A DNA stretch of 60,682 nt, filler included, from Fonticula-like sp. SCN 57-25 (Eukaryota): the NCBI GenBank assembly GCA_001724245.1. It is 4 parts of 4 records of this genome, joined end to end, with 100 filler letters (N's around TTAATTAATTAA, not from the genome) between each part and the next. Parts side by side here need not be neighbours in the genome. Positions count along the whole stretch, not along the records: positions 30,418 to 45,500 come from MEDX01000144.1; 3 more parts are not named here. One strand, given 5' to 3'. The notes under the pieces were generated by a model. It worked only from the letters and a program-made list of their open reading frames with translations. It made no database searches and had not been told where the DNA came from. The translations under genes were made by a program, and so were the position numbers. Below are positions 1-60,682 of this stretch, piece after piece (the stretch's first letter is position 1; the number at the start of each line of letters is the position of its first letter).

Positions 1-5
1 CCGAC

Positions 6-3000
6 ATGTCTGCATTGGCAAACTATCTTTTTGGGAGGGTTTTCACGTATGACGGCAAGCCTCCGTTGTTTACGAAAACCGAGCCAGTGAAGCTGTTTCC
101 TTTCCTCTCTGCAGCGTCGGTCGATCGCGCTACCTTTGTCAAGCTCGTGTCGTGGGTAGCGGAGAAATCGGCGACCTCAGCCCAAACTATCGCCGAGTGG
201 GCGGAATCGCCTTGGATTTTGCGCCAGGGTGACGATACGACGCTGTACGCGCCGAATTCGCTTTTGCATCTTGTTGCGAACAGCGATCTTGCAGCTGCAT
301 TTGCGCCGATCTACGGGCCCAACATTGAGTTTTCCGCCTCATCGGCTGCTTCCCAAATGCTTCCCCTGCCGTATTACGAGTACTTTGGTTCTGTGTCGCC
401 CACGATAGTCGGCGTGCCTGCATGGTCGGATCTTTCTCTTGTAGACCGCGTTTCAGTTCTGTTGGAATGCTGGCAGGAGAACGCGACCACCTACGACGTG
501 GTTGACAGGCTTGTCAAGGTGCTTGCCAACATGCTAAAGTCGTTTATGTTGGATGAAACATACGCGGACGCCTGTGAAGCAGTGTTCGACTGTCTCGTTG
601 CGAACGCCCTTGTACCCGTCGGCAGCGATCGGACATTGTTGAAGTTTCACGATGGTATCATTCTCCCGCCAGACAATCCCTTTTATCAACATGCCTTATG
701 GGATTATCTATTGAAAACACAGTCCTGCCCCATCGTTCTGTGGACGCGTGGCATGCTTGGCCCTGATATGGACGATCTGTTGCGCCGCGTTTCTGCCAGC
801 TTGAGTAATATTTCGCAGACGCAGCTGCTCACTCTGTGGAACTTTGTTGCAGACAACATTTCTCTGTCGAACGATGCCACAACAGACATCAGCAGCGTCG
901 AGACGTTTATTTGGAGTCTAATCAATGAAGTGTTATCTGAAGACTGCGAAGAGTCGCTCGAGGACATGTGCCTTCCGCTGGGCGGAGAATGGCAGCCACT
1001 CAGCGAACTTTTTGCTTTCGATTCGGCACTGCTGCAATTCGGTGATGCAGAGGCCGAACTGCGGGGCATTTATCGCACGCTGTATTCTGGGACGAATATC
1101 TTTGAGATGATGAGTCACGAGTCTGTGGAGCGCTGCCGCGATGGTATCGCGCGTCTCATTTCAAGTGGCAAGCATGTCTCAACCACGAGCGAGATTCTCA
1201 TCTTTGAAAAGATTCTCGAGTCCCTTTTCGACAGATCGCAGGAGGATGACGCCGATCTGCCCGCGATATCGGCCATCGCTTGGCGACTTTACGCGCATAT
1301 CGCTATCAAGTTTCCTGCAGACACCTGCCGGCTCCTCCGCCGCAGGTTTGGTGATAGCAAGTGGCTTTTCCTTTCCGACCATGTCATTGCGTTTAGCCAC
1401 CTAAAGAATATGGTTCTCGACTCGGATGGAATTCAAAGGGTCGAAAAGTTATTGAAGTCAGAATCTCCGGGTCGCAAGCTGTTTGCTCGCCTACTGACCG
1501 GGCTTCGCCAGTTCAACTTGCCCGACGTTATCGCGAGGCACTGCGAGGGCGAAGATGCTCAGGCGAAAATCACGTCGTTCTTTTCATACAATATCCCTAA
1601 ACGGACGCCTTTTAATGAAGTATGCCGTTCTCTGCTGGATTCCCTGCGGACTAGAATGGCAAAGGACATATTTTCTTTGTCGGACATCGACAAGGAATCG
1701 TGGCCGCTCGCCATTGAGGAGGTGTCATGGTCACTCATCAGGGTCTCCTCTGGCTCGAACGATGCTCCGTTGGAGTTTGTCTATCATGAGCAGATATGGA
1801 TCGAACCGGCAACGGCTGTTTGGATTGACGAGGTTTTGCTCAAGGCCGAGATCACGGGCAAACTCGAGTACTCCGAGGATACTTCCGAGGAGAAGAAGGC
1901 CACAGAGGACAGAAAAATGATTGGCGACGTTCTGAAGGAGGTCATGGCCTTTGTCTGCCCTTCCAATCTGTGGCGAACTGCGCAAAAGTACTCTGTTTCC
2001 TTGGCTACGCTGAAGCCGCTCGAGGCCAAGTCCTCCATCGGTACTTTGTTGGACGTTTTGCGTTTCCTGCGATCGAGCCCTTCTCGTCCATCAGGGCCCG
2101 TTGCCTCTTTGGTGTGGGGAATTGTTGCTGTTCTGGCATATTGTGACAAGTTCCCAAGCAGCAATATCTCTATTGTTCACATGGGATCGTGGCTCGGATT
2201 GCCGGCGCCGCGCTCGGCCTTGTGGATATTTAGCCCGAATGACCTCCCGGACGGCTATGATACTGCTTCCTCTGCATCGACATCGGATGGCTCTGCAGAT
2301 TCCGCACAGTTACGTAGAAAGGAATTTGCGAGGGGCATTCTTTGGCGCGCCTCGAATGAGATCAACTGGGGCGCGTCGGCCTCGAGCGCGGGTCTCTCCC
2401 GCAAGAGCGCATCCAAGGTGGCGAGTGTCTTTGGTATTGCCGAAGGGAAACCTCTTCCCTTGTCGTGCTTTGTTTATGCGCTGCATCTTTTGATGGCGGA
2501 GGCAAACAAGTGGATTTCCAAGATGAAGGCGGACTACCCAAAGGTGCCAGAGGCCGTCCACAGTGACTTTATCTACAATTTGTTTACGTGGCTTGCAACA
2601 AAGGCGGGCAATGAGAAGGTCAAGACTGCGGCTTCACGTAAGGAGGCTGCTCCGCTTCGTTTCCCTACGCTTGGTTGTCGCCGCTTCGTGACTGTTGACC
2701 GTCTTGTTATTCGCTCTGAAGTGGACCATGATGCCGAATTTGAGGAGGCTGACAATCCGGAGCGGTTCATTTTGGGAATCACGACTGGCCATCTGCCGAA
2801 ATTGCTTTCGTCGCTCGGCGCTGTCGCCTTGGACAAGGTCCCTACAGAGGAGCGGCTTATCCTTGAGGGCTCTCCCAGCATTGTTCAATTCGACGATCCC
2901 AGCTGGCCCTCACTCTTCCTCAGTGACCATTTGGCGAGGATTATGCACGCGGTGGCGTCGCCATGGTTCCCCGATGTCGCTCGTGTTGTTGGTTTGTTAA

Positions 3001-4916
3001 AGTCTACCGAGCTCGTTGAGTGCGACGAGCTGCGCCGTGTTGTGACGTACCACGGCATTGGGTCGGCCACGTATGAGGAGTCAAGTCGTCTGCTGCCGTC
3101 AAAGTCGTTCATGTCTGAGTATAGTCATTGGGGACGGCCGTTGCCAAAGGATTTCAATCCTCTTCCTATCGAGTGTTGCGTTACAGAGCCTGGTGACGTT
3201 GCATCCCTACCTTCGAACTCACTTAACAATCGTCTTGTGGTCGTGCGCGACGAAAACGAGTTTGCTGCAGTCATGTGTTTCATGAACAGTGTGCTTGCAT
3301 TGAAGGCGCCGTCGCCGCTGCCGGACAAGTTGGAGACATCGGACAAATTGCTAGCAGATGTAAGGATTGGCACTTTTGTGAAAGAGGCTTGTTCGTGGTT
3401 TGATTTCGCAAGATCCCACAAAGACGCTCCTTTGGACATAATTCAGGAGCAGGTTGACAAGGAGGTTAGGCTAGCATCGGTACTGAATCACCATGCACCA
3501 ACGCCTAAGAAGAAGGCGACGAAAAAAGCGCTAGTAGCAGCGGCTTCGGAAGAACCCCCTGTAGCTCCAGATGGCACGGCTACGTCGCCGCCAACAATTG
3601 CTTCCTCAACGGAGAATACTGATATGTCGCCACCAACGACTGTTTCATCGCCGCCGTCAACGACTGATACCTCGCCGCCAACAACTGAAACGTTGCCTCA
3701 AACGACTGACGCGTCGCTGCCAGATCCCGAGACTTTGAAGCAGCCACAGCAGATGGCAGAGACTGCACAAGCGGTCATCAAAGATGACAGAGGTGAACCC
3801 ATTGGGGCTGCCGAGGGAGCCACCTTGAGGCCGACCGAAGGAGCCGCTGATACGAACACGGGCGCGCATCAGCCGATCCCTGAACCCGACGCCGTTGATT
3901 CGTCTTTACTGGCGCCGTTGCACAATGGAAGCCCAGCAACTGCGTTCGACCCTCAGCGGATTCAGGATATGTATCGGGAGCGTCATAATCAGGGTCCCGT
4001 ACCTCGGCCCCAGCACCAGCACCATCATCATCACCGGTCCCAGCAGCAGCATCAGCCCCAGCAGCAGACCTTTGAGGGCGTTGCCGATGCGATGCATACC
4101 CGGCGCGCACATCAGCTGCCGAGCGGGCAGCAGCGTCCTAATCGAAAGGCACGGAGACACGGCAACGGTTCCGGCGGCGTCTCTCAGCAAGCCTCTCGAT
4201 CGACCCAGAGCGGAGTTGGTGTGCCGTCGTTGGGCGTTGCTGTAGAAGCGTTGTCTTTGGAGGCGTCGCAACGAGCATTGCATGTGCAGCAGCCGGTTGT
4301 CGCGCCTTGGCAGGGCTACAGGAGGGAAGAGCACACCTTTGATGAATTTGAATTGGGCATGTTCAATCGTAGTTCATTTTCGATTGTGGCACCACCCAGC
4401 CTCGCTCCGTCGACTCCCGCGACTTTCCAATTCGGCGCAGCTTCAAACCAGACGCCGACGCCGTTTGTTTTGCATTCCAACCTTGTCAGCGGTCGTCCAC
4501 CAGCCTTCCATATGCCCGAGAGCTCGCATGCGAATGCCGCGTACGCCGCCGGAAGCGATAGTCTAGCGCAGCAAATCGGCGAATGGGGAGAAGATTTTGC
4601 ATTCCAGACAATTCTTCCCAAAATGTTCCCGCAGTCGAAAATAGTAAAGACAGGCGGCTTCGAACACTCGCACGATTGCATTGTTTACTCGCAGAATGGC
4701 CAAGTGGAGTTTATCGTCGAAGTCAAAGTGGCGCAGAGGCGAACCACGTTCGTGTGGTCGGGGGCGCAGATTGACATTGCTCGCACTGAACGTAAAAAGT
4801 ATCTGCTGCTTCTTATCGTCCCTTCATCAGGGCAGGTGATTCCTATTCAGGACCCGTTCGCCTGGGTTGAGTTGGGTCGGCTGAGAATCAGTCACGGTGC
4901 CTTTGAGCTCGCCTAG
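6..4916 (+). CDS. Large intronless protein with C-terminal DUF3883 / NO VEIN C-terminal (PD-(D/E)xK nuclease-like) domain; probably 5'-truncated
   Basis: 1636-aa ORF whose frame is open to the contig edge. The C-terminus QIGEWGEDFAF...HSHD...FIVEVK...FVWSGAQIDIAR...KYLLLLIV fits the DUF3883 pattern (IGxxGE, D, EVK, F.xS, Y.l..V). A Ser/Thr/Pro- and Gln/His-rich linker precedes it. Confidence 0.7.
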   Translation: MSALANYLFGRVFTYDGKPPLFTKTEPVKLFPFLSAASVDRATFVKLVSWVAEKSATSAQTIAEWAESPWILRQGDDTTLYAPNSLLHLVANSDLAAAFAPIYGPNIEFSASSAASQMLPLPYYEYFGSVSPTIVGVPAWSDLSLVDRVSVLLECWQENATTYDVVDRLVKVLANMLKSFMLDETYADACEAVFDCLVANALVPVGSDRTLLKFHDGIILPPDNPFYQHALWDYLLKTQSCPIVLWTRGMLGPDMDDLLRRVSASLSNISQTQLLTLWNFVADNISLSNDATTDISSVETFIWSLINEVLSEDCEESLEDMCLPLGGEWQPLSELFAFDSALLQFGDAEAELRGIYRTLYSGTNIFEMMSHESVERCRDGIARLISSGKHVSTTSEILIFEKILESLFDRSQEDDADLPAISAIAWRLYAHIAIKFPADTCRLLRRRFGDSKWLFLSDHVIAFSHLKNMVLDSDGIQRVEKLLKSESPGRKLFARLLTGLRQFNLPDVIARHCEGEDAQAKITSFFSYNIPKRTPFNEVCRSLLDSLRTRMAKDIFSLSDIDKESWPLAIEEVSWSLIRVSSGSNDAPLEFVYHEQIWIEPATAVWIDEVLLKAEITGKLEYSEDTSEEKKATEDRKMIGDVLKEVMAFVCPSNLWRTAQKYSVSLATLKPLEAKSSIGTLLDVLRFLRSSPSRPSGPVASLVWGIVAVLAYCDKFPSSNISIVHMGSWLGLPAPRSALWIFSPNDLPDGYDTASSASTSDGSADSAQLRRKEFARGILWRASNEINWGASASSAGLSRKSASKVASVFGIAEGKPLPLSCFVYALHLLMAEANKWISKMKADYPKVPEAVHSDFIYNLFTWLATKAGNEKVKTAASRKEAAPLRFPTLGCRRFVTVDRLVIRSEVDHDAEFEEADNPERFILGITTGHLPKLLSSLGAVALDKVPTEERLILEGSPSIVQFDDPSWPSLFLSDHLARIMHAVASPWFPDVARVVGLLKSTELVECDELRRVVTYHGIGSATYEESSRLLPSKSFMSEYSHWGRPLPKDFNPLPIECCVTEPGDVASLPSNSLNNRLVVVRDENEFAAVMCFMNSVLALKAPSPLPDKLETSDKLLADVRIGTFVKEACSWFDFARSHKDAPLDIIQEQVDKEVRLASVLNHHAPTPKKKATKKALVAAASEEPPVAPDGTATSPPTIASSTENTDMSPPTTVSSPPSTTDTSPPTTETLPQTTDASLPDPETLKQPQQMAETAQAVIKDDRGEPIGAAEGATLRPTEGAADTNTGAHQPIPEPDAVDSSLLAPLHNGSPATAFDPQRIQDMYRERHNQGPVPRPQHQHHHHHRSQQQHQPQQQTFEGVADAMHTRRAHQLPSGQQRPNRKARRHGNGSGGVSQQASRSTQSGVGVPSLGVAVEALSLEASQRALHVQQPVVAPWQGYRREEHTFDEFELGMFNRSSFSIVAPPSLAPSTPATFQFGAASNQTPTPFVLHSNLVSGRPPAFHMPESSHANAAYAAGSDSLAQQIGEWGEDFAFQTILPKMFPQSKIVKTGGFEHSHDCIVYSQNGQVEFIVEVKVAQRRTTFVWSGAQIDIARTERKKYLLLLIVPSSGQVIPIQDPFAWVELGRLRISHGAFELA
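3585..3720 (+). repeat. Coding minisatellite (SPPTTxx ~7-aa units) in the disordered linker
   Basis: Repeated tcgccgccaacaac-like units translate as SPPTIA/SPPTTVS/SPPSTTDT/SPPTTET. Confidence 0.6.
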
Positions 4917-5098
4917 GCCATTATTTCAGCATACAAGTATCATCATCCAGGATATACGGTGCACGTTGTATTATAATATTCATTTTCAAGGCACAATAAT
5001 CAAGTGTTTTCCTTATCAATTCAATAATAGCATGGATACAGTATGGATAGAAATATCACTACAAACAAGCAATTCGCAGCATTGTTTATCGATTGAAA

Positions 5099-5127
5099 TT
5101 GGCGGGAACCAGCATCTACTTGATTGG
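5099..5127. promoter_or_regulatory. E2F-like site plus CCAAT box
   Basis: TTGGCGGGAA at 5099 and GATTGG at ~5122, 50-75 bp upstream of ATG 5175. Confidence 0.4.
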
Positions 5128-5174
5128 TCGATTCAAATTGTCAAATCATGCACTTTCGAATTGCACCGTGCATC

Positions 5175-6418
5175 ATGGGCAAGCGTGACAAGGCGGGCCC
5201 CAGCACGTCGGCCTCGGCGTCGGGGTCATCCCCCAAGCGCGCGCGCAAGGACGAGGACGCGTCTGCGGAAGACGATGTCCCGACCCAGTGGGAGTTTGAT
5301 TTTGGCGATGAGAAGCCGAACGCACAGGAGCTGCTCGAGTTGGCCGTCGAGGAGAAGAGCGAGGGAAACTCGGAGGCGGCCGTGCGTCTCTTTGAGCTCG
5401 CTCTCGAGGCGTTCCCCAAGGAGGAAGAAGAGGCGGTGAAGGGCGACAAGGACGACGTTGCGCGCTTCCTCTTTGATTGGGCCACGTGCCTGCGCGAGCT
5501 TGGAGAGTACCTCCCCCTCCGCGATTACCTGCAGGATGCCGCCGCACGGCTCCAGGCCCTCGCGGCGGACGGGACGGCGAGCATCGCCGGCGACGTTTCC
5601 GTGTCGCAGGCTCGCACGCGACTTGCTCTTGCGCACTTGCTGCAGGAGACTGCCCGCAAGCAGGCAGAGACGCTGGCCGAGGAAGGCACCGAGATGGACA
5701 AGGCTGCCGAGGAGGAGCAGGAGAAGATGCGCAAGGATGCCGCCGAGCAGCTCAAGATGGGCTCTGACCTGTACAAGGCGGCGATTGCGGCCATTGCCAC
5801 CAAGCTTCAGGGCCGTATTGCCTCGGAAACGTCGATCTTTGCGCGCTATCTCATCAATTTCTTTAATGTTGCGGACGAGGAGCAGCGCCAGGACTTGCTC
5901 GACGAGGCGCTCGCGCTCACACAGACCGCCACGAGTGCCAAGCCCCGCGACGACTTTGTGCTGTCTGTGCGCAGCGATGCTTTGCTAGCGGCGGCGCGCC
6001 ACCTGGCGCAGCAGGACAAGACCGAAGAGGCGCTTGTGCGTTGTCTTTTTTCTGTTTGTCACCAAATGCTCACAGCTTGTTTTGCGCATAGGCCAAGGCC
6101 CAGGAGGCCGCAAGCACGTTCGAGGGCGCGCTCGCCAGTGTAGACGAGGAAGAGCGCCACGTGGACACTCTCAAGGGCGTACGTCTTTTTTTCTGCTGCT
6201 GTTTCCGAGCTGACTTGTGTTGTGCTTAGCTTGCCGACGCGTACGTCCTGCTGGCCACGCTGGACGCCGACGAGGATAAAGTAATGCAGTACTTTGATAA
6301 GGCACGCGAGCGTCTCAAGGAGACCCTCAAGCTGTCGCCTGATTTTGCCGAGGCGCGCGAGCAGCTCGAGGCCCTTGGCGGCGCTCAGAGCGACGAGGAG
6401 GAAGAGGAGGAAGAGTAA
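5175..6418 (+). CDS. TPR-like helical protein, probable ETT1/Nro1 family
   Basis: Three exons (introns 6036-6091 and 6179-6229) splice in frame. Basic N-terminus MGKR...PKRARK. The C-terminal LADAYVLLATLDADEDKVMQYFDKARERL resembles the ETT1/Nro1 C-terminus. Ends in an acidic tail and TAA. Confidence 0.55.
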
Positions 6419-6524
6419 GTTGAAAAAGTGTCCCTGTTTGTATACTAAATAAACATTGAATGAGGTATGACTGGCGTGGTACAACGTGATACATGAAGAG
6501 ATTCTAGATACATGAAGCAAATCA

Positions 6525-9417
6525 TCATTTTTTCGATGACGACGCTCCTCCCGACGACCTCCTCTTGGCCGCCGGCGACTTGACCTTGATCATCTTGTCC
6601 TTTGTGACGTCATCATCCTTGTCGCTGTCGCCGTCCTCCTCCTCGGCGGCGGCCGTGTCGTCCTCGGGCTCCGCCTCCATATCGGGGTCGCCGCCGAGCG
6701 GCCCAGAGCCCATGCCCACCGAGCGCTTTGACATGGCGATCGACGCGTACGGCATAAAGTGCGTCCCCTGGTTGTAGGAGCGGGTGAGGGCGGATTTCAC
6801 GTTGGAAGGAAGCATTTCATAGGCATTCTTGCCCTTTCCGTATGTGCCGAGAGTGTCCGCCATATCCGTCAAGTCCTCCTTGTTCAGGTAGTAATAGTCG
6901 AGCACCTCAATCGCCTTGTCAATGCCGCCCTACAATCGAAATGGTGAGTTTAGGTCCCACGTGGCAGAGCGATGCGTACCGTTCCTTCGCGCTCCAATGG
7001 CCGAACGATGCTGCGAAAAATGTGGGGCATGTATTCGAGGGCGTAGCTTGTGCGGTCGGCGCTGACATGGAGCATCGAGTGGCTGTAAAGCTCCCTGGCG
7101 ATGCGCATGTTCTTTGACTGGGTAGAGTTCTTGCCCAGCCAGCCGGCAAACTCGACACGGCCACCGAGGGAGCCGTGCATGACGTAAGAAGGAAACACAG
7201 TCGACAGCAGGCCCTGCGTCGGCAAAAGGCCCCACTCTTGCTGCTGCATCACCTGGCGACTGACAACGTCGCCCTCGGCGATGAGGTCCGCCGCGCGAGC
7301 AGCCATCTCGAGGTGCGACAGGCGGCGCTCTTCGGGCGTCGAGCCCGACAGCATGGCAGGCGTGCCGCTCAAATAGTTTTCTTGAATCATCAGCGGCATG
7401 ATAGAATAGTCGCAAAAGAAATAGTCCATGGCGTCGTCGACGCTCGTGCGCCCGCGCTCAAAGCCAAGCAGCTTGGGCGTCAAGTCGAAAGGACCAAATG
7501 TAAAGTTCTTTTGCGACGTGCTGACGAGCGCCTTGGCATCGTCGTAGCCGAGCGACGACTGCCTGAGCTTGTACATGGACAGCAGCATGAGGATCTGGCG
7601 AATATCGCCTTGCGTTCCCTCGACGAGCTGCGCAACGGCATTCGGCTCAATGCGGAAGCCTTCCTTGCTCATAATGTGCTCAAGGCGACTCTGAAGCTGA
7701 TTGGCTGCCGGTCTGCGCACGACATGCGTGGTCAGGCAAACAGCATGGTATATCAAAAGAAGCGTACCGACGGAAGCGAAGATGCAGGCAGTGGTTCTGC
7801 AATGAGCGGACCTTGGGATTCGACGCGTCGTTGCAGATGCAAATGATCGGCACCTTGGTGTTCTTGATGAGCTTGATCAGCTCTCCCATGCCGCCGCGAT
7901 CGCCGCCCGACATGCCGTCAACCTCGTCCATGACCAGCACAATCTTGTGCTTGTCAGCGGCCGCGCCCTTGCCCGCAGCACCACCGGCACGGCTCGCACC
8001 GAAAAACTCTGAAATGCTGCGGTTGTCAACAGAGTCGCCAATCGCCAGCTCGAGTGTCTTTTTGCTGCGCGTGTCGCTCGCGTTGAACTCGAGCACTTCG
8101 AACCCGGCCTCGCGCGCGACAACGTGCGCCGTGCTCGTCTTGCCAATGCCGGGCGCGCCCGACAGCAGCGCGGCGCGGTATCCATCCTTGCTGTTTGCGA
8201 GTTTCGTAGCGTCCCAGTTCTGCAGCCATGTGAGAAGCTGCTTGACAAGGCCGGGGTTCCCCACGATATCCTTGCTGGACCGGGGGCGGTACTTGTCGGA
8301 GAGCATCTGGTCATCGGTCGACGAGGCAGGGTGCGCGCGCGCCGCCTCGGGCGCAGAGCGGGCAGGCTGGCTTGCAGCCGCCGGCGCGGACGCGGACTGG
8401 GAAGAGGCCAAAGAGGGCTTCACCGGCGAAGCCTCGCCGTCCGACGAGGGGGCACTGGCCTTGGTCGGCTTCTTGAGGGCAGCGCGCATGTCCTTGGCCG
8501 ACTTTGACACAACTGCCTGCTGCGTGGGGCGAGTGCGAACCATCTCGAGCAGTTCGTCCTCTGACAGCGTCTGAACATTGTGCTTCTTGATGGCCTCGAG
8601 CTTGCTGGCGCCGGGCTCCTCGCCAAGCACGACGTATGAGGTCTTGCTGCTCACGCTCCCGGTCACGCGGCCGCCGTAGCGTTGCACAAGATCGCTCGCC
8701 TGATCGCGGTCAAGAGAGTCCATCTCGCCAGTAAAGACAAAGGTAAGGCCCTACACATCACATCGTTTAATTGGCGTGCGGCAATAGAAAAGAAGCGCAT
8801 CGTACGGCGAGGCAATTGGGCGCTCCAACAGGGATTGGCTTGGATCCCGGGTTGCGAGGGCCGGTCCGCTGCTTTGCAAAGTAATTGAACTTGGGCTTGG
8901 GCTTGGCAACGTCACCATCATCTGCTGCGGATGCGGACGCAGCGGGTGCAGCGGGCTTCTTTGGGGAAGCCGCGGGCTTGGGCTCTGCCTTGGGCTTGGG
9001 CTCCGCCTTGGGCTTGGGCTCGGGCTTGCCCTTTGGCGATGTGGCCGCAGTCTTCTTGCTGGACGGGGGGAGATCAAGCAGATCTTCGTCCAAAATGTCG
9101 TCTAATTCGAAACCAGTAAGTATGCGTTCGCAGACCAATCCGCCCAGCGTACCATCTGTTTCCTCGTCATCGACCTTGCGCTTGACCGGCGCTTTCGTCG
9201 CCGCAGGCTTGGGCGCCGAAGCCGGCTTTGATGGTGCAGGCGCCAATGTTGACGAAGCCGCTTTGCTTACCGAGGCGGCGGGTTGGGGTGCTACAGCAGC
9301 AGGTGCCGCGTCCGGCTCGACACGCTGCTTCTTTGGCGGCTGCGCAGGGGCCGGGGCAGGCGCGGCAGCATCGGGCTTGCGAGCCGCAGGTTTCCCGAAA
9401 AAGTTACGAATATCCAT
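6525..9417 (-). CDS. RFC1: Replication factor C subunit 1
   Basis: MDIRNFFG start; BRCT domain (GGRVTGSVSSKTSYVVLG); AAA+ Walker A SGAPGIGKTS and Walker B VMDEVDG; DRGG; PIICICND; RFC1 C-terminal region. Introns include 9102-9152 and 8751-8805, plus ~7715-7767 and ~6930-6979. Confidence 0.95.
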
Positions 9418-9529
9418 TATAGCAAATGAATATCAGACACCCGCTGCAACGTACAGCGACGATAGCTAAATGCTCAGCGATGCGAATGATAAATTGCTAC
9501 TCGGCTATGCAGGGATGACGGCGGGTATG

Positions 9530-9583
9530 CGGTGGCGCGCTTTTTCACAAAAAGGCGGGAAGCAATCTACGCTCAGTTTGCAT
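9530..9583. promoter_or_regulatory. Bidirectional promoter with E2F-like sites and a CAGTTTGCA motif
   Basis: TGGCGCGCTTTTT, AGGCGGGAA and CAGTTTGCAT lie between divergent RFC1 and the glycosyltransferase gene. Confidence 0.45.
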
Positions 9584-9625
9584 CAGGTTTGACGGTGTTG
9601 TCAAGGTGTCAAGCTGGCCCTGTCG

Positions 9626-11447
9626 GTGAGGCGGCGTGGGCGCCCCGATGGCGACGCGGGGGCGCAGTGCGATGAAGAGAGTGCACAAGGGAAGTTTCCG
9701 AGGATACGACGGCGTGTGCTGCTCCGGCGGCTTGTGCTTGTTGTAGGACTGCTGATGTTTGTTGGCTTTGCCATGGCGGCGGTGATGGGCGGCTTAGGGA
9801 GATTCCATGCCGATACCAAAGGCGCTGCCGCTGTCAATGCAGAAGAGGAGGCAGAGCCGACAGTGTATACCCTGGGGGTTTGCGCAGTTATTCGCGACGA
9901 AGCGCTGTACCTGGAAGAGTGGATCCTCTTCCACGAGCTCGTTGGCGTGCAGCACTTTTTCCTCATGGATGACGGGAGCACAGACGAGACGCGCGCGGTG
10001 CTCGCGCCGTTCATCAGCCGAGGACTTGTAACATATTTTGACTGGCGCTTTCATGTACGCTCTAACGCAGACGATGACGACTGGGATTGCGACAGCGCGC
10101 GCCTCGCGACTGATCCTGCGCGGCTGAACAATTGCCAGTTGCGCGCGTTTGACGAGTGCCTCATACGGCAGAGCCATGCAGTAGAATGGCTCGCTTTCAT
10201 CGACGTCGACGAATTTTGTGCGCTCTTTCGCATGTGTTTATCATTTGTTAACGTTGGTCTTGCGAGCAGTGTACCCGACGCTCGAGTCTGACACGAGCGT
10301 GGCCGATGTCCTGCGGCGCCAATTCTCTCACGTCACGCATTCTGTGGGCGTCGTCAGCGCCACATACGGCTCCAGTGGGCATGTCTTCCGCGCGAGCGGC
10401 CCAGTGACGGCCGCGCACGTTCACCGCTCGGCGGCGGACAGCGTTTCTCCCGCGTCGGCGGCGGAGCTCTTCAAAATCAAGTCGATTATGCGGCCGTCCG
10501 CTGGACGTGCTGGCCGCTGCGGCTCGCACCTATTCCACGATGTCCGCGACGACGACTCGTCTGATGAATTGCCTCACGCGCCGCTGCGCACCATCGCGAC
10601 AGACGGCGTCCCTTTCCGCGGGTGCGGCGACGCGACGCACGACCCGCAACACTGCCTCCTCGCCGGGTGCGGCGTACTCGCGCCGCAGTGGGCGATGCTT
10701 CGCTACAACCACTATCGCGTAAAGTCGCGCGAGGACTATGAGTCGCGCTCGTATCGCGGCGTTGTACAGGGCCGCCTCGCGACCAAAAAGAGCGCCATAT
10801 CGTTCCGCATGCTCGACGCGAATGACGAGACGGACAACGCGCTTTGGCACCGATTTGGCGATGCGCTTTCCAGCAGGCTCGCGCTGCATCGAGGCGGCCG
10901 GCCTATGCAGGTCATCGCCGTCGTCGGCGCGGATCGCGTGGAGGTTCCTTTTGTTGCCGCGTCGCTGGGGCTGGCGGGCGCCACGCCCGGCGACGCGGCG
11001 TCGCTTAATCGACCGTCTACAATGGCCTCGCCGTACCTGTACCCGGCTGGCTTTTGGCTGTCCTCGGCCGTGGAGGCTGCGCACGAAGCGCTCGCTGCGG
11101 GCGACCCTGAACGAGCGCAAGAGATTGCGGCGCGTCACGTGGAGAGAAGCCTTAAAGCGCACGAGCCGCTTCTGTTGCAGGACGACGGGCTGCTGTGCGC
11201 CGCGCTCCCAATGTGGGCTGCTGCTGCTGCGCGCGCCAACGCATCGTGGTCAGTGGTGAGCGTGGGTGACGCGCAATGCAAGGGCGCGGCAGAATCAGTC
11301 GCATTCAGTGCGTCTTCCGATCACGTGGATGCGGTACAGCGGCTGGTGCAGTCGCTTAGAATCGACCGCGGGCTGCGGCTGTGGTCGCCTCCGGTAGACC
11401 GATTGGTGCGGCTCTACGACACGATACGGCAGCTCGAAAGCCAATAG
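9626..11447 (+). CDS. Type II membrane GT92/GT2-like glycosyltransferase with a degenerate sulfotransferase-like C-terminal region (start uncertain; first in-frame ATG ~9755)
   Basis: N-terminal TM; motifs CAVIRDEALYLEEWILFH, GVQHFFLMDDGSTD, WLAFIDVDEF|LYP (intron 10218-10269), FKIKSIMRP and NHYRVKSREDY. Confidence 0.8.
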
Positions 11448-11503
11448 GGATGTATAAATAATTATAATCAATGTACAATACAAAAAGGCATTTATAAAAT
11501 GAA

Positions 11504-13648
11504 TCATGTGAGTGTATAGTGAGAAAAGGTTGAATGATGCGCGGCTCCTCTCCCGTCGGAAGGCGACGCAGGATCAGAATTTGACGGAAAGAGTCTCCGA
11601 CGAACGCCTCTCGGCGACTCGTACTGCCCTGCAATCGTCGCGTGCTGCAGAAGAATCGCCGCGGACGTCTCGTCCGGCACCATACCCGAATCTGCGGGCT
11701 CTCCAGTTCTATGCGAGTCGATGCTGCCAATGCTTCCAGAGTCGCTGCCGCGCCCCCTTGCCTCAACCGCCCTTGCGTCAAAGTCGCGCTCGAATATCTT
11801 GAGAGCATCGACTGTCGGGAGGTGGTACTCGCCCTCGGGCAGCGACAGGTCGACCGCGACCGTGCGGCGCTGGCGGCGGTACTTTGGCGACAAAAACGAA
11901 AATCCCTCTGACCCGCTGTCCTCGCTGTCTGCATTGTCAGCATCGGCGTTGGGTGCCACCTGATCGACCACGCCATCCTGCCAGAATATCTGCCCCTGCT
12001 CGGCCGAGTCGGCCAAAGGCAAGGGCACCTCGTCCTGCGGCCCGCCATGCTCGTACTCGTCCGAGTCAACCTGCCGCTCGATGACCGACTGGGCGTCCTC
12101 CGTGTCGGATCCTTGAGGCGAAGCGCTGTCGAGGCCGACCGAGCTGATCGACGGCGACATTTCCTTGAACGTGACGGCCTGGTGCGCCACAGAGCGACGC
12201 GTCGCCGACGTCGTGCGCGGCTCAATGCGGTCAGAGAGCACGCTAGAGCGGCGCAGGAGAGAGGGCGGCGTTGACGAGCCACGGCCCACAAACGAACTCA
12301 TCGCCGCATTCGCCGCGGCCGCATACGACTCGACGTACGTGTGAATTCTCGAGTTTTGCGGAGTCGTCGTCGCCGGATCAGCGTGCAGCGCGGCGGCAGA
12401 GGCGCCAGTGGCGGCCGCGGGAGTCGCACCGGTCCGCTCCGCAAGAGGCGTTTTAGTCGTTCCGATCGGCGTCCCCGCAGCCAGTGCCGGGATGGCGTCG
12501 CCCTTGGCCTCCCGCGCGTCGCCGCTCGCAAGAGGGTCGTGAGCGCCCGCCGAGGGGACTTCAGACCCGACCGCGGTCGTAGCGCCCGGTGCAGCAGGCG
12601 GCACGGGCGGCGACTGCGGCACCGGGCGCGGTGTCGTGAACGCAAGGCCAATGCGAATACCGCCCGGGAAAACCAGCTTTTCATACACGGCGCGGTCAAG
12701 GCGGTCGACAAGCATGTCGGTTAGCTTGGCGACGTTGTGGACCGGGGACGAGTGGCCAACAACGGACGCCACTTCAAACTCGATCTCGGGCTGCTCGCGG
12801 AACGAGACGATGAGGGCCGACCCAGAGAGCGACAGGGTCATCTAAAAACGCACAGGAAAGGTCAATATAAAGGCATTTCAAAACACAAAAAAAAATATAG
12901 TGAGCCGCACCGCTCCCTTGATGCTTCGGATGCCCACAGTGAGCTGGATCGGAAGCGTGGCAAAGAGCGTTTTGCCGACGCGGATCTCGAGCTGCGTTTC
13001 GATAGAGAGACTCAGGTCGTCGCTATATTCAAAGTCAACGTCAATGGCGAATCCGCCGGCATTGAATGGGGCGCCGTTTGGCACAATGCGCGCAGACGCA
13101 GCTTTCATGACGGGGAACAGGGCGCCCAAGAACACTTGTGTCAGTTTTACTTGACCCTGTCATGTCACAATTTAGTACTTGCCTCACGCCCAGAGCGCGC
13201 ACGCACAACAAATGAGGGGCGATTGTGGTTGAACGCATGGTCAAGCTCCTCCAGAAGGCGGCTATGGAATTCAGGCGCGATGCGGTAGTGAGCGATGACG
13301 TGCGACAGAAATGCGTTCAGCCACTGGCAAGTCTCGGCAGGGCTCGGCTCGCCCGGTCTATCAAGCGCACAATTCGAGGCGTGCGCAATAAAACGAGACA
13401 GCTCAACACTGTTTATATCCTCTGGCAGCGGGCCCGCTCGAACTGTCGTCGGACGCGGAGGAAAACTCGCGGCCTACAAGTTATGACATGCAACGTGAGC
13501 GTGGGCAGCGATCAAAGCGCCATGCGCGTACGCGTGCTGCAGCCGTGCGCGTTGCCGGTTTAAAAAGCAGAATAAAGGCAACGAATATCAACGACCCGGC
13601 CGTGAGGAGCTGGCCAAGCACGTACATGGCCAGTAACCGGACGTCCAT
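11504..13648 (-). CDS. MMM1: SMP-domain lipid-transfer protein, Mmm1-like (ERMES), with a long disordered C-tail
   Basis: N-terminal TM (YVLGQLL...FILLF); ETCQWLNAFL; DDLSLSIETQL...ATLPIQLTV; SFREQPEIEFEVASVVG...VHNVAKL...YEKLVFP, all matching Mmm1 SMP blocks; about three introns. Confidence 0.75.
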
Positions 13649-13751
13649 CGTTGCGCGGGTCGGCCGGCGGCCTCGACAACTCCCACGACGCGACTGATGC
13701 AAACTAGATCCAGTTTGCCTGTTGTGTGGTCGCCGCTGCGGAGCGGAGCAG

Positions 13752-15109
13752 ATGGCCGAGCCAGTTCGCAAGGCGCTTCAGCGGCGAGTATACTCGCTGC
13801 TGTCGTCGCGGCGGGCAATGCTATTCTGCATTATTGGTATACTTTTTACACTGAATTCGTCGTTCCGCTTTGGTGCGCACGAGAAAGCGTTGCCCATTTT
13901 GAGATTAACACATTTGACAGCCGAGGGGCTCCTGGCTTGGTCCGAGTCTGCGAATCTGCTCAGTGTGAGGCCCTTCCGCGACAACATCGGCGAGACCGAC
14001 TTTCAGGAGCGTCTTTGCTCCCCGATGCCCATTGACGTCGTGTACACGTGGGTCAACGGCACCGACGACCGGTTACAAACTAGTACGAATCCCGGTGGCC
14101 ACGCTGACAGGCTACTGACATCTTTCTGCCCAGAACTCGCCTTTTACAAAGCACTGCTGGCACCCCCAAACATGACTGACATTGATGCTACACTGAATGC
14201 AACGAGTACGGACTCGCTGAGCCCCACGCCGGGGCGCGTCCGTCGCAGCGACGCCTCTCAAATCGACGACGAAGCTCTGCGACAGATCCTCGAGGACGCC
14301 GGGCTTACTTTCCAGGATGAAGATGACGCAGGGTCTCCCTTGGAGGTGGTTTCCGATGATACCTCAGACTCGTCAGACTCGTCTTCCGATGATTCGTCGG
14401 ACTCGTCTTCGGATGATTCGCCGGACACGCCCACGCCGACTGTGGAAGGGTCGAGCAGCGAAGAAAGCACACCGCGTCCCTCGCGTCGTTCGAGCGGTGG
14501 CCGCGGGTCGTCCCTTTCCACGGCGCCGCCCACGACGAACGCGACCGAGGACCACTTTTCGGCCAGTCGCTTTAAAGGTTCGTTTACCCATCTTCCATTT
14601 TGTCGCTGACGCACGGTACCAGACAATGGCGAGCTGCAATATTCGCTTCGCTCGATTGAAAAGTTTGCTCCGTGGATCCGCAACATTTACATTGTAACGA
14701 ACGGTCAAATTCCCAACTGGCTCAACCTGGACCACCCGCGGCTGTTTATCATCACCCATGAGCAGATCTTCCCCAACGCGTCGCACCTGCCGTCGTTCAG
14801 CTCGCCGGCGATCGAGAGCCACCTGCACCGCATCCCGGGTCTCTCTGAGCGGTTCATTTATCTGAACGACGACGTCATGTTTGGCGCGCCTGTTTGGCCC
14901 GAGGACTTTTACACGCAGGCGCGCGGCCAAAAGGTGTACCTTACGTGGCCGGTGCCAAACTGCGCCGACGGTTGCCCGACCAGCTGGATCGGCGACAAAC
15001 ACTGCGACCTGGCGTGCAACACCACCGCGTGCGATTTCGACGGCGGGGACTGCCTCGGACCGCAGCCAGTTCGCACAAGCGGGCGCGGCTCCTCCTTTTC
15101 CTGTACGCA
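13752..15109 (+). CDS. GNPTAB: UDP-GlcNAc-1-phosphotransferase alpha/beta (Stealth family), 3'-truncated
   Basis: Stealth CR1 [15 protein letters not shown]2 [34 protein letters not shown]...[25 protein letters not shown]; Notch/LNR repeat [20 protein letters not shown]...DGGDC; introns 14083-14133 and 14578-14622. Confidence 0.92.
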
Positions 15110-15209
15110 NNNNNNNNNNNNNNNNNNNNNNNNNNNNNNNNNNNNNNNNNNNNTTAATTAATTAANNNNNNNNNNNNNNNNNNNNNNNNNNNNNNNNNNN
15201 NNNNNNNNN
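15110..15209. other. Artificial contig linker
   Basis: N44-TTAATTAATTAA-N44; stop codons in all frames; identical at three places. Confidence 0.97.
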
Positions 15210-15409
15210 ATGAGTATGTATAGATAGAGTATGAGTGTGTATAGTGTGTATAGTATGTGTGTATAGTGTGTGTGTGTGTAGGTGAACACGTGATCAATAG
15301 AGTATAGATATAGTATGATCATAGATAGATATAGTGTGTGTGTGCGTGGATGGACAAAAAATCACAACATAGTCTGTCCGTATGATCACGTGATCAAATT
15401 ACACTCTTC

Positions 15410-15740
15410 TTACCCAATGTGCCTACAACCCAATAGTGCATATTACCCAATAGTGCATATTACCCGATAGTGCATATTACCCGATAGTGCATATTACCCA
15501 ATAGTGCATATGCTACCCAATGTGCCCAACGTGCATATTGCCCAATACTGCATATTGCCCAATACTGCATATGCCTCCCATGCCTACTACCCATATTGCC
15601 CAATAGTGCATATTCCCAATGTCCCTATTCCCCATACTTCCCATATTACCCATATTGCCCATATTACCCACATTACCCATATTACCCATAATCCTTATCC
15701 CACCCCATATTACCCATATTCCCAATATTCCCAATCCCAA
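15410..15740. repeat. Degenerate tandem repeat (tacccaatagtgcatat / cccatatta units), intronic
   Basis: Visible 9-17 bp units downstream of the GTACGA donor at 15747 (minus strand). Confidence 0.8.
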
Positions 15741-15747
15741 TTCGTAC

Positions 15748-17213
15748 TGCATAAGCTCGTTATTAATCCCCACATCACCACCACACGTGTAATATCCCCA
15801 TTGGAAAAATGCCACGTCATCCATTGTCTGACACGTGGCGTCCAGTAATTGGCAGCGTTCCAGCCAATAGGATTCGTTCCCGCCAAGAGTGGGGAGGTAG
15901 TCGGTGCGGATGCGGTCAATGAGGTCGGCGATCACGGGGCCAACTGGGTCACGTGAGAAGGGGGAAAAAAGAAAGAAGAAGGAAAGAAGAAGAAAATAGA
16001 AGAAAAGATAGAAGAAAGAAGAAAAGAAAGAGAATGATGACCCAATAGTGCATAATGACACAAAATGACCCAATAGTGCATAATTACCCAATGTGCATAA
16101 TATGACTCATCACCCAAATGTGCATAATGACACAAAATGACCACAAAATGACCCAATGTGCATAATATGACTCATCATCACCCAATAGTGCATAATGACC
16201 CAATGAGCATAATATGACTCATCATTACCCAATTGCGCATAAACATTCCCTCCCAATATCCCTCAAACCCCCAATAAGATCACGTGACGTACCGAGTGCC
16301 TGCACCACAAGCTCTTCACTTCCCGCCGACCACACCGCGCCAATAAACGCCGGATTCACATTTGTCACGATCGTCTCCTCTGATTCGGTCGACATGTCGG
16401 GCATGAACACATACGACTTGCGCAGCTTGTACTGGACACTCAGTCCGTCCTCGGCAAAGGTCACGTTCTGCTTGGTGTTGTTGACGCGGTAGGTCCAGGG
16501 GCCGAGTTCCTTGTAGATCGGGAGGGCGCCGTTGAGGACATCATCGGGCTGAAGAAGAAAAGGTAAGTGGAAAGTAAAGGGAAAGTGAGGAAAAATGGCG
16601 AATTTGGACCAAATTGAGTCAAAAATGAGGCAAAAAGTGACAAAAATGGGGCAAAAATGAGAGAATCAGATGAAATCAGGAGAAATCAGAGACAATCAGA
16701 CAAGGTAAACAATGGAAAGGGTAGGGCACAGAGAGCAAAAACACTACATAAGAAAGCTCACTGTACATAAATGCACATAATTACTACAATTTCCATATTC
16801 ATTTCCTTTTTGACGCGATCTTTCCCTTTTTTCTTTGCCCCCCATCCCATCCCATTCCATCCCATCCCAATCCAATGCGCACGTTGGTCATGTTGAAGAG
16901 GTAGAAGAGCTCGTACTGAGGCGTGGACGCCGGCGTGGCGTCGGCGATCCACGCAGACTGCCAGAAGGGATAGAACGGCGAGCTCTACATCACGCAGATC
17001 GCAGTCAGATTTCGTCTTTCGGCATCCCCATCCCCGCCCTTGACCGCGTCTTCGTACCGTCGAGTTGACAAAGTTTTCGCTGACGACCATTTCAGACATG
17101 AGAGGCGACGCGATCAGCCAGATCGAGCCGAGAAGGCCCATCAGGACCGCGCCGGTGAGGATGGTGCATCCGCAGCACCAATATGCGTAGTTGGCGCAGC
17201 ACTTTTTCGCCAT
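15748..17213 (-). CDS. CD36/LIMP-2 (SCARB/Lmp) family lysosomal or scavenger membrane protein; 3' end unresolved or truncated
   Basis: N-terminal TM. Spliced exons give FYLFNMTN|PDDVLNGALPIYKELGPWTYR...KQNVTF...YVFMPDMS...IVTNVN, the CD36-family signature. Long repeat-filled introns. Confidence 0.85.
16036..16240. repeat. Degenerate tandem repeat (atgacccaatagtgcataatgacacaaa), intronic
   Basis: Repeated units between CD36 exons. Confidence 0.75.
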
Positions 17214-17274
17214 GATGGTCAAGGCGCGCCTCCCCGCAAACGGGACCGGCCGGTAAGAAGTAAAGTCGACTGCT

Positions 17275-17489
17275 GATTGGTGGAAAACTGGATCGGAGAG
17301 AGATGATTGGTTAAGAGGTTCAATTGCGCGATTGGTGGAAAGCGAAGGAAAAAAGAAGGTGATTGGATGATTGAAATAAAAGACGCGTGTGATTGGATGA
17401 TGAAGAGAATCGATGGATGTGATTGGACGATCAATGATGCACGCAAATGATTGGATGATAAATGGACGCGATTGCGTATGATTGGATGA
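17275..17489 (-). promoter_or_regulatory. Array of eight CCAAT boxes at ~30 bp spacing upstream of the CD36-like gene
   Basis: GATTGG at 17275, 17305, 17330, 17361, 17391, 17421, 17449 and 17480, with non-repeated spacers. Confidence 0.65.
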
Positions 17490-17703
17490 AATTCAACGTA
17501 AATTCGCTTATCTCATTTGATCAACTTTTGCTCGATTTCGTTCAATTTTAGCTCAATTTTGCTCAGAAAAACATGGTTTTTGCTGGTTTTCCCCTATGTA
17601 TATCATAGCAAAAGAGTACTTATGGATACAGGCATACGGATATCATTATGAAACAGACGAAAATGACAAGAAAAACAGACCGAAATGCGTCGCCAAAAAC
17701 ACT

Positions 17704-19567
17704 CTAATAAGGACGGAACTTGCGGGCGGCGCGCATGCGATCCACCTTTTGCTTGTCCTCTTCAAACTTGCTTCGCAACTCGGCCAGTTCTAATATGAAG
17801 TGTCAGTGGCAGATACAAAAGAAGGCAAGAGTCAAAGTGGACACAGAAACACATTTTGATTCCCGCCAATTTTAGATATGACAATAATCACTTCTGAATC
17901 ACATTGAACAACCTATTACTTTATGATTCACGAACAATTCCCTTATGATTCACATGTAATTGACACATAATTCACATATGATTCACATGTAATTCACATA
18001 TAATTCACATATAATTCCCTCATGATTCCCTTATGATTCCCTTATGATTCACATAGACATTTCCTCCCTTTCATCAACCAATTCCAACAATATCCCTCTA
18101 ATTCACAACAAAGACACTTCTGATTCCCATTATTCCCTTCTGATTCCTTCTGATTCCCATTTTCCCTTTCATTTTCCCTTCCCCTTTCCTTCCCCTCTCG
18201 TACGGTCCCTCTTGGCCTGCCTCACCTGGAACCGATAAAAGTCATTCATCCCCGCCGACGCCGCCTTGGCCTTTCCTTCCAATCTGATATTCCCACCATA
18301 TTCAGTCACGCGTTCGATTCCCGCCGTCCCCCAAAAACCCAAAACGCACTTTTTTAGCGCCTTTTTCGACGCGATTGCGACGCCGGCGTCGGTTGGGCGG
18401 TGCCGCGAGACGAGCGTGAAGCCGTCGTCGTCGGGCTGGGCGGCGCGCGCGCGGGCGGCGAAGCGCTCTTGGTCGAGGCGGCGGTCGTGGGAGGACATGA
18501 AGAGGTCGGCGCGGGAGAGGAGGTCGGCGGCGTCGAGGCGGCGGGATTCGTAGGATTGGAGGTAGCCTGAAGAGGGCGGAAAGTGAGTGAAAAGTGAGTA
18601 AAAAGAGGTAAAAAGTGGTAAAAATGGGTCAAAAATGAAATAAAATCATAAAAAATGAGTCAAAATGTGACAAGAGTCTGTCAAGTATACTGCCAATAAT
18701 ACAGTCAAGTACACTGTCAAATATACTGTCAATTACACTGTCAATTACACTGTCAATTACACTGTCAAATATACAATAAGACACAACAATATACTGTCAA
18801 ATACTCACAATAGAGTAAAAATACTCTGTCAATAATACTATCTACAGTTCACCCTATGATCTTCCCTTCCTTGTCCCCTCTCCGGCATCATCCCGATCAC
18901 GCACGCATGACTGCCCCCCCGCTAATGCTTGAAATGTCGTCCTGCTCGCTCTCGACGAGCGTCCTCTCCTCCTGCCCCCACTGGAGCACGCTCTCGACGC
19001 TCTCCTCCGACGCCATCCCGACGATGGCGAACGCGCCCCTCACCCTGAGCGCGGCGCCATCCGCGCGGCGATGCGCCATTGCGGGATCGCACAGGCCGCC
19101 CAAAAGTGCCCGCGACGCGAGCGAGGCCGGCGGCGCGAGGAAGGTGGCGGCGCGCTCGGCATCGCGCGCGGCATCGCCGAGGACGCCAAAGGTGACATCG
19201 GTGACATGGGAGGGGCCAAAGAGGAGCGTCAGGGATGATGACGAGCAGAGAGCGGGGAGATTCGTCACGAAAAGAGCGGCCTGGGAAGCAAGAGTGAGAA
19301 AAGAGGGGAAAGAGCGTGATGACGTACGGCCGGGGAAGGCGCATCGGCGGTCGACTTTGACTGATGCCGCCGAACGTAGAGGGGATGCGTGCCGGATCCC
19401 GCGAGGGCAGTGCGAACGGGAACGACCATGTACCCGCCAATGCGATCAAGCGGCGACCGCGTGGGAGCCTTCTTGGGAGTGGCCTGAGCCTTCTTGGGCG
19501 TCTGCTGTGCCTTTTTTGAGGGCGTCTTGGACGGCGTGGAAGAGGCGGGGCGCATGGCCGTCGGCAT
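17704..19567 (-). CDS. RRP7: Ribosomal RNA-processing protein 7
   Basis: Motifs HPLYVRRH, SLFVTNLP, PDDDGFTLV, NDFYRFQVRQAK and LAELRSKFEEDKQKVDRMRAARKFRPY*; several introns, two of them expanded with repeats. Confidence 0.92.
17940..18060. repeat. Intronic tandem repeat (attcacat / gattccctt units)
   Basis: Visible ~11-bp units in the last RRP7 intron. Confidence 0.75.
18678..18832. repeat. Intronic 12-bp tandem repeat (actgtcaattac)
   Basis: Multiple near-perfect units in an RRP7 intron. Confidence 0.85.
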
Positions 19568-19587
19568 CGCACGCGGCGTGGTCAGAG

Positions 19588-19629
19588 TGCAAACTGAGCA
19601 AGTTTGCGTGGATCAGTTTGCAGTTTGCG
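19588..19629. promoter_or_regulatory. GCAAACT/AGTTTGC motif cluster upstream of RRP7
   Basis: TGCAAACTGAGCAAGTTTGC inverted pair followed by CAGTTTGCAGTTTGC. Confidence 0.45.
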
Positions 19630-20087
19630 TACTTGCATCAAGATCGCTGAATGGCACTGTATGATCTGCATCGAGGCTGGAATCAGGCCAAGAATCATAT
19701 TGCTGCTTGCAATAACAGCAGCAATGTATGGCAAGTAATGAGTTATAGTAGGAATCACATTTATAGTAGCATCGAATAACTATCTATGTGCATGTGATCA
19801 TCGATGGCGTCTTGCACTGACGATCATAAAAAGCACACTCTATAGCAGCACACTGTACAACACTATGTCAATGATGATGCACACTCAATACAGACAAGCA
19901 TATAATACAGCATTATTTCATAATGGAACACTGTTTCATATTTCCATTCTATTTGTTCTTTCCCGCCACTTTCTTTAGTCGAATCACTTTTATTGCCTCT
20001 TTCTCATCATTTTTCATCATTTTTCATCAATTTTCATCGCTTTTTCACCCTTTTTTCTTGCTTTACCCACTCTTTCCTCTCTCCTCT

Positions 20088-21510
20088 CTATCGTATCCTC
20101 CTCACCGCCGCCTGCGCCTCCTTAATCTGAGCCTTCAGCACCCTCGTCTCCTCCTCCCACCTCCTCCTCCTCTCCTCCGCCTCCCTCGCGATCCTCTTCC
20201 CCTGCTCCGCCAGCCTCAGCTCCCGCTCATGAAGCGCCTTTAACCTCGCCACGGCGCCTTCCCCGACGTCCTCTTTTTCTTCGCGCTCCTGATTGCCGCT
20301 CATCTGCGCCATCGCGGCATCCACAACGGCCCCGATGATCGCCGCCTCCTGATCCTCATCTAGGCCGGGGAGATCGACCGCGGCGTTGACCGACTTTATT
20401 ATTTGCGCGCGAAGGTGAGCGATGCCAGCGGGGGTTTGCTCGGCGGCGGCGGCGGAGAGCGCCATGCGCCAGTCGGGGGGGATCGCGCGATCGACGTGGG
20501 CGCCGATCGAGGAGATGGCGGTGGTGAGGAGGGGGGCAGGGATGAGGCGGAGAATTGGGTCGCGCTCAAGGGTGGTGAGGAGAGACTAGGAAAGGAAAGT
20601 GAGTGAAAAGGGGAGAAAAAGGAGAGAAAAGTAGAGAAAAGTGGAGAAAAGTGACATAAAATGACATAAATGACACAAAATTGACACTTTTTGGTACAAA
20701 ATTGCAATAACCAAAATGACAAAAATTAACCTAAAATGACTCAAATTGACACAAATTGACACAAATTGACACAAAATGGACATATTTTGGTTCAAATAGA
20801 CACAAACTATCCACACACTCCCAGCCCCACTTGCCCCCCCTTGTACGTACATTTCTCTGCTGCGGATCGATGATCATTGACGCGCCCTGCTTCGCCCCCT
20901 TCACGACCACGTCCGCCGCCCTCGCCTTGAGCATCACGTCCGAATTAAAGTACGAAAACAGCGACAGCAGCGCGATCTCAAACAGCACGCCCTCCTGCTC
21001 CTCGTCCAGCAGCGGCAGATCGACCGCGACGTTGATCTCGTGCGCGAGCTTCTTCACAAGCGTGTTGAGGCGCTCGCCGTGCAGCTGATCATTCAGCGCG
21101 CGCTGCACATCCTCGTGATGCGATGACGATACGCCGCGGGAGAGGAACTCGACAGTCGTGTAGAGGCATCGCGCGATGACGAGCTCGGCGACAGAGGGGG
21201 GGAGGAAGGAGAGCGAGATCTTGGAGCTCACGCTGCGAGCGACATCGCTCATCTGCTCGGGCGAGAGGAGAAGAGAGGTGCGAAGGGGGGGGGACTTGGG
21301 GATCAGGCCAATGTCCTCGGGGCGGATCATGCCGGATTCAAAGGCGTACCCGACGCCGGCAGATGTCACGCCGGCGACCGTGGCGAATCGAAAGCGACGC
21401 GCCATGTTAGACATAAGGGAGGGCGTCGTGGGGGTGGAAGAAGATGTCGACGCCGATGCGGTCGTCGACATGGTCCGCGCAAGGCGGCTGGCCAGCACGC
21501 GCAGCATCAT
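20088..21510 (-). CDS. Hypothetical protein, probably mitochondrial, with a repeated VDLPxLDExQE motif and C-terminal coiled coil
   Basis: Arg-rich presequence-like N-terminus; intron 20586-20850 joins the two ORFs in frame; motif occurs twice. Confidence 0.75.
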
Positions 21511-21540
21511 GCCGAGAGATCGCGCGTCTCACGAGGAAAA

Positions 21541-21592
21541 TTGGCGGGAAAGATCAATGCCGTGACGTCACTCAATTTGGTATGTGACGTCA
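21541..21592. promoter_or_regulatory. E2F-like site plus two CRE palindromes
   Basis: TTGGCGGGAAA at 21541; TGACGTCA at 21563 and 21585; 30-80 bp upstream of ATG 21510. Confidence 0.45.
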
Positions 21593-21822
21593 TCATTTTG
21601 ATCGATTCGTTTACGGCAGATTTATGGCCAATGCAAGTGTGCAGTTCAAAGCCAGATATTAGACTTGGACCTTTGCGGGAAAAGAGGACAAACATGTAAA
21701 AGGCAGAACAACTATCTATTCTGACCATGCAATATGAAACCAGGGTACATTTTCGACCAATGACAACGCGCATCGCTACGCGACCCACCAATCACAAATG
21801 CTCCCACGAGGGCTTCACCTTC

Positions 21823-22609
21823 TTAGGCGGTGCCGCAGTCGGTGATCTTGATCTCCTTGGAGGTCTTGCCCGAGGCCGAGCCGAAGGACTCGATCTGCTG
21901 GACGAGGGGCATGCCGTCAACGACCTTGCCAAAGACGACGTGCTTGTTGTCGAGCCACGAGCAGGGCACGAAGGTGATGAAGAACTGCGAGCCGTTCGCT
22001 GCGCGGAATCAGCATATGCAAACTGCAAACTGAGCATGGACGTACTGTTGGGGCCGGCGTTGGCCATGGAGAGGAGGCCGGGCTCGGTGTGGCGCATCTT
22101 AAAGTTCTCATCCTTGAACTTCTCGCCGTAGATGGACTCGCCACCAGTGCCGTTGCCCTTGGTGAAGTCACCACCCTGGGCCATCTGTTTCATCACAAAC
22201 CGACGCCGTCAGCGCCGTGCATGGAAAGTGGGGGGCGACACGTACGAAGCCAGTGATCACGCGGTGGAAGATCGAGTTCTTGAAGTGGAGGGCCTTGCCC
22301 GACTTGCCAACGCCCTTCTCGCCAGTGCTGCGCCGCGAGGTTAACATTAAGCAAAAAGCGATAAAAGTGCGTACCAGAGAGCCTTGAAGTTGGCGGTGGT
22401 GGCGGGGACAACATCATCGAAGAGCTCGAAGGTGATGCGGCCAGCTATCGAGGAAAAAAGGGGTGCTTAGCCAATGGCCACGGAACACGAAAAAATCAAA
22501 ACGTACCGGCCTTGCTGTCAATAGCAATGTCAAAGAAGACTAACGTACATCCAGTTTAGCTAATTAAACGCGTGAAAAGTGGGAGCGTACCGCGCGAGCG
22601 GGTAGCCAT
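21823..22609 (-). CDS. Cyclophilin A-type peptidyl-prolyl isomerase (divergent-loop GKSGKALH type)
   Basis: Six exons spell [41 protein letters not shown] and [10 protein letters not shown]. Confidence 0.95.
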
Positions 22610-23029
22610 GGTGATCTTTCTTAGCCTCGGTGAGTAGGGAAAGGAAAGTGCGTTTGTTCAGTGGGAAAAAGGAAAAAACGGTTCAAGCTAAACCGATTGT
22701 GATTGGCTGAGGAGAATATTCAGGGAATTTCGGTAATCTCGGTAATCTTACGGAAATCTTGGTAATCTTGAACAAACGAAGCAATGGAGCAATTGAATGG
22801 AGAAAAAGCGGGCAAATACAAAGTGGAAACAAAAAATAACAGTAATAAAAAAGGTAAACTGTTTAGCCATTTATAACTTTATGATTGATGCAGTCGACGT
22901 TTTCTTTCCGCTGGTCCCAAAGTCTGCATATCTAATGTACATTGCCAAACAATACAACAAAACCAAAGCGAGATCAAAATTATAAACATGCGCGTCATTG
23001 TGCGTGGCCGCATTTACTTGCAAAAAAGC

Positions 23030-23607
23030 TCAGTTTGCCGTGACCGCCACCTTTGCCTTTGCATAGAACCGGCTGTCCTGCGCCACATCCAGCGGGATCA
23101 CATCCGCCTCATACTCGGGCTTCGGCATCACCCCGCCGACCAACGTCGCCTCGCCGCTCTCCCCGAAAGAGATCTCTGTCGGAAGAGGAACAAATTCGAT
23201 CGAGTCGGCCTCGGGGACGATGATGACGCGCTCATACCGAGGCAAGGGAAAGGAGTCTTCGACGTCGAGGCGGTCGAGATCAGGCGATTCCTGCGCGGGT
23301 TGGACGCTCGTTAGCACGCCAAATACAAAACGAAAAAGTACGCACAAAGGAAAGCGATTGAGGGGAAAAGTTGACTTTAACGGCGTCGCGCGTGACCACC
23401 TGCGACAGGCCCGCGAGCGGAATGCGAGCGCGCGGCTTCTCCTGCAGAGATCGACAGAGGGTCAAAACAAGGTCTTTCCACTCATAATAAGCGTACGCGA
23501 AGGGTGACCGTTCCTTTCCAGTTCGGCACGTTCAATTCATCCGCAGAGTCATCTCCCCTCTTCTTCTTCTTCGGCCTGGCCTTCGTGATGGCCCGAAACG
23601 CGTCCAT
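23030..23607 (-). CDS. Hypothetical protein (NLS-like RPKKKKR)
   Basis: Three exons joined in frame by GTACGC/GTGCGT...CAG introns; no family recognised. Confidence 0.55.
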
Positions 23608-23766
23608 CGTCCCGCCGCCCTGTTGATTCCAGGCAAATCAAAGAACAGCGACCAATCAGGATACGCTAAAATAGTATTGGCCAATCAACGATGCGAGCTA
23701 TAGTGACGTCAAAATCACAAATTGTGCTCTTTACTTTTTCCCTGCTGCCTCGTTGTGTGATACACG

Positions 23767-24013
23767 ATGGGCCACGGACCAGCAGCGTTCCCGCCGGTGC
23801 CGCCGCGCTGGCAGACGTGGGCGGGCCGCACAATGGGCGCCGTCATGTGGTTTTGGATTATGTACCGCGCCAAGCAGGACGGCCCCGTTCTTATCGTACG
23901 AAGAGGGCTTTTTCGGAATCGTTTTTTGGGTGCTAATCCTCGTGTGGTAGGGAGCGCGCCACCCTTGGGAGGGACACGGCCATGGGGCTGACCATAAGGA
24001 GTCTCACCATTAA
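23767..24013 (+). CDS. NDUFB2: NADH dehydrogenase (complex I) subunit B2/AGGG
   Basis: MGAVMWFWIMYRAKQDGPVLI|GARHPWE; intron 23896-23950. Confidence 0.92.
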
Positions 24014-24083
24014 GTCGTCGTAATTCCTTTCATTTACTATGTCTAATTCTTTTCAAATATACACTTTCTCCTACTACTTTTAC

Positions 24084-25325
24084 TCAGTCTCTCTTTGGCG
24101 AGTCTTGGCATCGGATCTCGTCCGTGATCGGATAGTCCGGGTACGGATTGAACGCTGCGATTCCGCCGCGGCCGACGGCGTCCCACCTGTGCGCCCCGCT
24201 CATCCCGGCGATGATGTCGAGATAGTCCGGCTCTGACTCTGCCGTGATGAACCCGCGCTGGATCAAAAAGTGGATCAGGACGAGCGCGCAGTTGGGCTTG
24301 AACTCGCCGGCGGCGATGCGATCCATCGTCTAGCGACAGGAAGAAGGGTAAGGGAAAGGGAAAGCGTAAGCGTATGAAAGTGGCGGCAAAATGGCGTACC
24401 TCTTTCACTGTCCAGAGGTAAAATTCGCCTACTTCGCCATCCGCAGGAACCGGAACAAAGTCCTAGAAAAGGCGTCAAATGAGCGAAAAGGCACATAAAA
24501 AGGGCGAAAAACGTCTGAAAAGCGCAAAAACGCACCGCTGAAAGCTCCAAGTCAAAAACGTATTGCGTTTCCGGCGTGAGTCCCCGCTCGAGCTCAATGT
24601 AGTACGACACCGCCCCCGTGCTCACAGCCTTCCTGGCGATCGCCTCTGGCACGCCCGCCTCCTCGGCGCACTCCTTCACGACGTTATCCATGAGCCCAAT
24701 TCCCAGAGGCTGGCCGCCCGCGACAAAGTTGTCCAGGAATCCCGGCCATGTCTGCTTGGTGGCGCTGCGGCGCGCGATCCACAGCTTGATGTCACCAGAG
24801 GTAGGATCCCGCACGTACCCGTTGATGTGCACGCCCAGGCCGAGCGTGCCAAATATGGGGACCGCGGCGCGCTCGAGCCAGAAAAGAGGGGTCGAGGAGA
24901 AGGCGGATGTCGACGGGACGCAGTACGACTCGTTGCGCCATCCCTTGAGCGTGGACCAGAAGCGCTGATGGGCAACACGTAAGCGAAATGCGAAAAGGAA
25001 AACAAGAACGGACCTGTTCAGAGCGCCAGGTAGATAGGAGAGAGGAGAGAGCGTCGCTGCGGCCGCTCGGCGTGTTGAGCGAGGGGGCAAAGGACACGCG
25101 ATCCGGCGTGCAGGCAAACACGTCGGGATGATGCTCGAGGGCGGCGAGCACATCGGGCCTACCATCAAATGTTACTCTCCCAATATTCAAATCCAAAACC
25201 TACCTTATGCTTCCCACAATGACGCCATCGACAATAAAGGGCAGGCACTCTGCGCGGCTCGATCCCGGCAGGTAGAACGAGTTGCACCGCCGCACCACAT
25301 CCAGGAGCCGCATCGTTCCCGCCAT
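24084..25325 (-). CDS. Nudix hydrolase 20 / YJR142W-like (DUF4743 + NUDIX)
   Basis: Motifs GWRNESY, LERAAVPIFG, GVHINGYV, WIARRSATKQTWPGFLDNFVAGG, KECAEEAG, YVFDLEL and FKPNCAL; several introns. Confidence 0.9.
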
Positions 25326-25327
25326 GT

Positions 25328-25372
25328 CAGTTTGCAGTTTGCGCAGATCTGCAGTTTGCAGTTTGCATATCA
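25328..25372. promoter_or_regulatory. Four CAGTTTG units in the ~82-bp bidirectional promoter
   Basis: cagtttgcagtttgcgcagatctgcagtttgcagtttgcatatcag between the Nudix gene and RCL1. Confidence 0.5.
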
Positions 25373-25407
25373 GCCACGCTGCACCTTGCGTTGGTGGTGC
25401 GGCCGTC

Positions 25408-26610
25408 ATGTCGGTCGTCGAGTGCGAGGGCAGCAACTATTTCCGCCAGCGCGTTGTGTTTTCTCTTTTGAGTGGCAAGCCGCTAAAAATCAGCAATATC
25501 CGTTCTCTTGAAGACAACCCTGGTCTCCGCGGTGCGTCTCCCATTCTCTCGCATTTGTTGTGTGCTGACCATCGTGTTGCCGTCCTGATCCCCGCAGATC
25601 ATGAGCTTTCCTTTCTCAAGCTGATTGAGTCGATCACGAATGGCACGATTGTCAAGATCAGCTACACTGGCACGACCGTCGCCGTAAAGCCCGGCGTGAT
25701 CATTGGCGGCAAGGTAACGCATGATTGCGGCACCGCTCGCGCCATCGGCTACTACCTCGAGCCCCTCCTGATGCTCGCCCCCTTTTCCAAGAACGGCTTC
25801 ATGCTGACCCTTCTCGGCATCACGAATGACCAGCAGGACGTTTCCGTTGACACGCTCCGCACGGTCGCTCTCCCCCAGCTCGCCAAGTTTGGCGTTGATT
25901 CCGATGTCGAGCTCAAGGTCGAGAAGCGCGGCGCCCCCCCGAATGGCGGCGGCCAGGTCTTTTTCCGCTGCGTCCCCGTGCGCTCGCTCAAGCCGATCAA
26001 CTGCACGGACGACGGCCGCATCAAGCGCATCCGCGGCATCGCCTACTCGACGCGCGTGTCGCCGCAGACCGCCAACGTCGTCATCGAGTCGGCGCGCTCG
26101 CTGCTCAACCACTTTATCCCCGACGTCTTCATCTACACGGACCACTACAAGGGCGCAGAGAGCGGCAGGTCGCCGGGCTACGGCCTCGCGCTCGTCGCGG
26201 AGAGCACGACGGGCGCGCTGCTGTCGGCCGAGAGCTGCGGCATGGGCGGCGAGCCGCCGGCAGAGGCGGGCATCAGGGCCGCCAAGCTGCTCTACGCAGA
26301 GATCGCAAAGGGGGGGTACTGCGACGCGACGCAGCAGCCACTCAACTTGCTTATGATGGCGCTCGGGCCAGAGGACGTTAGCAAGATTAGGTTTGGGAAA
26401 CTGACGCCGTTTTCGTACGAAATTTGATGCTCCAAAAGTCGTGAAAAGTGGGCGCTGACATTATTTTTGTAATATAGGATGCAGTTCCTGAGGGATTTGA
26501 AGACGTTTTTCGGCGTCACGTTCAAGATTCAGACGGACGCAGAGACAAAGACGGTCATTATGACGTGCGTCGGGACAAGCTACATCAACGTCAACAAAAA
26601 GATTACGTAG
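25408..26610 (+). CDS. RCL1: RNA 3'-terminal phosphate cyclase-like protein
   Basis: FRQRVVFSLLSGK, NPGLR|DHE, RAIGYYLEP, KRGAPPNGGG, RIRGIAYSTRVSP, QFLRDLK.FFG; introns 25532-25597 and ~26415-26478. Confidence 0.95.
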
Positions 26611-26731
26611 ATGGAATGTGTCGCTTTTGTGTTGTTGCCGTGTATATTTTGCTCAATCGGGGAGAATAAATGTGTGTTTCAGATTATTTTTATTAGCAAA
26701 ACAGTCTATAAAAGCGGTCCAACCTAACTGA

Positions 26732-29094
26732 TTACAGCTTTGCCTTCCTTCCCTCCCAGTACTTGTCCCTAATAACGCGCTTCATAATCTTGCCATGGTC
26801 CGTGCGCGGCAGCTCGTCATGAAAAGTCACCTGCTTTGGCGCCTTGAAGCGCGCGATCCGCTCCTGGCAAAACGCAATCAACTCGCGCTCAGAGACAGAG
26901 TCCGTTGGCCCTGCCCCTCCAGTAAATCCCGGTTTGAGCTGGACAGCCGCGTGGACGCGCTCGCCGTAGTCGTCGTCGGGAACGCCAAAGACGGCGACGT
27001 CGGCGACGGCGGGGTGCAGGTGAAGGGCCGCCTCCACTTCGGCGGGGTAGATGTTGACGCCGCCAGAGATGATCATGTCGATCTTGCGATCGAGGATGAA
27101 GACAAAGCCGTCGGCGTCGAGCATGGCCACGTCGCCGACAGAGCACCAGTCGCCTTTGAAGGCTGCGCAAAACAGTTTAATAAATGAGAAAGAAGTGTGC
27201 AATGCGCAAACTGATACAATGGACATCAACAGATACAAAGTGCAAAGTCAAGCAAATGATAGCCATACGTGATATCAACATGCAAAATGCAAACTGACTA
27301 GATAGTGGAAGCCACACATGGAGACAAAAGGCATCATCAACATGCACACACTGCAAAATGCAAACTGTGTGACAATAACATGAATGTACACTCAATGATA
27401 CAAGATACGATACACTGCAAAGGAGACATAAACCGCATCCATACACATAACAATACAGTGCAAAGTAAAAACAGTTATCAACATAATGCAAACATATTCA
27501 GTTTGCAGTTGTTCCTTTCCCACCCATGTACGTACTTTTACTTGTCTTTTCGTCGTCTCCATAGTACCCCTCAAACATGCCATCGTACCGCCTCACATAC
27601 AGCTCCCCCGCCTCATTGGGCCCCAGCCGCCGAAACTGATCGTCAAACACGCCGAGCTCCATGCCCGGGACCACGCGGCCGCACGAGTTGGGCTTGATGG
27701 CCACGTGCTCGGGCCGCAGCACGGTGTTGATGCCCATCTCGGTGCTCCCGTAAAACTCGTAAAACACCGGGCCAAACAGAGCGTGCAGCTGCTCTTTCGA
27801 CTGTTGTGACGTCATCGTGACGTCATTGTTGGTGAGTGATCGTGTGATGACGTCAGAGGCGTACGGATTGGGGGCAGGGGGCGCCGCCGCACAGGACGGC
27901 CTTGAGCGATGACGTGTCGTGGGAGGCGATGAATTCGCGCGGGAGAGAAATAAGGCGCTTGATAAGGACGGGCGGCATGTACGTGCTCGTGATGCGGTAC
28001 TTTTCTATCAGTTCGACGGCCGTGCGCGCGTCAAACTTGCTCAGCATGACAACAGTACTGAGGTGAGATGATGGAAAATGGCGCGAAAAATGGCGCGAAA
28101 CATGGGGTTAGTAAAAATTGATGCAGCAAATAAGGAAATTGATCGTACCCGCCAAGCATGCATGCAAGCGCTGTGCATTATATCAAATTTTACATAAGCA
28201 TTACATAATTGTCAGTCACTTTTGCTCTAAAAATAGACCTTCCGTACAGCACATTGCGTTTGGCGCCGAGTGGTAGAGCGGCGTCGCGCACAAATGCCTC
28301 TATCAAAAAACAGTTAGCAAGCGCCAGAAAGCACACTTTGTCGCTCACGTGGCCATAGAGATGCATGTCGACTTCCTTCAACCACATGGCCGCGGCCGTA
28401 TTTGGCTTGCTGCGGAGCGCCGCCTTTGGCTTGCCGGATGTGCCGCCAGTGTAGAGCATCGTGGCGGCGTTTGGCTTGGCGGGAAAGTCGGCGCTGCCGC
28501 TCGCGGCCAGAGCGGCAAAGGTCGTGCAGAAGGCGCGGCGGGCGTCCTGCATGGATACCCACAGGCGGACGCGAGGACAAAGGGGGACGAGCGCGTCGAT
28601 CACGGAAAGGTAGGCATCATCAAAAAAGACGCACGACGCCTCGCTCTGCAAGTAGGAATTAATCAAAAAATAGTCGTGAAAATACATTATAAAGAGAAAA
28701 TGCACTGTTTAACATTGAACACAAGGTGGGAAACGCAGCAAACAATAGACACATAGGACGAGCATCGACGTACGTTGTCAAAGACCCACTTGACTTCGTC
28801 CAATGAAAGCTTCCAGTTACAAGGCACGTGAACAGCCCCGATGGCGGCGCACACGTGCTGCATTGTCAGCCACTCGATCGAGTTGTGTCCGTATACAACG
28901 ACGCGATCCTGCGCACGGATCCCCGCAGCCAGCATCGCATTGGCGACGCGGTTCCGCTGATGGATGTACTCGCGCCACGTGAGCTGCCGCGCGTCATGGA
29001 CGATAGCCAATGAGTCGCCCTTGCGAATAGCGTGTTGGCCAAGCCGGTCCGCCTTGACGGGCACCGACCGATCTACGGCAGCCTCCGTCGCCAT
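26732..29094 (-). CDS. AMP-dependent acyl-CoA synthetase (bacterial-like class I adenylate-forming enzyme)
   Basis: MLYTGGTSGKPK, PLYHSA, YEFYGSTE, GDVAMLDADGFVFILDRKIDMIISGGVNIYPAEVE, LPRTDHGKIMKR; multiple introns; ends in AKL (possible PTS1). Confidence 0.9.
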
Positions 29095-29262
29095 CTCGCC
29101 CCGGTGCGTGACTTGGGCGTGACACACACAAACAAAGCGGCAGTTTGCAGTTTGCCGCAGTTTTACGTGTTTGCCCTGTATTCTGCCCTGGATTCACCCC
29201 CAACAGAAACCAGTTGTTGCAGTGGAATTGTCCGGGAACTGTGCACCTGACCTGCGTAGATC

Positions 29263-30139
29263 ATGGCCGCCATTGTCGACCCGGTGAGCCCGGCGCAGTC
29301 GTCGAGCACGATGTGCAGCTACGCGGACAACTTTTGGGGCCCCTGGAATGAGCAGGATCCCTTTCGCGGCTTTTCCGTTCTCGTCGGCCACATGAAGAAC
29401 AGTGCGTTTCACTTTTCCTCGACTGTTTTCGCCGCCGGCCCCTGACACGTGATGTGCAGTCCGCCGTGAAGTGAAAGAGTTCAACGACTATTTCAAGGAA
29501 CGCGCTCTTATCGAGGAAGAGTACGGTCGCAAGCTGCTCAAGCTCGGCTCGCATCCGCTTGATCCCGAAGGCTTTGGCGTCCCCTCTGATGTTGATGCCA
29601 CCCTAAAGTCTGCGTTCGTATCGCTTCTCGGCGAGACGCGTTCGCTCGGCCAGTCGCACGCGCAGCTTGCCTCCGACATAAAGTCGCTCATTTGCGAGTC
29701 GATGTCGTCGCTCGAGCTTCAGATCAAGGCGATGACGCACGAGCAGGCGCGCGTGGTCGAGGAGAAGCAGCGCCGCTTCCGCGATCTCCGCAGCGCCGCG
29801 CACAAGCAGAAGAGCACGTACACGTCGCTGTGCAAGGAGCTCGACACGCTCAGGGAAGAGCTTACGACGATCTCGGGCGGCTCGTCCACTTCTTCGGCAA
29901 TCGCTGCCGGGGGCACGACGCCGACGACGCCGACGAGCGGCGGCAAGTCGCAGGACAAGATCACCGAGCGGCTCACGCAAAAGTCGGCAAAGCTCCAAAA
30001 GGAGATTGACGTTGCCGACCGTGCGTACCAGCACGCCGTCGAGGCGCTTGAGCCCGCGAGGAGCGAGTGGGAGGACACGACGTCCACGACGTACCACCTC
30101 TTTGAAGGAATCGACATGAACAGGACAATCCACGTCAGG
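29263..30139 (+). CDS. F-BAR/FCH domain protein (PSTPIP/Hof1-like), 3'-truncated
   Basis: SYADNFWG...GFSVLVGHMK, KEFNDYFKERALIEEEYGRKLLKL, TLKSAF, HAQLA; intron ~29402-29459. Confidence 0.85.
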
Positions 30140-30317
30140 GTACGAGATCTGTCGGAAGATTTATGTGTTTTTTATTGGTAATTGATGTTGTTTTGAGCTT
30201 TTTGTGTCTCTTTTCGATTAAAATGTGGTTTAAAATATTGTACTGGATCGTTGGATAGCATGCAAAACTCTTTTTGTTTTGTGCCTTGCGATTGATGCCT
30301 TTCATGTGAATCTGAGC

Positions 30318-30417
30318 NNNNNNNNNNNNNNNNNNNNNNNNNNNNNNNNNNNNNNNNNNNNTTAATTAATTAANNNNNNNNNNNNNNNNNNNNNNNNNNN
30401 NNNNNNNNNNNNNNNNN
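30318..30417. other. Artificial contig linker
   Basis: N44-TTAATTAATTAA-N44. Confidence 0.97.
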
Positions 30418-30532
30418 ACGCCCATATGTGCCTATCAATTCAACTGGACTCTGGACTTTATGGGACAAAAGTTTTCGTCTTCACTTCCCTTCATACATAC
30501 AAAAGCCGACACAGTTTTATGCTCTGTACAGT

Positions 30533-31410
30533 TTAAAACTTGGCGAACTGCTTGCTGCCGGCGACGGCCTTGCGGTCGACACGGATAACGTTGAAGCGAA
30601 CAGTCTTGGAGAGCGGGCGGCACTGGCCGACAGTGACGGTGTCACCCTCCTCGACACGGAAAGCGGGCGAAAGGTGAGCAGAGAGCTTCACGTGGCGCTT
30701 CTCGTAACGGTTGTACTTCTTGATGAAGTGGAGGTAGTCACTAAAAGATCACGAGGTAAGCATCGATCGACCAAGAAAAGATACTACAGAATCACGACAC
30801 GGTTCCACGCCAACACTCTTCTTCGTCATGGCTAATTTTGTTTCCCTACGACTCTTCACTGCATAAATGGGGGAAAAGACGTACCGGCGGATGGTGATGG
30901 TGTTCTTCATCTTGTTGGAAGCAACGACACCCGAGAGGATGCGGCCGCGGATCGAGACATCACCAGTGAAGGGGCACTTCTTGTCGATGTAGGTGCCGGT
31001 GATGGCCTCAAGGGGGGTCTTGAAGCCGAGACCGATGCTGCGGTAGTAGCGGCCGACATTCGAGCGCTTGGGGCCGAGGGCCTTGCGCACGAAGAGGTTG
31101 GCGCCGTCCTGCTTCTGGAAAGCCTTCTCCGTCTATTGCATCAAAGAAAAAGAGAGAAAGGGAGAAAATTCCATGTTAGCGTCACGTTGAAAGAAAGCGG
31201 GTATTCGGGAAAGGCAAGAGGAACGCCATTGCGGCACAGCATCGAGCAGCGAGACACGCCACGATCCAATCATCGGCGGCATGTCTCGTGCCATTTTTAC
31301 GATTCGTTTGGTACAAAAAAGCACCGCATAATTACCCTACCCTTTCCCTCATCCCCCAGCCCCTCCTCCCACTCGCCCCGCTGGCCTACCTGGTGGATGT
31401 CAGTGTTCAT
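30533..31410 (-). CDS. RPS11: 40S ribosomal protein S11 (uS17)
   Basis: [54 protein letters not shown]; introns 31133-31389 and 30741-30884. Confidence 0.96.
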
Positions 31411-31743
31411 CGCTGCAAAGGGAAACCCACGTTCGCCGACGAAAGGAAAGGAAAAAGAGGACTTGACTGAGGAAAAAAGCGGCACCCATAAGGATCTTGA
31501 AAATCGTCCCTCGTGCTCGATTGATCCACTACGGAATGCCATATTGGATCATGTTCACTAAAAAGAATCGTCTCTCGTCTCGACCATGCAGGCAGATGAT
31601 GGTGGTCAGGACAAGTGTTGATGGGCATCAAGAAATGTTCCCACGTGGATCTGGGGAAAAGGGAAAACGGCGGACCACGTGCCGATAATCAGCTCACTCA
31701 ATACTTTCTCTCCCTGTAAACCGCAGGAAGCAAGGAATCGAGG

Positions 31744-32027
31744 ATGACGACTGGCGACTTCCGTGTCAAGGTGCGTTGTCTAGTTAAGGCGCGCGGCCCG
31801 CGTGCTGACGTGCATGTTTTTCTTAGGATATCACTCTTGCCGAGTTCGGCCGCAAGGAGATTGACCTTGCTGAGGTCGAGATGCCCGGCCTTATGGCCAC
31901 CCGCGAGGAGTTTGGCGCTGCCCAGCCCTTCGCTGGCGCTCGCATCATGGGCTCGCTCCACATGACCGTCCAGACCGCCGTCCTCATTGAGACGCTCAAG
32001 GCTCTCGGTGCCGATGTCCGCTGGTGC

Positions 32028-32059
<32 letters not shown>

Positions 32060-33236
32060 TGCCGCTGCCGTCGTCGCTGCCAAGACCTCGGCCGTCTTCG
32101 CGTGGAAGGGCGAGACCATCGAGGAGTACTGGTGGTGCACTGAGCGTGCGCTCACCTGGCCCGATGGTGAGGGCCCGGACCTTATTGTTGACGACGGTGG
32201 TGATGCCACCCTCCTCATCCACAAGGGTTTCGAGTTTGAGGTTGCCTTTGCCAAGGACGGCTCGCTCCCCGACCCGGCCACCGTCGCCTCGGACATTGAG
32301 CTCTTCAATGTGTACACTATCATCCGCCGCTCGATCGAGAAGGATGCCAAGCGCTTCCACCGCATGGTCGAGCGCATGATTGGTGTCTCTGAGGAGACCA
32401 CCACCGGTGTCCACCGCCTCAAGGACATGGCCCGCGCTGGCTCGCTCCTCTTCCCCGCCATCAACGTCAACGACTGCGTCACCAAGTCCAAGTTTGACAA
32501 CATCTATGGCTGCCGCCACTCGCTCCCCGACGGCATCATGCGCGCCACCGACGTTATGCTTGCTGGCAAGAAGGTCGTCATCTGCGGCTTTGGTGATGTC
32601 GGCAAGGGCTGCGTCCAGGCCATGAAGGCCGCCGGTGCCTGGGTCATGATCACTGAGATCGACCCGATCTGCGCCCTCCAGGCTTGCATGGACGGCATCC
32701 CCGTCGTCCGCCTCGAGGACGTCATCACCGAGGTTGACATTGTCGTCACGACCACCGGCAACCGCGACATTGTCATGGCCGACCACATGCGCCGCATGAA
32801 GAACAACGCCATCGTCGGCAACATTGGCCACTTTGACAACGAGATTGACATGGCCGGCCTCCTCAACGACAAGACCATTGTCCGCCAGAACATCAAGCCC
32901 CAGGTTGACCGCTTCGTCTTCCCCGACGGCCACGGCGTCATTGTCCTTGCCGAGGGCCGCCTCCTCAACCTCGGCTGCGCCACCGGCCACCCGTCCTTTG
33001 TCATGTCGTGCTCGTTCACCAACCAGGTCCTCGCCCAGATCGAGCTCTGGGCCAACCGCTCGACCGGCAAGTACAAGAAGGATGTCTACCTCCTCCCCAA
33101 GTCCCTCGACGAGAAGGTCGCCCGCCTCCACCTCGGCAAGCTCGGCGCCAAGCTCACTGAGCTCACCCCGACCCAGTCGTCGTACCTCGGCCTCAACCCC
33201 GCCGGCCCCTACAAGCCCGACTCGTACCGCTATTAG
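31744..33236 (+). CDS. AHCY: S-adenosylhomocysteine hydrolase (long-insert type)
   Basis: [57 protein letters not shown]; intron 31771-31826. Confidence 0.98.
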
Positions 33237-33532
33237 AGCGAGCGGGTTGAAAAAATTTGACCCCCAATTTGCACGGTGTTTTCAATACATCCTTTTCCCA
33301 TTGTGATCCTCTTTTTTACTGTCCACTTGAACAATTAACAGGCAAAGTGGTGTACATGAAGCTAAACAGCACACGATAGCATAGTGTCCATAATACAGAA
33401 CAGTTTGATGCATGATGTGGCATATATGACATATCCGTAGTGCATTTTAGAGTCTGAAAAGGTGATTGCCATATGAAAGAAGTCTATTGAAATGATGGAA
33501 TGGTGCAAGTGATATGGATACATGCCCCAGTT

Positions 33533-35598
33533 TTAATGCAATTCCTGGTTATCGTCATCAAACTCGTCGTCAAACTCTTCGTCTCCCCCGAGCGTGTGGG
33601 CGGCGCTTGCCGCGGCGCCATCATCGCTGGTCACGCGCCCGAGCTCAATCACCGCCTCGCGCGTGCTGTTAAACATATGCTCCGGCGGCACGATATCGAG
33701 CATTTTCGCGCGCTCAAACGTCCTCCTTACCTTGTCGGAAACGCGCACAAACCCAACACGGATTCCGCGGCTCTCATAATGCTCTGCAATCTCAATCATT
33801 GACTGCAGTGCCCTATGCGTACATGGTGTGTTAGCCATGGCGGGAAAGCGAAATTTGAAAGCTAAACGTACGAGGCGTCGATTGTCTGCATGCGCTCGAG
33901 GTCAAATACGATGACGCGCAGCTGCCTCGCGACGACGTCGTCTCCCGGGTGATTCGAAAGCGACCCAAACAGCTCGACGCGCCTCAGCCTGTCCTTTAGC
34001 AGCCCCGAGTTTGCAAAGTAGAGCGAGTCAAACATCTGCAGCAGAATCATTCCGTCGACGGCGGTCGCGCCGTGGCGGCCAATCTCGACGTACTTTGTCG
34101 TCCCCGGGACGACGCCGAGCACGGCAAACATTGGCTTTGTCGTCTCCTTCATGACGAGGCCGACCGACACGAGGATGCTGACAAAGATGCCGACCTCGAC
34201 GCTGATGAGGAGCGTGACAAAGAAAATGATGGCAAACATGACAATGTCGCTGTACGCGCGGATGCGCCACAGGAATAAAAGGTCGTGTAGCTCGATGAGG
34301 TTGAACGCCGCGTACAGCACGATGGCCGCCTGCGTCGCGATGGGGAGGTACTTGAACGCCGGCAGCATAAACAGGATCGCAAACAGCACAATGATGCCAG
34401 TCACAAAGCCGTACACTTGCGTGCGCGCGCCCGACGCGTCCGCCACCGACGTGCGCGACATGGACGCAAAGGCAGGGTACCCGCCAAAGAAGCAGCTCAA
34501 AATGTTCATCATGCCAAAGGCGACGAGCTCGCGGTTGTCCGAAATGGCATAGCCGTGCTTGTTGGCCTGCTCCTTGGCGACAATGATGGACTCGACGAAC
34601 CCGACAATGGAGATGACGACGGCCGACAGCAAGAGGTTTGAGACGCGCGCAGAGGTGAGAAGCGGCACGCGAGGGGTCACAAAGCCGCCCTGGATGTCGC
34701 CCAGGATCGCGAGGCCATGCTGGTCGAGCTGGAATCCCCACGCGAGCAGCTCGGATACAATCACGAGAAGCATGATGGACGGGAAAAGGCGCATGACGGT
34801 GCTGTGAGAGTAGTAGCGCTCGCGGACAAACTTGAACGCCATCAAAAGTGCGACGCCGATAAAGCTAAAGAGGCAGGGGTACAGCTGCGTCTCGCTAATG
34901 TGCTCAAAAATAAAGATGAGCTTCATTAGCGTTGACGAGCCTTCTTCCCAGTGCGACTGAAGGCCGAGCGCGCGGTGAAGCTGCTCGACAATGACGACAA
35001 AGGCGACGCCAGTGATGAAGCCGCGGTTTGTGGCACGCGAAAGGATGCAGTCAAGGTAGCCAAGGCGGAAAAGGCCGAGGGCAAACGTGAAAAGGCCAAC
35101 AAGGCACGTCAAAACTGCGACGAGGGCGAGGCGCTCCTCGGGATCTTCCTCGTACACGATCGCCGCGCCAGTCATGATGCTTACAACGGCCTCAGGGCCG
35201 ACGGCAACGTGCCGCGACGTGCCGAGGAAAATGTACACCATGATGGGGACAAAGCTCGTGTACAGACCGTACATCGGGTCGAGATCGGCGAGGCTCGCGT
35301 ATGACAGCGACTGCGGGATCAAAAGGCACGCCACGGCGATGCCGGCGAGAATGTCGTACAAGATGTCGGTCTTGCGGTAAGCGGGGAGCCAGCTCAGGAT
35401 GGGGATATAGTAACGCAGACGCTTCTTTATGTTGTGCTTGTCGAGGCGGCGGCCGTACTTGTCCGTCTTGAGACGGCGCGAAAAGCCCGTCACGCTGCCG
35501 TCAGAGCCATCGGCGGCCGAATCAAGAAGTGCCTCCAAGTCATCATCTTCACTATTTAGAGAGTTGTACGCGGCATCCATTTCGGGCGACACGTCCAT
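33533..35598 (-). CDS. SLC26/SulP anion (sulfate) transporter with STAS domain
   Basis: IPQSLSYASLA, GLYTSFVP, GTSRHVAVGP, NRELVAFG, SMSRT, LYFANSG; intron ~33815-33870. Confidence 0.93.
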
Positions 35599-36551
35599 AC
35601 GGGCGCAGCGGTTTGTCGACGCTGCGCACTACGTGGGCTAGCGACAGGGTGCGGGGCGCGGCGAGGTACAATACTATTAAGTGGGGCGCACGACGGCCGC
35701 GAGCGACGACAGGGGATCGGTCAGGCGAAACGCAGATAGAGACAGACGCACAAAGGAGAAGAGAATGGAATAGAAGGAGCGTCAAAGGGCTAGGCAAGAG
35801 ACGCGCGACAGAGGCAGAGTCTCAATCCTTCGTGACACGTCGACAATCGACAGGCACGTCCGATGGCGTGTGCACACTAGGCAAACAAGCGGTTCAAACG
35901 ACCGGGGTGACACGAATTGCATCCCCCAATTCTGACTTTTGATTGGATGAAAAATCAAATGAAACGCCCCTATTGGTGGATATACACGTGATGGGCTGTT
36001 TTTCCCTCTTATTTACTAAAAGAACCTTTCCTCGCTGAATACTTGGAGAAAGAGGACGAAAGATGTATTACAGTATAATACATGTAGAGACCGCATTGAA
36101 AACGTTTTTAGACTATTAAAAATGTCAAAATTGAGAATTTTGAAAGGAATCGTTCTTTGAAACAGCTCGTACGCTTCATTGAGATGTGTCCTGGTACATT
36201 TACGTGATTTACACATTTTCAATCGAGACTCGAATTTCCCTCGACATTTGCTCGCGATTGAGTCGATCAAGTATGTACGATATATATACGGTAAGATGCG
36301 TCTATTCGAGGTCTATTATGTGGCACACTTTCATTTTCCCATCAAGCCAACTCGGCCGCACATGAACCAAAACGTCTTTGCCCTTTTGGACTCGTCTTTG
36401 CGACCTCTACTGGACACTATTCCGACACAACACAGTATGGAAACTGAACTATTAACTCTATGAGTATATTGTGTAGCGTGCAACTAACCATGTAAAATAA
36501 AGTATTACTAAAAATGCAACAAAAAAATTCCGAAATGCGCTCCAAAACCTC

Positions 36552-38910
36552 TCACGTCAGCGACAAGAGCCACGCTACAACACACATTAGCATCACATTT
36601 CCTCACGCGGCATTTCGCGGCGCACCTTCATAGTCGAGTCGCCCCGTCGGGTCGAGCAGCAAGTCAATCTTGAGCGTATCAAACTCGTCCTTTGAAAGGC
36701 CGTTTCCGTCGCCGAACCACGCCGACACGCGCTTGAGGTCGCTGAGGCGGATGGTGCCGGTGCCAGAGGGGTCCAGCTAGCGGAAGGCGGCGCGGAGAGG
36801 TTTTTCGCCGCTTTGGGGGCTCGAGCGAAGCATCGCTTCAAAGTCGCTGAACGACACTTCGCCTGCAAGAACGCGTAAGTAAGGGAATCAAAGGCAAAAC
36901 AAAACGTATGTATCTTCATGTGTAAATCCAATATTTCATGCTGAATATGCATCCAAATATCAACAAAACCATACATGTATCAACAATGAATGTACACTTT
37001 ATCATACCAAATATCATGTATACACTTGGCTTTCCACAAAAATATACATGTATCTACATCTGAATACCCATGTTTCATACCAATTACCATCTACACCCTC
37101 ATATTACACCATCTATTCCCCATCCCAATATCATTATTAGTAACGCACCCATGATGTTGCGCGCCTTGAGCTCCACCACCAAATCGCGATCCGTCCACGT
37201 GGACCCAAGCCCCCTCAGCAGCGCCTTGAGCGCCTCGCACGTGATCGTCCCAAGGCCCTTTGGGTCCAGCAGCGAAAACGCCTTCTTCAAATCCACTATT
37301 GTCCACGTGGTCAGAAAACAATCATCCACGTGGCGCTCGTACCGGTTGTCTTTTGCGTGGTGGTCGGCACGACGGGGCGCAGCGTGGCGGACGGCGGCCG
37401 CGACGTCCCCGACGGCTTGAGCTTGGGCCGCTCCTCTTCTTCCTCTTCCTTTGCCTCTTTTGTTTCAATGTCAGTGCGCGGCGTGGCGGGCGCCGAAGCG
37501 GCCGACGTCGGCTCTGTCGGCGCGTCATCGTTGCTCTCGTCGTCCGCCTTGCTCACGACAACGACAACTTCGGCTTCCTTGGCGGCGGCGTCGGCGGCTT
37601 CGGCGGCGGCGGCGAGCGCCATCGCGGCGGCCACGGCGGCGGCCTTGGCGGCGCGGTCGTCGTCGGCGGACTTTTCCTCAGCGGCGGCGGCGGCGGCGGC
37701 GGACTCGAGCGCGGCCTTTGTCGCGGCTTCGGCGTCGGCGTCGGCCTTTTCGGGTTCGGCGGGCTTGTCGGCGGGGGGGGCGTGGTTCTGGATGAAGGGG
37801 TGCTCGAGGAGCTGCGCGGCGGTCCAGCGGTCGGCGGGGTTCTTGATAAAGGTCTTGTTCAAAAAGTCGACAAGGTCCTGTGGACGCGATGAGTCAATGT
37901 GGGAAATGCGGGGATAAATATACAACAAAGACATGAATATACACGTATTTTTGATGCAAAACATAAATAAAAAACAAAATAAGACCACAAAAACAAAATA
38001 TGACGTACCTCGGAAGCGCCTTCTGGGTACGGCGGGTGATCGTCCTCGACGATCTTGAAGAGTGCAGTCATCGACCGCTGATCGTGGTACGGCGGCTTGC
38101 CTACAAGACACACACGTTAGCGCGCTTCAACACAAAATAAGCGCGGCGTACCGGTGAGAAGCTCAATGACGGTGCACCCGAGCGACCAAATGTCGGACGC
38201 GATCGTCGCGCCCTCCAGCTGGATGACCTCTGGCGACATCCAAAAGGGCGTCCCGACCACGTCCTGGTTAAACTGCTCCTCGCCGCGGACCGACCGCGAA
38301 ACGCCAAAGTCAGCAAGCTTGATTGTGCCGCTCCTGCGTCGGCGGCGTCGCCAGTGAGAACGCAGAGATCACACACAAGGAGTTGCGCACCTCGTCTTTA
38401 GAATATTGGCGCACTTGATGTCGCAGTGGATCACGTTGCGGGCGTGCAAGTACGCGAGACCCTCGAGCAGCTGGCGCGTGTACTTGCTCGTCGTGGGTTC
38501 GGAGACGGTCGCGTTGTTTTTGAAGAGGCGGGTAAGAGCGCCGTCGTCAACAAACCTGCGACGACCGCCGGTTAGCACGCGGGATAACCATGTATAGTGC
38601 GTACTCGAGAACAATGTTCAGGTGATCGCGCGTCTTGATATATTCGATGTATTTAACAATGTTCTTGTGGGAAAAGTCCTTGAGCAGGTCAATTTCCTTC
38701 TATTCTCACAGAATCACATGGTTAACAACGGGATCGGAGGCATGCGCAACCACGCACCATCACGTTGTCGATCTCGTGGGCCTCCTCGAGCGCAATCTGC
38801 TTGATAGCCACGACCTCGCCATCGGCAAGATTGAGTCCCTTGTAGACAATGCCAAAGGCTCCCTTGCCAAGGCACGCGCCCAGCTGATAACCGCCGATAA
38901 TCACTGGCAT
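36552..38910 (-). CDS. STE-group Cdc15/SepA/MAP3K-epsilon-like kinase fused to a calmodulin-like EF-hand domain; in-frame TAG at 36777-36779
   Basis: Kinase: [59 protein letters not shown]. After an Ala/Glu linker, introns 37296-37342, 36863-37148 and 36575-36625 splice in frame to [16 protein letters not shown]...GEVSFSDF...[15 protein letters not shown]...GRLDYEAWL. Confidence 0.85.
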
Positions 38911-39215
38911 TCGCGCGTGGGGACGAGCGGGCTGCGCTTGCTGCTTCGCTTCAACAAAACAGACCGATGCAGCGATTTGATTGGCTGGCGGTGACCTGTC
39001 ACAGGACTGTGGTCAATTGGAGCATTGTGATTGGATGATGGGGATACAGTGCATGGTTCGGGGAACAAAGCAGCACATCTGTAGCATTTTGATACAGATT
39101 TTGAGCTCGATGTGTCGATAGCGGCCGACAGACGCACATGAAAAAAAGGCAAAAGTAGTGTTTGCATATTAAAAATCACATTTATTATTATTGTACAGAT
39201 GCATCGCAAAGTGGT

Positions 39216-40070
39216 TTATTCTTGGTCACCCTCACCCTCTTGATCTACGTCCTCTTCCTGGGACATGACACTATTCGGCGCGTGCCGCCGCGGTCAGCAA
39301 CAACAATAAAAAGAGTGCAAAGAAAAGTACCTCATGAATGATACTTCTTCCATGGCTCGGAGCAAAAACGGCCGAATGTCGTTCAGTTCGAGCGCGCCCA
39401 TGTTTGTCAGCTGTCAAACCAAGAGTGAACAACTAGCCCGCAAAGTAGAGCATCATGCGCACATCGACGGCCTTGGTTTCCAGCAGCAGCGTACCAACGC
39501 CCTTGCGGACTTTCATATGCCGAAGCTCGCGCAGATCTTCTAGCAGCGCGCGAACCTGGTTCGGCTGGCGCACATCATTCTCGGCGCTGCTCGATCACGC
39601 TTAGCACTAGGCGCATCCCCGATAGAGCGCGTACCAGTCAAGAATTAAATGCGCCATCTCCATGAAATGGTACGGCATCGCAACAAACTCGCCGGAAACC
39701 GTGCGCTCGCGGTCCACTTGCTTGGCGAGGAAATCTACGCGACATCAGTAAGATCTTCAATGATCGTAGTAATGTGCAGAGGCGCACCAACATCGAGAAA
39801 GGCTGGCGGATGTATCCGGCACTTTTGCTTCTTTTTCAATGTGACAGCGAGCCACAGCGGCACGACTGTCGATCGCGGGGGCTGGAACGGCCCGTACGTC
39901 CCCTTCGCGCGCGCATGTCAGAATCAAACGATACAGCCGATGGCCAAACCGCATACCGAGATAAAATGAAGCTCATCCATAGAAAAGTTTGGCGTAATTG
40001 TTACGAGTTCATACTCGGCGAGGAATTCCACCTCGCCGTGCGTCAAGTATGGCGATGCGGCCGCCGCCAT
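39216..40070 (-). CDS. GINS2: GINS complex subunit 2 (Psf2)
   Basis: [55 protein letters not shown]; multiple short introns. Confidence 0.93.
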
Positions 40071-40083
40071 CGTCGATTTCGGG

Positions 40084-40096
40084 TTTCGCGCGCAAA
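40084..40096. promoter_or_regulatory. E2F-like site at GINS2
   Basis: TTTCGCGCGCAAA, 14 bp upstream of the GINS2 ATG. Confidence 0.55.
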
Positions 40097-40184
40097 TTAC
40101 AATGTTGACGACGGGGGGACGAAAAGCGACCACCCCGAATAGTTTGGGGCAGACTCTCCTTCCGCGCGCCTTTCTGTGTTGAGG

Positions 40185-42113
40185 ATGTCGGGGGGTGGCG
40201 ATGCTGCCGCGCAGTCGGGCGGCGGAGACGCCTCCGATACAAACCCCAAGCTCTTTGTCGGCGGGCTTCACACGGACATTGACACGAACCGGTTGAAAGA
40301 GATCTTTAGCGAATATGGCGACGTCGTGGAGTGTACGCATATATCTCAATCCCCTTGCCTCGGCTCACGCCCGTCCCTGACGTAGCGCGCGTGCTGTGGA
40401 ACCGCGAGACGAACCAGTCACGCGGCTTTGGTTTTGTTACCTTTGCCCATCCGGAGAGCGCCGCTCTCGCGCGCAGGACGCTCAATGGCAAGGTGTGTTT
40501 CCTCTTTATTCCATTTTCCCGCCCATTTTTCGTTTTCCCGCGCATGCTCATGCTGTGCCTCCCAGGATCTGTTGGGCAAGGAAGTGCGCGTCGACTATGC
40601 GGACAATCGCCCGAACCGCGTCCGCGAAGTCCCCGGGCTTCCGCAGCAAGGCTCGATGGGCGGGCATCAAGGGTATCGCGTCCCCTACGGCGTCCCCATG
40701 CCCGGCGGCGCGATGCCTCCCTTTGGGATGGGCGGCGTCCCCCCCGTGATCCAGCCCGGCATGTACTTTGACCCGTACTACGGCTGGACTGCGATGCCCA
40801 TGATGGCTTCCGACGCCGGATACGATTATTATGATAATAATGCTAGCTATGACAGTACTTCAATGCAATATGATTCCACATTTGCTCGTGACAGTCCGTC
40901 CGGCGGCGACAGTCCATCGTCGTCCGCGCCGCGCTCGTCGGCGTCTGCCTCCGCATTGGCGGACGACGACGGCGCAGTCTCGCGCATCCCAATCCCCGTC
41001 GTGCGGCCGTCCCAGGGCATCATCCGCGCCAGCAAACCTCAGCCGAGCAAGGCCCACGACACTGTCTCCGCAGAGGGCGCCAGTGCCGACACGAGGCGCG
41101 AGCGCAGCCCGAGCCGCGAAGGCGACGCGCGCGACAAGGAGCGCAGGAGGGAGCACGACAGCGGCAGGAGCAGAGATAGGGATCGTGATCGTGACAGGGA
41201 TCGTGACAGGGATCGTGACAGGGATCGTGACAGAGATCGCGACAGAGATCGTGACAGAGATCGTGACAGGGATCGTGACAGAGATCGCGACAGAGATCGT
41301 GACAGAGATCGTGACAAAGATCGCGACAGAGATCGTGAAAGGGACAAGGATAGGGAACGTGATAGGGAGAAGGATAGGGAGCGTGAAAAGGAGCGCGAAA
41401 AGGAGCGCGAAAAGGACCGTGAAAAGGATCGTGAAAAGGAGCGCGAAAAAGACAAGGATAGGGATCGTGAAAAGGATCGTGAAAAGGATCGTGAAAAGGA
41501 CAAGGAACGGGACCGTGAAAAGGACAAGGAGAGGGACCGCGAGAGGGACCGCGAGAGGGACAAGGACAGGGATCGTGATCGTGATCGTGATCGTGATCGT
41601 GATCGTGAGAGGAGTAGTCGCGACAGGGACCGTGAGCGCGACAGAGATCGTGAGCGCGAATACAGCCGCGACAAACGTGACAAGGACGACAAACGTGTCA
41701 AGGACGAGAAATATCACAAGGATGAACGTGTCAAGGACGAGAAATATCACAAGGATGACAAGCATCACAAGGACGAGAAATATCACAAGGATGACAAGCA
41801 TCACAAGGACGACAAGCATAACACGGTCGACAAGCATCACAAGGACGACAAGCGCAGTGATAGGCATGAGCGTAGTGATAGGCACGAGCGTAGTGATAGG
41901 CATGAGCGTAGTGATAGGCATGATCGCCATGATGAACGCAGTGAAAAGCATGAATCCCGGTCATCGTCCAGGTCTGATAAAAATGGGTCGTCATCAAAGC
42001 ACGGCGACGGCGAGCAAAAGTCAAAGAGCGGCGAGGCGCTGAAGCGGTCGAGCGGCAGCGTCTCTGAGGAGACAAGCAAGCGGCCGCGCACCGAAGAGGA
42101 CGCGGCTCGCTGA
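40185..42113 (+). CDS. RRM RNA-binding protein with long RD/RE mixed-charge tail
   Basis: RNP2 KLFVGGL and RNP1 RGFGFVTF; two introns; long RD/RE/KD dipeptide tract. Confidence 0.85.
41175..41940 (+). repeat. Coding low-complexity repeats (gatcgtgacagr; HKDDK; SDRHER)
   Basis: Tandem 6/12/18-bp units within the RRM gene. Confidence 0.9.
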
Positions 42114-42231
42114 GGATCCCGTCGAGATAAATCTGAATGTTTATTATGCATGTTTATTATGTACGCGAAATATAAAACTAAAACAGCAATGGTATGCCAT
42201 ACAACAAATACAGTAATACAACGGAAAGGCG

Positions 42232-42833
42232 CTAGTCCTCTTGCTTGACGCTGCCGTTCCGTGTGCGCTCGGCGATCTCTTCCGGGAACAGCGGCTCGAG
42301 CTCGGCCATGAGCGCGTTTTGCAGTTCCTAAAAATGCGGCGTGAGATGCCGGCATCGGCAGGCGGGATCATCGTACGGAAAACATGGTTATCTTGCCCGA
42401 CGTGAGCTGCGTCTGGCTCACGGTGCCCTCGAGGAACGACCGCGTGAACAGGTTTGGGTTGAGGCCTTGGTCAATGTGGCTGGATCCCTCATTAGCATGC
42501 CGAAGAATAGAGGGCGAGCAGGTAAAAGAAATAACGCACCTCAATACGTCAACGGGAATGACAATGTCAAGGTCGCGGCTCAGCTGCTCCAGCTCCTCAA
42601 GCGACTTTATCAATCCCTCGTTCCTATTTCGGCGGCAATCCGCGGTCAGCAATGAGATGCGCGGCAAAGGAGGCGCACAGTTTGCGATCCAGCTGGGGGC
42701 CGCTCCGCCCTTCCTGGTAGTCATACACGGTAAAGCAGAGCTGGTGCTGAATGCCGACGATCTCGGCGAGCTTTGCCTCGACCTTGCGACGCTTCTGCTC
42801 CAGCGCTGCGCGCCCGCCATCGGCATCCCCCAT
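42232..42833 (-). CDS. MED10: Mediator subunit 10
   Basis: TVYDYQ, IPVDVL|SHIDQGLNPNLFT...FLE, GKI; three introns. Confidence 0.88.
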
Positions 42834-43196
42834 GATATGGTGGATCTAACAATGAAATGTGGGGTTTTATTGCCATTGGGCATCGATGCAGGCACACTCG
42901 CTCTCAATGTCGGTGCGCTATAAACGTGTACATGGTCCATAAAAGCAGCATTTTTCTCTGTTTCTTTATCAGAAGGATGGCGCAAGTCCACTTTTTGCTC
43001 CACATATTGTCCTTTCCGTCTTAAGATCACAATGCATCTCATAAAAGACAGCCACAAACATAATATTATATGTCTTGCTATATTCAAAAGGGCACAGCTT
43101 GTGGAAATGAAATGGTTAATCGCATTTTCTCTTCTTGAAAATGGAATATTTTATCGCGTATTCTCTAGAACATGCCCTGCTGATGCCTCTCCCTCC

Positions 43197-44055
43197 TCAG
43201 TTCATCGTCGCCTGGCTAAACTGTAAGCGCCATCCGTTCAGTATTCGTCACAATTAACGCTCGGCAAAGCACGCACGTCCATCTCGGGATGCATTTTCTT
43301 AAAGTTTTCAAAGAGCTCCTGCTTCTTGAGCTCGTCGCTGGACGGCTTGCCCATCGCCTTTTGCCTCTGATCAAACTGTTTGGTCGGTCAGCATGCGCAG
43401 CAAGGGCATCGGCAGCATCAGCGAGGCGCACCATCATCTTTTCCACAAGGCCGCGCGTCTCGCCGTCGAGGTCCGAAAGGTTCGAGTTTTCAGGCTCGAT
43501 CTTTGACGTGTCGATCTCGGGATGCCCGGCGATGACGCACTTCCACCACTCCTGCACATTCACCTTTTGCAGCTCAATCTTGAGCTCGCCGTCGACTGAG
43601 CGCGCATAACAGACGCAATGAGCATAACAAATATATATCGCCTTTGAGCGTACCAATAGTCCACGTGCTGTCCTCAACCTTGACGTCATTGAAGAGATCG
43701 CCCTGCCATGGTGGTCAGCAAAAAGATTTTAAAAGGAGGAGACGGACAGAGATGATGGGCTCCTTGCCCTTGAGACCGGCAGTCAGCTTGCGGCGCTGGA
43801 TCTTGACGTCGCAGTCGCGGCCGCGCGCGCCCTTAGGAACCGCAAAGCTCACCGTGACATCGCCCAGCGTCTGCGACCACGAATACGGAAGGCCTTTCAT
43901 GAGGGTGAGCATGCTGCCATTGCGGTCAAAAAGAATAGCGTACTCGACTGCTCCTCCTTCTCAACGGCCTTGAGCTGAACGTCGTACGCCTTGCGCTCGT
44001 CGTCGCTGAGCTTGTCGTAATCGGCGCGGCTGAGCCGCACAAAGTCGCCCGACAT
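43197..44055 (-). CDS. NUDC: Nuclear distribution protein C (short, fungal-like N-terminus)
   Basis: [66 protein letters not shown]. Confidence 0.93.
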
Positions 44056-44434
44056 CGCTGCTTCGACACAAATCAGGGGCAGAATCTGGGGTGATTGATG
44101 AGAAGGGAGCAAAGACGAGCACTGTAGATAATTTTTGGTATGACCGTAGTAATATCAAGATAAATATCCATACTATACGGCATACTGTATGGATATGCTG
44201 TGAATATGATTTCGGTATCATTCGCGACATATGTAATATGATAACATTATCCTGTTTATTAAACCCAGCAAGTGGTTGTTTTGCACACACAGTGCTACAA
44301 GAGATATAACAAAAACAAACCAAGCACAGCAATCGGAATCGATGCTACATACGTGCCAACATCTCGGCAACAGCACGAGGAAATTAAATCTCTAGGAATT
44401 GATATAGAGACTAGATAAAAATAACAAAAAGGGC

Positions 44435-45500
44435 CTACTCGGCGAGGGCATTGATGCGCGCATTGACCAATGAAGCCGACGGGCGATCGGAAGTCTCGGC
44501 CACAAACACCTGGCGCATGATACTCGCGAGCTCAAAGCGGACGCTGTCCTTGGAATCGCCATTCACCTCAAGGAAATGGCCATGAGTCACGTGACTTCCA
44601 ATGTCTTCGTCGGTCATATTCTCCCACGGCATGCGGCGCTCGCACATCTCCCACAACAGCACGCCAAACGAGTACATGTCGCTTTCCATATCTTCTTCAA
44701 CAGGCCAGAACGTGTAACGATGGGCCACGTGGTCAAACACGAGAGGCGACGCGTAGCGCATGTCACGTGTCATCCTGAGCGTCGAGATGTCGTCCTCGGC
44801 GGAGCGCGATGCGTTAAAGCCGCTGATAATGGGGGTCAGGAACTTGGAGTCGCCCGACGGGGCCTGAAGCAGAATGTTGGACGACCGCAGGTCGCGATGG
44901 GCCACGTGGAGAGAGTGGAAAGCAACGAGGCCAGACGAAATGCCGGCGGCGAGGTGATGCAGCTGGGCAGACGACAGCGGCGATTGGTCGCCCTCGTTGT
45001 GCAGGAACGACGCCAGGTCAGTCTCGTAGCGGCGCGTAATGATGGCGCGCGGCTCGTCAGTGTACGCGACGAGGCTGATCACGTTCGGGTGGAACGACAG
45101 CGACCACATGAGCGCCACTTCCGTGTGGAAGCGCTCAGTGTTCACTTCTTCAGAGACGGCGGGGTTCGGGACATACTTTTTCACCACAACACTGCTCGTG
45201 CCAGTACGCTGCGAAAGCGTCACGTCGAGCAGCGTGGCGGCGAACGCGCGGCTGCCGGGGAGACGAGCGCCGGGGCGCACCGACGAGTTGTAGTCGGCGC
45301 GCAGGAAACCGGGAAGGGCAATCTCGAGCGCAGTGTTCACGACGGTTCGGTGAGCATCTTGCAGATGGATCGTCGTGCTGCTCGCGTGGCTCATGCTCGA
45401 GCGAGACTGCACGAGGGCCTTGTTGTACATCTGGAGCGACTCTAGCGATTCAACGCCGCCGTACTTTTCAAAGATCTTTTCCGAGCGCGTCTGGCGGCGT
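44435..45500 (-). CDS. Tyrosine-kinase-like (TKL) domain, probable pseudokinase; 5'-truncated
   Basis: FHTEVALMWSLSFHPNVISLV, HRDLRSSNILL, SDMYSFGVLLWE, RPSA; DFG replaced by GFN; frame open to the contig edge. Confidence 0.8.
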
Positions 45501-45600
45501 NNNNNNNNNNNNNNNNNNNNNNNNNNNNNNNNNNNNNNNNNNNNTTAATTAATTAANNNNNNNNNNNNNNNNNNNNNNNNNNNNNNNNNNNNNNNNNNNN
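45501..45600. other. Artificial contig linker
   Basis: N44-TTAATTAATTAA-N44. Confidence 0.97.
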
Positions 45601-45633
45601 CCTATTCAAAATCGCATGCGTAATCGCATGCAT

Positions 45634-45647
45634 TTTTGGCGCCAAAA
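45634..45647. promoter_or_regulatory. Palindromic E2F-like site at GINS1
   Basis: TTTTGGCGCCAAAA, ~36 bp upstream of ATG 45683. Confidence 0.6.
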
Positions 45648-45682
45648 GACCAGTGCTTGAATCGCACGGCGTCGCAGCGGCC

Positions 45683-46249
45683 ATGTATGTTGACGATGCG
45701 GTTCAGCTTCTTCGCGAGCTTCGCCGCGCGGCCGACGGCACGCTCCCTCCCTACAACGAGGAGCGCGTCCGCGCCGTCATTCGCGAGTGCATTTCTCTCT
45801 ATTCGCGCGGGCATTCGCTCCATGCCTCCGGGCAAGGGGATCGCGCCCTCCTCGTGACGCTCACGCTCTGCCTCAAGCGCAACAAGCGCTGCCTCGTGAC
45901 GTACCTCAAGCATCGCGCGGACCGCGTGCGCGCGCTCTGCTGGGCGGCGGGCGGCGCCTTTCCAAGCGCACCAGAGGTAAAGTCCAACATGAGCCGGGCC
46001 GAGATCGAGCTGGCAAGGAACTATGTGCGCGTCCTGGGCGAGTACCGTGCTGCGTACTTTGAGATCGATCTTACCGCCAACCCCATGCCGCCAAAGGAGC
46101 TCTTTATTCAGGTGCGCGCGCTGCAGGACTGCGGCGTGATCCAGACAGAGGGCGGCAGCATCAACATGGCCAAGAACAGCCAGCACTACGTGAGGAGGAG
46201 CGACGTCGAGCACCTCATAGGGCAAGGGTTCCTCCTCCATATCAAGTAA
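45683..46249 (+). CDS. GINS1: GINS complex subunit 1 (Psf1)
   Basis: LPPYNEE.VR.VI.E, LKRNKRCLVTYL..R, DLT...PPKELFIQVRALQDCG.IQTE.G, HYVRRSDVEHLI.QG. Confidence 0.95.
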   Translation: MYVDDAVQLLRELRRAADGTLPPYNEERVRAVIRECISLYSRGHSLHASGQGDRALLVTLTLCLKRNKRCLVTYLKHRADRVRALCWAAGGAFPSAPEVKSNMSRAEIELARNYVRVLGEYRAAYFEIDLTANPMPPKELFIQVRALQDCGVIQTEGGSINMAKNSQHYVRRSDVEHLIGQGFLLHIK

Positions 46250-46599
46250 ATGTATCATTATTGTTCGTGTATCACAAAGTATGCCCTTGTTAAATACAAT
46301 TTTTGCTCAGAAAAAGAAATGGGTATGTGGGATATGGGTACAGGTGCAATGTGCCTCTTTCAGTTTATGTCACTTGGCCTTTATGAACCACATTCTTCCC
46401 CTCTCTTCAATTATCACCTTCAACAGCTCTATTAATTATGAAGTAAGAGTGTATTGCATTCTTTGTACATAGAGGGCAGAGGAGGAGAGGTGAACCGAGC
46501 ATGGCGGGATCTCTAATGGCCCCGCCGCCCGGTCGTGCACCAAAAAGGAAAACAAGAAAAAAGAATAAAGGGATACCGGAACGCGAGCGCGCCCCTGTT

Positions 46600-48011
46600 C
46601 TACTGGGTCTTCTTGGACCGCTGGGCAGTGCGGTGAAGGATGGTGTCCTCCCCCGAGTCGAGCTGCGCGAGCGAGATCGACACGCCAATGGCGACGACGG
46701 CGAGGACGACCGTCGTGAACACGATCGTGCTGAACGGACCGACAACGTCAAAGTACTCGCAGTTCTCGCCAGTGTAGCCGTTCGCACACTTGCAGCGGAA
46801 GCAGTCGGGGTACTCGTTGGAGGGGTCCGCGCTGGCCGGGAACGAGAGCGTGCAGTTGCCGTGAATCTTGTCGGTGATCACGCCAGTCGAGTTGTCGACC
46901 GAGTAGCTCGAGAAGCACGAGTTGGTCGCGAGCATGCAGTCGTCATAGGTCTCGTAGCACGCGCGGAGCGAAACGCCGGCCTGGACGCTGGCGCCGCTGC
47001 GGGCGTTCTTGGCGGCGGCCGAGCGCGACGACACGCGCGCCAGCTCAACCTCGGGCAGGTACAGGGCCGACACAAAGGCGCGGCCGTTGTACGTCACCGA
47101 GACGGACGCGGCAAGGTCGCGGAGAACGCCAGAGAACGAGGCAGAGTCGGCGGGCGAAACGTCAAAGGCAAAGATCACCATGTCGACGGCAGAGTCGGAG
47201 CCAAACTCGGCGCGGGCCTCGAGGGCGCGAACGAGCGCAACAGTGGCGACGACCTCGACGGCGTGGCGGTCACCGCCATCGATAACCGAAAGAGCGGCGT
47301 TCACGGCGGCGGCGAGCTCAGTGGCGAGCTCCGAGGAGCCCGACGAAACCTCGACGGTCTTGTCGGCAACGTTAAGGTAAAGGGAGATGTGCTTCTCGCC
47401 GGCAAAGCCCTGGCTCACCGAAGAGGCGCGGAGCATGGAGCGCGACGAGCTGAGCGAGATGACGTGCGAGTCGCGCTGGTGGGCAGCGACAGAGTCAAGG
47501 AAGGCAAGAGCGCCCGACTGAACGTCTTCGTTAGAGAAATGGAGTGCATGAGCGGTCAATGCGTACGCGGGAGCCGGTGAGGAGGCCAGAGAGCTGCTCG
47601 GCGTGAGTGGCCGAGGGCTGGATACGCGCAGTGAGGGTGGCAACGGTGGGCTCGAGCTCGGCCGCCGGCGCCGATCCCGACACGACGGTCATGAAGGACA
47701 CGACGGGCTTGCGGATCGGGTGGCCGACGGGCAAAATGCGCACAGTGTCGCGCGATACTCCGCCAAGGTTGGAAGAAACACCGGAAAGGTGAGCAATGGT
47801 GGCCGCAACGTCAGAGGCCGGGATGCGCGACGCGTCATTCGTGAACACCATGTCCTTGGGCGCGGCGAGCACCTTGATCTGTGCCTCTGAAATGGCACAT
47901 AGATTGAGCAAAAGAAGAGAGAAAAATGTGAAAAAATGTATAGTTCGTACCGGCAGCACTCGCGGCAACCACCGCGGCGCACAGCAAGAGCGCGGCGACA
48001 ATTCGCGACAT
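46600..48011 (-). CDS. ATP6AP2/(pro)renin-receptor-like type I membrane protein with DUF3844/EGF-like cysteine module
   Basis: Signal peptide; introns 47887-47950 and 47518-47566. N-domain IKVLAAP..MVF...RIPASDVAATIA..SGVS...PVGHPIRKP and tail FSTIVFTTVVLA...QLDSGEDTILHR resemble ATP6AP2. Cys-rich module lies before the TM. Confidence 0.7.
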
Positions 48012-48316
48012 GGCAAATAAACCTTCCAGACGGGAAAGATCACCTGCTGGACGACGGGGAAACAGTTCAACCTGTTTTTTCTTTCAAGCCCACGTGACGA
48101 TCAGGATCGAGGATCGCGATCGTTCATTTTTCAACGATGACAGCGCATTTGCCGATGACGTAGATGGTGACGTCACATAGGCATAGGTCCATCACTCGCG
48201 CAGGACGCGGCGGCTGCCTGCCCCTCCCCACCTATTCCTCCGGAATCCCGCTCGAGGTTGGCAGCGCTGCGGACGGCACTTGTTGACGACGTCCGGGAGA
48301 GGCGCACGCGTGAGTC

Positions 48317-51300
48317 ATGGAGTTTTCTCCGCGGCATCAGAGCGTTTCGCTGAATATTGACCTTCAGGAGTGCTCGCTTGCCGGATCGACGACGATCCTG
48401 CTTGCCGCGCCCTGGGTCCCTCCACCCCCCGCGGAGCCCGCCGCCCCATCACTCGTTCTCTTTGTTGGCGACGCCACGCAGAGCGCTCCGCCCGCCGAGC
48501 CTGCTGCGCCCGCCGTTCCCGCGAATGTCCCGCTGTCGATCGCGCTCCACTGCTCGTGGCGCATCAGCATCGACAAGGTATCGATCGATGGCGTCGAGAC
48601 GAGGTTCCGCTTCCGCACGCAGCCCAAGCCGGAGCCGATTGTAGGGACGGTGACGCCAAACACCCCGCGCTCCGATTTTAACCTCTTTCTGCCGGCCGAT
48701 GACAATGAAGAGGAGCTCGAGGTCGACATCCCTCCCTCCGTTCAGCAGCGCATCGCTACCGAGCCGGTCTCGACGCCCGCCGAGCACACCTTTTCCCTCT
48801 TGATACAGTACCGCTGCCGCGACCCGCAGGGTGGCGTCTACTTTTACAGCAGCACGCCCGGCACAGTGTCGCACGCGTACACTGAGAATCAGCACAGCTC
48901 GGCACGCATCTGGCTGCCCTGCTTTGATAACCCGACCGATCGCTGCACGTGGGACTTTGAGATCATCGCCTCCAAGCAGCATACAATTATCATGTCGGGC
49001 GACCATTTTGTTGAGCGCGCGATCGAGGGCGGCTTAAAAGCACGCACTGCGCGGATCAACTCACCGATCGACGCGCCCAGTCTCGCCTTTGCCGTCGGCG
49101 AGTTTGCCGAGTACCCTGACCTGTTCATCGACCGCGTGTTTCACTACGCGCCGCGTTCAGAACTCGCAAAGGTCGCTCATACGGTGCAGTTTCTCAGCCG
49201 CGCCTATGACTTTTACCTTGTGCGTGGCGTTAATTCCTTTTTTCTTTGCGCGCTAACAGCATGGATAGGAGTACCTTGACATTGGCTTCCCGTCAGACAC
49301 GTACCAGCAAGTATTCCTTCCCGGCGCGCACCGCAGCATCATGTCGAGCGGCCTTGCCTTTTCTGGCCTCTCATGTGACCTTTTGCACCCGCCGTCCATC
49401 ATCGAAGAAGAGCTCGAGGCGAGGCGGTACGCGGCATATTTTTCAGTTTTTCCCTGCTCACCTTTCCTTTTTTAAGGCATTTGTCGCATGCGCTTGCGAT
49501 GCAGTACTTTGGCCGACTTGTCCATGCGCGTCACCGTCCTGACAGCTGGCTTGTCGACGCCCTTGCACTTCACCTGACACATCTTTTCCTCCGCTCGCTG
49601 ATGGGCGTGACCAACTGGCGCTTCCAGCTCCGCGAGGACATGGACTTTGTGTGCGCCACTGACACTGACCAGCCGCCAATCAGCGACGCCGAATTCCCTT
49701 CGCACCTCGACCGCGAGCTTCGGCGCGTCTTTGTAAAGCGCAAGGGCCGCCTCGTGCTTCACATGCTCGAGAAAAGCCTCGGGGCCGATGCCCTTGACGG
49801 CGCGATTCGGCGCATCTTTCAGACAGAAAACGACACTGGCATTGTTGACGTCACCTTTAGCCAGCTTCTCAAGCTGCTCAAGCGCAACACGGTCAAGGAC
49901 AAGGAAGTCAAAAACCTGACGGACCATTATGTCTACCAGAGCGGCTGCCCGATCATTACCTGCGAGTACGCCTACAGCCGCAAGCGCAATGTCGTCGAGC
50001 TGCGTCTCGGCCAGACGTCCACGTGCGCGGCCACGTCGAGCGACTCCCCCCGCTTCGCCACCCCCGTGACACTTCGCGTTCACGAAACGGAAAACTCTTA
50101 CGAGCACATTTACACCATTGAAGATGTGTCGCACAGTTTCGAGTTTGCGTACCATTCCAAGGCCAAAAAAGTGCGCAAGCCGAAACCGCGTCTCGGCGAA
50201 GAGGCCATGTCGGGCAAGCTCAAGGACATGTGCGACTGGCAGCTGCTCGACAATGACATGGTGGAAGACTCACCTGTCCTGTGGATGCGCGTGGACCCCG
50301 ACATGCAGCTCATCTGCTCCGTGTCGATACGGCAGACAGACTACCAGTGGCGCAACCAGCTGCTCATGGACCGCGACGTTGTTGGCCAGTACAATGCACT
50401 GGTCGCGCTGCGCGCCTTTGCAAACCGCGCCACGTCATGCGCGCTGATTCGCGCCATCGCCGACCGCCGCGTGTTTTACCGCGTGCGCGCCGAGATTGTG
50501 GGCACAGTCGCGGCGGTGGCGGCGCGCCAGTCCGACTATGACGCATTGAAGGTGTTTATCCGCTTTTTCACGGCGTACTACTCGCTCGGAACGGTGCCGC
50601 TCGTGCTCGATCAGGAAGTAGAGGCGCCCGTGATGCGCCCGAACCGCTTCACTGAACTGTCAGACTATTTCGTGCTCAAGGCGATCCCGTCGGCCGTCGC
50701 GACCATCCGCGACGAGCGCGGGCTTCCGGTCGCCGACGCCGTGCGACTTATTCTTTGCATGCTGCGCTTCAACGACAATACAAACTGCGAGTACAGCGAC
50801 TCGTACTATATTGCGCAGCTTGTCGAGTCGCTCGGGACGGCGCTGTACAGCCCCAAAGCGGATATTGCCGTATCAGGTGACCGCAATCATATTAGCCGCG
50901 AGAGCCTTCACGCGCTTTCCCTACTTTCCATCGACGAGATTGAGCGGTGCCGCGCGACCGAGCAGCTGTCGCCGTCATACCGCCACGTGGTTGAAGCCGC
51001 TGCGCTTCGTGCGCTTTGTCAGCTTCAGCTCGCCGATCGCATTCCGCTTCAGGTGACGCCGTTTATCCTTGCTTCCAAGCGGCCGCAGGCCGTCGCCGTC
51101 CGCATCAGCGCCCTGGCGTCGCTCATTCGCACAGCAGGCGGCGACCTTTACATGTTTAGGTATATCATCCACGTGGCGGTGCATGACCCCGAGCCGTACA
51201 TTCGCTTTGAAACGACGCGTCTTTTGGTCGAGTGGGTGCGTCGCGCGGGAAATGACCTGCAGCTGCGCGCACAGCTCGATGTCCTCAAGCACAATATTTC

Positions 51301-52915
51301 ACAATGCCCCGAATTCAAGACAATCATTATTGACTATGTAAGTGATTGTGCTGACGCTGCGCAAGCCGACTTGCTCGCCGAAGTGCTGCAGAGCATCTAC
51401 AAGCATTGCGCAGGTCTCTTCTTGGAAGATCTTGCAAAGACAGTGACGGTCGATGGTCAGCGACTCAAGCTCACACTGAGTGTCGCACTTCCCACGCCTC
51501 AGCAAGCCGCTTTTTCATCGCCCGCCGCGTCGCCCGCCGTCTCGCCGTCAAAGAAACGTCCCTCTTCAGAGTCGAAACGCGCGTCCAAAAAACACGCTTC
51601 GTCGAGCGGCGCAAATTCGCCGCGGCCAGTGAGCCTCATGGCGCTGCTGCAGGCTGACCCGACCGCGGTGGCGCGCACAGCCGACGGCGACGAAGATGAT
51701 GACGTGGACGTTGATGTTGATGACGCAGAGGAGCGCGCGGCGGCGGACGCGGCGGCGGCGGCCGAGCGCGCGAGAAGAAAGCAAGAGGAAGAAGAAGCCG
51801 ATGCGGCGGCGGCAGAGGCGGCGGCCGTGCTGGGCGTGTTTTACAGGGAGGATATGCAAATGTCACGTGATGATTATATGCGTGCGTCGTCGGTGCTGAC
51901 GCCGCTTTTGGACGAGCCGCTGTTTGCAGAGTTTGTTGAGCCTGTTGATACGGATGTGCTGCTGGATTACAAGACGATTGTCGCGACGCCAATGTCGCTG
52001 TCGACGATACGCGACAAGCTCGTGTCGGGGAAATACGCATCTCAGCATGAATTTTCGGTGCGTAACGAGTGTGAAAATGATACTTTTGTGTCAATTGTGT
52101 TACTTTTGTTGTTTTTTTGTGTCACTTTTCGTAGCTTCTTTTTCGTTTTCCACTTTACTAAAAGCCATCTTGCGCCGATTTTAGAAGGACATGGCGCTTG
52201 TTTGGAAAAACTGCCGCTTGTACAACTCTGCTTGGCTTTCCCTTACACAAGCTTCCTATGCTCTCGAAGAGCGTTTCCAGCGACTTTGGCACCGCGCGCC
52301 GACAATTCGTTGCCCGCCGCCGACGCCGCCAACTTCGTCATCAGTCAAACTGCGCTTCCCCGACCAGCCAATGTCGCCCGTCCTGCACGCTGCACTTGCC
52401 GCGCTGTTCAAACGTATGGCCGAACGCAAGGACGCGCAGTTTTACCGCGACCCGTACCGCGAGCCGCTGTACCTGCAAGTCATTCCGGAGCCGCGTTGCA
52501 TCACGGGAATCCAATCTAAACTGCGCCAAAAAGGTAAGTTGGACATATATTTTGACATTTTACCCCCTTTTTTCGCCCTTTTTACGCTTATACTGACACA
52601 ATTTTAGCGTACAAGTCGTTGAGTGCAGTTGAGACTGATGTTCGCATCATGATTGAAAACAGCCGCTACTATAACCTTTCGTACAGCGCTGCTGTCAGGG
52701 ACGCCAACAGTCTCGAAGTCTTTTTCGATGATGAAGTGGCAAAGTTGCTGCGGCCGGGACACTTGCAGGCCATTGAGGACAAGGTGGAAAAGGCGAGAAA
52801 GGCAAAGGCGGCGGCAGAAGGTGGGACGACGACGCCCGCAAAGCAGCAGAGCCCGGGGCCGAGCGAGTCGCCGGCGGTGCAGCAGCCAATCAAGCTAAAG
52901 TTCAAGTTTGGGTAA
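48317..52915 (+). CDS. TAF2: TFIID subunit 2 with two C-terminal bromodomains
   Basis: M1-aminopeptidase-like ARIWLPCFD...RCTWDFE, LAFAVG, WMRVDPDM, QLLMDRDVVGQ, FNDNT.C.YSDSYY; bromodomains FVEPVD...DYKTIVATPMSL...NCRLYN and FYRDP...ENSRYYN; four introns. Confidence 0.92.
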
Positions 52916-53512
52916 GGAAAAAAAAATTATATTCGCAGTCTTTTATGGATGATTACGATGTATTATAGTGTTTCAATACATGCAGATATGAATGATGTGC
53001 ATTTTGATAGGGAAAATGGAAAATTTGATAGGGAAATTCGGGTTTGGCAGGCTTGATTGTTTCCTGGAAACGTCTAGAACATTGACAATACTAAGGTTAT
53101 ATCAAATACTTTTTCGTTCTATTGACGATATTTTCATTGCGTCACTCTATCTTTTGGCTACAAATTCAGCTATAAATGTCCGCTCGGCGCTTACGTGTGC
53201 GCGACGCGAATGGCATAAGCATCGTCATAGCCGCCTTATCGCCCAATCGGCGCCCAATCGGGACGAATCAGGGGGTTCTCCACCAATCAGAATCGCGAAA
53301 CTGGAATGTGCTTTTGTCTTTTGGCGCGCGGTAGCAAGGGACGAGGCGGTGGCCAGCCCCTTACGGCCCTCGGCATTTCGTTGTAGCGCCCTCTTTGCCT
53401 CCTTTTTCAGGCCACCGCGCGCTGCAAAGGAGAGAGTACCGTGGTTTAGAAGGCACTTTTTTGTGCTGCGCGTCATTCTGGTCCCTTTTTGGTGAATCGG
53501 ACTTGCGACGCC

Positions 53513-55986
53513 ATGCCGGTGACCGACGAGATGCGCGAGACGCAGATGCGAAGGGTGCGGCATCGAAAGCGCACTTGTCTTTGCTGACGCGCGGTAGTAC
53601 GCGGACTCGCGGGATCCTCGGCATCTGTTTACGCGGCTGGAAGTGTGCGGCCGCGGCTCTTACGGCGTCGTCTTCAAAGCGTGCGTTCATGTGATCGTCT
53701 GTCATTGTGCCAACATGCGCGTTTCAGAATCGACAATTCGAATGGCAACACGGTTGCCCTCAAGGTAATTGACTTTGACAAGGTGGACGATGATCTCGCC
53801 GAGCTTCAGCGCGAGGTGATGATCCTCGCGTTGTGCCACCACCCATGCGTCACGCAGTACTTTGGCTCCTTTGTGCGCCGCTCCGAGCTGTGGATTTCGA
53901 TGGAGTACCTCGGCGGCGGATCTGTCGCCGACCTCGTGCGCCTCTTTTATATGTAATTTTCTTTGTTAACCTCGTGCGCAGCTCAAGCCGGGCCCCTTTG
54001 AGGAGCGCTACCAGCGCGTGATCCTGCGCGATGTCCTTCGCGCCCTTGAATACCTCCACTCTCAGGACCTGATGCACCGCGACATCAAGGGCTCGAATGT
54101 TCTTCTTTCCGAAAACGGCCACGCCAAGCTGGCCGACCTCGGCGTTGCGCGCCGCCTCAACGCCGCGCTCGACGCCGTCGGCGCGCGCCGGACGATGGTC
54201 GGCACCCCGCTGATGATGGCGCCCGAGATGATCTCTGGCGATCTTTACGGCCTCGAAGTGGACATTTGGGCGCTCGGCTGCACCGCCTACGAGGTCGCCA
54301 CCGGCCTCCCGCCCAACGCCGGCCTGCCCATGAACCAGGCGATGCTCCGGACCTACCGCGACGACGTACGCAGTGTGATTGGCTGATGGTTCCAAACTGA
54401 CCAATGGCGTACAGGCACCGCGTCTTGTGGGCGAGTCGTACAGCGCCGATCTCCGCGACTTTGTCGAGCGCTGCCTCCAAAAAGACCCGTCTCAGCGCTG
54501 GTCTGCGGCTCGTCTTTTGACGCATCCGTTCGTGCAGGTCGAAGATGACGCAAGCATCTTGCGCGATCTTGTTGTCCGCTACGACGCGTGGCGCGCGACG
54601 CACCCCTCGACCACCTCAAAGGCGCGTGTTTCGGCGCGCGCGTCGGCCTTTGCCCCCGAAGACGACCCGCACGCGCTGCTCGTCGCGGCTTCGCAGGCAG
54701 CGCTGAACGACTGGAACTTTACCGTCGAAACTGACGTCTTTTTCGACGCGCTGAACCGCCACGGCATTGCCTACTTGCACCCGCAGCTGGCGGCCGCCGG
54801 CTTTGACCTGACGCTGTGCTCGTACCTTGACGCGTCGTCGATTGACAAGCTCGGCATCTCGGACGAGCGCGAAGTGGCAAAGCTGCTGGCATTGGTTGAA
54901 GAGCTTCAGGCCGCCGACGATGACGGCGAGGACGACCGCAGTGACTCTGTTGCCACTGAAATCGATGAAAAGGAAGTTGAAAAGGAGGTTGAAAAGGCGG
55001 TTGAGAAAGAGATTGAAAAGGAGATTGAAAAGGAGGTTGGCGCTGAAAAGGTCGAAACGGCCGAAAAGGCGGCTGAAAAGGGCGATACGGAAGCCGAAAT
55101 TGCCGCCAAGATCGATATTGTCGATAATGACGTCATCCCCGCCGTGTCGCTGCCGACCGAATCACCTGCCGTTTCTTCTCCCGCGACAGACAAGAAGCGC
55201 TCCAAGTCATCGGCACCTTCTCTTATGCCCCCGCCCCTCAAGAAAAGCGAAGGCAAACGTTCCAAGCGACTTGCCTTTATGGGCAAAAAGAAGCGAACCG
55301 CACTCGAGTCGTCACGTGTCGACTTTGCCGCCGAAGCCGCCGCCGTCAACATTGCCGCTCAAATGGAACGTTCCAAAACGCAACTTTCGCTTTTCCTCCC
55401 TCGCCAGGGCTCTGTCATGCAACTCACGCCCACGTCATCATCGCCGCCCGCGTCGGCCGACATTGAAGCTCGCCTCAATACATTCGCAGTGCGCGACAAC
55501 AAGCACGGCTGGCGAAAGAAGGCGCAGCAGCCGGCCCAGTCTGGGGTGGAATCGCCCCTTGGAAGCAGTGACTTGCGGTCTGGGAGCCGCGCGAGCCGTC
55601 GTTCGGGGACGCCCGGCGAGACGCCGCCGCCCGACACGCCGCTGCGCCACTCAACAAGTGTCTCAACGTCGCTAGCGGCACAGGCGGCGGAAGAGACGAA
55701 AAAGGGACACCGCGCGTCAAACTCGCTCGGGTCGCAGGCGGCTGGGTCGCCGCGGCGGTCGAAAAAGTTGAATGGCAAGGCGGCGGCGGCGGCGTCGGAA
55801 GAGACAGAGGCCGCGGCGGACGCTGACGTGGAGCCGCCGAGTGGGCCGCGGCCGAGGTCGGCGAGCCTTTCGAGTGCGCAGCCGAGCGTGGCGGCGTCGC
55901 CGGATACGCCAAAGAAAAAGGGCGGTATTGCGGGTGTGTTTCATACGCTGCACCGCAAGCTGACGGTTAAGCCGGGCGCGGCATGA
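53513..55986 (+). CDS. STE20/GCK-family kinase with SAM domain and disordered tail
   Basis: GRGSYGVVFKA|, VALKVID, LWISMEYLGGGSV.DL, HRDIKGSNVLL, KLADLG, TMVGTP.MMAPE; SAM-like segment at ~54720-54910; three introns. Confidence 0.85.
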
Positions 55987-56411
55987 GCCGCCGGCAGCTG
56001 CTGTTCCATAATTGGTCAAGGAAGACGGCCAAATTGCAATGATTTTCTCGACGATATTGTGATGAATATGTACATTTTTCTATACTCTAGTGATAATAAA
56101 CAACCCATATTTTTTCCTTTGTGCGTCTCTGTATGTATCCACAAAAATCCATTCATGTTGTTCTTTGGGGTACAAAAGGGCGGCGGCCCAGGGATATGTG
56201 TCGCGGTGACGTACGCACGCGAATGTAAAGGAAAAAAAAGAAAGAAAAATGTTCAAAACTAAACGGCGCCTCTTTCCCGTCGCTCGTCGACCATTGCTTG
56301 CATACACACTATATTTTCTTTTTTGTCATGCGGCCGGCTCCTTAATCCTTCTATAAAAACACATTTGTGTGAGCACACAATGCCCAAACAATGCCCAAAA
56401 AACTAAACAAT

Positions 56412-58216
56412 TCATCGTACGTCGTCAGGCTCGACCATCTCGCCCTGCCCGTCCTGCTTCTTTTGCAACCCCGAGACGATGTCGTCGACACGGAGGAGGA
56501 GGCACGCAGCCTCGACGGCGGTCTTGAAAGTCTGGACCTTGACCGAGTAAGGCTCCCAGACGCCGTACGTGGTCATGTCGACGATCTTGCCGCTCTCGCC
56601 GTCGACGCCCCACGTGGTGTTCCCCTGCGCCTGCTTGGCGCGGAGGTCGGTGAGGACGCGGATGGCCGAGCCGCCGCAGTTCTGGATGAGCGTGCGCGGG
56701 ATGATCTCCATGGCGTCGCCGACGGCCTTGTATGGCCGCTGCTCGACGCCCTCAATGGCCTTGGCCTTTTCGGCGAGCGCGACAGCGACGGCCATCTCGG
56801 TGGCGCCGCCGCCCGGCAGGAGCTTGGGCTCAAAGATGACGTTGCGGGCAACGTTCATGGCGTCCTGCAGGTTGCGCTCGATTTCATTCATAATGTCCTT
56901 GGAGGCGCCGCGCAGGAGAAGCGTGCACGCCTTGGGCTCCTTGCACTCGACGAGGAAGCTGTAGTACTCGTCGCCGAGCTTGTCCACGTAAAAGAGGCCG
57001 CACTGCGTGCCGACGTCAGACTCCTTGAGCTCGTCCGTGCGGTTCACGATCGTCGCGCCGGTAGCGCGGGCAATGCGGTTGTTGTCCGTCTTGCGCACAC
57101 GCCGGAGCGCAGTGATGCCGGCCTTCAAAAAGTAGTGCTGAGCAAGATCAGCGAGGCCCTTCTCGGTGATCACAAGATCGGGCTTGAGCGCAATGATGTC
57201 GTCGCAGATGCTCTTGATGTACTCCTCCTCAATCTGCAGCATGCGGTTCCAGTCATCCTCCTTCGAGACCTCGACATTGATCTGAGACTCGCCCTTCTTG
57301 TACTCGAGGGGGCAGTCGAGGAGGATAACACGGGGGTTCTCGATGCGGCGACGCATGCCGGCATGCGTAACATCCTTGTTCAGCATCACACCATCAAGCA
57401 CGCGGCACTCTTCAATCTCACCACCGGGGATCTTCTCCACCTTGGCGTAACGCTTAATGTCAACCTCGCGGCGGCCGTCAACGTTGAGCGACACGGTGCG
57501 AACGGCATCATAAGCGAGATTGCACATGAGGTCGCTCCAGCGGCTCACAAACTTGGTGCCGAGCGACGAGCGAATGATCTTGATCATCTGCTCGCGGCTG
57601 TTCACATCAACGGGGAGGGCAATCTTGTCCATCACCTCAATACCATCCTGCAGCGCCTGGCTGAAAGCGCGGATCACAACAGTCGGGTGAATCTCGCGCT
57701 CAATGTGGGGAAGAGCAACATTGAGCATCTCACCGGCAAGGATGATCACAGACGTGGTGCCGTCGCCGACCTCCTCGTCCTGCGTGCGCGCAAGCTCAAT
57801 CATGGACTTGGCGGCGGGGTGCACGACCTCGCACTCGCGCAGAATCGCATTGCCGTCGTTCGTGAGAACGATGCCGCCCATGGGGTCAAGAAGCATCTTG
57901 AGCATGGCGCGGGGGCCAAGGCAAGTGCGGATCACATCGGCAACGGTCTGGGAAAGAAGGGCGGCATGAGCAAAGAAAGAAAAGGCAAGAAAAGGAGTCA
58001 AAGAGGCCAGAAATAAGGCGAGGAAGGGGGGGAAAGGAAAGGAAAAGGCGACGCACCTTGGCGGCATTGATGTTGTCAAGCTGCGCCTTACGGCCGTGCG
58101 AGCGCTCCGTGTTTTGCTCTAAGGGCAACATATAAGTAAACCAACATACTCGCTCAACAAAAAGCCTCCTGCTAAAGGAAAAGGGACGTACGGAGCACAA
58201 GGACAGGTGCCTGCAT
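56412..58216 (-). CDS. CCT3: T-complex protein 1 subunit gamma
   Basis: MQAPVLVL|..GRKAQ..NINAAK|TVADVIRTCLGPRAMLKML, GDGTTS, EIERNLQDAM, LLRVDDIVSG. Confidence 0.97.
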
Positions 58217-58347
58217 GCTCGATGTCACAACGACGCGTGAGCGTGGCCAAGCAGAGAAAGGAAAATTTGTGAAATTTGCGGATTTGAACTTTGATCTGAT
58301 TGGACGAGTGGGGTTATATTGACCAATCAAACAAATGTACACAATGG

Positions 58348-60174
58348 TTACGAATATGCTTGGAGGCGATCGGCCGGGCGGTATTGCGGGCCGCCGCACT
58401 CGACGCAGCCGCCGCACTCGCCCGAGATCGACACGGAGCGCAGATACTCACGGTCCTCTCCCTCTAAAGACGCAATGTCCACCTGCTGCGCGTTGCAAAG
58501 CGCACACGCGATGACATGCGGCGGCCTCAGCGCGAGGCCCGACGCCGCGCATACGCTATTTACATGTCCATTGGCGCACGCCACAGTGCCGCCGCTCGGA
58601 ACCGGCAGCGGCTCGGCACATACGGCGCACAATTCTGCCGATGCACCTGCAGTAGTGGAGCCGAGCGCGCGTGCAGACGATTTCTGCAGAGGTGACCGCA
58701 GAGTCCGCCCATGCAGCACAGACTTCCTCCTTGACTCGGAAAGGGCGGTTACTTTGACGCAAAGACGGGCAGTTATTTCGTTGAGTTGAGTAGAGTCGGC
58801 ACCGAGCGACATGCCAAGTGCCGCAGAGATGTTTGCCAAAAGCGCAAAGGGCCACTGCGCAGAGTTGCTGTAGTCAACGAGAGCGGCGAGCGCGTCGTCG
58901 CTCGGGGAAAGCGACGTGTATGCGAGCTGCTCCCACAAAACAAGCGGCAAAGCAGCGACATCGGTGAAGCGAGCATCGGTAGAAGGCGCTGCAAAGGGAA
59001 GAATGCAAATGCGCGCGTCCGCAATCTCAGCGCCCTTTGCCTCGTACTGGCTGTAGAGTTGCGCCACAAACTGCCGCCCGGGCGTCCACGATGCGCCCCA
59101 TATCCTCGGCGGCAGCGGCCGCCCCACAAGGCCGGTGCATGTTGACGCCGGGCAGATTGGCTCGCCCTTTGACTGCGACGCAGGGCCGACAGAGCGCGAC
59201 GAGCCGTCGGGAAAGCACAGAACCACTTCGTTGCCGCGCCAGGCAATACCGCTCGGCGCCTTTTCAAACATGTCAAACTGCGTTACCGTGCAGCCCGATG
59301 CCGACATAAATTGTACGCCAAACGGAAATACGGCCGCCAGAACATCGCCGGCGTCGTTCCACGCGAGCGACGCAGCAAACGAGCGCGCCGCTTGCGCCTG
59401 CGGCCACGGTAGTAATACAAATTGGTTGTTGTCGACTTGATATAAAAGTATGCCCCCTGAGCTGAGCGAGACAGCGAGGCGGTTATGAAGCGACCACGCC
59501 ATAGCGACGACGCTCCCCCGCAGTTCCGGTGACCACGGCGTGGAAAGCACGCAGCGCACTTCGTCCTCCAATGACCAGCACATCACCGTGCCTGCCTTGT
59601 TGCCGCAGCACAGGAGCGAGTCACCTCCGAGTGGCGGCGACCACGCCATGGCCGTCGTCTCAAACAGATCGACCTGGAGAAGTGCTCGCCGCCGCAATGC
59701 TGCCGCTGACTCGCCTTGTGTTTCCGGGAATACCGAGTGAGAATCAAGATCTGCTGCCTCCCGCTGCGCGCGCGTCAGCAGTGCATGCATACGCCACGCA
59801 TCCCTGGCGGGGTGGGCGGCGGCCTCGAATACTCCCACGACATGGCTGCGCGTGCATGCGGCCAAAAGACAACGCCCACGCTGCCTCGCCAACCTCGGCG
59901 ACCAAGCGACTATCCTAAACGCCGGCGCCAGAGTGTCGTTGTCCGCGGGCCGAAGATCCGTGTCGTCGCCCGCAGCAGGCAGGTCAGGGGCGCCGGCGGG
60001 CTGCTTCGGCAGAGCGTCGACGAGGATGCAGACGCGATCGGCAGTTCCGTTGTAGCGAGGCGTCACAATATGTACTGCCTTTTCCGTCGCGCATGCCAGC
60101 TGGTTCGCGTCGGACCACGCCAGGCACGTGTCCGACCCGCCGCCGACCGGCCGCGACCCGAGCACCCAGTCCAT
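58348..60174 (-). CDS. GTF3C4: TFIIIC 90-kDa/delta subunit (WD40 plus C-terminal zinc finger)
   Basis: CLAWSDANQLA.ATE.AVHIVTP; AWSP...RGRCLLA; C-terminal CAVC...CANGH...CAASGL...CALC; intronless. Confidence 0.8.
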   Translation of the reverse strand: MDWVLGSRPVGGGSDTCLAWSDANQLACATEKAVHIVTPRYNGTADRVCILVDALPKQPAGAPDLPAAGDDTDLRPADNDTLAPAFRIVAWSPRLARQRGRCLLAACTRSHVVGVFEAAAHPARDAWRMHALLTRAQREAADLDSHSVFPETQGESAAALRRRALLQVDLFETTAMAWSPPLGGDSLLCCGNKAGTVMCWSLEDEVRCVLSTPWSPELRGSVVAMAWSLHNRLAVSLSSGGILLYQVDNNQFVLLPWPQAQAARSFAASLAWNDAGDVLAAVFPFGVQFMSASGCTVTQFDMFEKAPSGIAWRGNEVVLCFPDGSSRSVGPASQSKGEPICPASTCTGLVGRPLPPRIWGASWTPGRQFVAQLYSQYEAKGAEIADARICILPFAAPSTDARFTDVAALPLVLWEQLAYTSLSPSDDALAALVDYSNSAQWPFALLANISAALGMSLGADSTQLNEITARLCVKVTALSESRRKSVLHGRTLRSPLQKSSARALGSTTAGASAELCAVCAEPLPVPSGGTVACANGHVNSVCAASGLALRPPHVIACALCNAQQVDIASLEGEDREYLRSVSISGECGGCVECGGPQYRPADRLQAYS

Positions 60175-60205
60175 CGTTCGAAACCGTTCGAGGAAGGTTC
60201 GTGTA

Positions 60206-60218
60206 TTTGGCGCGCAAA
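60206..60218. promoter_or_regulatory. E2F-like site
   Basis: TTTGGCGCGCAAA, ~32 bp upstream of the GTF3C4 ATG at 60174. Confidence 0.45.
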
Positions 60219-60395
60219 TAGTGCTGTGCACAGCATTGCCCACATGAGGCTATTATTGCTCGTCGTACGATTGCTGTGGGCAGCAGTGCTGGCATTGTTC
60301 GGCCCTATTGACCAATCAGCATCGCGTATCGCGGCTTTGCGGTGTGGGTTTTGGACGGAAGCCACCCAGTATTTTTCCCCCTGCTACCACAGAAG

Positions 60396-60682
60396 ATGGC
60401 TCGTGCGGGGATCGCGTTTGCGCTTCTCGCGCTCATTGCCGGCAGCCAGGCTGCCTGGGAGGTAAATAATTATTGCCCTTTGCTTTGGCGTTGTTTTTGG
60501 CTAATATATTGTTTTTTTTTGCTTTTTTAGATTGTTGCCCCTAACGCGGCGACCGTTCTTCTTGGCGTTTCGGCCCCGGGCCCGGATCCGGAGACTGTCT
60601 ACATTTCTGGCGGCGATAACGGCTCTGGCGCCTCGGTGTTCAAGTCGGTTGATGGCGGCGTCACCTTTGAGGACCTCCCCCA
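60396..60682 (+). CDS. Secreted BNR/Asp-box repeat protein, 3'-truncated
   Basis: Signal peptide MARAGIAFALLALIAGSQA; intron 60462-60530; Asp-box KSVDGGVTF. Confidence 0.65.

Follow-up and report, generated by a model that had tools for sequence, protein, structure and literature searches.

CDPKs are the textbook signalling enzymes with a second-messenger sensor of their own, and they have a conserved autoinhibitory junction of ~30 residues between the kinase and the calmodulin-like domain. Their layout, an N-terminal Ser/Thr kinase and a C-terminal four-EF-hand calmodulin-like domain in one polypeptide, is shared by the protein described here, which is encoded within the window (the whole 60,682-nt stretch of DNA that was analysed). 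The CDPK kinase belongs to the CAMK group, however, and the four EF-hands of CDPKs have canonical Ca2+-binding loops, whereas the window kinase falls in the STE group and, as read from the sequence, most of its Ca2+ ligands have been lost; the conserved autoinhibitory junction is also missing from the window family. Given an STE kinase, no conserved junction, and lost ligands, the likeness to CDPKs would be one of architecture and not of descent. Calmodulin, centrin, and myosin light chains are free small proteins, whereas the window EF domain is the tail of a kinase. Myosin essential light chains have degenerate EF loops.

In the portions of the sources consulted, two precedents of independent kinase-EF-hand fusions are both of CAMK type. 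The Phytophthora infestans kinase PITG_08008 has weak EF motifs and was negative for 45Ca binding (PMC3019232); its EF-hands are N-terminal, whereas those of the window protein are C-terminal. The EF-hand CAMKs of trypanosomatids do not cluster with CDPK1 (PMC1266030). The corresponding portions of three kinome surveys (PMC1266030, PMC3019232, and PMC526369) file EF-hand accessory domains under CAMK, plus one under “OTHER” in the P. infestans table, and describe no STE-group kinase with EF-hands. This agrees with the preliminary description of this DNA, which had treated a kinase joined to a calmodulin-like domain as the CDPK architecture of the CAMK group. In the full texts searched, no STE or Cdc15-type kinase with EF-hands is described.

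The predicted window gene has nine exons on the minus strand (38910..36552), separated by eight GT..AG introns. All eight introns start with GTRCG and end with AG, and the reading frame is maintained throughout. The features are as follows:

38758..38910, minus strand: exon 1, with the ATG at 38910, the Gly-loop GKGAFG at 38868..38851, and the VAIK Lys at 38811..38800; matches positions 1-40 of the Pfam Pkinase profile
38605..38699, minus strand: exon 2, kinase N-lobe, preceded by a 58-nt intron (38757..38700)
38391..38555, minus strand: exon 3, with the catalytic loop at 38428..38399; Pkinase 49.4 bits against a cut-off of 31.7
38152..38333, minus strand: exon 4, with DFG at 38311..38303 and the activation segment GTPFWMSPE at 38254..38228; Pkinase 63.9 bits
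38009..38100, minus strand: exon 5, kinase C-lobe, aligned to the relatives P0005, P0007, and P0154; no Pfam match for this exon alone
37343..37877, minus strand: exon 6, with the kinase end HPFIQ at 37802..37788, followed by a linker of 146 residues rich in Ala, Glu, and Pro (45 Ala, 19 Glu)
37342..37296, minus strand: 47-nt intron, phase 1 (GTACGA...TTCTGAC...AATAG), with a CTGAC branch-like site
37149..37295, minus strand: exon 7, with the EF1 loop at 37266..37231 and the EF2 entering helix; matches calmodulin residues 12-49 (E 2e-9) and EF-hand_6 at 21.8 bits, below the Pfam cut-off of 25
36626..36862, minus strand: exon 8, with the remainder of EF2, the EF3 loop at 36773..36738, and EF4 (DPTGRLDYE) at 36653..36627; matches calmodulin residues 64-139
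36779..36777, minus strand: in-frame TAG, codon 485 of 543, immediately ahead of the EF3 loop
36552..36574, minus strand: exon 9, AWLLSLT and TGA, following a 51-nt intron (36625..36575)

The predicted product consists of 541 residues plus the one in-frame TAG, and its domains follow in the order kinase, Ala/Glu-rich linker, and four-EF-hand domain. The 47-nt intron links the end of the kinase and linker (...QKTT) to the EF-hand domain, and the 51-nt intron, which the preliminary description did not mention, shifts the true stop of the gene to the TGA at 36554..36552, matching the start coordinate given there. All of the protein strings quoted in the preliminary description were located in the minus-strand translation at the positions it gave, although the “x” that it wrote in AF.xLDPSG is the in-frame TAG, which it did not spell out. 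The fusion escapes prokaryote-style ORF calling.

At least six related environmental sequences have the same fusion; we recognise a family of seven distinct sequences: the window gene, P0005, L001/P0007, L002/L012, L004, L016, and P0154. Kinase and EF domain occur together in 5 of the 80 metagenome loci. The spliced window protein is colinear with full-length P0154, and it aligns to P0005, in which kinase and EF domain lie in a single ORF, at 65% over 155 residues of the kinase and 31% over 157 residues of the EF domain (E 2e-20). A single uninterrupted ORF also runs from the kinase into EF3 in L002 and L012; these two and P0005 have no intron at the position of the 47-nt intron and keep one frame throughout. 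L004 has three intron positions in common with the window gene, including an intron that matches the 47-nt intron in position and phase and another at the site and phase of the last intron, after which it reads AWMKDV. L001 has no intron at this last site and ends in DYGALISALCQ and a stop codon. The linkers have no common sequence, and their lengths range from ~17 residues (L004) through ~25 (P0005 and L001) and ~55 (L012) to ~150 (window and P0154). No conserved pseudosubstrate-like or CDPK-like junction segment was identified among the family linkers compared.

When P0005 was compared with representative proteins, the best 150 matches were all kinases, and P0154 was the only one among them seen with the same tail; 16 of these 150, P0154 included, were run through Pfam, and none had an EF-hand at E ≤ 0.001. 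Word-index searches with the EF3-4 piece of the window against longer proteins scored 0 of 131 candidates, and those with the EF region of P0005 returned only P0005 itself among 2000 candidates. P0252 was considered as a further member and rejected, its second matched stretch being spurious.

Variation between samples bears on the splicing of the window gene as well. Run X2, a diverged strain from another study, differs from the window by 40 substitutions. The introns (730 nt) carry 29 of these and the exons (1629 nt) carry 11; nine of the exon substitutions are synonymous, one replaces A by E in the linker, and one turns TAG into AAG. Within the 47-nt intron, X2 has three substitutions and a 2-nt insertion, with GT/AG retained. 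Without splicing of 37342..37296, the kinase frame meets a TGA (37313..37311) 12 codons past the proposed donor, and this in-frame stop is what would favour a kinase that ends there, with EF-hand exons that are non-coding or part of a different gene. However, the EF-hand frame (ORF 37099..37464) has no Met upstream of EF1 and is thus no standalone gene, the single ORFs of P0005, L002, and L012 already contradict such a separation, L004 has an intron at the same position, and the 47 nt tolerate a 2-nt insertion while the flanking exons are preserved. We therefore regard two separate units as highly improbable. Splice motifs by themselves would be insufficient, but homology and the pattern of variation place the gene model beyond chance. 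The 23 listed sequencing runs with this stretch include no RNA run. This is a genuine fusion, and it characterises a small conserved family, with the splicing in the window read from its sequence; the 47-nt intron proposed in the preliminary description, joining kinase and linker to the EF frame, is borne out by the single ORFs of relatives, the L004 intron, and the variation in X2.

In the window kinase, the Gly-loop, VAIK Lys, HxD...N, DFG, and SPE are present in order (PF00069). Pkinase matches were obtained for five of the six kinase exons in colinear profile order, and two of these matches exceed the cut-off. Comparison with solved structures assigns the kinase to the STE group and not to CAMK. 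With exon 4 as query, 317 solved chains were matched, and the best 60 comprised STE kinases plus three NEK chains and no CAMK, the top matches being MST1/2/3/4, STK25, and MAP3K2. With P0154, 1706 chains were matched; among the best 60, 59 were STE kinases (MST, STK24/25, MAP3K2, TAO, PAK, SLK, MAP4K, and TNIK), one was labelled EGFR, and none was CAMK, consistent with the earlier proposal of an STE and not a CAMK/CDPK kinase. By language-model similarity, P0154 resembles ciliate clusters of CDPK type (score 0.98), which agrees with the architecture but disagrees with the STE placement of the kinase.

The nearest named kin are the Cdc15/SepH/Cdc7(Sp)/MAP3K-epsilon kinases: exon 4 is 69-71% identical to Cdc15, cdc15-like, and sepH proteins, and the window kinase shares with Cdc15/SepH-type kinases a C-lobe signature typical of that family. 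Whereas the named Cdc15-type members have HRDIKGANIL as their catalytic loop, the window kinase has HCD, with Cys for the Arg of HRD (“non-RD” is our own label), and the HCD-type loop recurs in each of the five kinase domains compared (window, P0005, P0007/L001, and P0154). An ARM/ARMC5-type tail (PF24768) was identified on six Cdc15-type matches, named or unnamed, whereas the tail of the window family is the EF domain; no ARM family was detected on the window exons (E ≤ 1), P0005 (E ≤ 0.01), or P0154 (E ≤ 0.001). The window protein has 542 residues, compared with about 1000-1500 for Cdc15-type kinases.

A kinase tree was built from 158 C-lobe columns of 70 rows, after twelve long-branch rows had been dropped and classes subsampled. 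With 31 of its 67 inner branches open, it places the EF-bearing kinases in a polytomy (support 92) with a clade (support 93) that includes the named Cdc15 and Cdc15-like kinases; because rows were drawn by likeness to the family, the tree lacks reference STE20, STE7, STE11, and CAMK kinases. A topology in which the five EF-bearing rows form one clade was not rejected (p-AU 0.70), with a log-likelihood 6.5 above that of the free tree. A FastTree run with 165 rows was set aside, its resolution being too poor. Based on the 70-row tree, the family appears to adjoin the clade with the named Cdc15/SepH kinases and to lie outside it. The label “Cdc15/SepA-type” given in the preliminary description is correct as to the nearest named kin, but the family probably stands beside the clade with the named Cdc15-type kinases, has HCD instead of HRD, and carries no ARM-type tail.

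The C-terminal tail is a calmodulin-like domain with four EF-hand motifs, as had been proposed. Positions 7-132 of the family EF profile align to calmodulin residues 11-139 (~100 bits, E about 1e-28), and, apart from one calmodulin-calcineurin chimera, the best 60 matches in this search were all EFCAB6 or calmodulin. The predicted structure of the EF domain has eight helices, with pLDDT about 90 in the N-lobe and 50-65 in the C-lobe (low confidence). Foldseek placed calmodulin first for this model (32-36% identity) and also listed a myosin II regulatory-domain chain from Physarum (2bl0_B, TM 0.63). Single window exons score below the Pfam EF-hand cut-offs; EF-hand_7 matched the window C-lobe, with the TAG read through as X, at 34.6 bits (cut-off 30) and also matched the P0005 N-lobe. 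The EF domain of P0154 was not detected by Pfam at E ≤ 0.001. With single exons, the scores for centrin versus calmodulin were 37.6 versus 40 bits and 31.8 versus 32.2 bits.

The EF1 loop registers residue by residue against calmodulin, with K at loop position 3, L at 5, and A at 12, and the EF2 and EF4 loops are degenerate. EF3 alone is near-canonical in the window (D-x-S-x-T-G-x-I-x-x-x-D), keeping D/S/T/D at positions 1, 3, 5, and 12. The preliminary description had likewise called the loops degenerate. Over the seven family members, the Ca2+-ligand positions are not conserved and the hydrophobic core is. Five members share an LLRGLG-x-W-T/S-type motif in the EF1 exiting helix, which has diverged in P0154.

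The premature TAG differs between samples. Runs X2, X3, and X4, which come from three further studies, have T on the plus strand at 36779, which gives AAG (Lys), and the relatives have Ala at this column. Within the EF exons, the TAG is the sole difference between X2 and the window, and the 151-nt contigs of X3 and X4 are identical to the window apart from this site. Run X1 has A at 36779 in an 8254-nt contig with a depth of 14.5 and no second letter reported. Reading TAG as a sense codon was rejected, given AAG elsewhere in the same species; with the standard code, moreover, no stop interrupts the other long frames of the window (up to 1637 codons), which speaks against a common use of TAG as sense. 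The window copy may instead be a broken or truncated allele, in which the TAG removes 57 residues and the protein ends before the EF3 loop; the last exon junction follows 151 nt downstream of the TAG, and the mRNA may thus face nonsense-mediated decay. Its presence in both the window and the X1 contig favours such an allele, as do the AAG of the other three runs and the Ala of the relatives, but X1 is possibly the sample of the window assembly and then not independent, and Logan contigs lose minor variants, such that the source may have held a heterozygous or minority AAG allele. Moreover, the copy bears no further damage, and the remaining exon differences from X2 stand at nine synonymous to one non-synonymous. 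Since the stop is the sole damage, it would, if real, be recent. We consider a truncated allele somewhat less probable than its alternatives, although it is compatible with our main explanation, which is about the intact gene. A nonsense allele in the window copy would mislead annotation.

Overall, we explain the locus as a member of an STE kinase-calmodulin-like fusion family, to which we assign a probability of about 0.75. With the Ca2+ ligands not conserved and the hydrophobic core conserved, a largely Ca2+-independent module would be likelier than a CDPK-type switch. The tail would represent a natural experiment, in that it is largely stripped of its Ca2+ ligands yet maintained by purifying selection, a combination suggestive of a docking or regulatory role independent of Ca2+. 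Based on the reading of the loops and on analogy, the EF domain could act as a built-in, largely Ca2+-independent module of calmodulin or light-chain type that clamps an amphipathic helix, either on a partner protein, for targeting, or in cis, for regulation; we give this mechanism close to an even chance. Complex prediction with the kinase (1-290) and EF domain (415-563) of P0154 gave a score of 0.00, which speaks neither way on binding.

It is also conceivable, though we think it unlikely, that the EF domain is a true Ca2+ switch, binding Ca2+ and thereby freeing the kinase from autoinhibition in the manner of CDPKs, an arrangement then invented independently on an STE kinase. The order of kinase and calmodulin-like domain is that of CDPKs, the linkers of L004 and P0005/L001 are short (about 17-25 residues), and the language-model neighbours of P0154 are of CDPK type. 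Near-canonical loops that keep most ligand positions persist in single members, namely EF3 of the window and of L012 (DDSKNGLMKLSD) and EF1 of L016 (DTNKTGSLSIKD), and these could possibly confer some Ca2+ response. However, no EF loop retains its ligands across all seven members, the loop of EF4 lacks two residues in the window, L004, and L012, and the linkers vary in length between about 17 and about 150 residues with no conserved pseudosubstrate-like segment, making a CDPK-type pseudosubstrate junction unlikely. For the same reasons, and given the nonsense codon at EF3 in the window, the earlier suggestion of a Ca2+- or centrin-like regulated kinase is not upheld, and we retain the Ca2+-independent tail as the preferred reading.

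A conserved family with a CDPK-like layout on a Cdc15-related STE kinase would indicate that the kinase-calmodulin architecture arose more than once. A bolder proposal, which we hold to be improbable, is that this is a second independent “kinase with its own calmodulin”, on a kinase of Cdc15/mitotic-exit type in a probably non-opisthokont protist lineage, with the tail tying a cytokinesis or mitotic-exit kinase to Ca2+ or to docking sites in place of an ARM-type targeting tail. If so, the docking sites would be those of calmodulin, centrin, or light chains, IQ-type helices at the division apparatus or microtubule-organising centre.

Elsewhere in the window, an ORF encodes an adenosylhomocysteinase, an enzyme whose long form is not known from fungi and animals. 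With chains of 430 residues, only two stretches or the C-terminal part of this ORF align, whereas it aligns end to end with chains of 480-490 residues.

Translation of the minus strand of 36480..39000, followed by splicing by coordinates, gave a nine-exon model for the kinase-EF-hand gene.

Exons of the kinase-EF-hand gene, spliced by coordinates
38910-38758, minus strand, exon 1
38699-38605, minus strand, exon 2
38555-38391, minus strand, exon 3
38333-38152, minus strand, exon 4
38100-38009, minus strand, exon 5
37877-37343, minus strand, exon 6
37295-37149, minus strand, exon 7
36862-36626, minus strand, exon 8
36574-36552, minus strand, exon 9

All eight introns (in order 58, 49, 57, 51, 131, 47, 286 and 51 nt) start with GTRCG and end with AG, and most have a CTRAY-like branch site. 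The 1629-nt coding sequence has 543 codons: 541 residues, an in-frame TAG and a terminal TGA (36554..36552, minus strand). The 47-nt intron that the preliminary description placed between kinase and EF-hands was recovered exactly, at 37342..37296; it lies in phase 1 and joins ...TTQKTT to the EF-hand part. If it is left unspliced, the kinase frame ends 12 codons on at a TGA (37313..37311), and the EF-hand frame (ORF 37099..37464) has no Met before EF1. Intron 7 (36863-37148; 286 nt) is AT-rich in an otherwise GC-rich gene, contains repeated CATGTAT/ATACATGTA-like words, and is the part most variable between strains, with 12 substitutions and two indels in sequencing run X2, which represents a diverged strain; this intron could be a decayed small insertion.

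We searched exon 4 against longer proteins; among the 120 matches listed, one, database protein P0005 (339 aa), has both kinase and EF-hand Pfam families, and it runs in one open frame from the kinase C-lobe into the EF domain. The spliced window protein aligned to P0005 at 65% over 155 residues of the kinase part and at 31% over 157 residues of the tail (E 2e-20), including all four EF motifs. Searching protein representatives with P0005 identified P0154 (563 aa), which is full length and colinear: its kinase spans 19-271 and is followed by ~150 residues of linker and, at 423-563, by an EF-like tail matching P0005 at 26% (E 5e-9). From a scan of metagenome contigs, 80 loci were kept and searched with a profile of the EF domain, which placed an EF tail after the kinase in five (L001, L002, L004, L012 and L016); in L002 and L012, a single ORF spans kinase to EF3. 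An intron of L004 is identical in codon and phase to the window's 47-nt intron, and the two genes also have in common an intron within EF2 and a last intron after ...YE, then AW.... In L001, a 57-nt phase-0 intron (L001:647-703, ending in TAG) lies between kinase and EF domain, twelve residues upstream of the window's intron position; P0005, 76-89% identical to the L001 protein, lacks this intron and reads through. Database protein P0007 is an L001-type gene miscalled into the same intron.

At 40 listed positions, X2 contigs carry another base than the window: 29 of these fall within the predicted introns (730 nt in total) and 11 within the exons (1629 nt). Nine of the exon differences are synonymous; the other two are an A>E change in the linker and TAG>AAG, the latter being the sole difference in the EF exons. 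The 47-nt intron retains its GT and AG in X2 despite three substitutions and an insertion of 2 nt. The relatives (P0005, P0154 and the metagenome loci) and this pattern of strain variation bear out the fusion first proposed from the window: as a predicted architecture it is established in the family, and it is very likely present in the organism of the window. Hundreds of unrelated contigs from the sequencing runs pile up on the linker's GCC/GCG-rich Ala codons (37585-37669), where summed depth in X1 reaches 4728 and loose ends and false joints are numerous; the apparent changes at 37615 and 37626 are noise from this pile-up.

The in-frame TAG is codon 485 (36779..36777, minus strand). The string AF.xLDPSG reported in the preliminary description is present, except that its x is this TAG; relatives have Ala in the column. 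Plus-strand position 36779 is T in X2, X3 and X4, which come from three other studies, giving AAG (Lys), and the 151-nt contigs of X3 and X4 are identical to the window except at the TAG. X1, flagged as a possible source of the window, has the TAG at a depth of 14.5. Since the standard code leaves the window's other long frames open, TAG is unlikely to be read as sense. The codon is therefore a nonsense allele of recent origin or else a variant beyond what the contigs resolve. A real stop here would cost the protein 57 residues, comprising the EF3 loop and EF4. It sits 151 nt ahead of the last exon junction, a spacing at which, in many eukaryotes, the transcript may be subject to nonsense-mediated decay.

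The kinase has complete catalytic motifs, including GTPFWMSPE, and Cys replaces the Arg of the HRD motif, which makes it non-RD (our own term) by the usual definition. The best 60 solved chains for P0154 comprised 59 STE-group kinases, one chain labelled EGFR and no CAMK, and window exon 4 gave the same STE picture plus three NEK chains, in agreement with the STE assignment made earlier. Named top matches to exon 4 were ascomycete Cdc15, cdc15-like and sepH (69-71% over 60 residues), together with a basidiomycete group in which one member is labelled STE/STE11. Our kinase tree (70 rows, 158 C-lobe columns) used rows picked by likeness to the EF-bearing family, contained no reference STE20, STE7 or CAMK sequences, and left 31 of 67 inner branches unresolved. 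It grouped the window with P0005, P0007 and L001 (support 90) and P0154 with database protein P0185 (80); both groups join, in a polytomy (92), a clade (93) made up mostly of HRDIKGANI kinases (17 of 27 rows) and including the named Cdc15-type rows. Outside this polytomy falls the basidiomycete group with HCDLKAANI. Constraining the five EF-bearing rows as one clade was not rejected and scored better (p-AU 0.70). Together, the solved-chain matches and the tree support a predicted STE kinase adjoining the Cdc15 type, as part of the earlier Cdc15/SepA-type label had it; a reading as a Cdc15 orthologue is unsupported. Whereas Cdc15-type matches have an ARM-type tail (PF24768), Pfam analysis found none in the window gene, P0005 or P0154.

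The family EF-domain profile (A3) aligned to calmodulin residues 11 to 139 (~100 bits, E ~1e-28) and was outscored only by EFCAB6, a many-repeat protein whose weak repeats are summed. The window's EF1 exon aligned to calmodulin 12-49 (E 2e-9) and its EF3-4 exon, with TAG read as X, to 64-139; the latter scored 34.6 bits with EF-hand_7 against a Pfam cut-off of 30. AlphaFold2 predicted eight helices in the P0005 tail (pLDDT ~90 in the N-lobe, 50-65 in the C-lobe, mean 74). Foldseek ranked calmodulin first for this model (32-36% identity), and the best TM-scores among the listed matches (0.62-0.63) belonged to chain 2bl0_B, from the myosin II regulatory domain of Physarum, and to a Chlamydomonas flagellar doublet chain. 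The tail is calmodulin-like, with the four EF-hands originally described. The loops are degenerate, as also described, with Ca2+ ligands mostly gone in the window and EF3 near-canonical.

EF loops of the window gene
EF1 loop: K, L and A in place of calmodulin's D, D and E
EF2 loop: ARNIMGEVSFSD, degenerate
EF3 loop: ligand positions near-canonical
EF4 loop: DPTGRLDYE, short by two residues, final A

Across the seven distinct members of the family, no EF loop retains its Ca2+ ligands; hydrophobic positions and a GDKL-x-x-x-EF segment are kept, and an LLRGLG-x-W-T/S-type motif is common, albeit diverged in P0154. The predicted product is apparently an active STE kinase with a calmodulin-like domain under purifying selection. 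We put the probability at roughly 45-50% that the tail works, largely without Ca2+, as a helix clamp in the manner of a light chain or apo-calmodulin, and that it would tether the kinase to a partner or fold back onto the kinase itself. A real Ca2+ switch on an STE kinase is less likely, and keeps some probability because single near-canonical loops survive. CDPKs are alike in architecture (kinase plus calmodulin-like tail), but the window's kinase is not CDPK-like; because the linker, ~17 residues in L004 and ~150 in the window and P0154, is unconserved in length and has no sequence in common, the predicted proteins speak against a CDPK-type junction.

Within the portions of the published surveys considered here, EF-hand domains occur in CAMK kinases in the TriTryp accessory-domain table (PMC1266030) and in Plasmodium CDPKs (PMC526369), and P. 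infestans EF-hand kinases are classed "CAMK, OTHER", with PITG_08008 having weak EF-hands and no binding (PMC3019232). Searches of article full text turned up no account of EF-hands on an STE or Cdc15-type kinase. Predicted proteins of this small, conserved family are already in public collections without annotation, and the family was seen here solely in environmental or assembly sequences. The window is eukaryotic DNA that probably derives from a metagenome, since the run covering it best, flagged as a possible source, is from a bioreactor metagenome. Near-identical DNA to the window occurs in runs labelled aquatic metagenome and fungus metagenome, and wastewater and soil runs contain smaller shares of the window.

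An intronless S-adenosylhomocysteine hydrolase (adenosylhomocysteinase) ORF (31827-33233, plus strand) aligned end to end with solved chains of 480-490 residues, best with 3ond (738 bits), a plant enzyme, and with 430-residue chains in two stretches or in the C-terminal part only. The long form is not known from fungi or animals, which hints, as a lead only, at a non-opisthokont host. The antisense 527-codon frame (31698-33281) looks spurious and has no Pfam match. Several neighbours are ordinary eukaryotic housekeeping genes without functional tie to the kinase.

Neighbouring housekeeping genes
6950-8750, minus strand, RFC1
25276-26424, plus strand, RNA 3'-phosphate cyclase
33862-35628, minus strand, SulP sulfate permease
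45557-46246, plus strand, GINS PSF1
56415-58118, minus strand, CCT chaperonin subunit
58348-60249, minus strand, TFIIIC subunit

At a distance of 6 kb from the kinase-EF-hand gene there is a second protein kinase ORF (44438-45544, minus strand; PK_Tyr_Ser-Thr, 86.9 bits), and no likeness in architecture was seen between the two. An FCH/F-BAR domain ORF (29453-30178, plus strand) lies 7 kb away; fission yeast has an F-BAR protein also named Cdc15, which is unconnected with the kinase of that name, so the shared keyword is a trap. A 1637-codon open frame (3-4916, plus strand) runs off the window start, its sole family match being a weak one to NOV_C (NO VEIN C-terminal; 21.1 bits, below cut-off). 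A TAF2-like gene (49379-52519, plus strand, with 48314-49276) has Peptidase_M1_N, a TAF2 Ig-like domain and TAF2 TPR repeats, with a C-terminal bromodomain inside the same 1046-codon frame, a combination that seems unusual.

Follow-up and report, generated by a model that had tools for sequence, protein, structure and literature searches.

Functional readthrough of stop codons in fungi and animals, as treated in the portions of two reports drawn on here (PMC4207609, PMC12233894), takes place at UGA-CU or UGA CUA G, with peroxisomal glycolytic isoforms, LDHB, and MDH1 as examples. CU forms the core of an efficient readthrough context in Ustilago maydis and in human cells, there after UGA, and the replacement of UGA by UAG lowered readthrough in U. 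maydis (PMC4207609, in the part cited). As for a changed nuclear code, the aphelid Amoeboaphelidium protococcarum, from a lineage near the fungal base, is reported to read UAR as Gln (PMC5304391, in the passage cited). The CDPKs of plants and alveolates carry a kinase and a four-EF-hand calmodulin-like domain in one polypeptide, with a short junction between them. Their kinase domains belong to the calmodulin-dependent kinase group.

The gene described here encodes a protein kinase, an Ala/Glu-rich low-complexity linker, and four EF-hands, and it recalls each of these systems in some respect. As in functional readthrough, the stop is followed by CU and, further on, by a stretch of recognisable function. 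It is, however, UAG rather than UGA and unconserved in relatives, and what looks like an "extension" is no appended signal but the regular C-terminal half of a domain (compared with the same portions of PMC4207609 and PMC12233894). As in the Amoeboaphelidium code, the lineage lies near the fungal base, and a relative has Gln at the site; in contrast, TAG and TAA both end well-supported genes here, and for this reason a UAR-to-Gln code does not fit. The closest likeness is to an ordinary nonsense polymorphism or a consensus base error: a single-base change from the sense codon of all other samples, placed inside a conserved domain, followed by an intact downstream frame, and lacking a conserved signal. 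Nothing sets the TAG at codon 485 apart from such cases.

A nine-exon kinase gene with four EF-hands

The window, that is, the whole stretch of 60,682 nucleotides that was analysed, consists of four artificially joined pieces (15109, 15108, 15083, and 15082 bases), probably contigs of nearly the same length taken from a sorted list. Gene order across the spacers is meaningless, which bears on any linkage claim across the window. Tetranucleotide profiles of the pieces correlate with each other at r 0.77-0.95, which is compatible with, though not proof of, a single organism as their origin. The kinase/EF-hand gene shares the third piece with AHCY and a sulfate permease, while RRP7 and RCL1 lie in the second piece and CCT-gamma in the fourth. 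The best named matches of CCT-gamma reach only 70-77% identity and are scattered over Basidiobolus, Mortierellomycetes, chytrids, Glomeromycota, and Fonticula; since they are both low and scattered, the organism appears to represent an as yet unsequenced lineage close to the fungal base. The features are as follows.

15110-15209, 30318-30417, and 45501-45600: spacers, each made of 44 N, TTAATTAATTAA (stop in all six frames), and 44 N
56415-58118, minus strand: CCT-gamma, single exon, TCP-1 profile 1-487/490
36552..38910, minus strand: kinase/EF-hand gene, nine exons, with colinear Pkinase and EF-hand matches and GT..AG at eight of eight introns
38009..38910, minus strand: exons 1-5, the kinase domain except for the end of its profile, which falls in the first part of exon 6
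38910-38758, minus strand: exon 1 of the gene model
38699-38605, minus strand: exon 2 of the gene model
38555-38391, minus strand: exon 3 of the gene model, Pkinase piece above the curated cut-off
38333-38152, minus strand: exon 4 of the gene model, Pkinase piece above the curated cut-off
38100-38009, minus strand: exon 5 of the gene model, 30 aa
37877-37343, minus strand: exon 6, end of the kinase domain and an Ala/Glu/Lys-rich low-complexity linker of ~150 residues
37295-37149, minus strand: exon 7, EF-hand 1 followed by the front half of EF-hand 2, which is degenerate
36862-36626, minus strand: exon 8, remainder of EF-hand 2, EF-hand 3 (with the TAG), and most of EF-hand 4
36777..36779, minus strand: in-frame TAG, codon 485, AAG (Lys) in four other runs
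36625-36575, minus strand: intron 8 of the gene model, 51 nt, GTGCGC...GCTAAT...TAG
36574-36552, minus strand: exon 9, the final seven codons and TGA

The spliced frame runs through 484 codons, the TAG, and 57 further codons to a TGA at 36554-36552, a length of 542 codons with the TAG taken as sense, and the intron donors are uniform in style (GTGCG or GTACG). Five exon pieces match the Pfam Pkinase profile colinearly at positions 1-40, 47-77, 80-130, 135-192, and 236-263, and thus place the product in the protein kinase superfamily across positions 1-263. Exons 3 and 4 score 49.4 and 63.9 bits, respectively, against a cut-off of 31.7, and exon 5 (30 aa) gave no Pfam Pkinase match. The DFG, VAIK, and glycine-loop motifs are present, and the catalytic loop reads HCD (exon 3, 38391-38555, minus strand), where most active kinases have HRD. 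Exon 7 yields a single EF-hand match (EF-hand_6, E 1.3e-4), which alone is below the curated cut-off. Exon 8, with the TAG entered as X, matches the EF-hand pair profile EF-hand_7 over residues 20-78 with 34.6 bits (cut-off 30), and calmodulin residues 64-139 align with it at an E of about 1e-6. By eye, EF-hands 2 and 4 appear degenerate. Upstream of exon 7 there is no start codon from which the EF-hand exons could be translated separately, and we infer that they must be joined by splicing to the kinase exons.

The combination of a STE-like kinase with a C-terminal calmodulin-like domain in one polypeptide recalls the layout of a CDPK. The nearest solved relatives of exon 4 are STE20-family kinases (STK4, STK3, STK24, and MST4), followed by MAP3K2, NEK, PAK, and MAP4K1, and not the calmodulin-dependent kinase group, an assignment made on this one 60-residue exon. 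The linker of ~150 low-complexity residues takes the place of the short junction, and the degenerate look of EF-hands 2 and 4 by eye is a further difference. Because both the kinase group and the junction differ, the gene does not belong to the CDPK family; the one CDPK-like match among the representative proteins described below (P0091) is a weak EF-hand match only (E 9.6e-4).

The Ala-rich linker of exon 6 is encoded by GCC/GCG repeats at 37531-37704, which draw contigs of unrelated organisms with a depth of up to 465 and many loose ends, and the differences listed there at 37560, 37615, and 37626 are untrustworthy. Intron 7 (36863-37148, minus strand) is 286 nt long, AT-rich (34% G+C), and contains short imperfect repeats. 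Repeats such as gaatcataagg and gtgaattatat occur in the long AT-rich introns, namely this one and the last intron of RRP7 (17900-18200, minus strand), whereas introns elsewhere are 47-58 nt long and GC-rich. On the opposite strand, beginning about 1.2 kb beyond the kinase start codon, an RRM protein gene (40143-42113, plus strand) continues into a long tail of Asp-Arg and Glu-Lys dipeptide repeats (DRDRDR..., EREK...). At the start of the window, an open frame of 1637 codons (3-4916, plus strand) runs off the window and ends in TAG, with no Pfam family at E <= 1e-5.

Codon 485 in other samples and in relatives

The minus strand around the stop reads ...CTC CGC GCC GCC TTC CGC TAG CTG GAC CCC.... 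The TAG is residue 28 of the exon 8 piece and falls within the second EF-hand pair, where it belongs to the entering helix of EF-hand 3 and precedes the first residue of the calcium-binding loop by two residues. Much of what the preliminary description had reported is thereby borne out: the TAG lies in frame inside EF-hand 3 by the sequence, the nine-exon model, and the EF-hand_7 match; the frame after it stays open and encodes the C-lobe EF-hand pair, again by the EF-hand_7 match; the 51-nt intron at 36575-36625 is intact in the gene model; and the context is TAG-CTG.

Logan contigs of four other metagenome runs (X2, X3, X5, and X6, from four study codes) were mapped on 36400-39000. At plus-strand position 36779, where the window has A, all four runs have T, each in one covering contig of low word depth (3.59, 2.2, 2.2, and 4.7), so the codon on the coding strand is AAG (Lys) and not TAG. 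The site contigs of X3 and X6 are 151 nt each and differ from the window solely in the letter at codon 485, which in X3 lies 16 letters from the contig end. A further run, X4, from the study of the probable source, is of the same size and share as X5, so that these two could be a single data set; X3 and X6 agree in year and label and could come from a single campaign. The number of independent sources behind the four runs may thus be smaller than four, namely two or three. The T common to them is not an error of those runs. Between-strain differences amount to ~1 site in 1000 in the covered exons, and the part after the TAG (36552-36776) is without any difference from the window in the four runs; in X2 the contig shows no difference in intron 8 or the 3' flank either, so the identity is uninformative on selection. 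The more diverged strain in X2 also bears on the gene model: 29 of its 38 listed substitutions fall within introns 1, 4, 5, 6, and 7, as do all four indels outside a high-depth contig over the low-complexity linker that is taken to be foreign, and the six differences in kinase-domain exons are all synonymous. The exon boundaries are supported by this pattern.

Run X5 carries two more differences within 76 nt of the TAG, at plus-strand positions 36835 and 36854. Both are non-synonymous changes in EF-hand 2 (A466E and S460P, respectively) on one contig of depth 2.2, and they may be contig errors.

When exon 8 was searched with HMMER against the full set of 1.84 billion representative proteins, 92 matches resulted, and four of them, all metagenomic, are evident orthologues of the exon (P0002, P0017, P0029, and P0040). 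The residue at the site of the TAG is Q in P0002, which has 71% identity, and A in the other three, and none of the four exon-8 orthologues has a stop there. P0002 is identical to the gene at 16 of 27 residues upstream of the site and at 39 of 50 downstream, so that in this comparison the constraint after the TAG is at least that before it. The EF-hand pair after the TAG is, by this measure of sequence conservation, ordinary constrained coding sequence. All four relatives are short ORF fragments, and full-length orthologues with both the kinase and the EF-hands were not found among them or elsewhere in the search. Their ORFs all read ...YEG and then diverge, presumably because each ORF reads into a G|GT donor, a pattern that is consistent with an intron at the position of intron 8 in all four.

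Other searches contributed little. In two separate homologue searches with exon 8, longer proteins gave 131 candidates with none at E <= 0.001, and proteins of near length gave no candidate; given the existence of the 71% relative P0002, both results are uninformative. Among the runs found to contain 36400-39000, none was an RNA run. A search of metagenome contigs, which did not recover the window's own contig, confirmed one of 340 pattern matches. This locus (L001) was rejected, as only a short ...NGNGLSKEEFDTLK... stretch is common to both, in an unrelated frame.

TAG as a stop codon in this organism

AHCY lies in the same ~15 kb piece as the kinase gene; its open frame can be aligned to the AdoHcyase profile as far as 299/299 and has a TAG at 33234-33236 as its stop. 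In RRP7, the final exon (17787-17707, minus strand) corresponds to profile positions 94-120/120, and TAG comes directly after it at 17706-17704. RCL1 probably ends in TAG as well, at 26608-26610, judged from the open frame and splice sites of a last exon that is without Pfam support. The other two stops are in use as well, TAA in the RPS11 and AMP-binding genes and TGA in CCT-gamma and RFC1. In this organism, TAG serves as an ordinary stop. The statement in the preliminary description that TAG ends AHCY, RRP7, and RCL1 thus holds through the profile ends of the first two and is only probable for the third, and its view that a global change of the code is unlikely is supported by the TAG of AHCY and RRP7.

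Of the 119 TAG sites flanked on either side by 25 open codons, none was convincing as a second in-frame TAG, by a codon-usage score that is weak (the 10th percentile of true coding windows lies below zero) and makes this moderate evidence only. A GC3-based scan for in-frame stops is a weak discriminator too and likewise counts as moderate evidence. The best candidate among the 119 sites, at 20586-20588 (minus strand), was set aside, its upstream side being pyrimidine-rich and intron-like. No tRNA genes were found in the window, which is uninformative on TAG decoding.

Origin of the in-frame TAG

We consider it probable, with moderate confidence, that the TAG is a real nonsense allele, produced from AAG by one change that is private to the source sample. 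Codon 485 would normally be AAG (Lys), and one A-to-T change on the coding strand, carried by one strain or on one haplotype, would have turned it into TAG. A protein made from this allele would stop at 484 residues and lack EF-hands 3 and 4. A premature stop well before the last exon junction leads, as a general rule, to nonsense-mediated decay, and the stop here lies 151 nt upstream of that junction, so the mRNA would probably be a target. A recoding mechanism would not be involved; the downstream frame would be normal coding sequence, interrupted too recently for decay of the frame. The preliminary description had put a recent CAG>TAG mutation or an assembly error on a par with readthrough. 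The recent mutation or error is supported, while the ancestral codon is not the proposed one: it is AAG (Lys) in the closest strains, and not CAG.

The main competitor, which we regard as possible but distinctly less probable, is that the source assembly is wrong at this letter, through base calling or consensus, in which case the organism of the sample has AAG and a full-length protein. The letter is unlike that of four of four other runs whose contigs are otherwise identical or nearly so, a nonsense codon inside a conserved domain is the sort of difference that selection purges and errors do not, and the source run is small (437 million letters), so that coverage of the eukaryote may be low. 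Against an error stands the Logan assembly of the probable source run X1, a bioreactor metagenome: of 273 31-letter words sampled from 36400-39000, this separate assembly contains a share of 1.00; the share is rounded, such that one missing sampled word would still give 1.00, and about three sampled words are expected over any one base. It suggests that some reads carry the letter, and the TAG would then probably be in the X1 reads rather than one assembler's slip, though the word share is suggestive only. Real single-base differences between samples also occur in the kinase gene, and at ~1 in 1000 such differences are to be expected. On account of the word share and of this rate, we lean towards a real allele over a base error. 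Readings in which the stop is bypassed are far less probable than either. By arithmetic alone, skipping of exon 8 would keep the frame, since its 237 nt are divisible by three and exon 7, like exon 8, ends in phase 1; but half of EF-hand 2 would go with it, together with EF-hand 3 in full and most of EF-hand 4, so that nothing would be rescued, and no such joints are seen in the DNA contigs of the four runs; an alternative acceptor made from the codon's own AG gives, by eye, a frame closed by a stop. We hold a bypass by splicing to be very improbable. Decoding of TAG as sense, for example as Gln, with the gene intact, has least of all to recommend it and is next to negligible in our judgement. 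P0002 has Q at exactly the codon-485 site, CCT-gamma places the organism among deep-branching fungi or their relatives, and one deep-branching lineage, Amoeboaphelidium protococcarum, is reported to have UAR as Gln (PMC5304391, in the passage cited). However, AHCY and RRP7 end in TAG exactly at the ends of their Pfam profiles, the TAA of the RPS11 and AMP-binding genes excludes UAR reassignment, and the 119-site scan, as moderate evidence, points to no in-frame TAG in other conserved genes, so that neither mark of a nuclear reassignment is seen here.

Readthrough of UAG-CUG, either programmed or leaky to some use, would yield a short form with two EF-hands and a long form with four, as the preliminary description had proposed. 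Past the TAG, the frame remains open through a recognisable EF-hand pair, and CU comes directly after the stop. Yet the stop is not conserved, with AAG in four of four near-identical samples and Q, A, A, and A in the relatives, and normal coding sequence fully accounts for the open downstream frame. This outcome of the check on orthologues that the preliminary description had called for, namely a sense codon at the site, refutes a readthrough switch. Functional readthrough goes with a conserved stop, and here the four runs and the four relatives all have a sense codon; the leaky contexts are UGA with CU or CUA G, and here the context is UAG CUG, in which CU is present; constraint downstream is seen (39 of 50 residues identical to P0002) and is equally expected of ordinary coding sequence. 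The TAG-CTG context gives no positive support for readthrough. Since no relative has the stop, a programmed mechanism is left with nothing to account for, and we consider this reading quite improbable. No better placed, and likewise improbable, is a mixed case: a real allele in a natural strain of an uncultured deep-branching fungus, in which basal near-cognate decoding of UAG-CU lets a few ribosomes pass, so that mostly a two-EF-hand kinase and little of the four-EF-hand form would be made. If true, this would be a hypomorph that arose by accident in one strain and was caught early, with the downstream frame not yet decayed.

With a private nonsense allele as the preferred reading, one candidate for programmed readthrough is removed, which in itself matters little. 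Where sister samples lack a stop, an open frame that encodes a domain behind it does not amount to evidence for recoding. A by-product of the analysis is a clean nine-exon model for a kinase with a C-terminal calmodulin-like domain from a lineage that appears to be unsequenced and near the fungal base. Further protein kinase genes lie in the window at 53588-54383 (plus strand) and 44438-45499 (minus strand), the latter cut by the end of its piece.

What the first reader, a model, noticed from the sequence alone, without database searches (positions are those of the whole stretch)
46600..48011. Possible missing link between animal ATP6AP2 and fungal DUF3844/Vps3844 proteins
Seen: the N-terminal domain and the TM + cytosolic tail (LDSGEDTILHR, compare MDPGYDSIIYR) resemble ATP6AP2. 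Between them sits CYETYDDCMLATNSC...HGNC...CFRCKC...YTGENCEYFDV (~46745-46960), matching the cysteine pattern I recall for fungal DUF3844 (C..S...C...TN.C..HG.C...C..C.C...G..C...DV). Animal ATP6AP2 lacks such a module. Inference: the two families are homologous and this gene preserves the ancestral architecture, predicting a V-ATPase-associated role for the fungal proteins.
Basis: partly seen in the sequence, partly recalled or inferred. Interest (0 to 1): 0.7.

Follow-up and report, generated by a model that had tools for sequence, protein, structure and literature searches.

The report
Fungal-type ATP6AP2 homologue with EGF module
This gene of an uncultured relative of fungi encodes a membrane protein of the family that joins the animal proton-pump helper ATP6AP2 to the fungal 'Vps3844' proteins; the kinship is real, but many fungi already show it, so this gene is an ordinary and rather diverged member.

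Summary
A three-exon minus-strand gene (48011-46600, 432 codons) encodes a signal peptide, a luminal domain, an 8-cysteine module, one membrane helix and a short tail ending in KKTQ.

On its own the protein scores below Pfam's cut-offs for Vps3844_C, Renin_r and RENR_N. Profiles settle the question:
- The protein matches a profile of seven relatives at E 1.8e-26.
- A profile of it and ten relatives finds animal ATP6AP2 chains at E 1.3e-24, on both sides of the cysteine module.
- The same profile matches Mucorales Vps3844 proteins at E 2.4e-29.

So the two families are homologous.

The 'missing link' reading does not hold.
- 9 of 9 Mucorales proteins match both RENR_N and Vps3844_C.
- The Fonticula alba protein is pre-annotated with Vps3844_C plus Renin_r.
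- Two metagenomic relatives pass all three cut-offs.
- The window's copy is a diverged member.

ATP6AP2 lacks the module. Plant AP2, a V-ATPase subunit, probably lacks it too, judging by length alone. A gain on the fungal side is therefore likelier than an ancestral state. A V-ATPase role is inferred, not shown. I found no paper on this link.

The parts
47951..48011 (-). Exon 1: start codon at 48011-48009 and a 20-residue hydrophobic signal peptide
   Evidence: Sequence and frames. This is the only in-frame GT-AG join with a GTACG donor. The signal peptide is judged by eye; no predictor was run.
47887..47950 (-). Intron 1, 64 nt, GTACGAAC...TTTCAG
   Evidence: Script. No RNA evidence.
47567..47886 (-). 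Exon 2: N-terminal part of the luminal domain
   Evidence: Open frame. Weak RENR_N match at E 0.086, protein residues 3-41 to model positions 3-41. No significant match to relatives.
47518..47566 (-). Intron 2, 49 nt, GTACGCAT...CTAAC...TTCAG
   Evidence: Script. The exon-2 frame runs into a stop if the intron is read through.
46969..47517 (-). Exon 3, first part: C-terminal half of the RENR_N-type luminal domain (alpha/beta) and a low-confidence linker
   Evidence: hhalign of P0001 to a profile of 7 relatives covers residues 87-302 at E 1.8e-26. The profile A4 matches ATP6AP2 residues of about 148-289. AlphaFold2 gives pLDDT of about 75-83 for most of residues 41-150 and below 50 for residues 158-183.
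46744..46959 (-). 8-cysteine EGF-like module (start of the Vps3844_C match) with two N-x-S/T sequons
   Evidence: Pfam Vps3844_C begins at the first Cys. The 8 Cys are invariant in 15 of 15 aligned sequences and number 8 in 25 of 25 modules. Profile hits to EGF domains reach E 5.6e-5 to 7.5e-6.
46666..46740 (-). Single membrane helix
   Evidence: Best 19-residue Kyte-Doolittle window is residues 265-283, mean 2.6. AlphaFold2 places a helix at 259-286 with pLDDT 87-95. The helix is covered by both the Vps3844_C and the Renin_r matches.
46600..46665 (-). Cytosolic tail with the LDSGEDTILHR motif, C-terminal KKTQ, and the stop codon at 46600-46602
   Evidence: The Renin_r match runs to model position 78 of 79. 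The tail aligns with MDPGYDSIIYR of ATP6AP2 in the profile alignment. A Lys at position -3 is present in all complete tails printed.

Best explanation
The gene encodes the fungal-side (Holomycota) form of the ATP6AP2 / VHA-AP2 family, which databases call Vps3844. It is a type I membrane protein. It has a signal peptide, a RENR_N-type luminal domain, an EGF-like 8-cysteine module placed directly before the membrane, one membrane helix, and a short cytosolic tail. The tail keeps the ATP6AP2-type D-x-G-x-D-[ST]-[IL]-[IL]-x-R motif and ends in a canonical KKXX signal. Homology to both ATP6AP2 and the fungal Vps3844 proteins is shown. The rest is inferred by analogy with animal ATP6AP2 and plant AP2. 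On that analogy the helix would be enclosed in the c-ring of the V-ATPase Vo sector during assembly in the ER. The tail would face subunit d on the cytosolic side. The KKXX end would return unassembled protein to the ER through COPI. The EGF-like module would sit at the luminal mouth of the ring as a lineage-specific addition. The module was most likely gained on the fungal side after the split from animals.
For: Gene model. Own-sequence Pfam matches to Vps3844_C (E 4.3e-5), Renin_r (7.7e-4) and RENR_N (0.086) fall in the expected order along the protein. phmmer against 1.84 billion representatives gave 13 relatives at E <= 1e-3, all with the module. Of these, 12 of 13 pass the Vps3844_C cut-off, 12 of 13 list Renin_r and 6 of 13 list RENR_N. 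Two of 13 pass all three cut-offs. P0001 alone against a profile of 7 relatives gives 99.7 %, E 1.8e-26, over residues 87-302. Profile A4 (the window plus 10 relatives, no Mucorales) against the PDB finds ATP6AP2 chains at E 1.3e-24 to 2e-21, each in two stretches. A4 against the Mucorales profile A3 gives 99.8 %, E 2.4e-29. The Mucorales-only profile finds ATP6AP2 at E 3.1e-5. All 9 of 9 Mucorales proteins match RENR_N and Vps3844_C. ATP6AP2 and plant AP2 helices lie inside the c-ring, and AP2 contacts subunit d1 (passages read). KKXX as a COPI retrieval signal is established knowledge; the window ends in KKTQ.
Against: No Pfam match of the window's own protein reaches its curated cut-off. 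Exon 2 has no detectable relative. The window's protein lacks the 'YGEDSxQY' segment that is best conserved with ATP6AP2. Nothing links any Vps3844 protein to a V-ATPase experimentally: 0 papers for 'Vps3844', 'DUF3844' or 'PF12955'. S. cerevisiae V-ATPase works without an ATP6AP2 homologue. The introns have no RNA support. The direction of module gain or loss rests on few lineages and on a length argument for plant AP2.
Confidence: 0.62

Rival explanations
1. One reading: the three-part architecture with the cysteine module is ancestral, this gene preserves it, and animals (and plants) lost the module.
For: The module lies exactly between the two ATP6AP2-like parts, and conservation with ATP6AP2 resumes directly after its last Cys. 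Metagenomic relatives P0004 and P0005 combine the module with very animal-like 'YMDPG' tails and strong RENR_N scores.
Against: Mammalian ATP6AP2 chains have only 13 residues where the module would be. The chain named 'subunit AP2' (36qu_r, 364 aa) has 77 residues after its matched N-domain. That is too few for a linker, a module of at least 41 residues, a helix and a tail (inference from lengths). All named module-bearing proteins are from Holomycota: Fonticula and Mucorales. The Atlas's nearest clusters are fungal. The window's copy is itself diverged.
Confidence: 0.2
2. The protein is homologous to ATP6AP2 but has left the V-ATPase. On this view the Vps3844 family acts elsewhere in the secretory or vacuolar pathway, for example as a sorting or quality-control factor, as its database name suggests.
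For: The family name 'vacuolar sorting protein' appears; its experimental basis was not found. The tail motif is degraded in Mucorales (QSG..D.GIIMTQ). Budding-yeast V-ATPase needs no such subunit. An added EGF-like module could mean a new luminal partner.
Against: The membrane helix and tail are the parts ATP6AP2 uses inside the c-ring. They are also the best conserved parts across the family. AP2 is a V-ATPase subunit in both animals and plants, so the role is old.
Confidence: 0.25
3. The protein is a generic EGF-domain membrane protein whose likeness to ATP6AP2 is chance.
For: With the window's protein alone, the PDB search finds only EGF domains, at E >= 0.24. The Foldseek rows for the module model are almost all EGF-type domains.
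Against: The profile E-values of 1e-24 to ATP6AP2 lie outside the module, on both sides of it. Pfam's best family for the module is Vps3844_C, not an EGF family, in the window and in 12 of 13 relatives.
Confidence: 0.03

Closest known systems
Animal ATP6AP2 / (pro)renin receptor (PDB chains such as 6wm2, 6vq6, 9bra; Pfam RENR_N + Renin_r)
   Same: Type I topology. Homologous C-terminal half of the luminal domain. Homologous membrane helix and tail motif: LDSGEDTILHR here, MDPGYDSIIYR in the aligned chain.
   Different: ATP6AP2 has no cysteine module, only 13 residues at that place. The window's protein lacks the conserved 'YGEDSxQ' segment. Its tail ends in KKTQ.
Plant VHA-AP2 (At3g24160; citrus and Arabidopsis V-ATPase cryo-EM; passages read)
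   Same: The authors describe it as an ATP6AP2 homologue whose helix lies inside the c-ring. This shows the family and its role predate animals.
   Different: The sequence match to my profile is weak: 36qu_r, E 0.024, N-domain only. Judged by length it has no room for the module. That 36qu_r is the plant protein is inferred from its molecule name.
Fungal and Fonticula Vps3844 / DUF3844 proteins (Pfam PF12955), e.g. Fonticula alba XP_009497649.1 and Mucorales proteins P0020-P0028
   Same: The same 8-Cys module fused to the membrane helix, the same order of parts, and a Lys at position -3 of the tail.
   Different: The window's module is 67 residues from first to last Cys, against 41-49 in relatives. 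It has a 15-residue insert carrying an NST sequon. Mucorales tails have lost most of the ATP6AP2-type motif.
EGF-like domains (EGF, neuregulin, Notch, selectin EGF)
   Same: The last three Cys follow the C-x-C-x5-G-x2-C pattern (pattern recalled). Profile hits to EGF-type chains reach E 7.5e-6 to 1e-3. The Foldseek rows are almost all EGF-type.
   Different: There are eight rather than six Cys, with an added N-terminal C-x6-C-x6-C part. The module is always fused directly to the membrane helix. No Foldseek match is significant; the best E is 0.44.

Membership tests
ATP6AP2 / VHA-AP2 (Pfam RENR_N PF25294 + Renin_r PF07850) | RENR_N luminal domain above Pfam's cut-off | tested here: not met
   The window's exon 2 gives 13 bits against a cut-off of 39.4, E 0.086. 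Exon 3 gives no RENR_N row. Homology of the C-terminal half is shown only through profiles.
ATP6AP2 / VHA-AP2 (Pfam RENR_N PF25294 + Renin_r PF07850) | Renin_r membrane helix plus cytosolic tail above Pfam's cut-off | tested here: not met
   19.9 bits against a cut-off of 27.8, E 7.7e-4, residues 262-303 to model positions 36-78 of 79. Profile A4 matches the 49-residue ATP6AP2 fragment 8xli_p at E 4.2e-5 and forms the second stretch in the full-length chains.
ATP6AP2 / VHA-AP2 (Pfam RENR_N PF25294 + Renin_r PF07850) | Type I topology: signal peptide, one C-terminal helix, short tail | tested here: met
   Gene model, hydropathy and the AlphaFold2 helix at 259-286. The signal peptide is judged by eye.
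ATP6AP2 / VHA-AP2 (Pfam RENR_N PF25294 + Renin_r PF07850) | Profile-level homology to solved ATP6AP2 chains on both sides of the membrane-proximal region | tested here: met
   E 1.3e-24, two stretches, for a profile that includes the window's protein. The window's protein joins that profile at E 1.8e-26.
ATP6AP2 / VHA-AP2 (Pfam RENR_N PF25294 + Renin_r PF07850) | Physical presence in the V-ATPase Vo c-ring, or a role in Vo assembly | not testable with these tools
   No V-ATPase subunit was identified among the four neighbouring reading frames scanned, and no whole genome is held. This needs biochemistry.
Vps3844 / DUF3844 (Pfam PF12955 Vps3844_C) | Vps3844_C match above Pfam's cut-off | tested here: not met
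   24.1 bits against a cut-off of 27, E 4.3e-5, model positions 1-89 of 104. 12 of 13 relatives pass.
Vps3844 / DUF3844 (Pfam PF12955 Vps3844_C) | Eight conserved Cys followed directly by the membrane helix | tested here: met
   All 8 Cys are invariant in A1. There are 8 Cys in 25 of 25 modules. hhalign of P0001 to the Mucorales profile gives 97.4 %, E 1.5e-11, over residues 183-292.
Generic EGF domain families (PF00008 and relatives) | Pfam EGF-family match at or above the cut-off | tested here: not met
   The best is EGF_Teneurin, E 1, 9.9 bits against a cut-off of 24.3. The fold is EGF-like only qualitatively.

The most novel reading that the evidence does not exclude
Vps3844 proteins are the missing AP2 subunit or assembly factor of the V-ATPase across the fungal side of the tree: Fonticula-like amoebae, early-diverging fungi and probably Dikarya. 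The view taken from budding yeast, that fungal pumps lack an ATP6AP2 counterpart, would then describe a secondary loss. The EGF-like module would be a fungal-side luminal cap on the c-ring.
Probability: 0.5. Interest if true: 0.6.

Novelty: new member of a known kind. Interest (0 to 1): 0.4.

Why it matters
ATP6AP2 is a human disease gene, and its role in the proton pump is still debated. The papers I read treat it as absent from yeast. [quoted passage not shown] If the widespread fungal Vps3844 proteins are its orthologues, genetically tractable fungi could be used to study AP2 function, and the subunit list of fungal V-ATPases would need revising. The window's gene adds only one more, diverged, member. 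The link can be seen without it, in public domain annotations.

Tried and rejected
- Word-indexed protein searches with P0001 and with the full alignment A1 returned only the window's own product and one relative. Low-complexity words probably crowded out the candidates.
- No whole genome is held for this window. Paralogues and V-ATPase subunits in the same organism could therefore not be sought.
- phmmer of P0001 alone against the PDB gave only EGF domains, at E >= 0.24.
- The hhalign of A1 against A3 (E 2.8e-46) is set aside because both alignments contain P0016. The clean repeat is.
- Exon 2 against the Mucorales profile, P0007 and P0019 gave nothing significant.
- Foldseek of the exon-3 model (mean pLDDT 69.3) against the PDB gave no match at E <= 1e-3. 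The best rows were vWA/MIDAS-like alpha/beta folds at E of about 0.006-0.1.
- Foldseek of the module-helix-tail model (mean pLDDT 75.6) gave a best E of 0.44.
- RNA support for the introns: no RNA holder was listed. Laying contigs of four runs showed no joints.
- The Atlas rows are leads only.
- Paper search was badly posed and was swamped by fungal taxonomy papers. Searches listed no paper on a fungal ATP6AP2 homologue, judging from titles and abstract starts only.
- Complex prediction was not used. No partner sequence (c, c'' or d subunit) from this organism was at hand.
- A dibasic KR/RR site within 30 residues upstream of the module occurs in 17 of 25 family members but not in the window's protein. 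I do not claim furin/Kex2-type processing for it.

Full report
**What is there**

The minus strand between 48011 and 46600 carries a eukaryotic gene. No single open frame spans it. A script that tried all in-frame GT-AG joins gave one sensible model:
- exon 1, 48011-47951
- intron 1, 47950-47887 (64 nt)
- exon 2, 47886-47567
- intron 2, 47566-47518 (49 nt)
- exon 3, 47517-46603, followed by the stop codon at 46602-46600

Both introns begin GTACG, and the second holds a CTAAC. The product has 432 residues. In order, it has a 20-residue hydrophobic signal peptide (judged by eye), a luminal domain, an 8-cysteine module (46959-46744), one membrane helix (46740-46666) and a 21-residue tail ending in KKTQ. 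Public gene calls hold only a 278-residue version that starts at an internal Met of exon 3. The introns have no RNA support.

**The observation**

| Pfam family | E-value | Bits | Cut-off |
|---|---|---|---|
| RENR_N (start of exon 2) | 0.086 | 13 | 39.4 |
| Vps3844_C (from the first Cys to the end of the helix) | 4.3e-5 | 24.1 | 27 |
| Renin_r (helix plus tail) | 7.7e-4 | 19.9 | 27.8 |

The best EGF family scores E 1. The resemblances are therefore real leads but not proof on their own.

**Relatives**

A full HMMER pass over 1.84 billion representative proteins gave 13 relatives at E <= 1e-3. The best was 5.5e-13, and all 13 carry the module. Pfam scans of these 13 gave the following:
- 12 pass the Vps3844_C cut-off.
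- 12 list Renin_r, and 2 of them pass its cut-off.
- 6 list RENR_N, and 4 of them pass its cut-off.
- P0004 and P0005 pass all three cut-offs.

Many of the 13 are fragments without an N-domain. Two have names. P0006 is Fonticula alba XP_009497649.1, which UniRef calls a Vps3844 C-terminal domain protein. P0016 is from the mucoralean fungus Mycotypha africana. A second search used an alignment of the module-helix-tail parts. It added eight more Mucorales proteins, six of them pre-annotated with PF12955 plus PF25294, and it listed the Fonticula protein with PF12955 plus PF07850.

**Homology tests**

- The window's exon-3 protein alone matches a profile of seven relatives that excludes it at 99.7 %, E 1.8e-26, over residues 87-302. 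That span covers the luminal domain, the module, the helix and the tail.
- A profile of the window's protein plus ten relatives, with no Mucorales, finds seven distinct ATP6AP2 sequences in the PDB at E 1.3e-24 to 2e-21. Each is matched in two stretches, the N-domain (about 148-289) and the helix plus tail (the alignment is printed).
- Between the two stretches ATP6AP2 has 13 residues, where the profile has about 56 module positions. Those positions match only EGF-type chains, at E 7.5e-6 to 1e-3.
- The same profile matches a profile of nine Mucorales proteins at 99.8 %, E 2.4e-29.
- The Mucorales profile by itself finds ATP6AP2 at E 3.1e-5.
- All 9 of 9 Mucorales proteins match both RENR_N (best E 1.6e-17) and Vps3844_C (best E 1.7e-17). 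Three of 9 also match DUF6859, over the start of the RENR_N region.
- The Atlas's nearest clusters are fungal Vps3844_C clusters from Mucoromycota, Ascomycota and Basidiomycota. In them, 11-12 % of members carry RENR_N and 11-34 % carry DUF6859 (leads only).
- I could not fetch Dikarya sequences, so for Dikarya the link rests on these Atlas shares and on the Pfam model itself.

The two families are homologous, so that part stands. The gene is not a special link. Fungi and Fonticula already show the combined architecture in public annotations, and the metagenomic relatives P0004 and P0005 show it more cleanly.

The window's copy is diverged. It lacks the roughly 14-residue 'YGEDSxQY' segment that is best conserved with ATP6AP2. 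Its module is 67 residues from first to last Cys, against 41-49 in relatives, because of inserts, one of which carries an NST sequon.

Whether the module is ancestral is open, but the evidence leans the other way. Plant AP2 is an ATP6AP2 homologue that sits in the c-ring of citrus and Arabidopsis V-ATPases (passages read). The PDB chain named 'subunit AP2' has 364 residues and only 77 after its weakly matched N-domain. That is too few for a module, a helix and a tail (this is a length argument, and I infer from the molecule name that the chain is the plant protein).

**Mechanism**

Three things are shown: the topology, the homology, and conservation of the helix and tail. The tail keeps the ATP6AP2-type motif. 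Every complete tail printed has a Lys at position -3. The window's protein ends in a canonical KKXX.

The functional reading is inferred from animal and plant work and from general knowledge of KKXX/COPI retrieval. The protein would enter the Vo c-ring during assembly in the ER with its tail toward subunit d, and unassembled copies would be retrieved to the ER. The EGF-like module would lie at the luminal mouth of the ring.

The structure models are of moderate confidence (mean pLDDT 69.3 and 75.6), and Foldseek found no significant PDB match. Solved V-ATPase structures may resolve little of the ATP6AP2 luminal domain (recalled, not checked).

**Context**

The neighbours are ordinary housekeeping genes: PSF1, TAF2 and a protein kinase. 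Earlier notes of this scan call the organism an uncultured amoeba-like relative of fungi (unchecked). That fits Fonticula alba being the closest named relative of this gene.

**Literature**

'Vps3844', 'DUF3844' and 'PF12955' each gave 0 papers. Searches combining ATP6AP2 with fungal terms listed nothing on a fungal homologue, judging by titles and abstract starts. One review says that ATP6AP2's absence from the yeast enzyme suggests its presence is a feature of higher eukaryotes (PMC10003446, passage read). Subscription journals and database entry texts were not searchable.

**Verdict**

The homology claim is right but is already visible in databases. The 'ancestral missing link' claim is not supported. 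The gene is a new, diverged member of a known kind.

Noticed in passing
window 49379-52516 (+), with 48317-49279: The TAF2-like gene (Peptidase_M1_N, TAF2 Ig-like and TAF2 TPR parts) also carries a bromodomain match at residues 839-892 of the long frame, E 3e-10. I have not checked whether a TAF2-bromodomain fusion is usual.
   Followed up: no
window 15110-15209, 30318-30417, 45501-45600: There are three pairs of 44-base N runs. The two runs of each pair are 12 bases apart, and the pairs lie 15,208 and 15,183 bases apart. The near-regular spacing looks like masking or scaffolding rather than biology. The third pair cuts the ends of the kinase and PSF1 genes next to this gene.
   Followed up: partly
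relatives P0005, P0007, P0012, P0016, P0020-P0026, P0028 and others: A KR or RR pair lies within 30 residues upstream of the first Cys in 17 of 25 family members. In the profile alignment this region lies against the basic stretch of ATP6AP2 just before its helix-proximal part. It may be a conserved processing site. The window's protein lacks it.
   Followed up: partly
window 47950-47887 and 47566-47518: Both introns of the gene start with GTACG, and the second holds a CTAAC 14 bases before its 3' end. This may be the organism's splice consensus.
   Followed up: no
P0021 (Rhizopus delemar, 647 aa): One Mucorales family member is about 280 residues longer than its relatives. It may be a fused or mis-joined gene model.
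   Followed up: no
window 46400-48200: Contigs at 99 % identity or more to parts of this stretch occur in runs labelled bioreactor, aquatic, fungus, soil and wastewater metagenome, from several studies. The organism or close kin seem widespread.
   Followed up: partly
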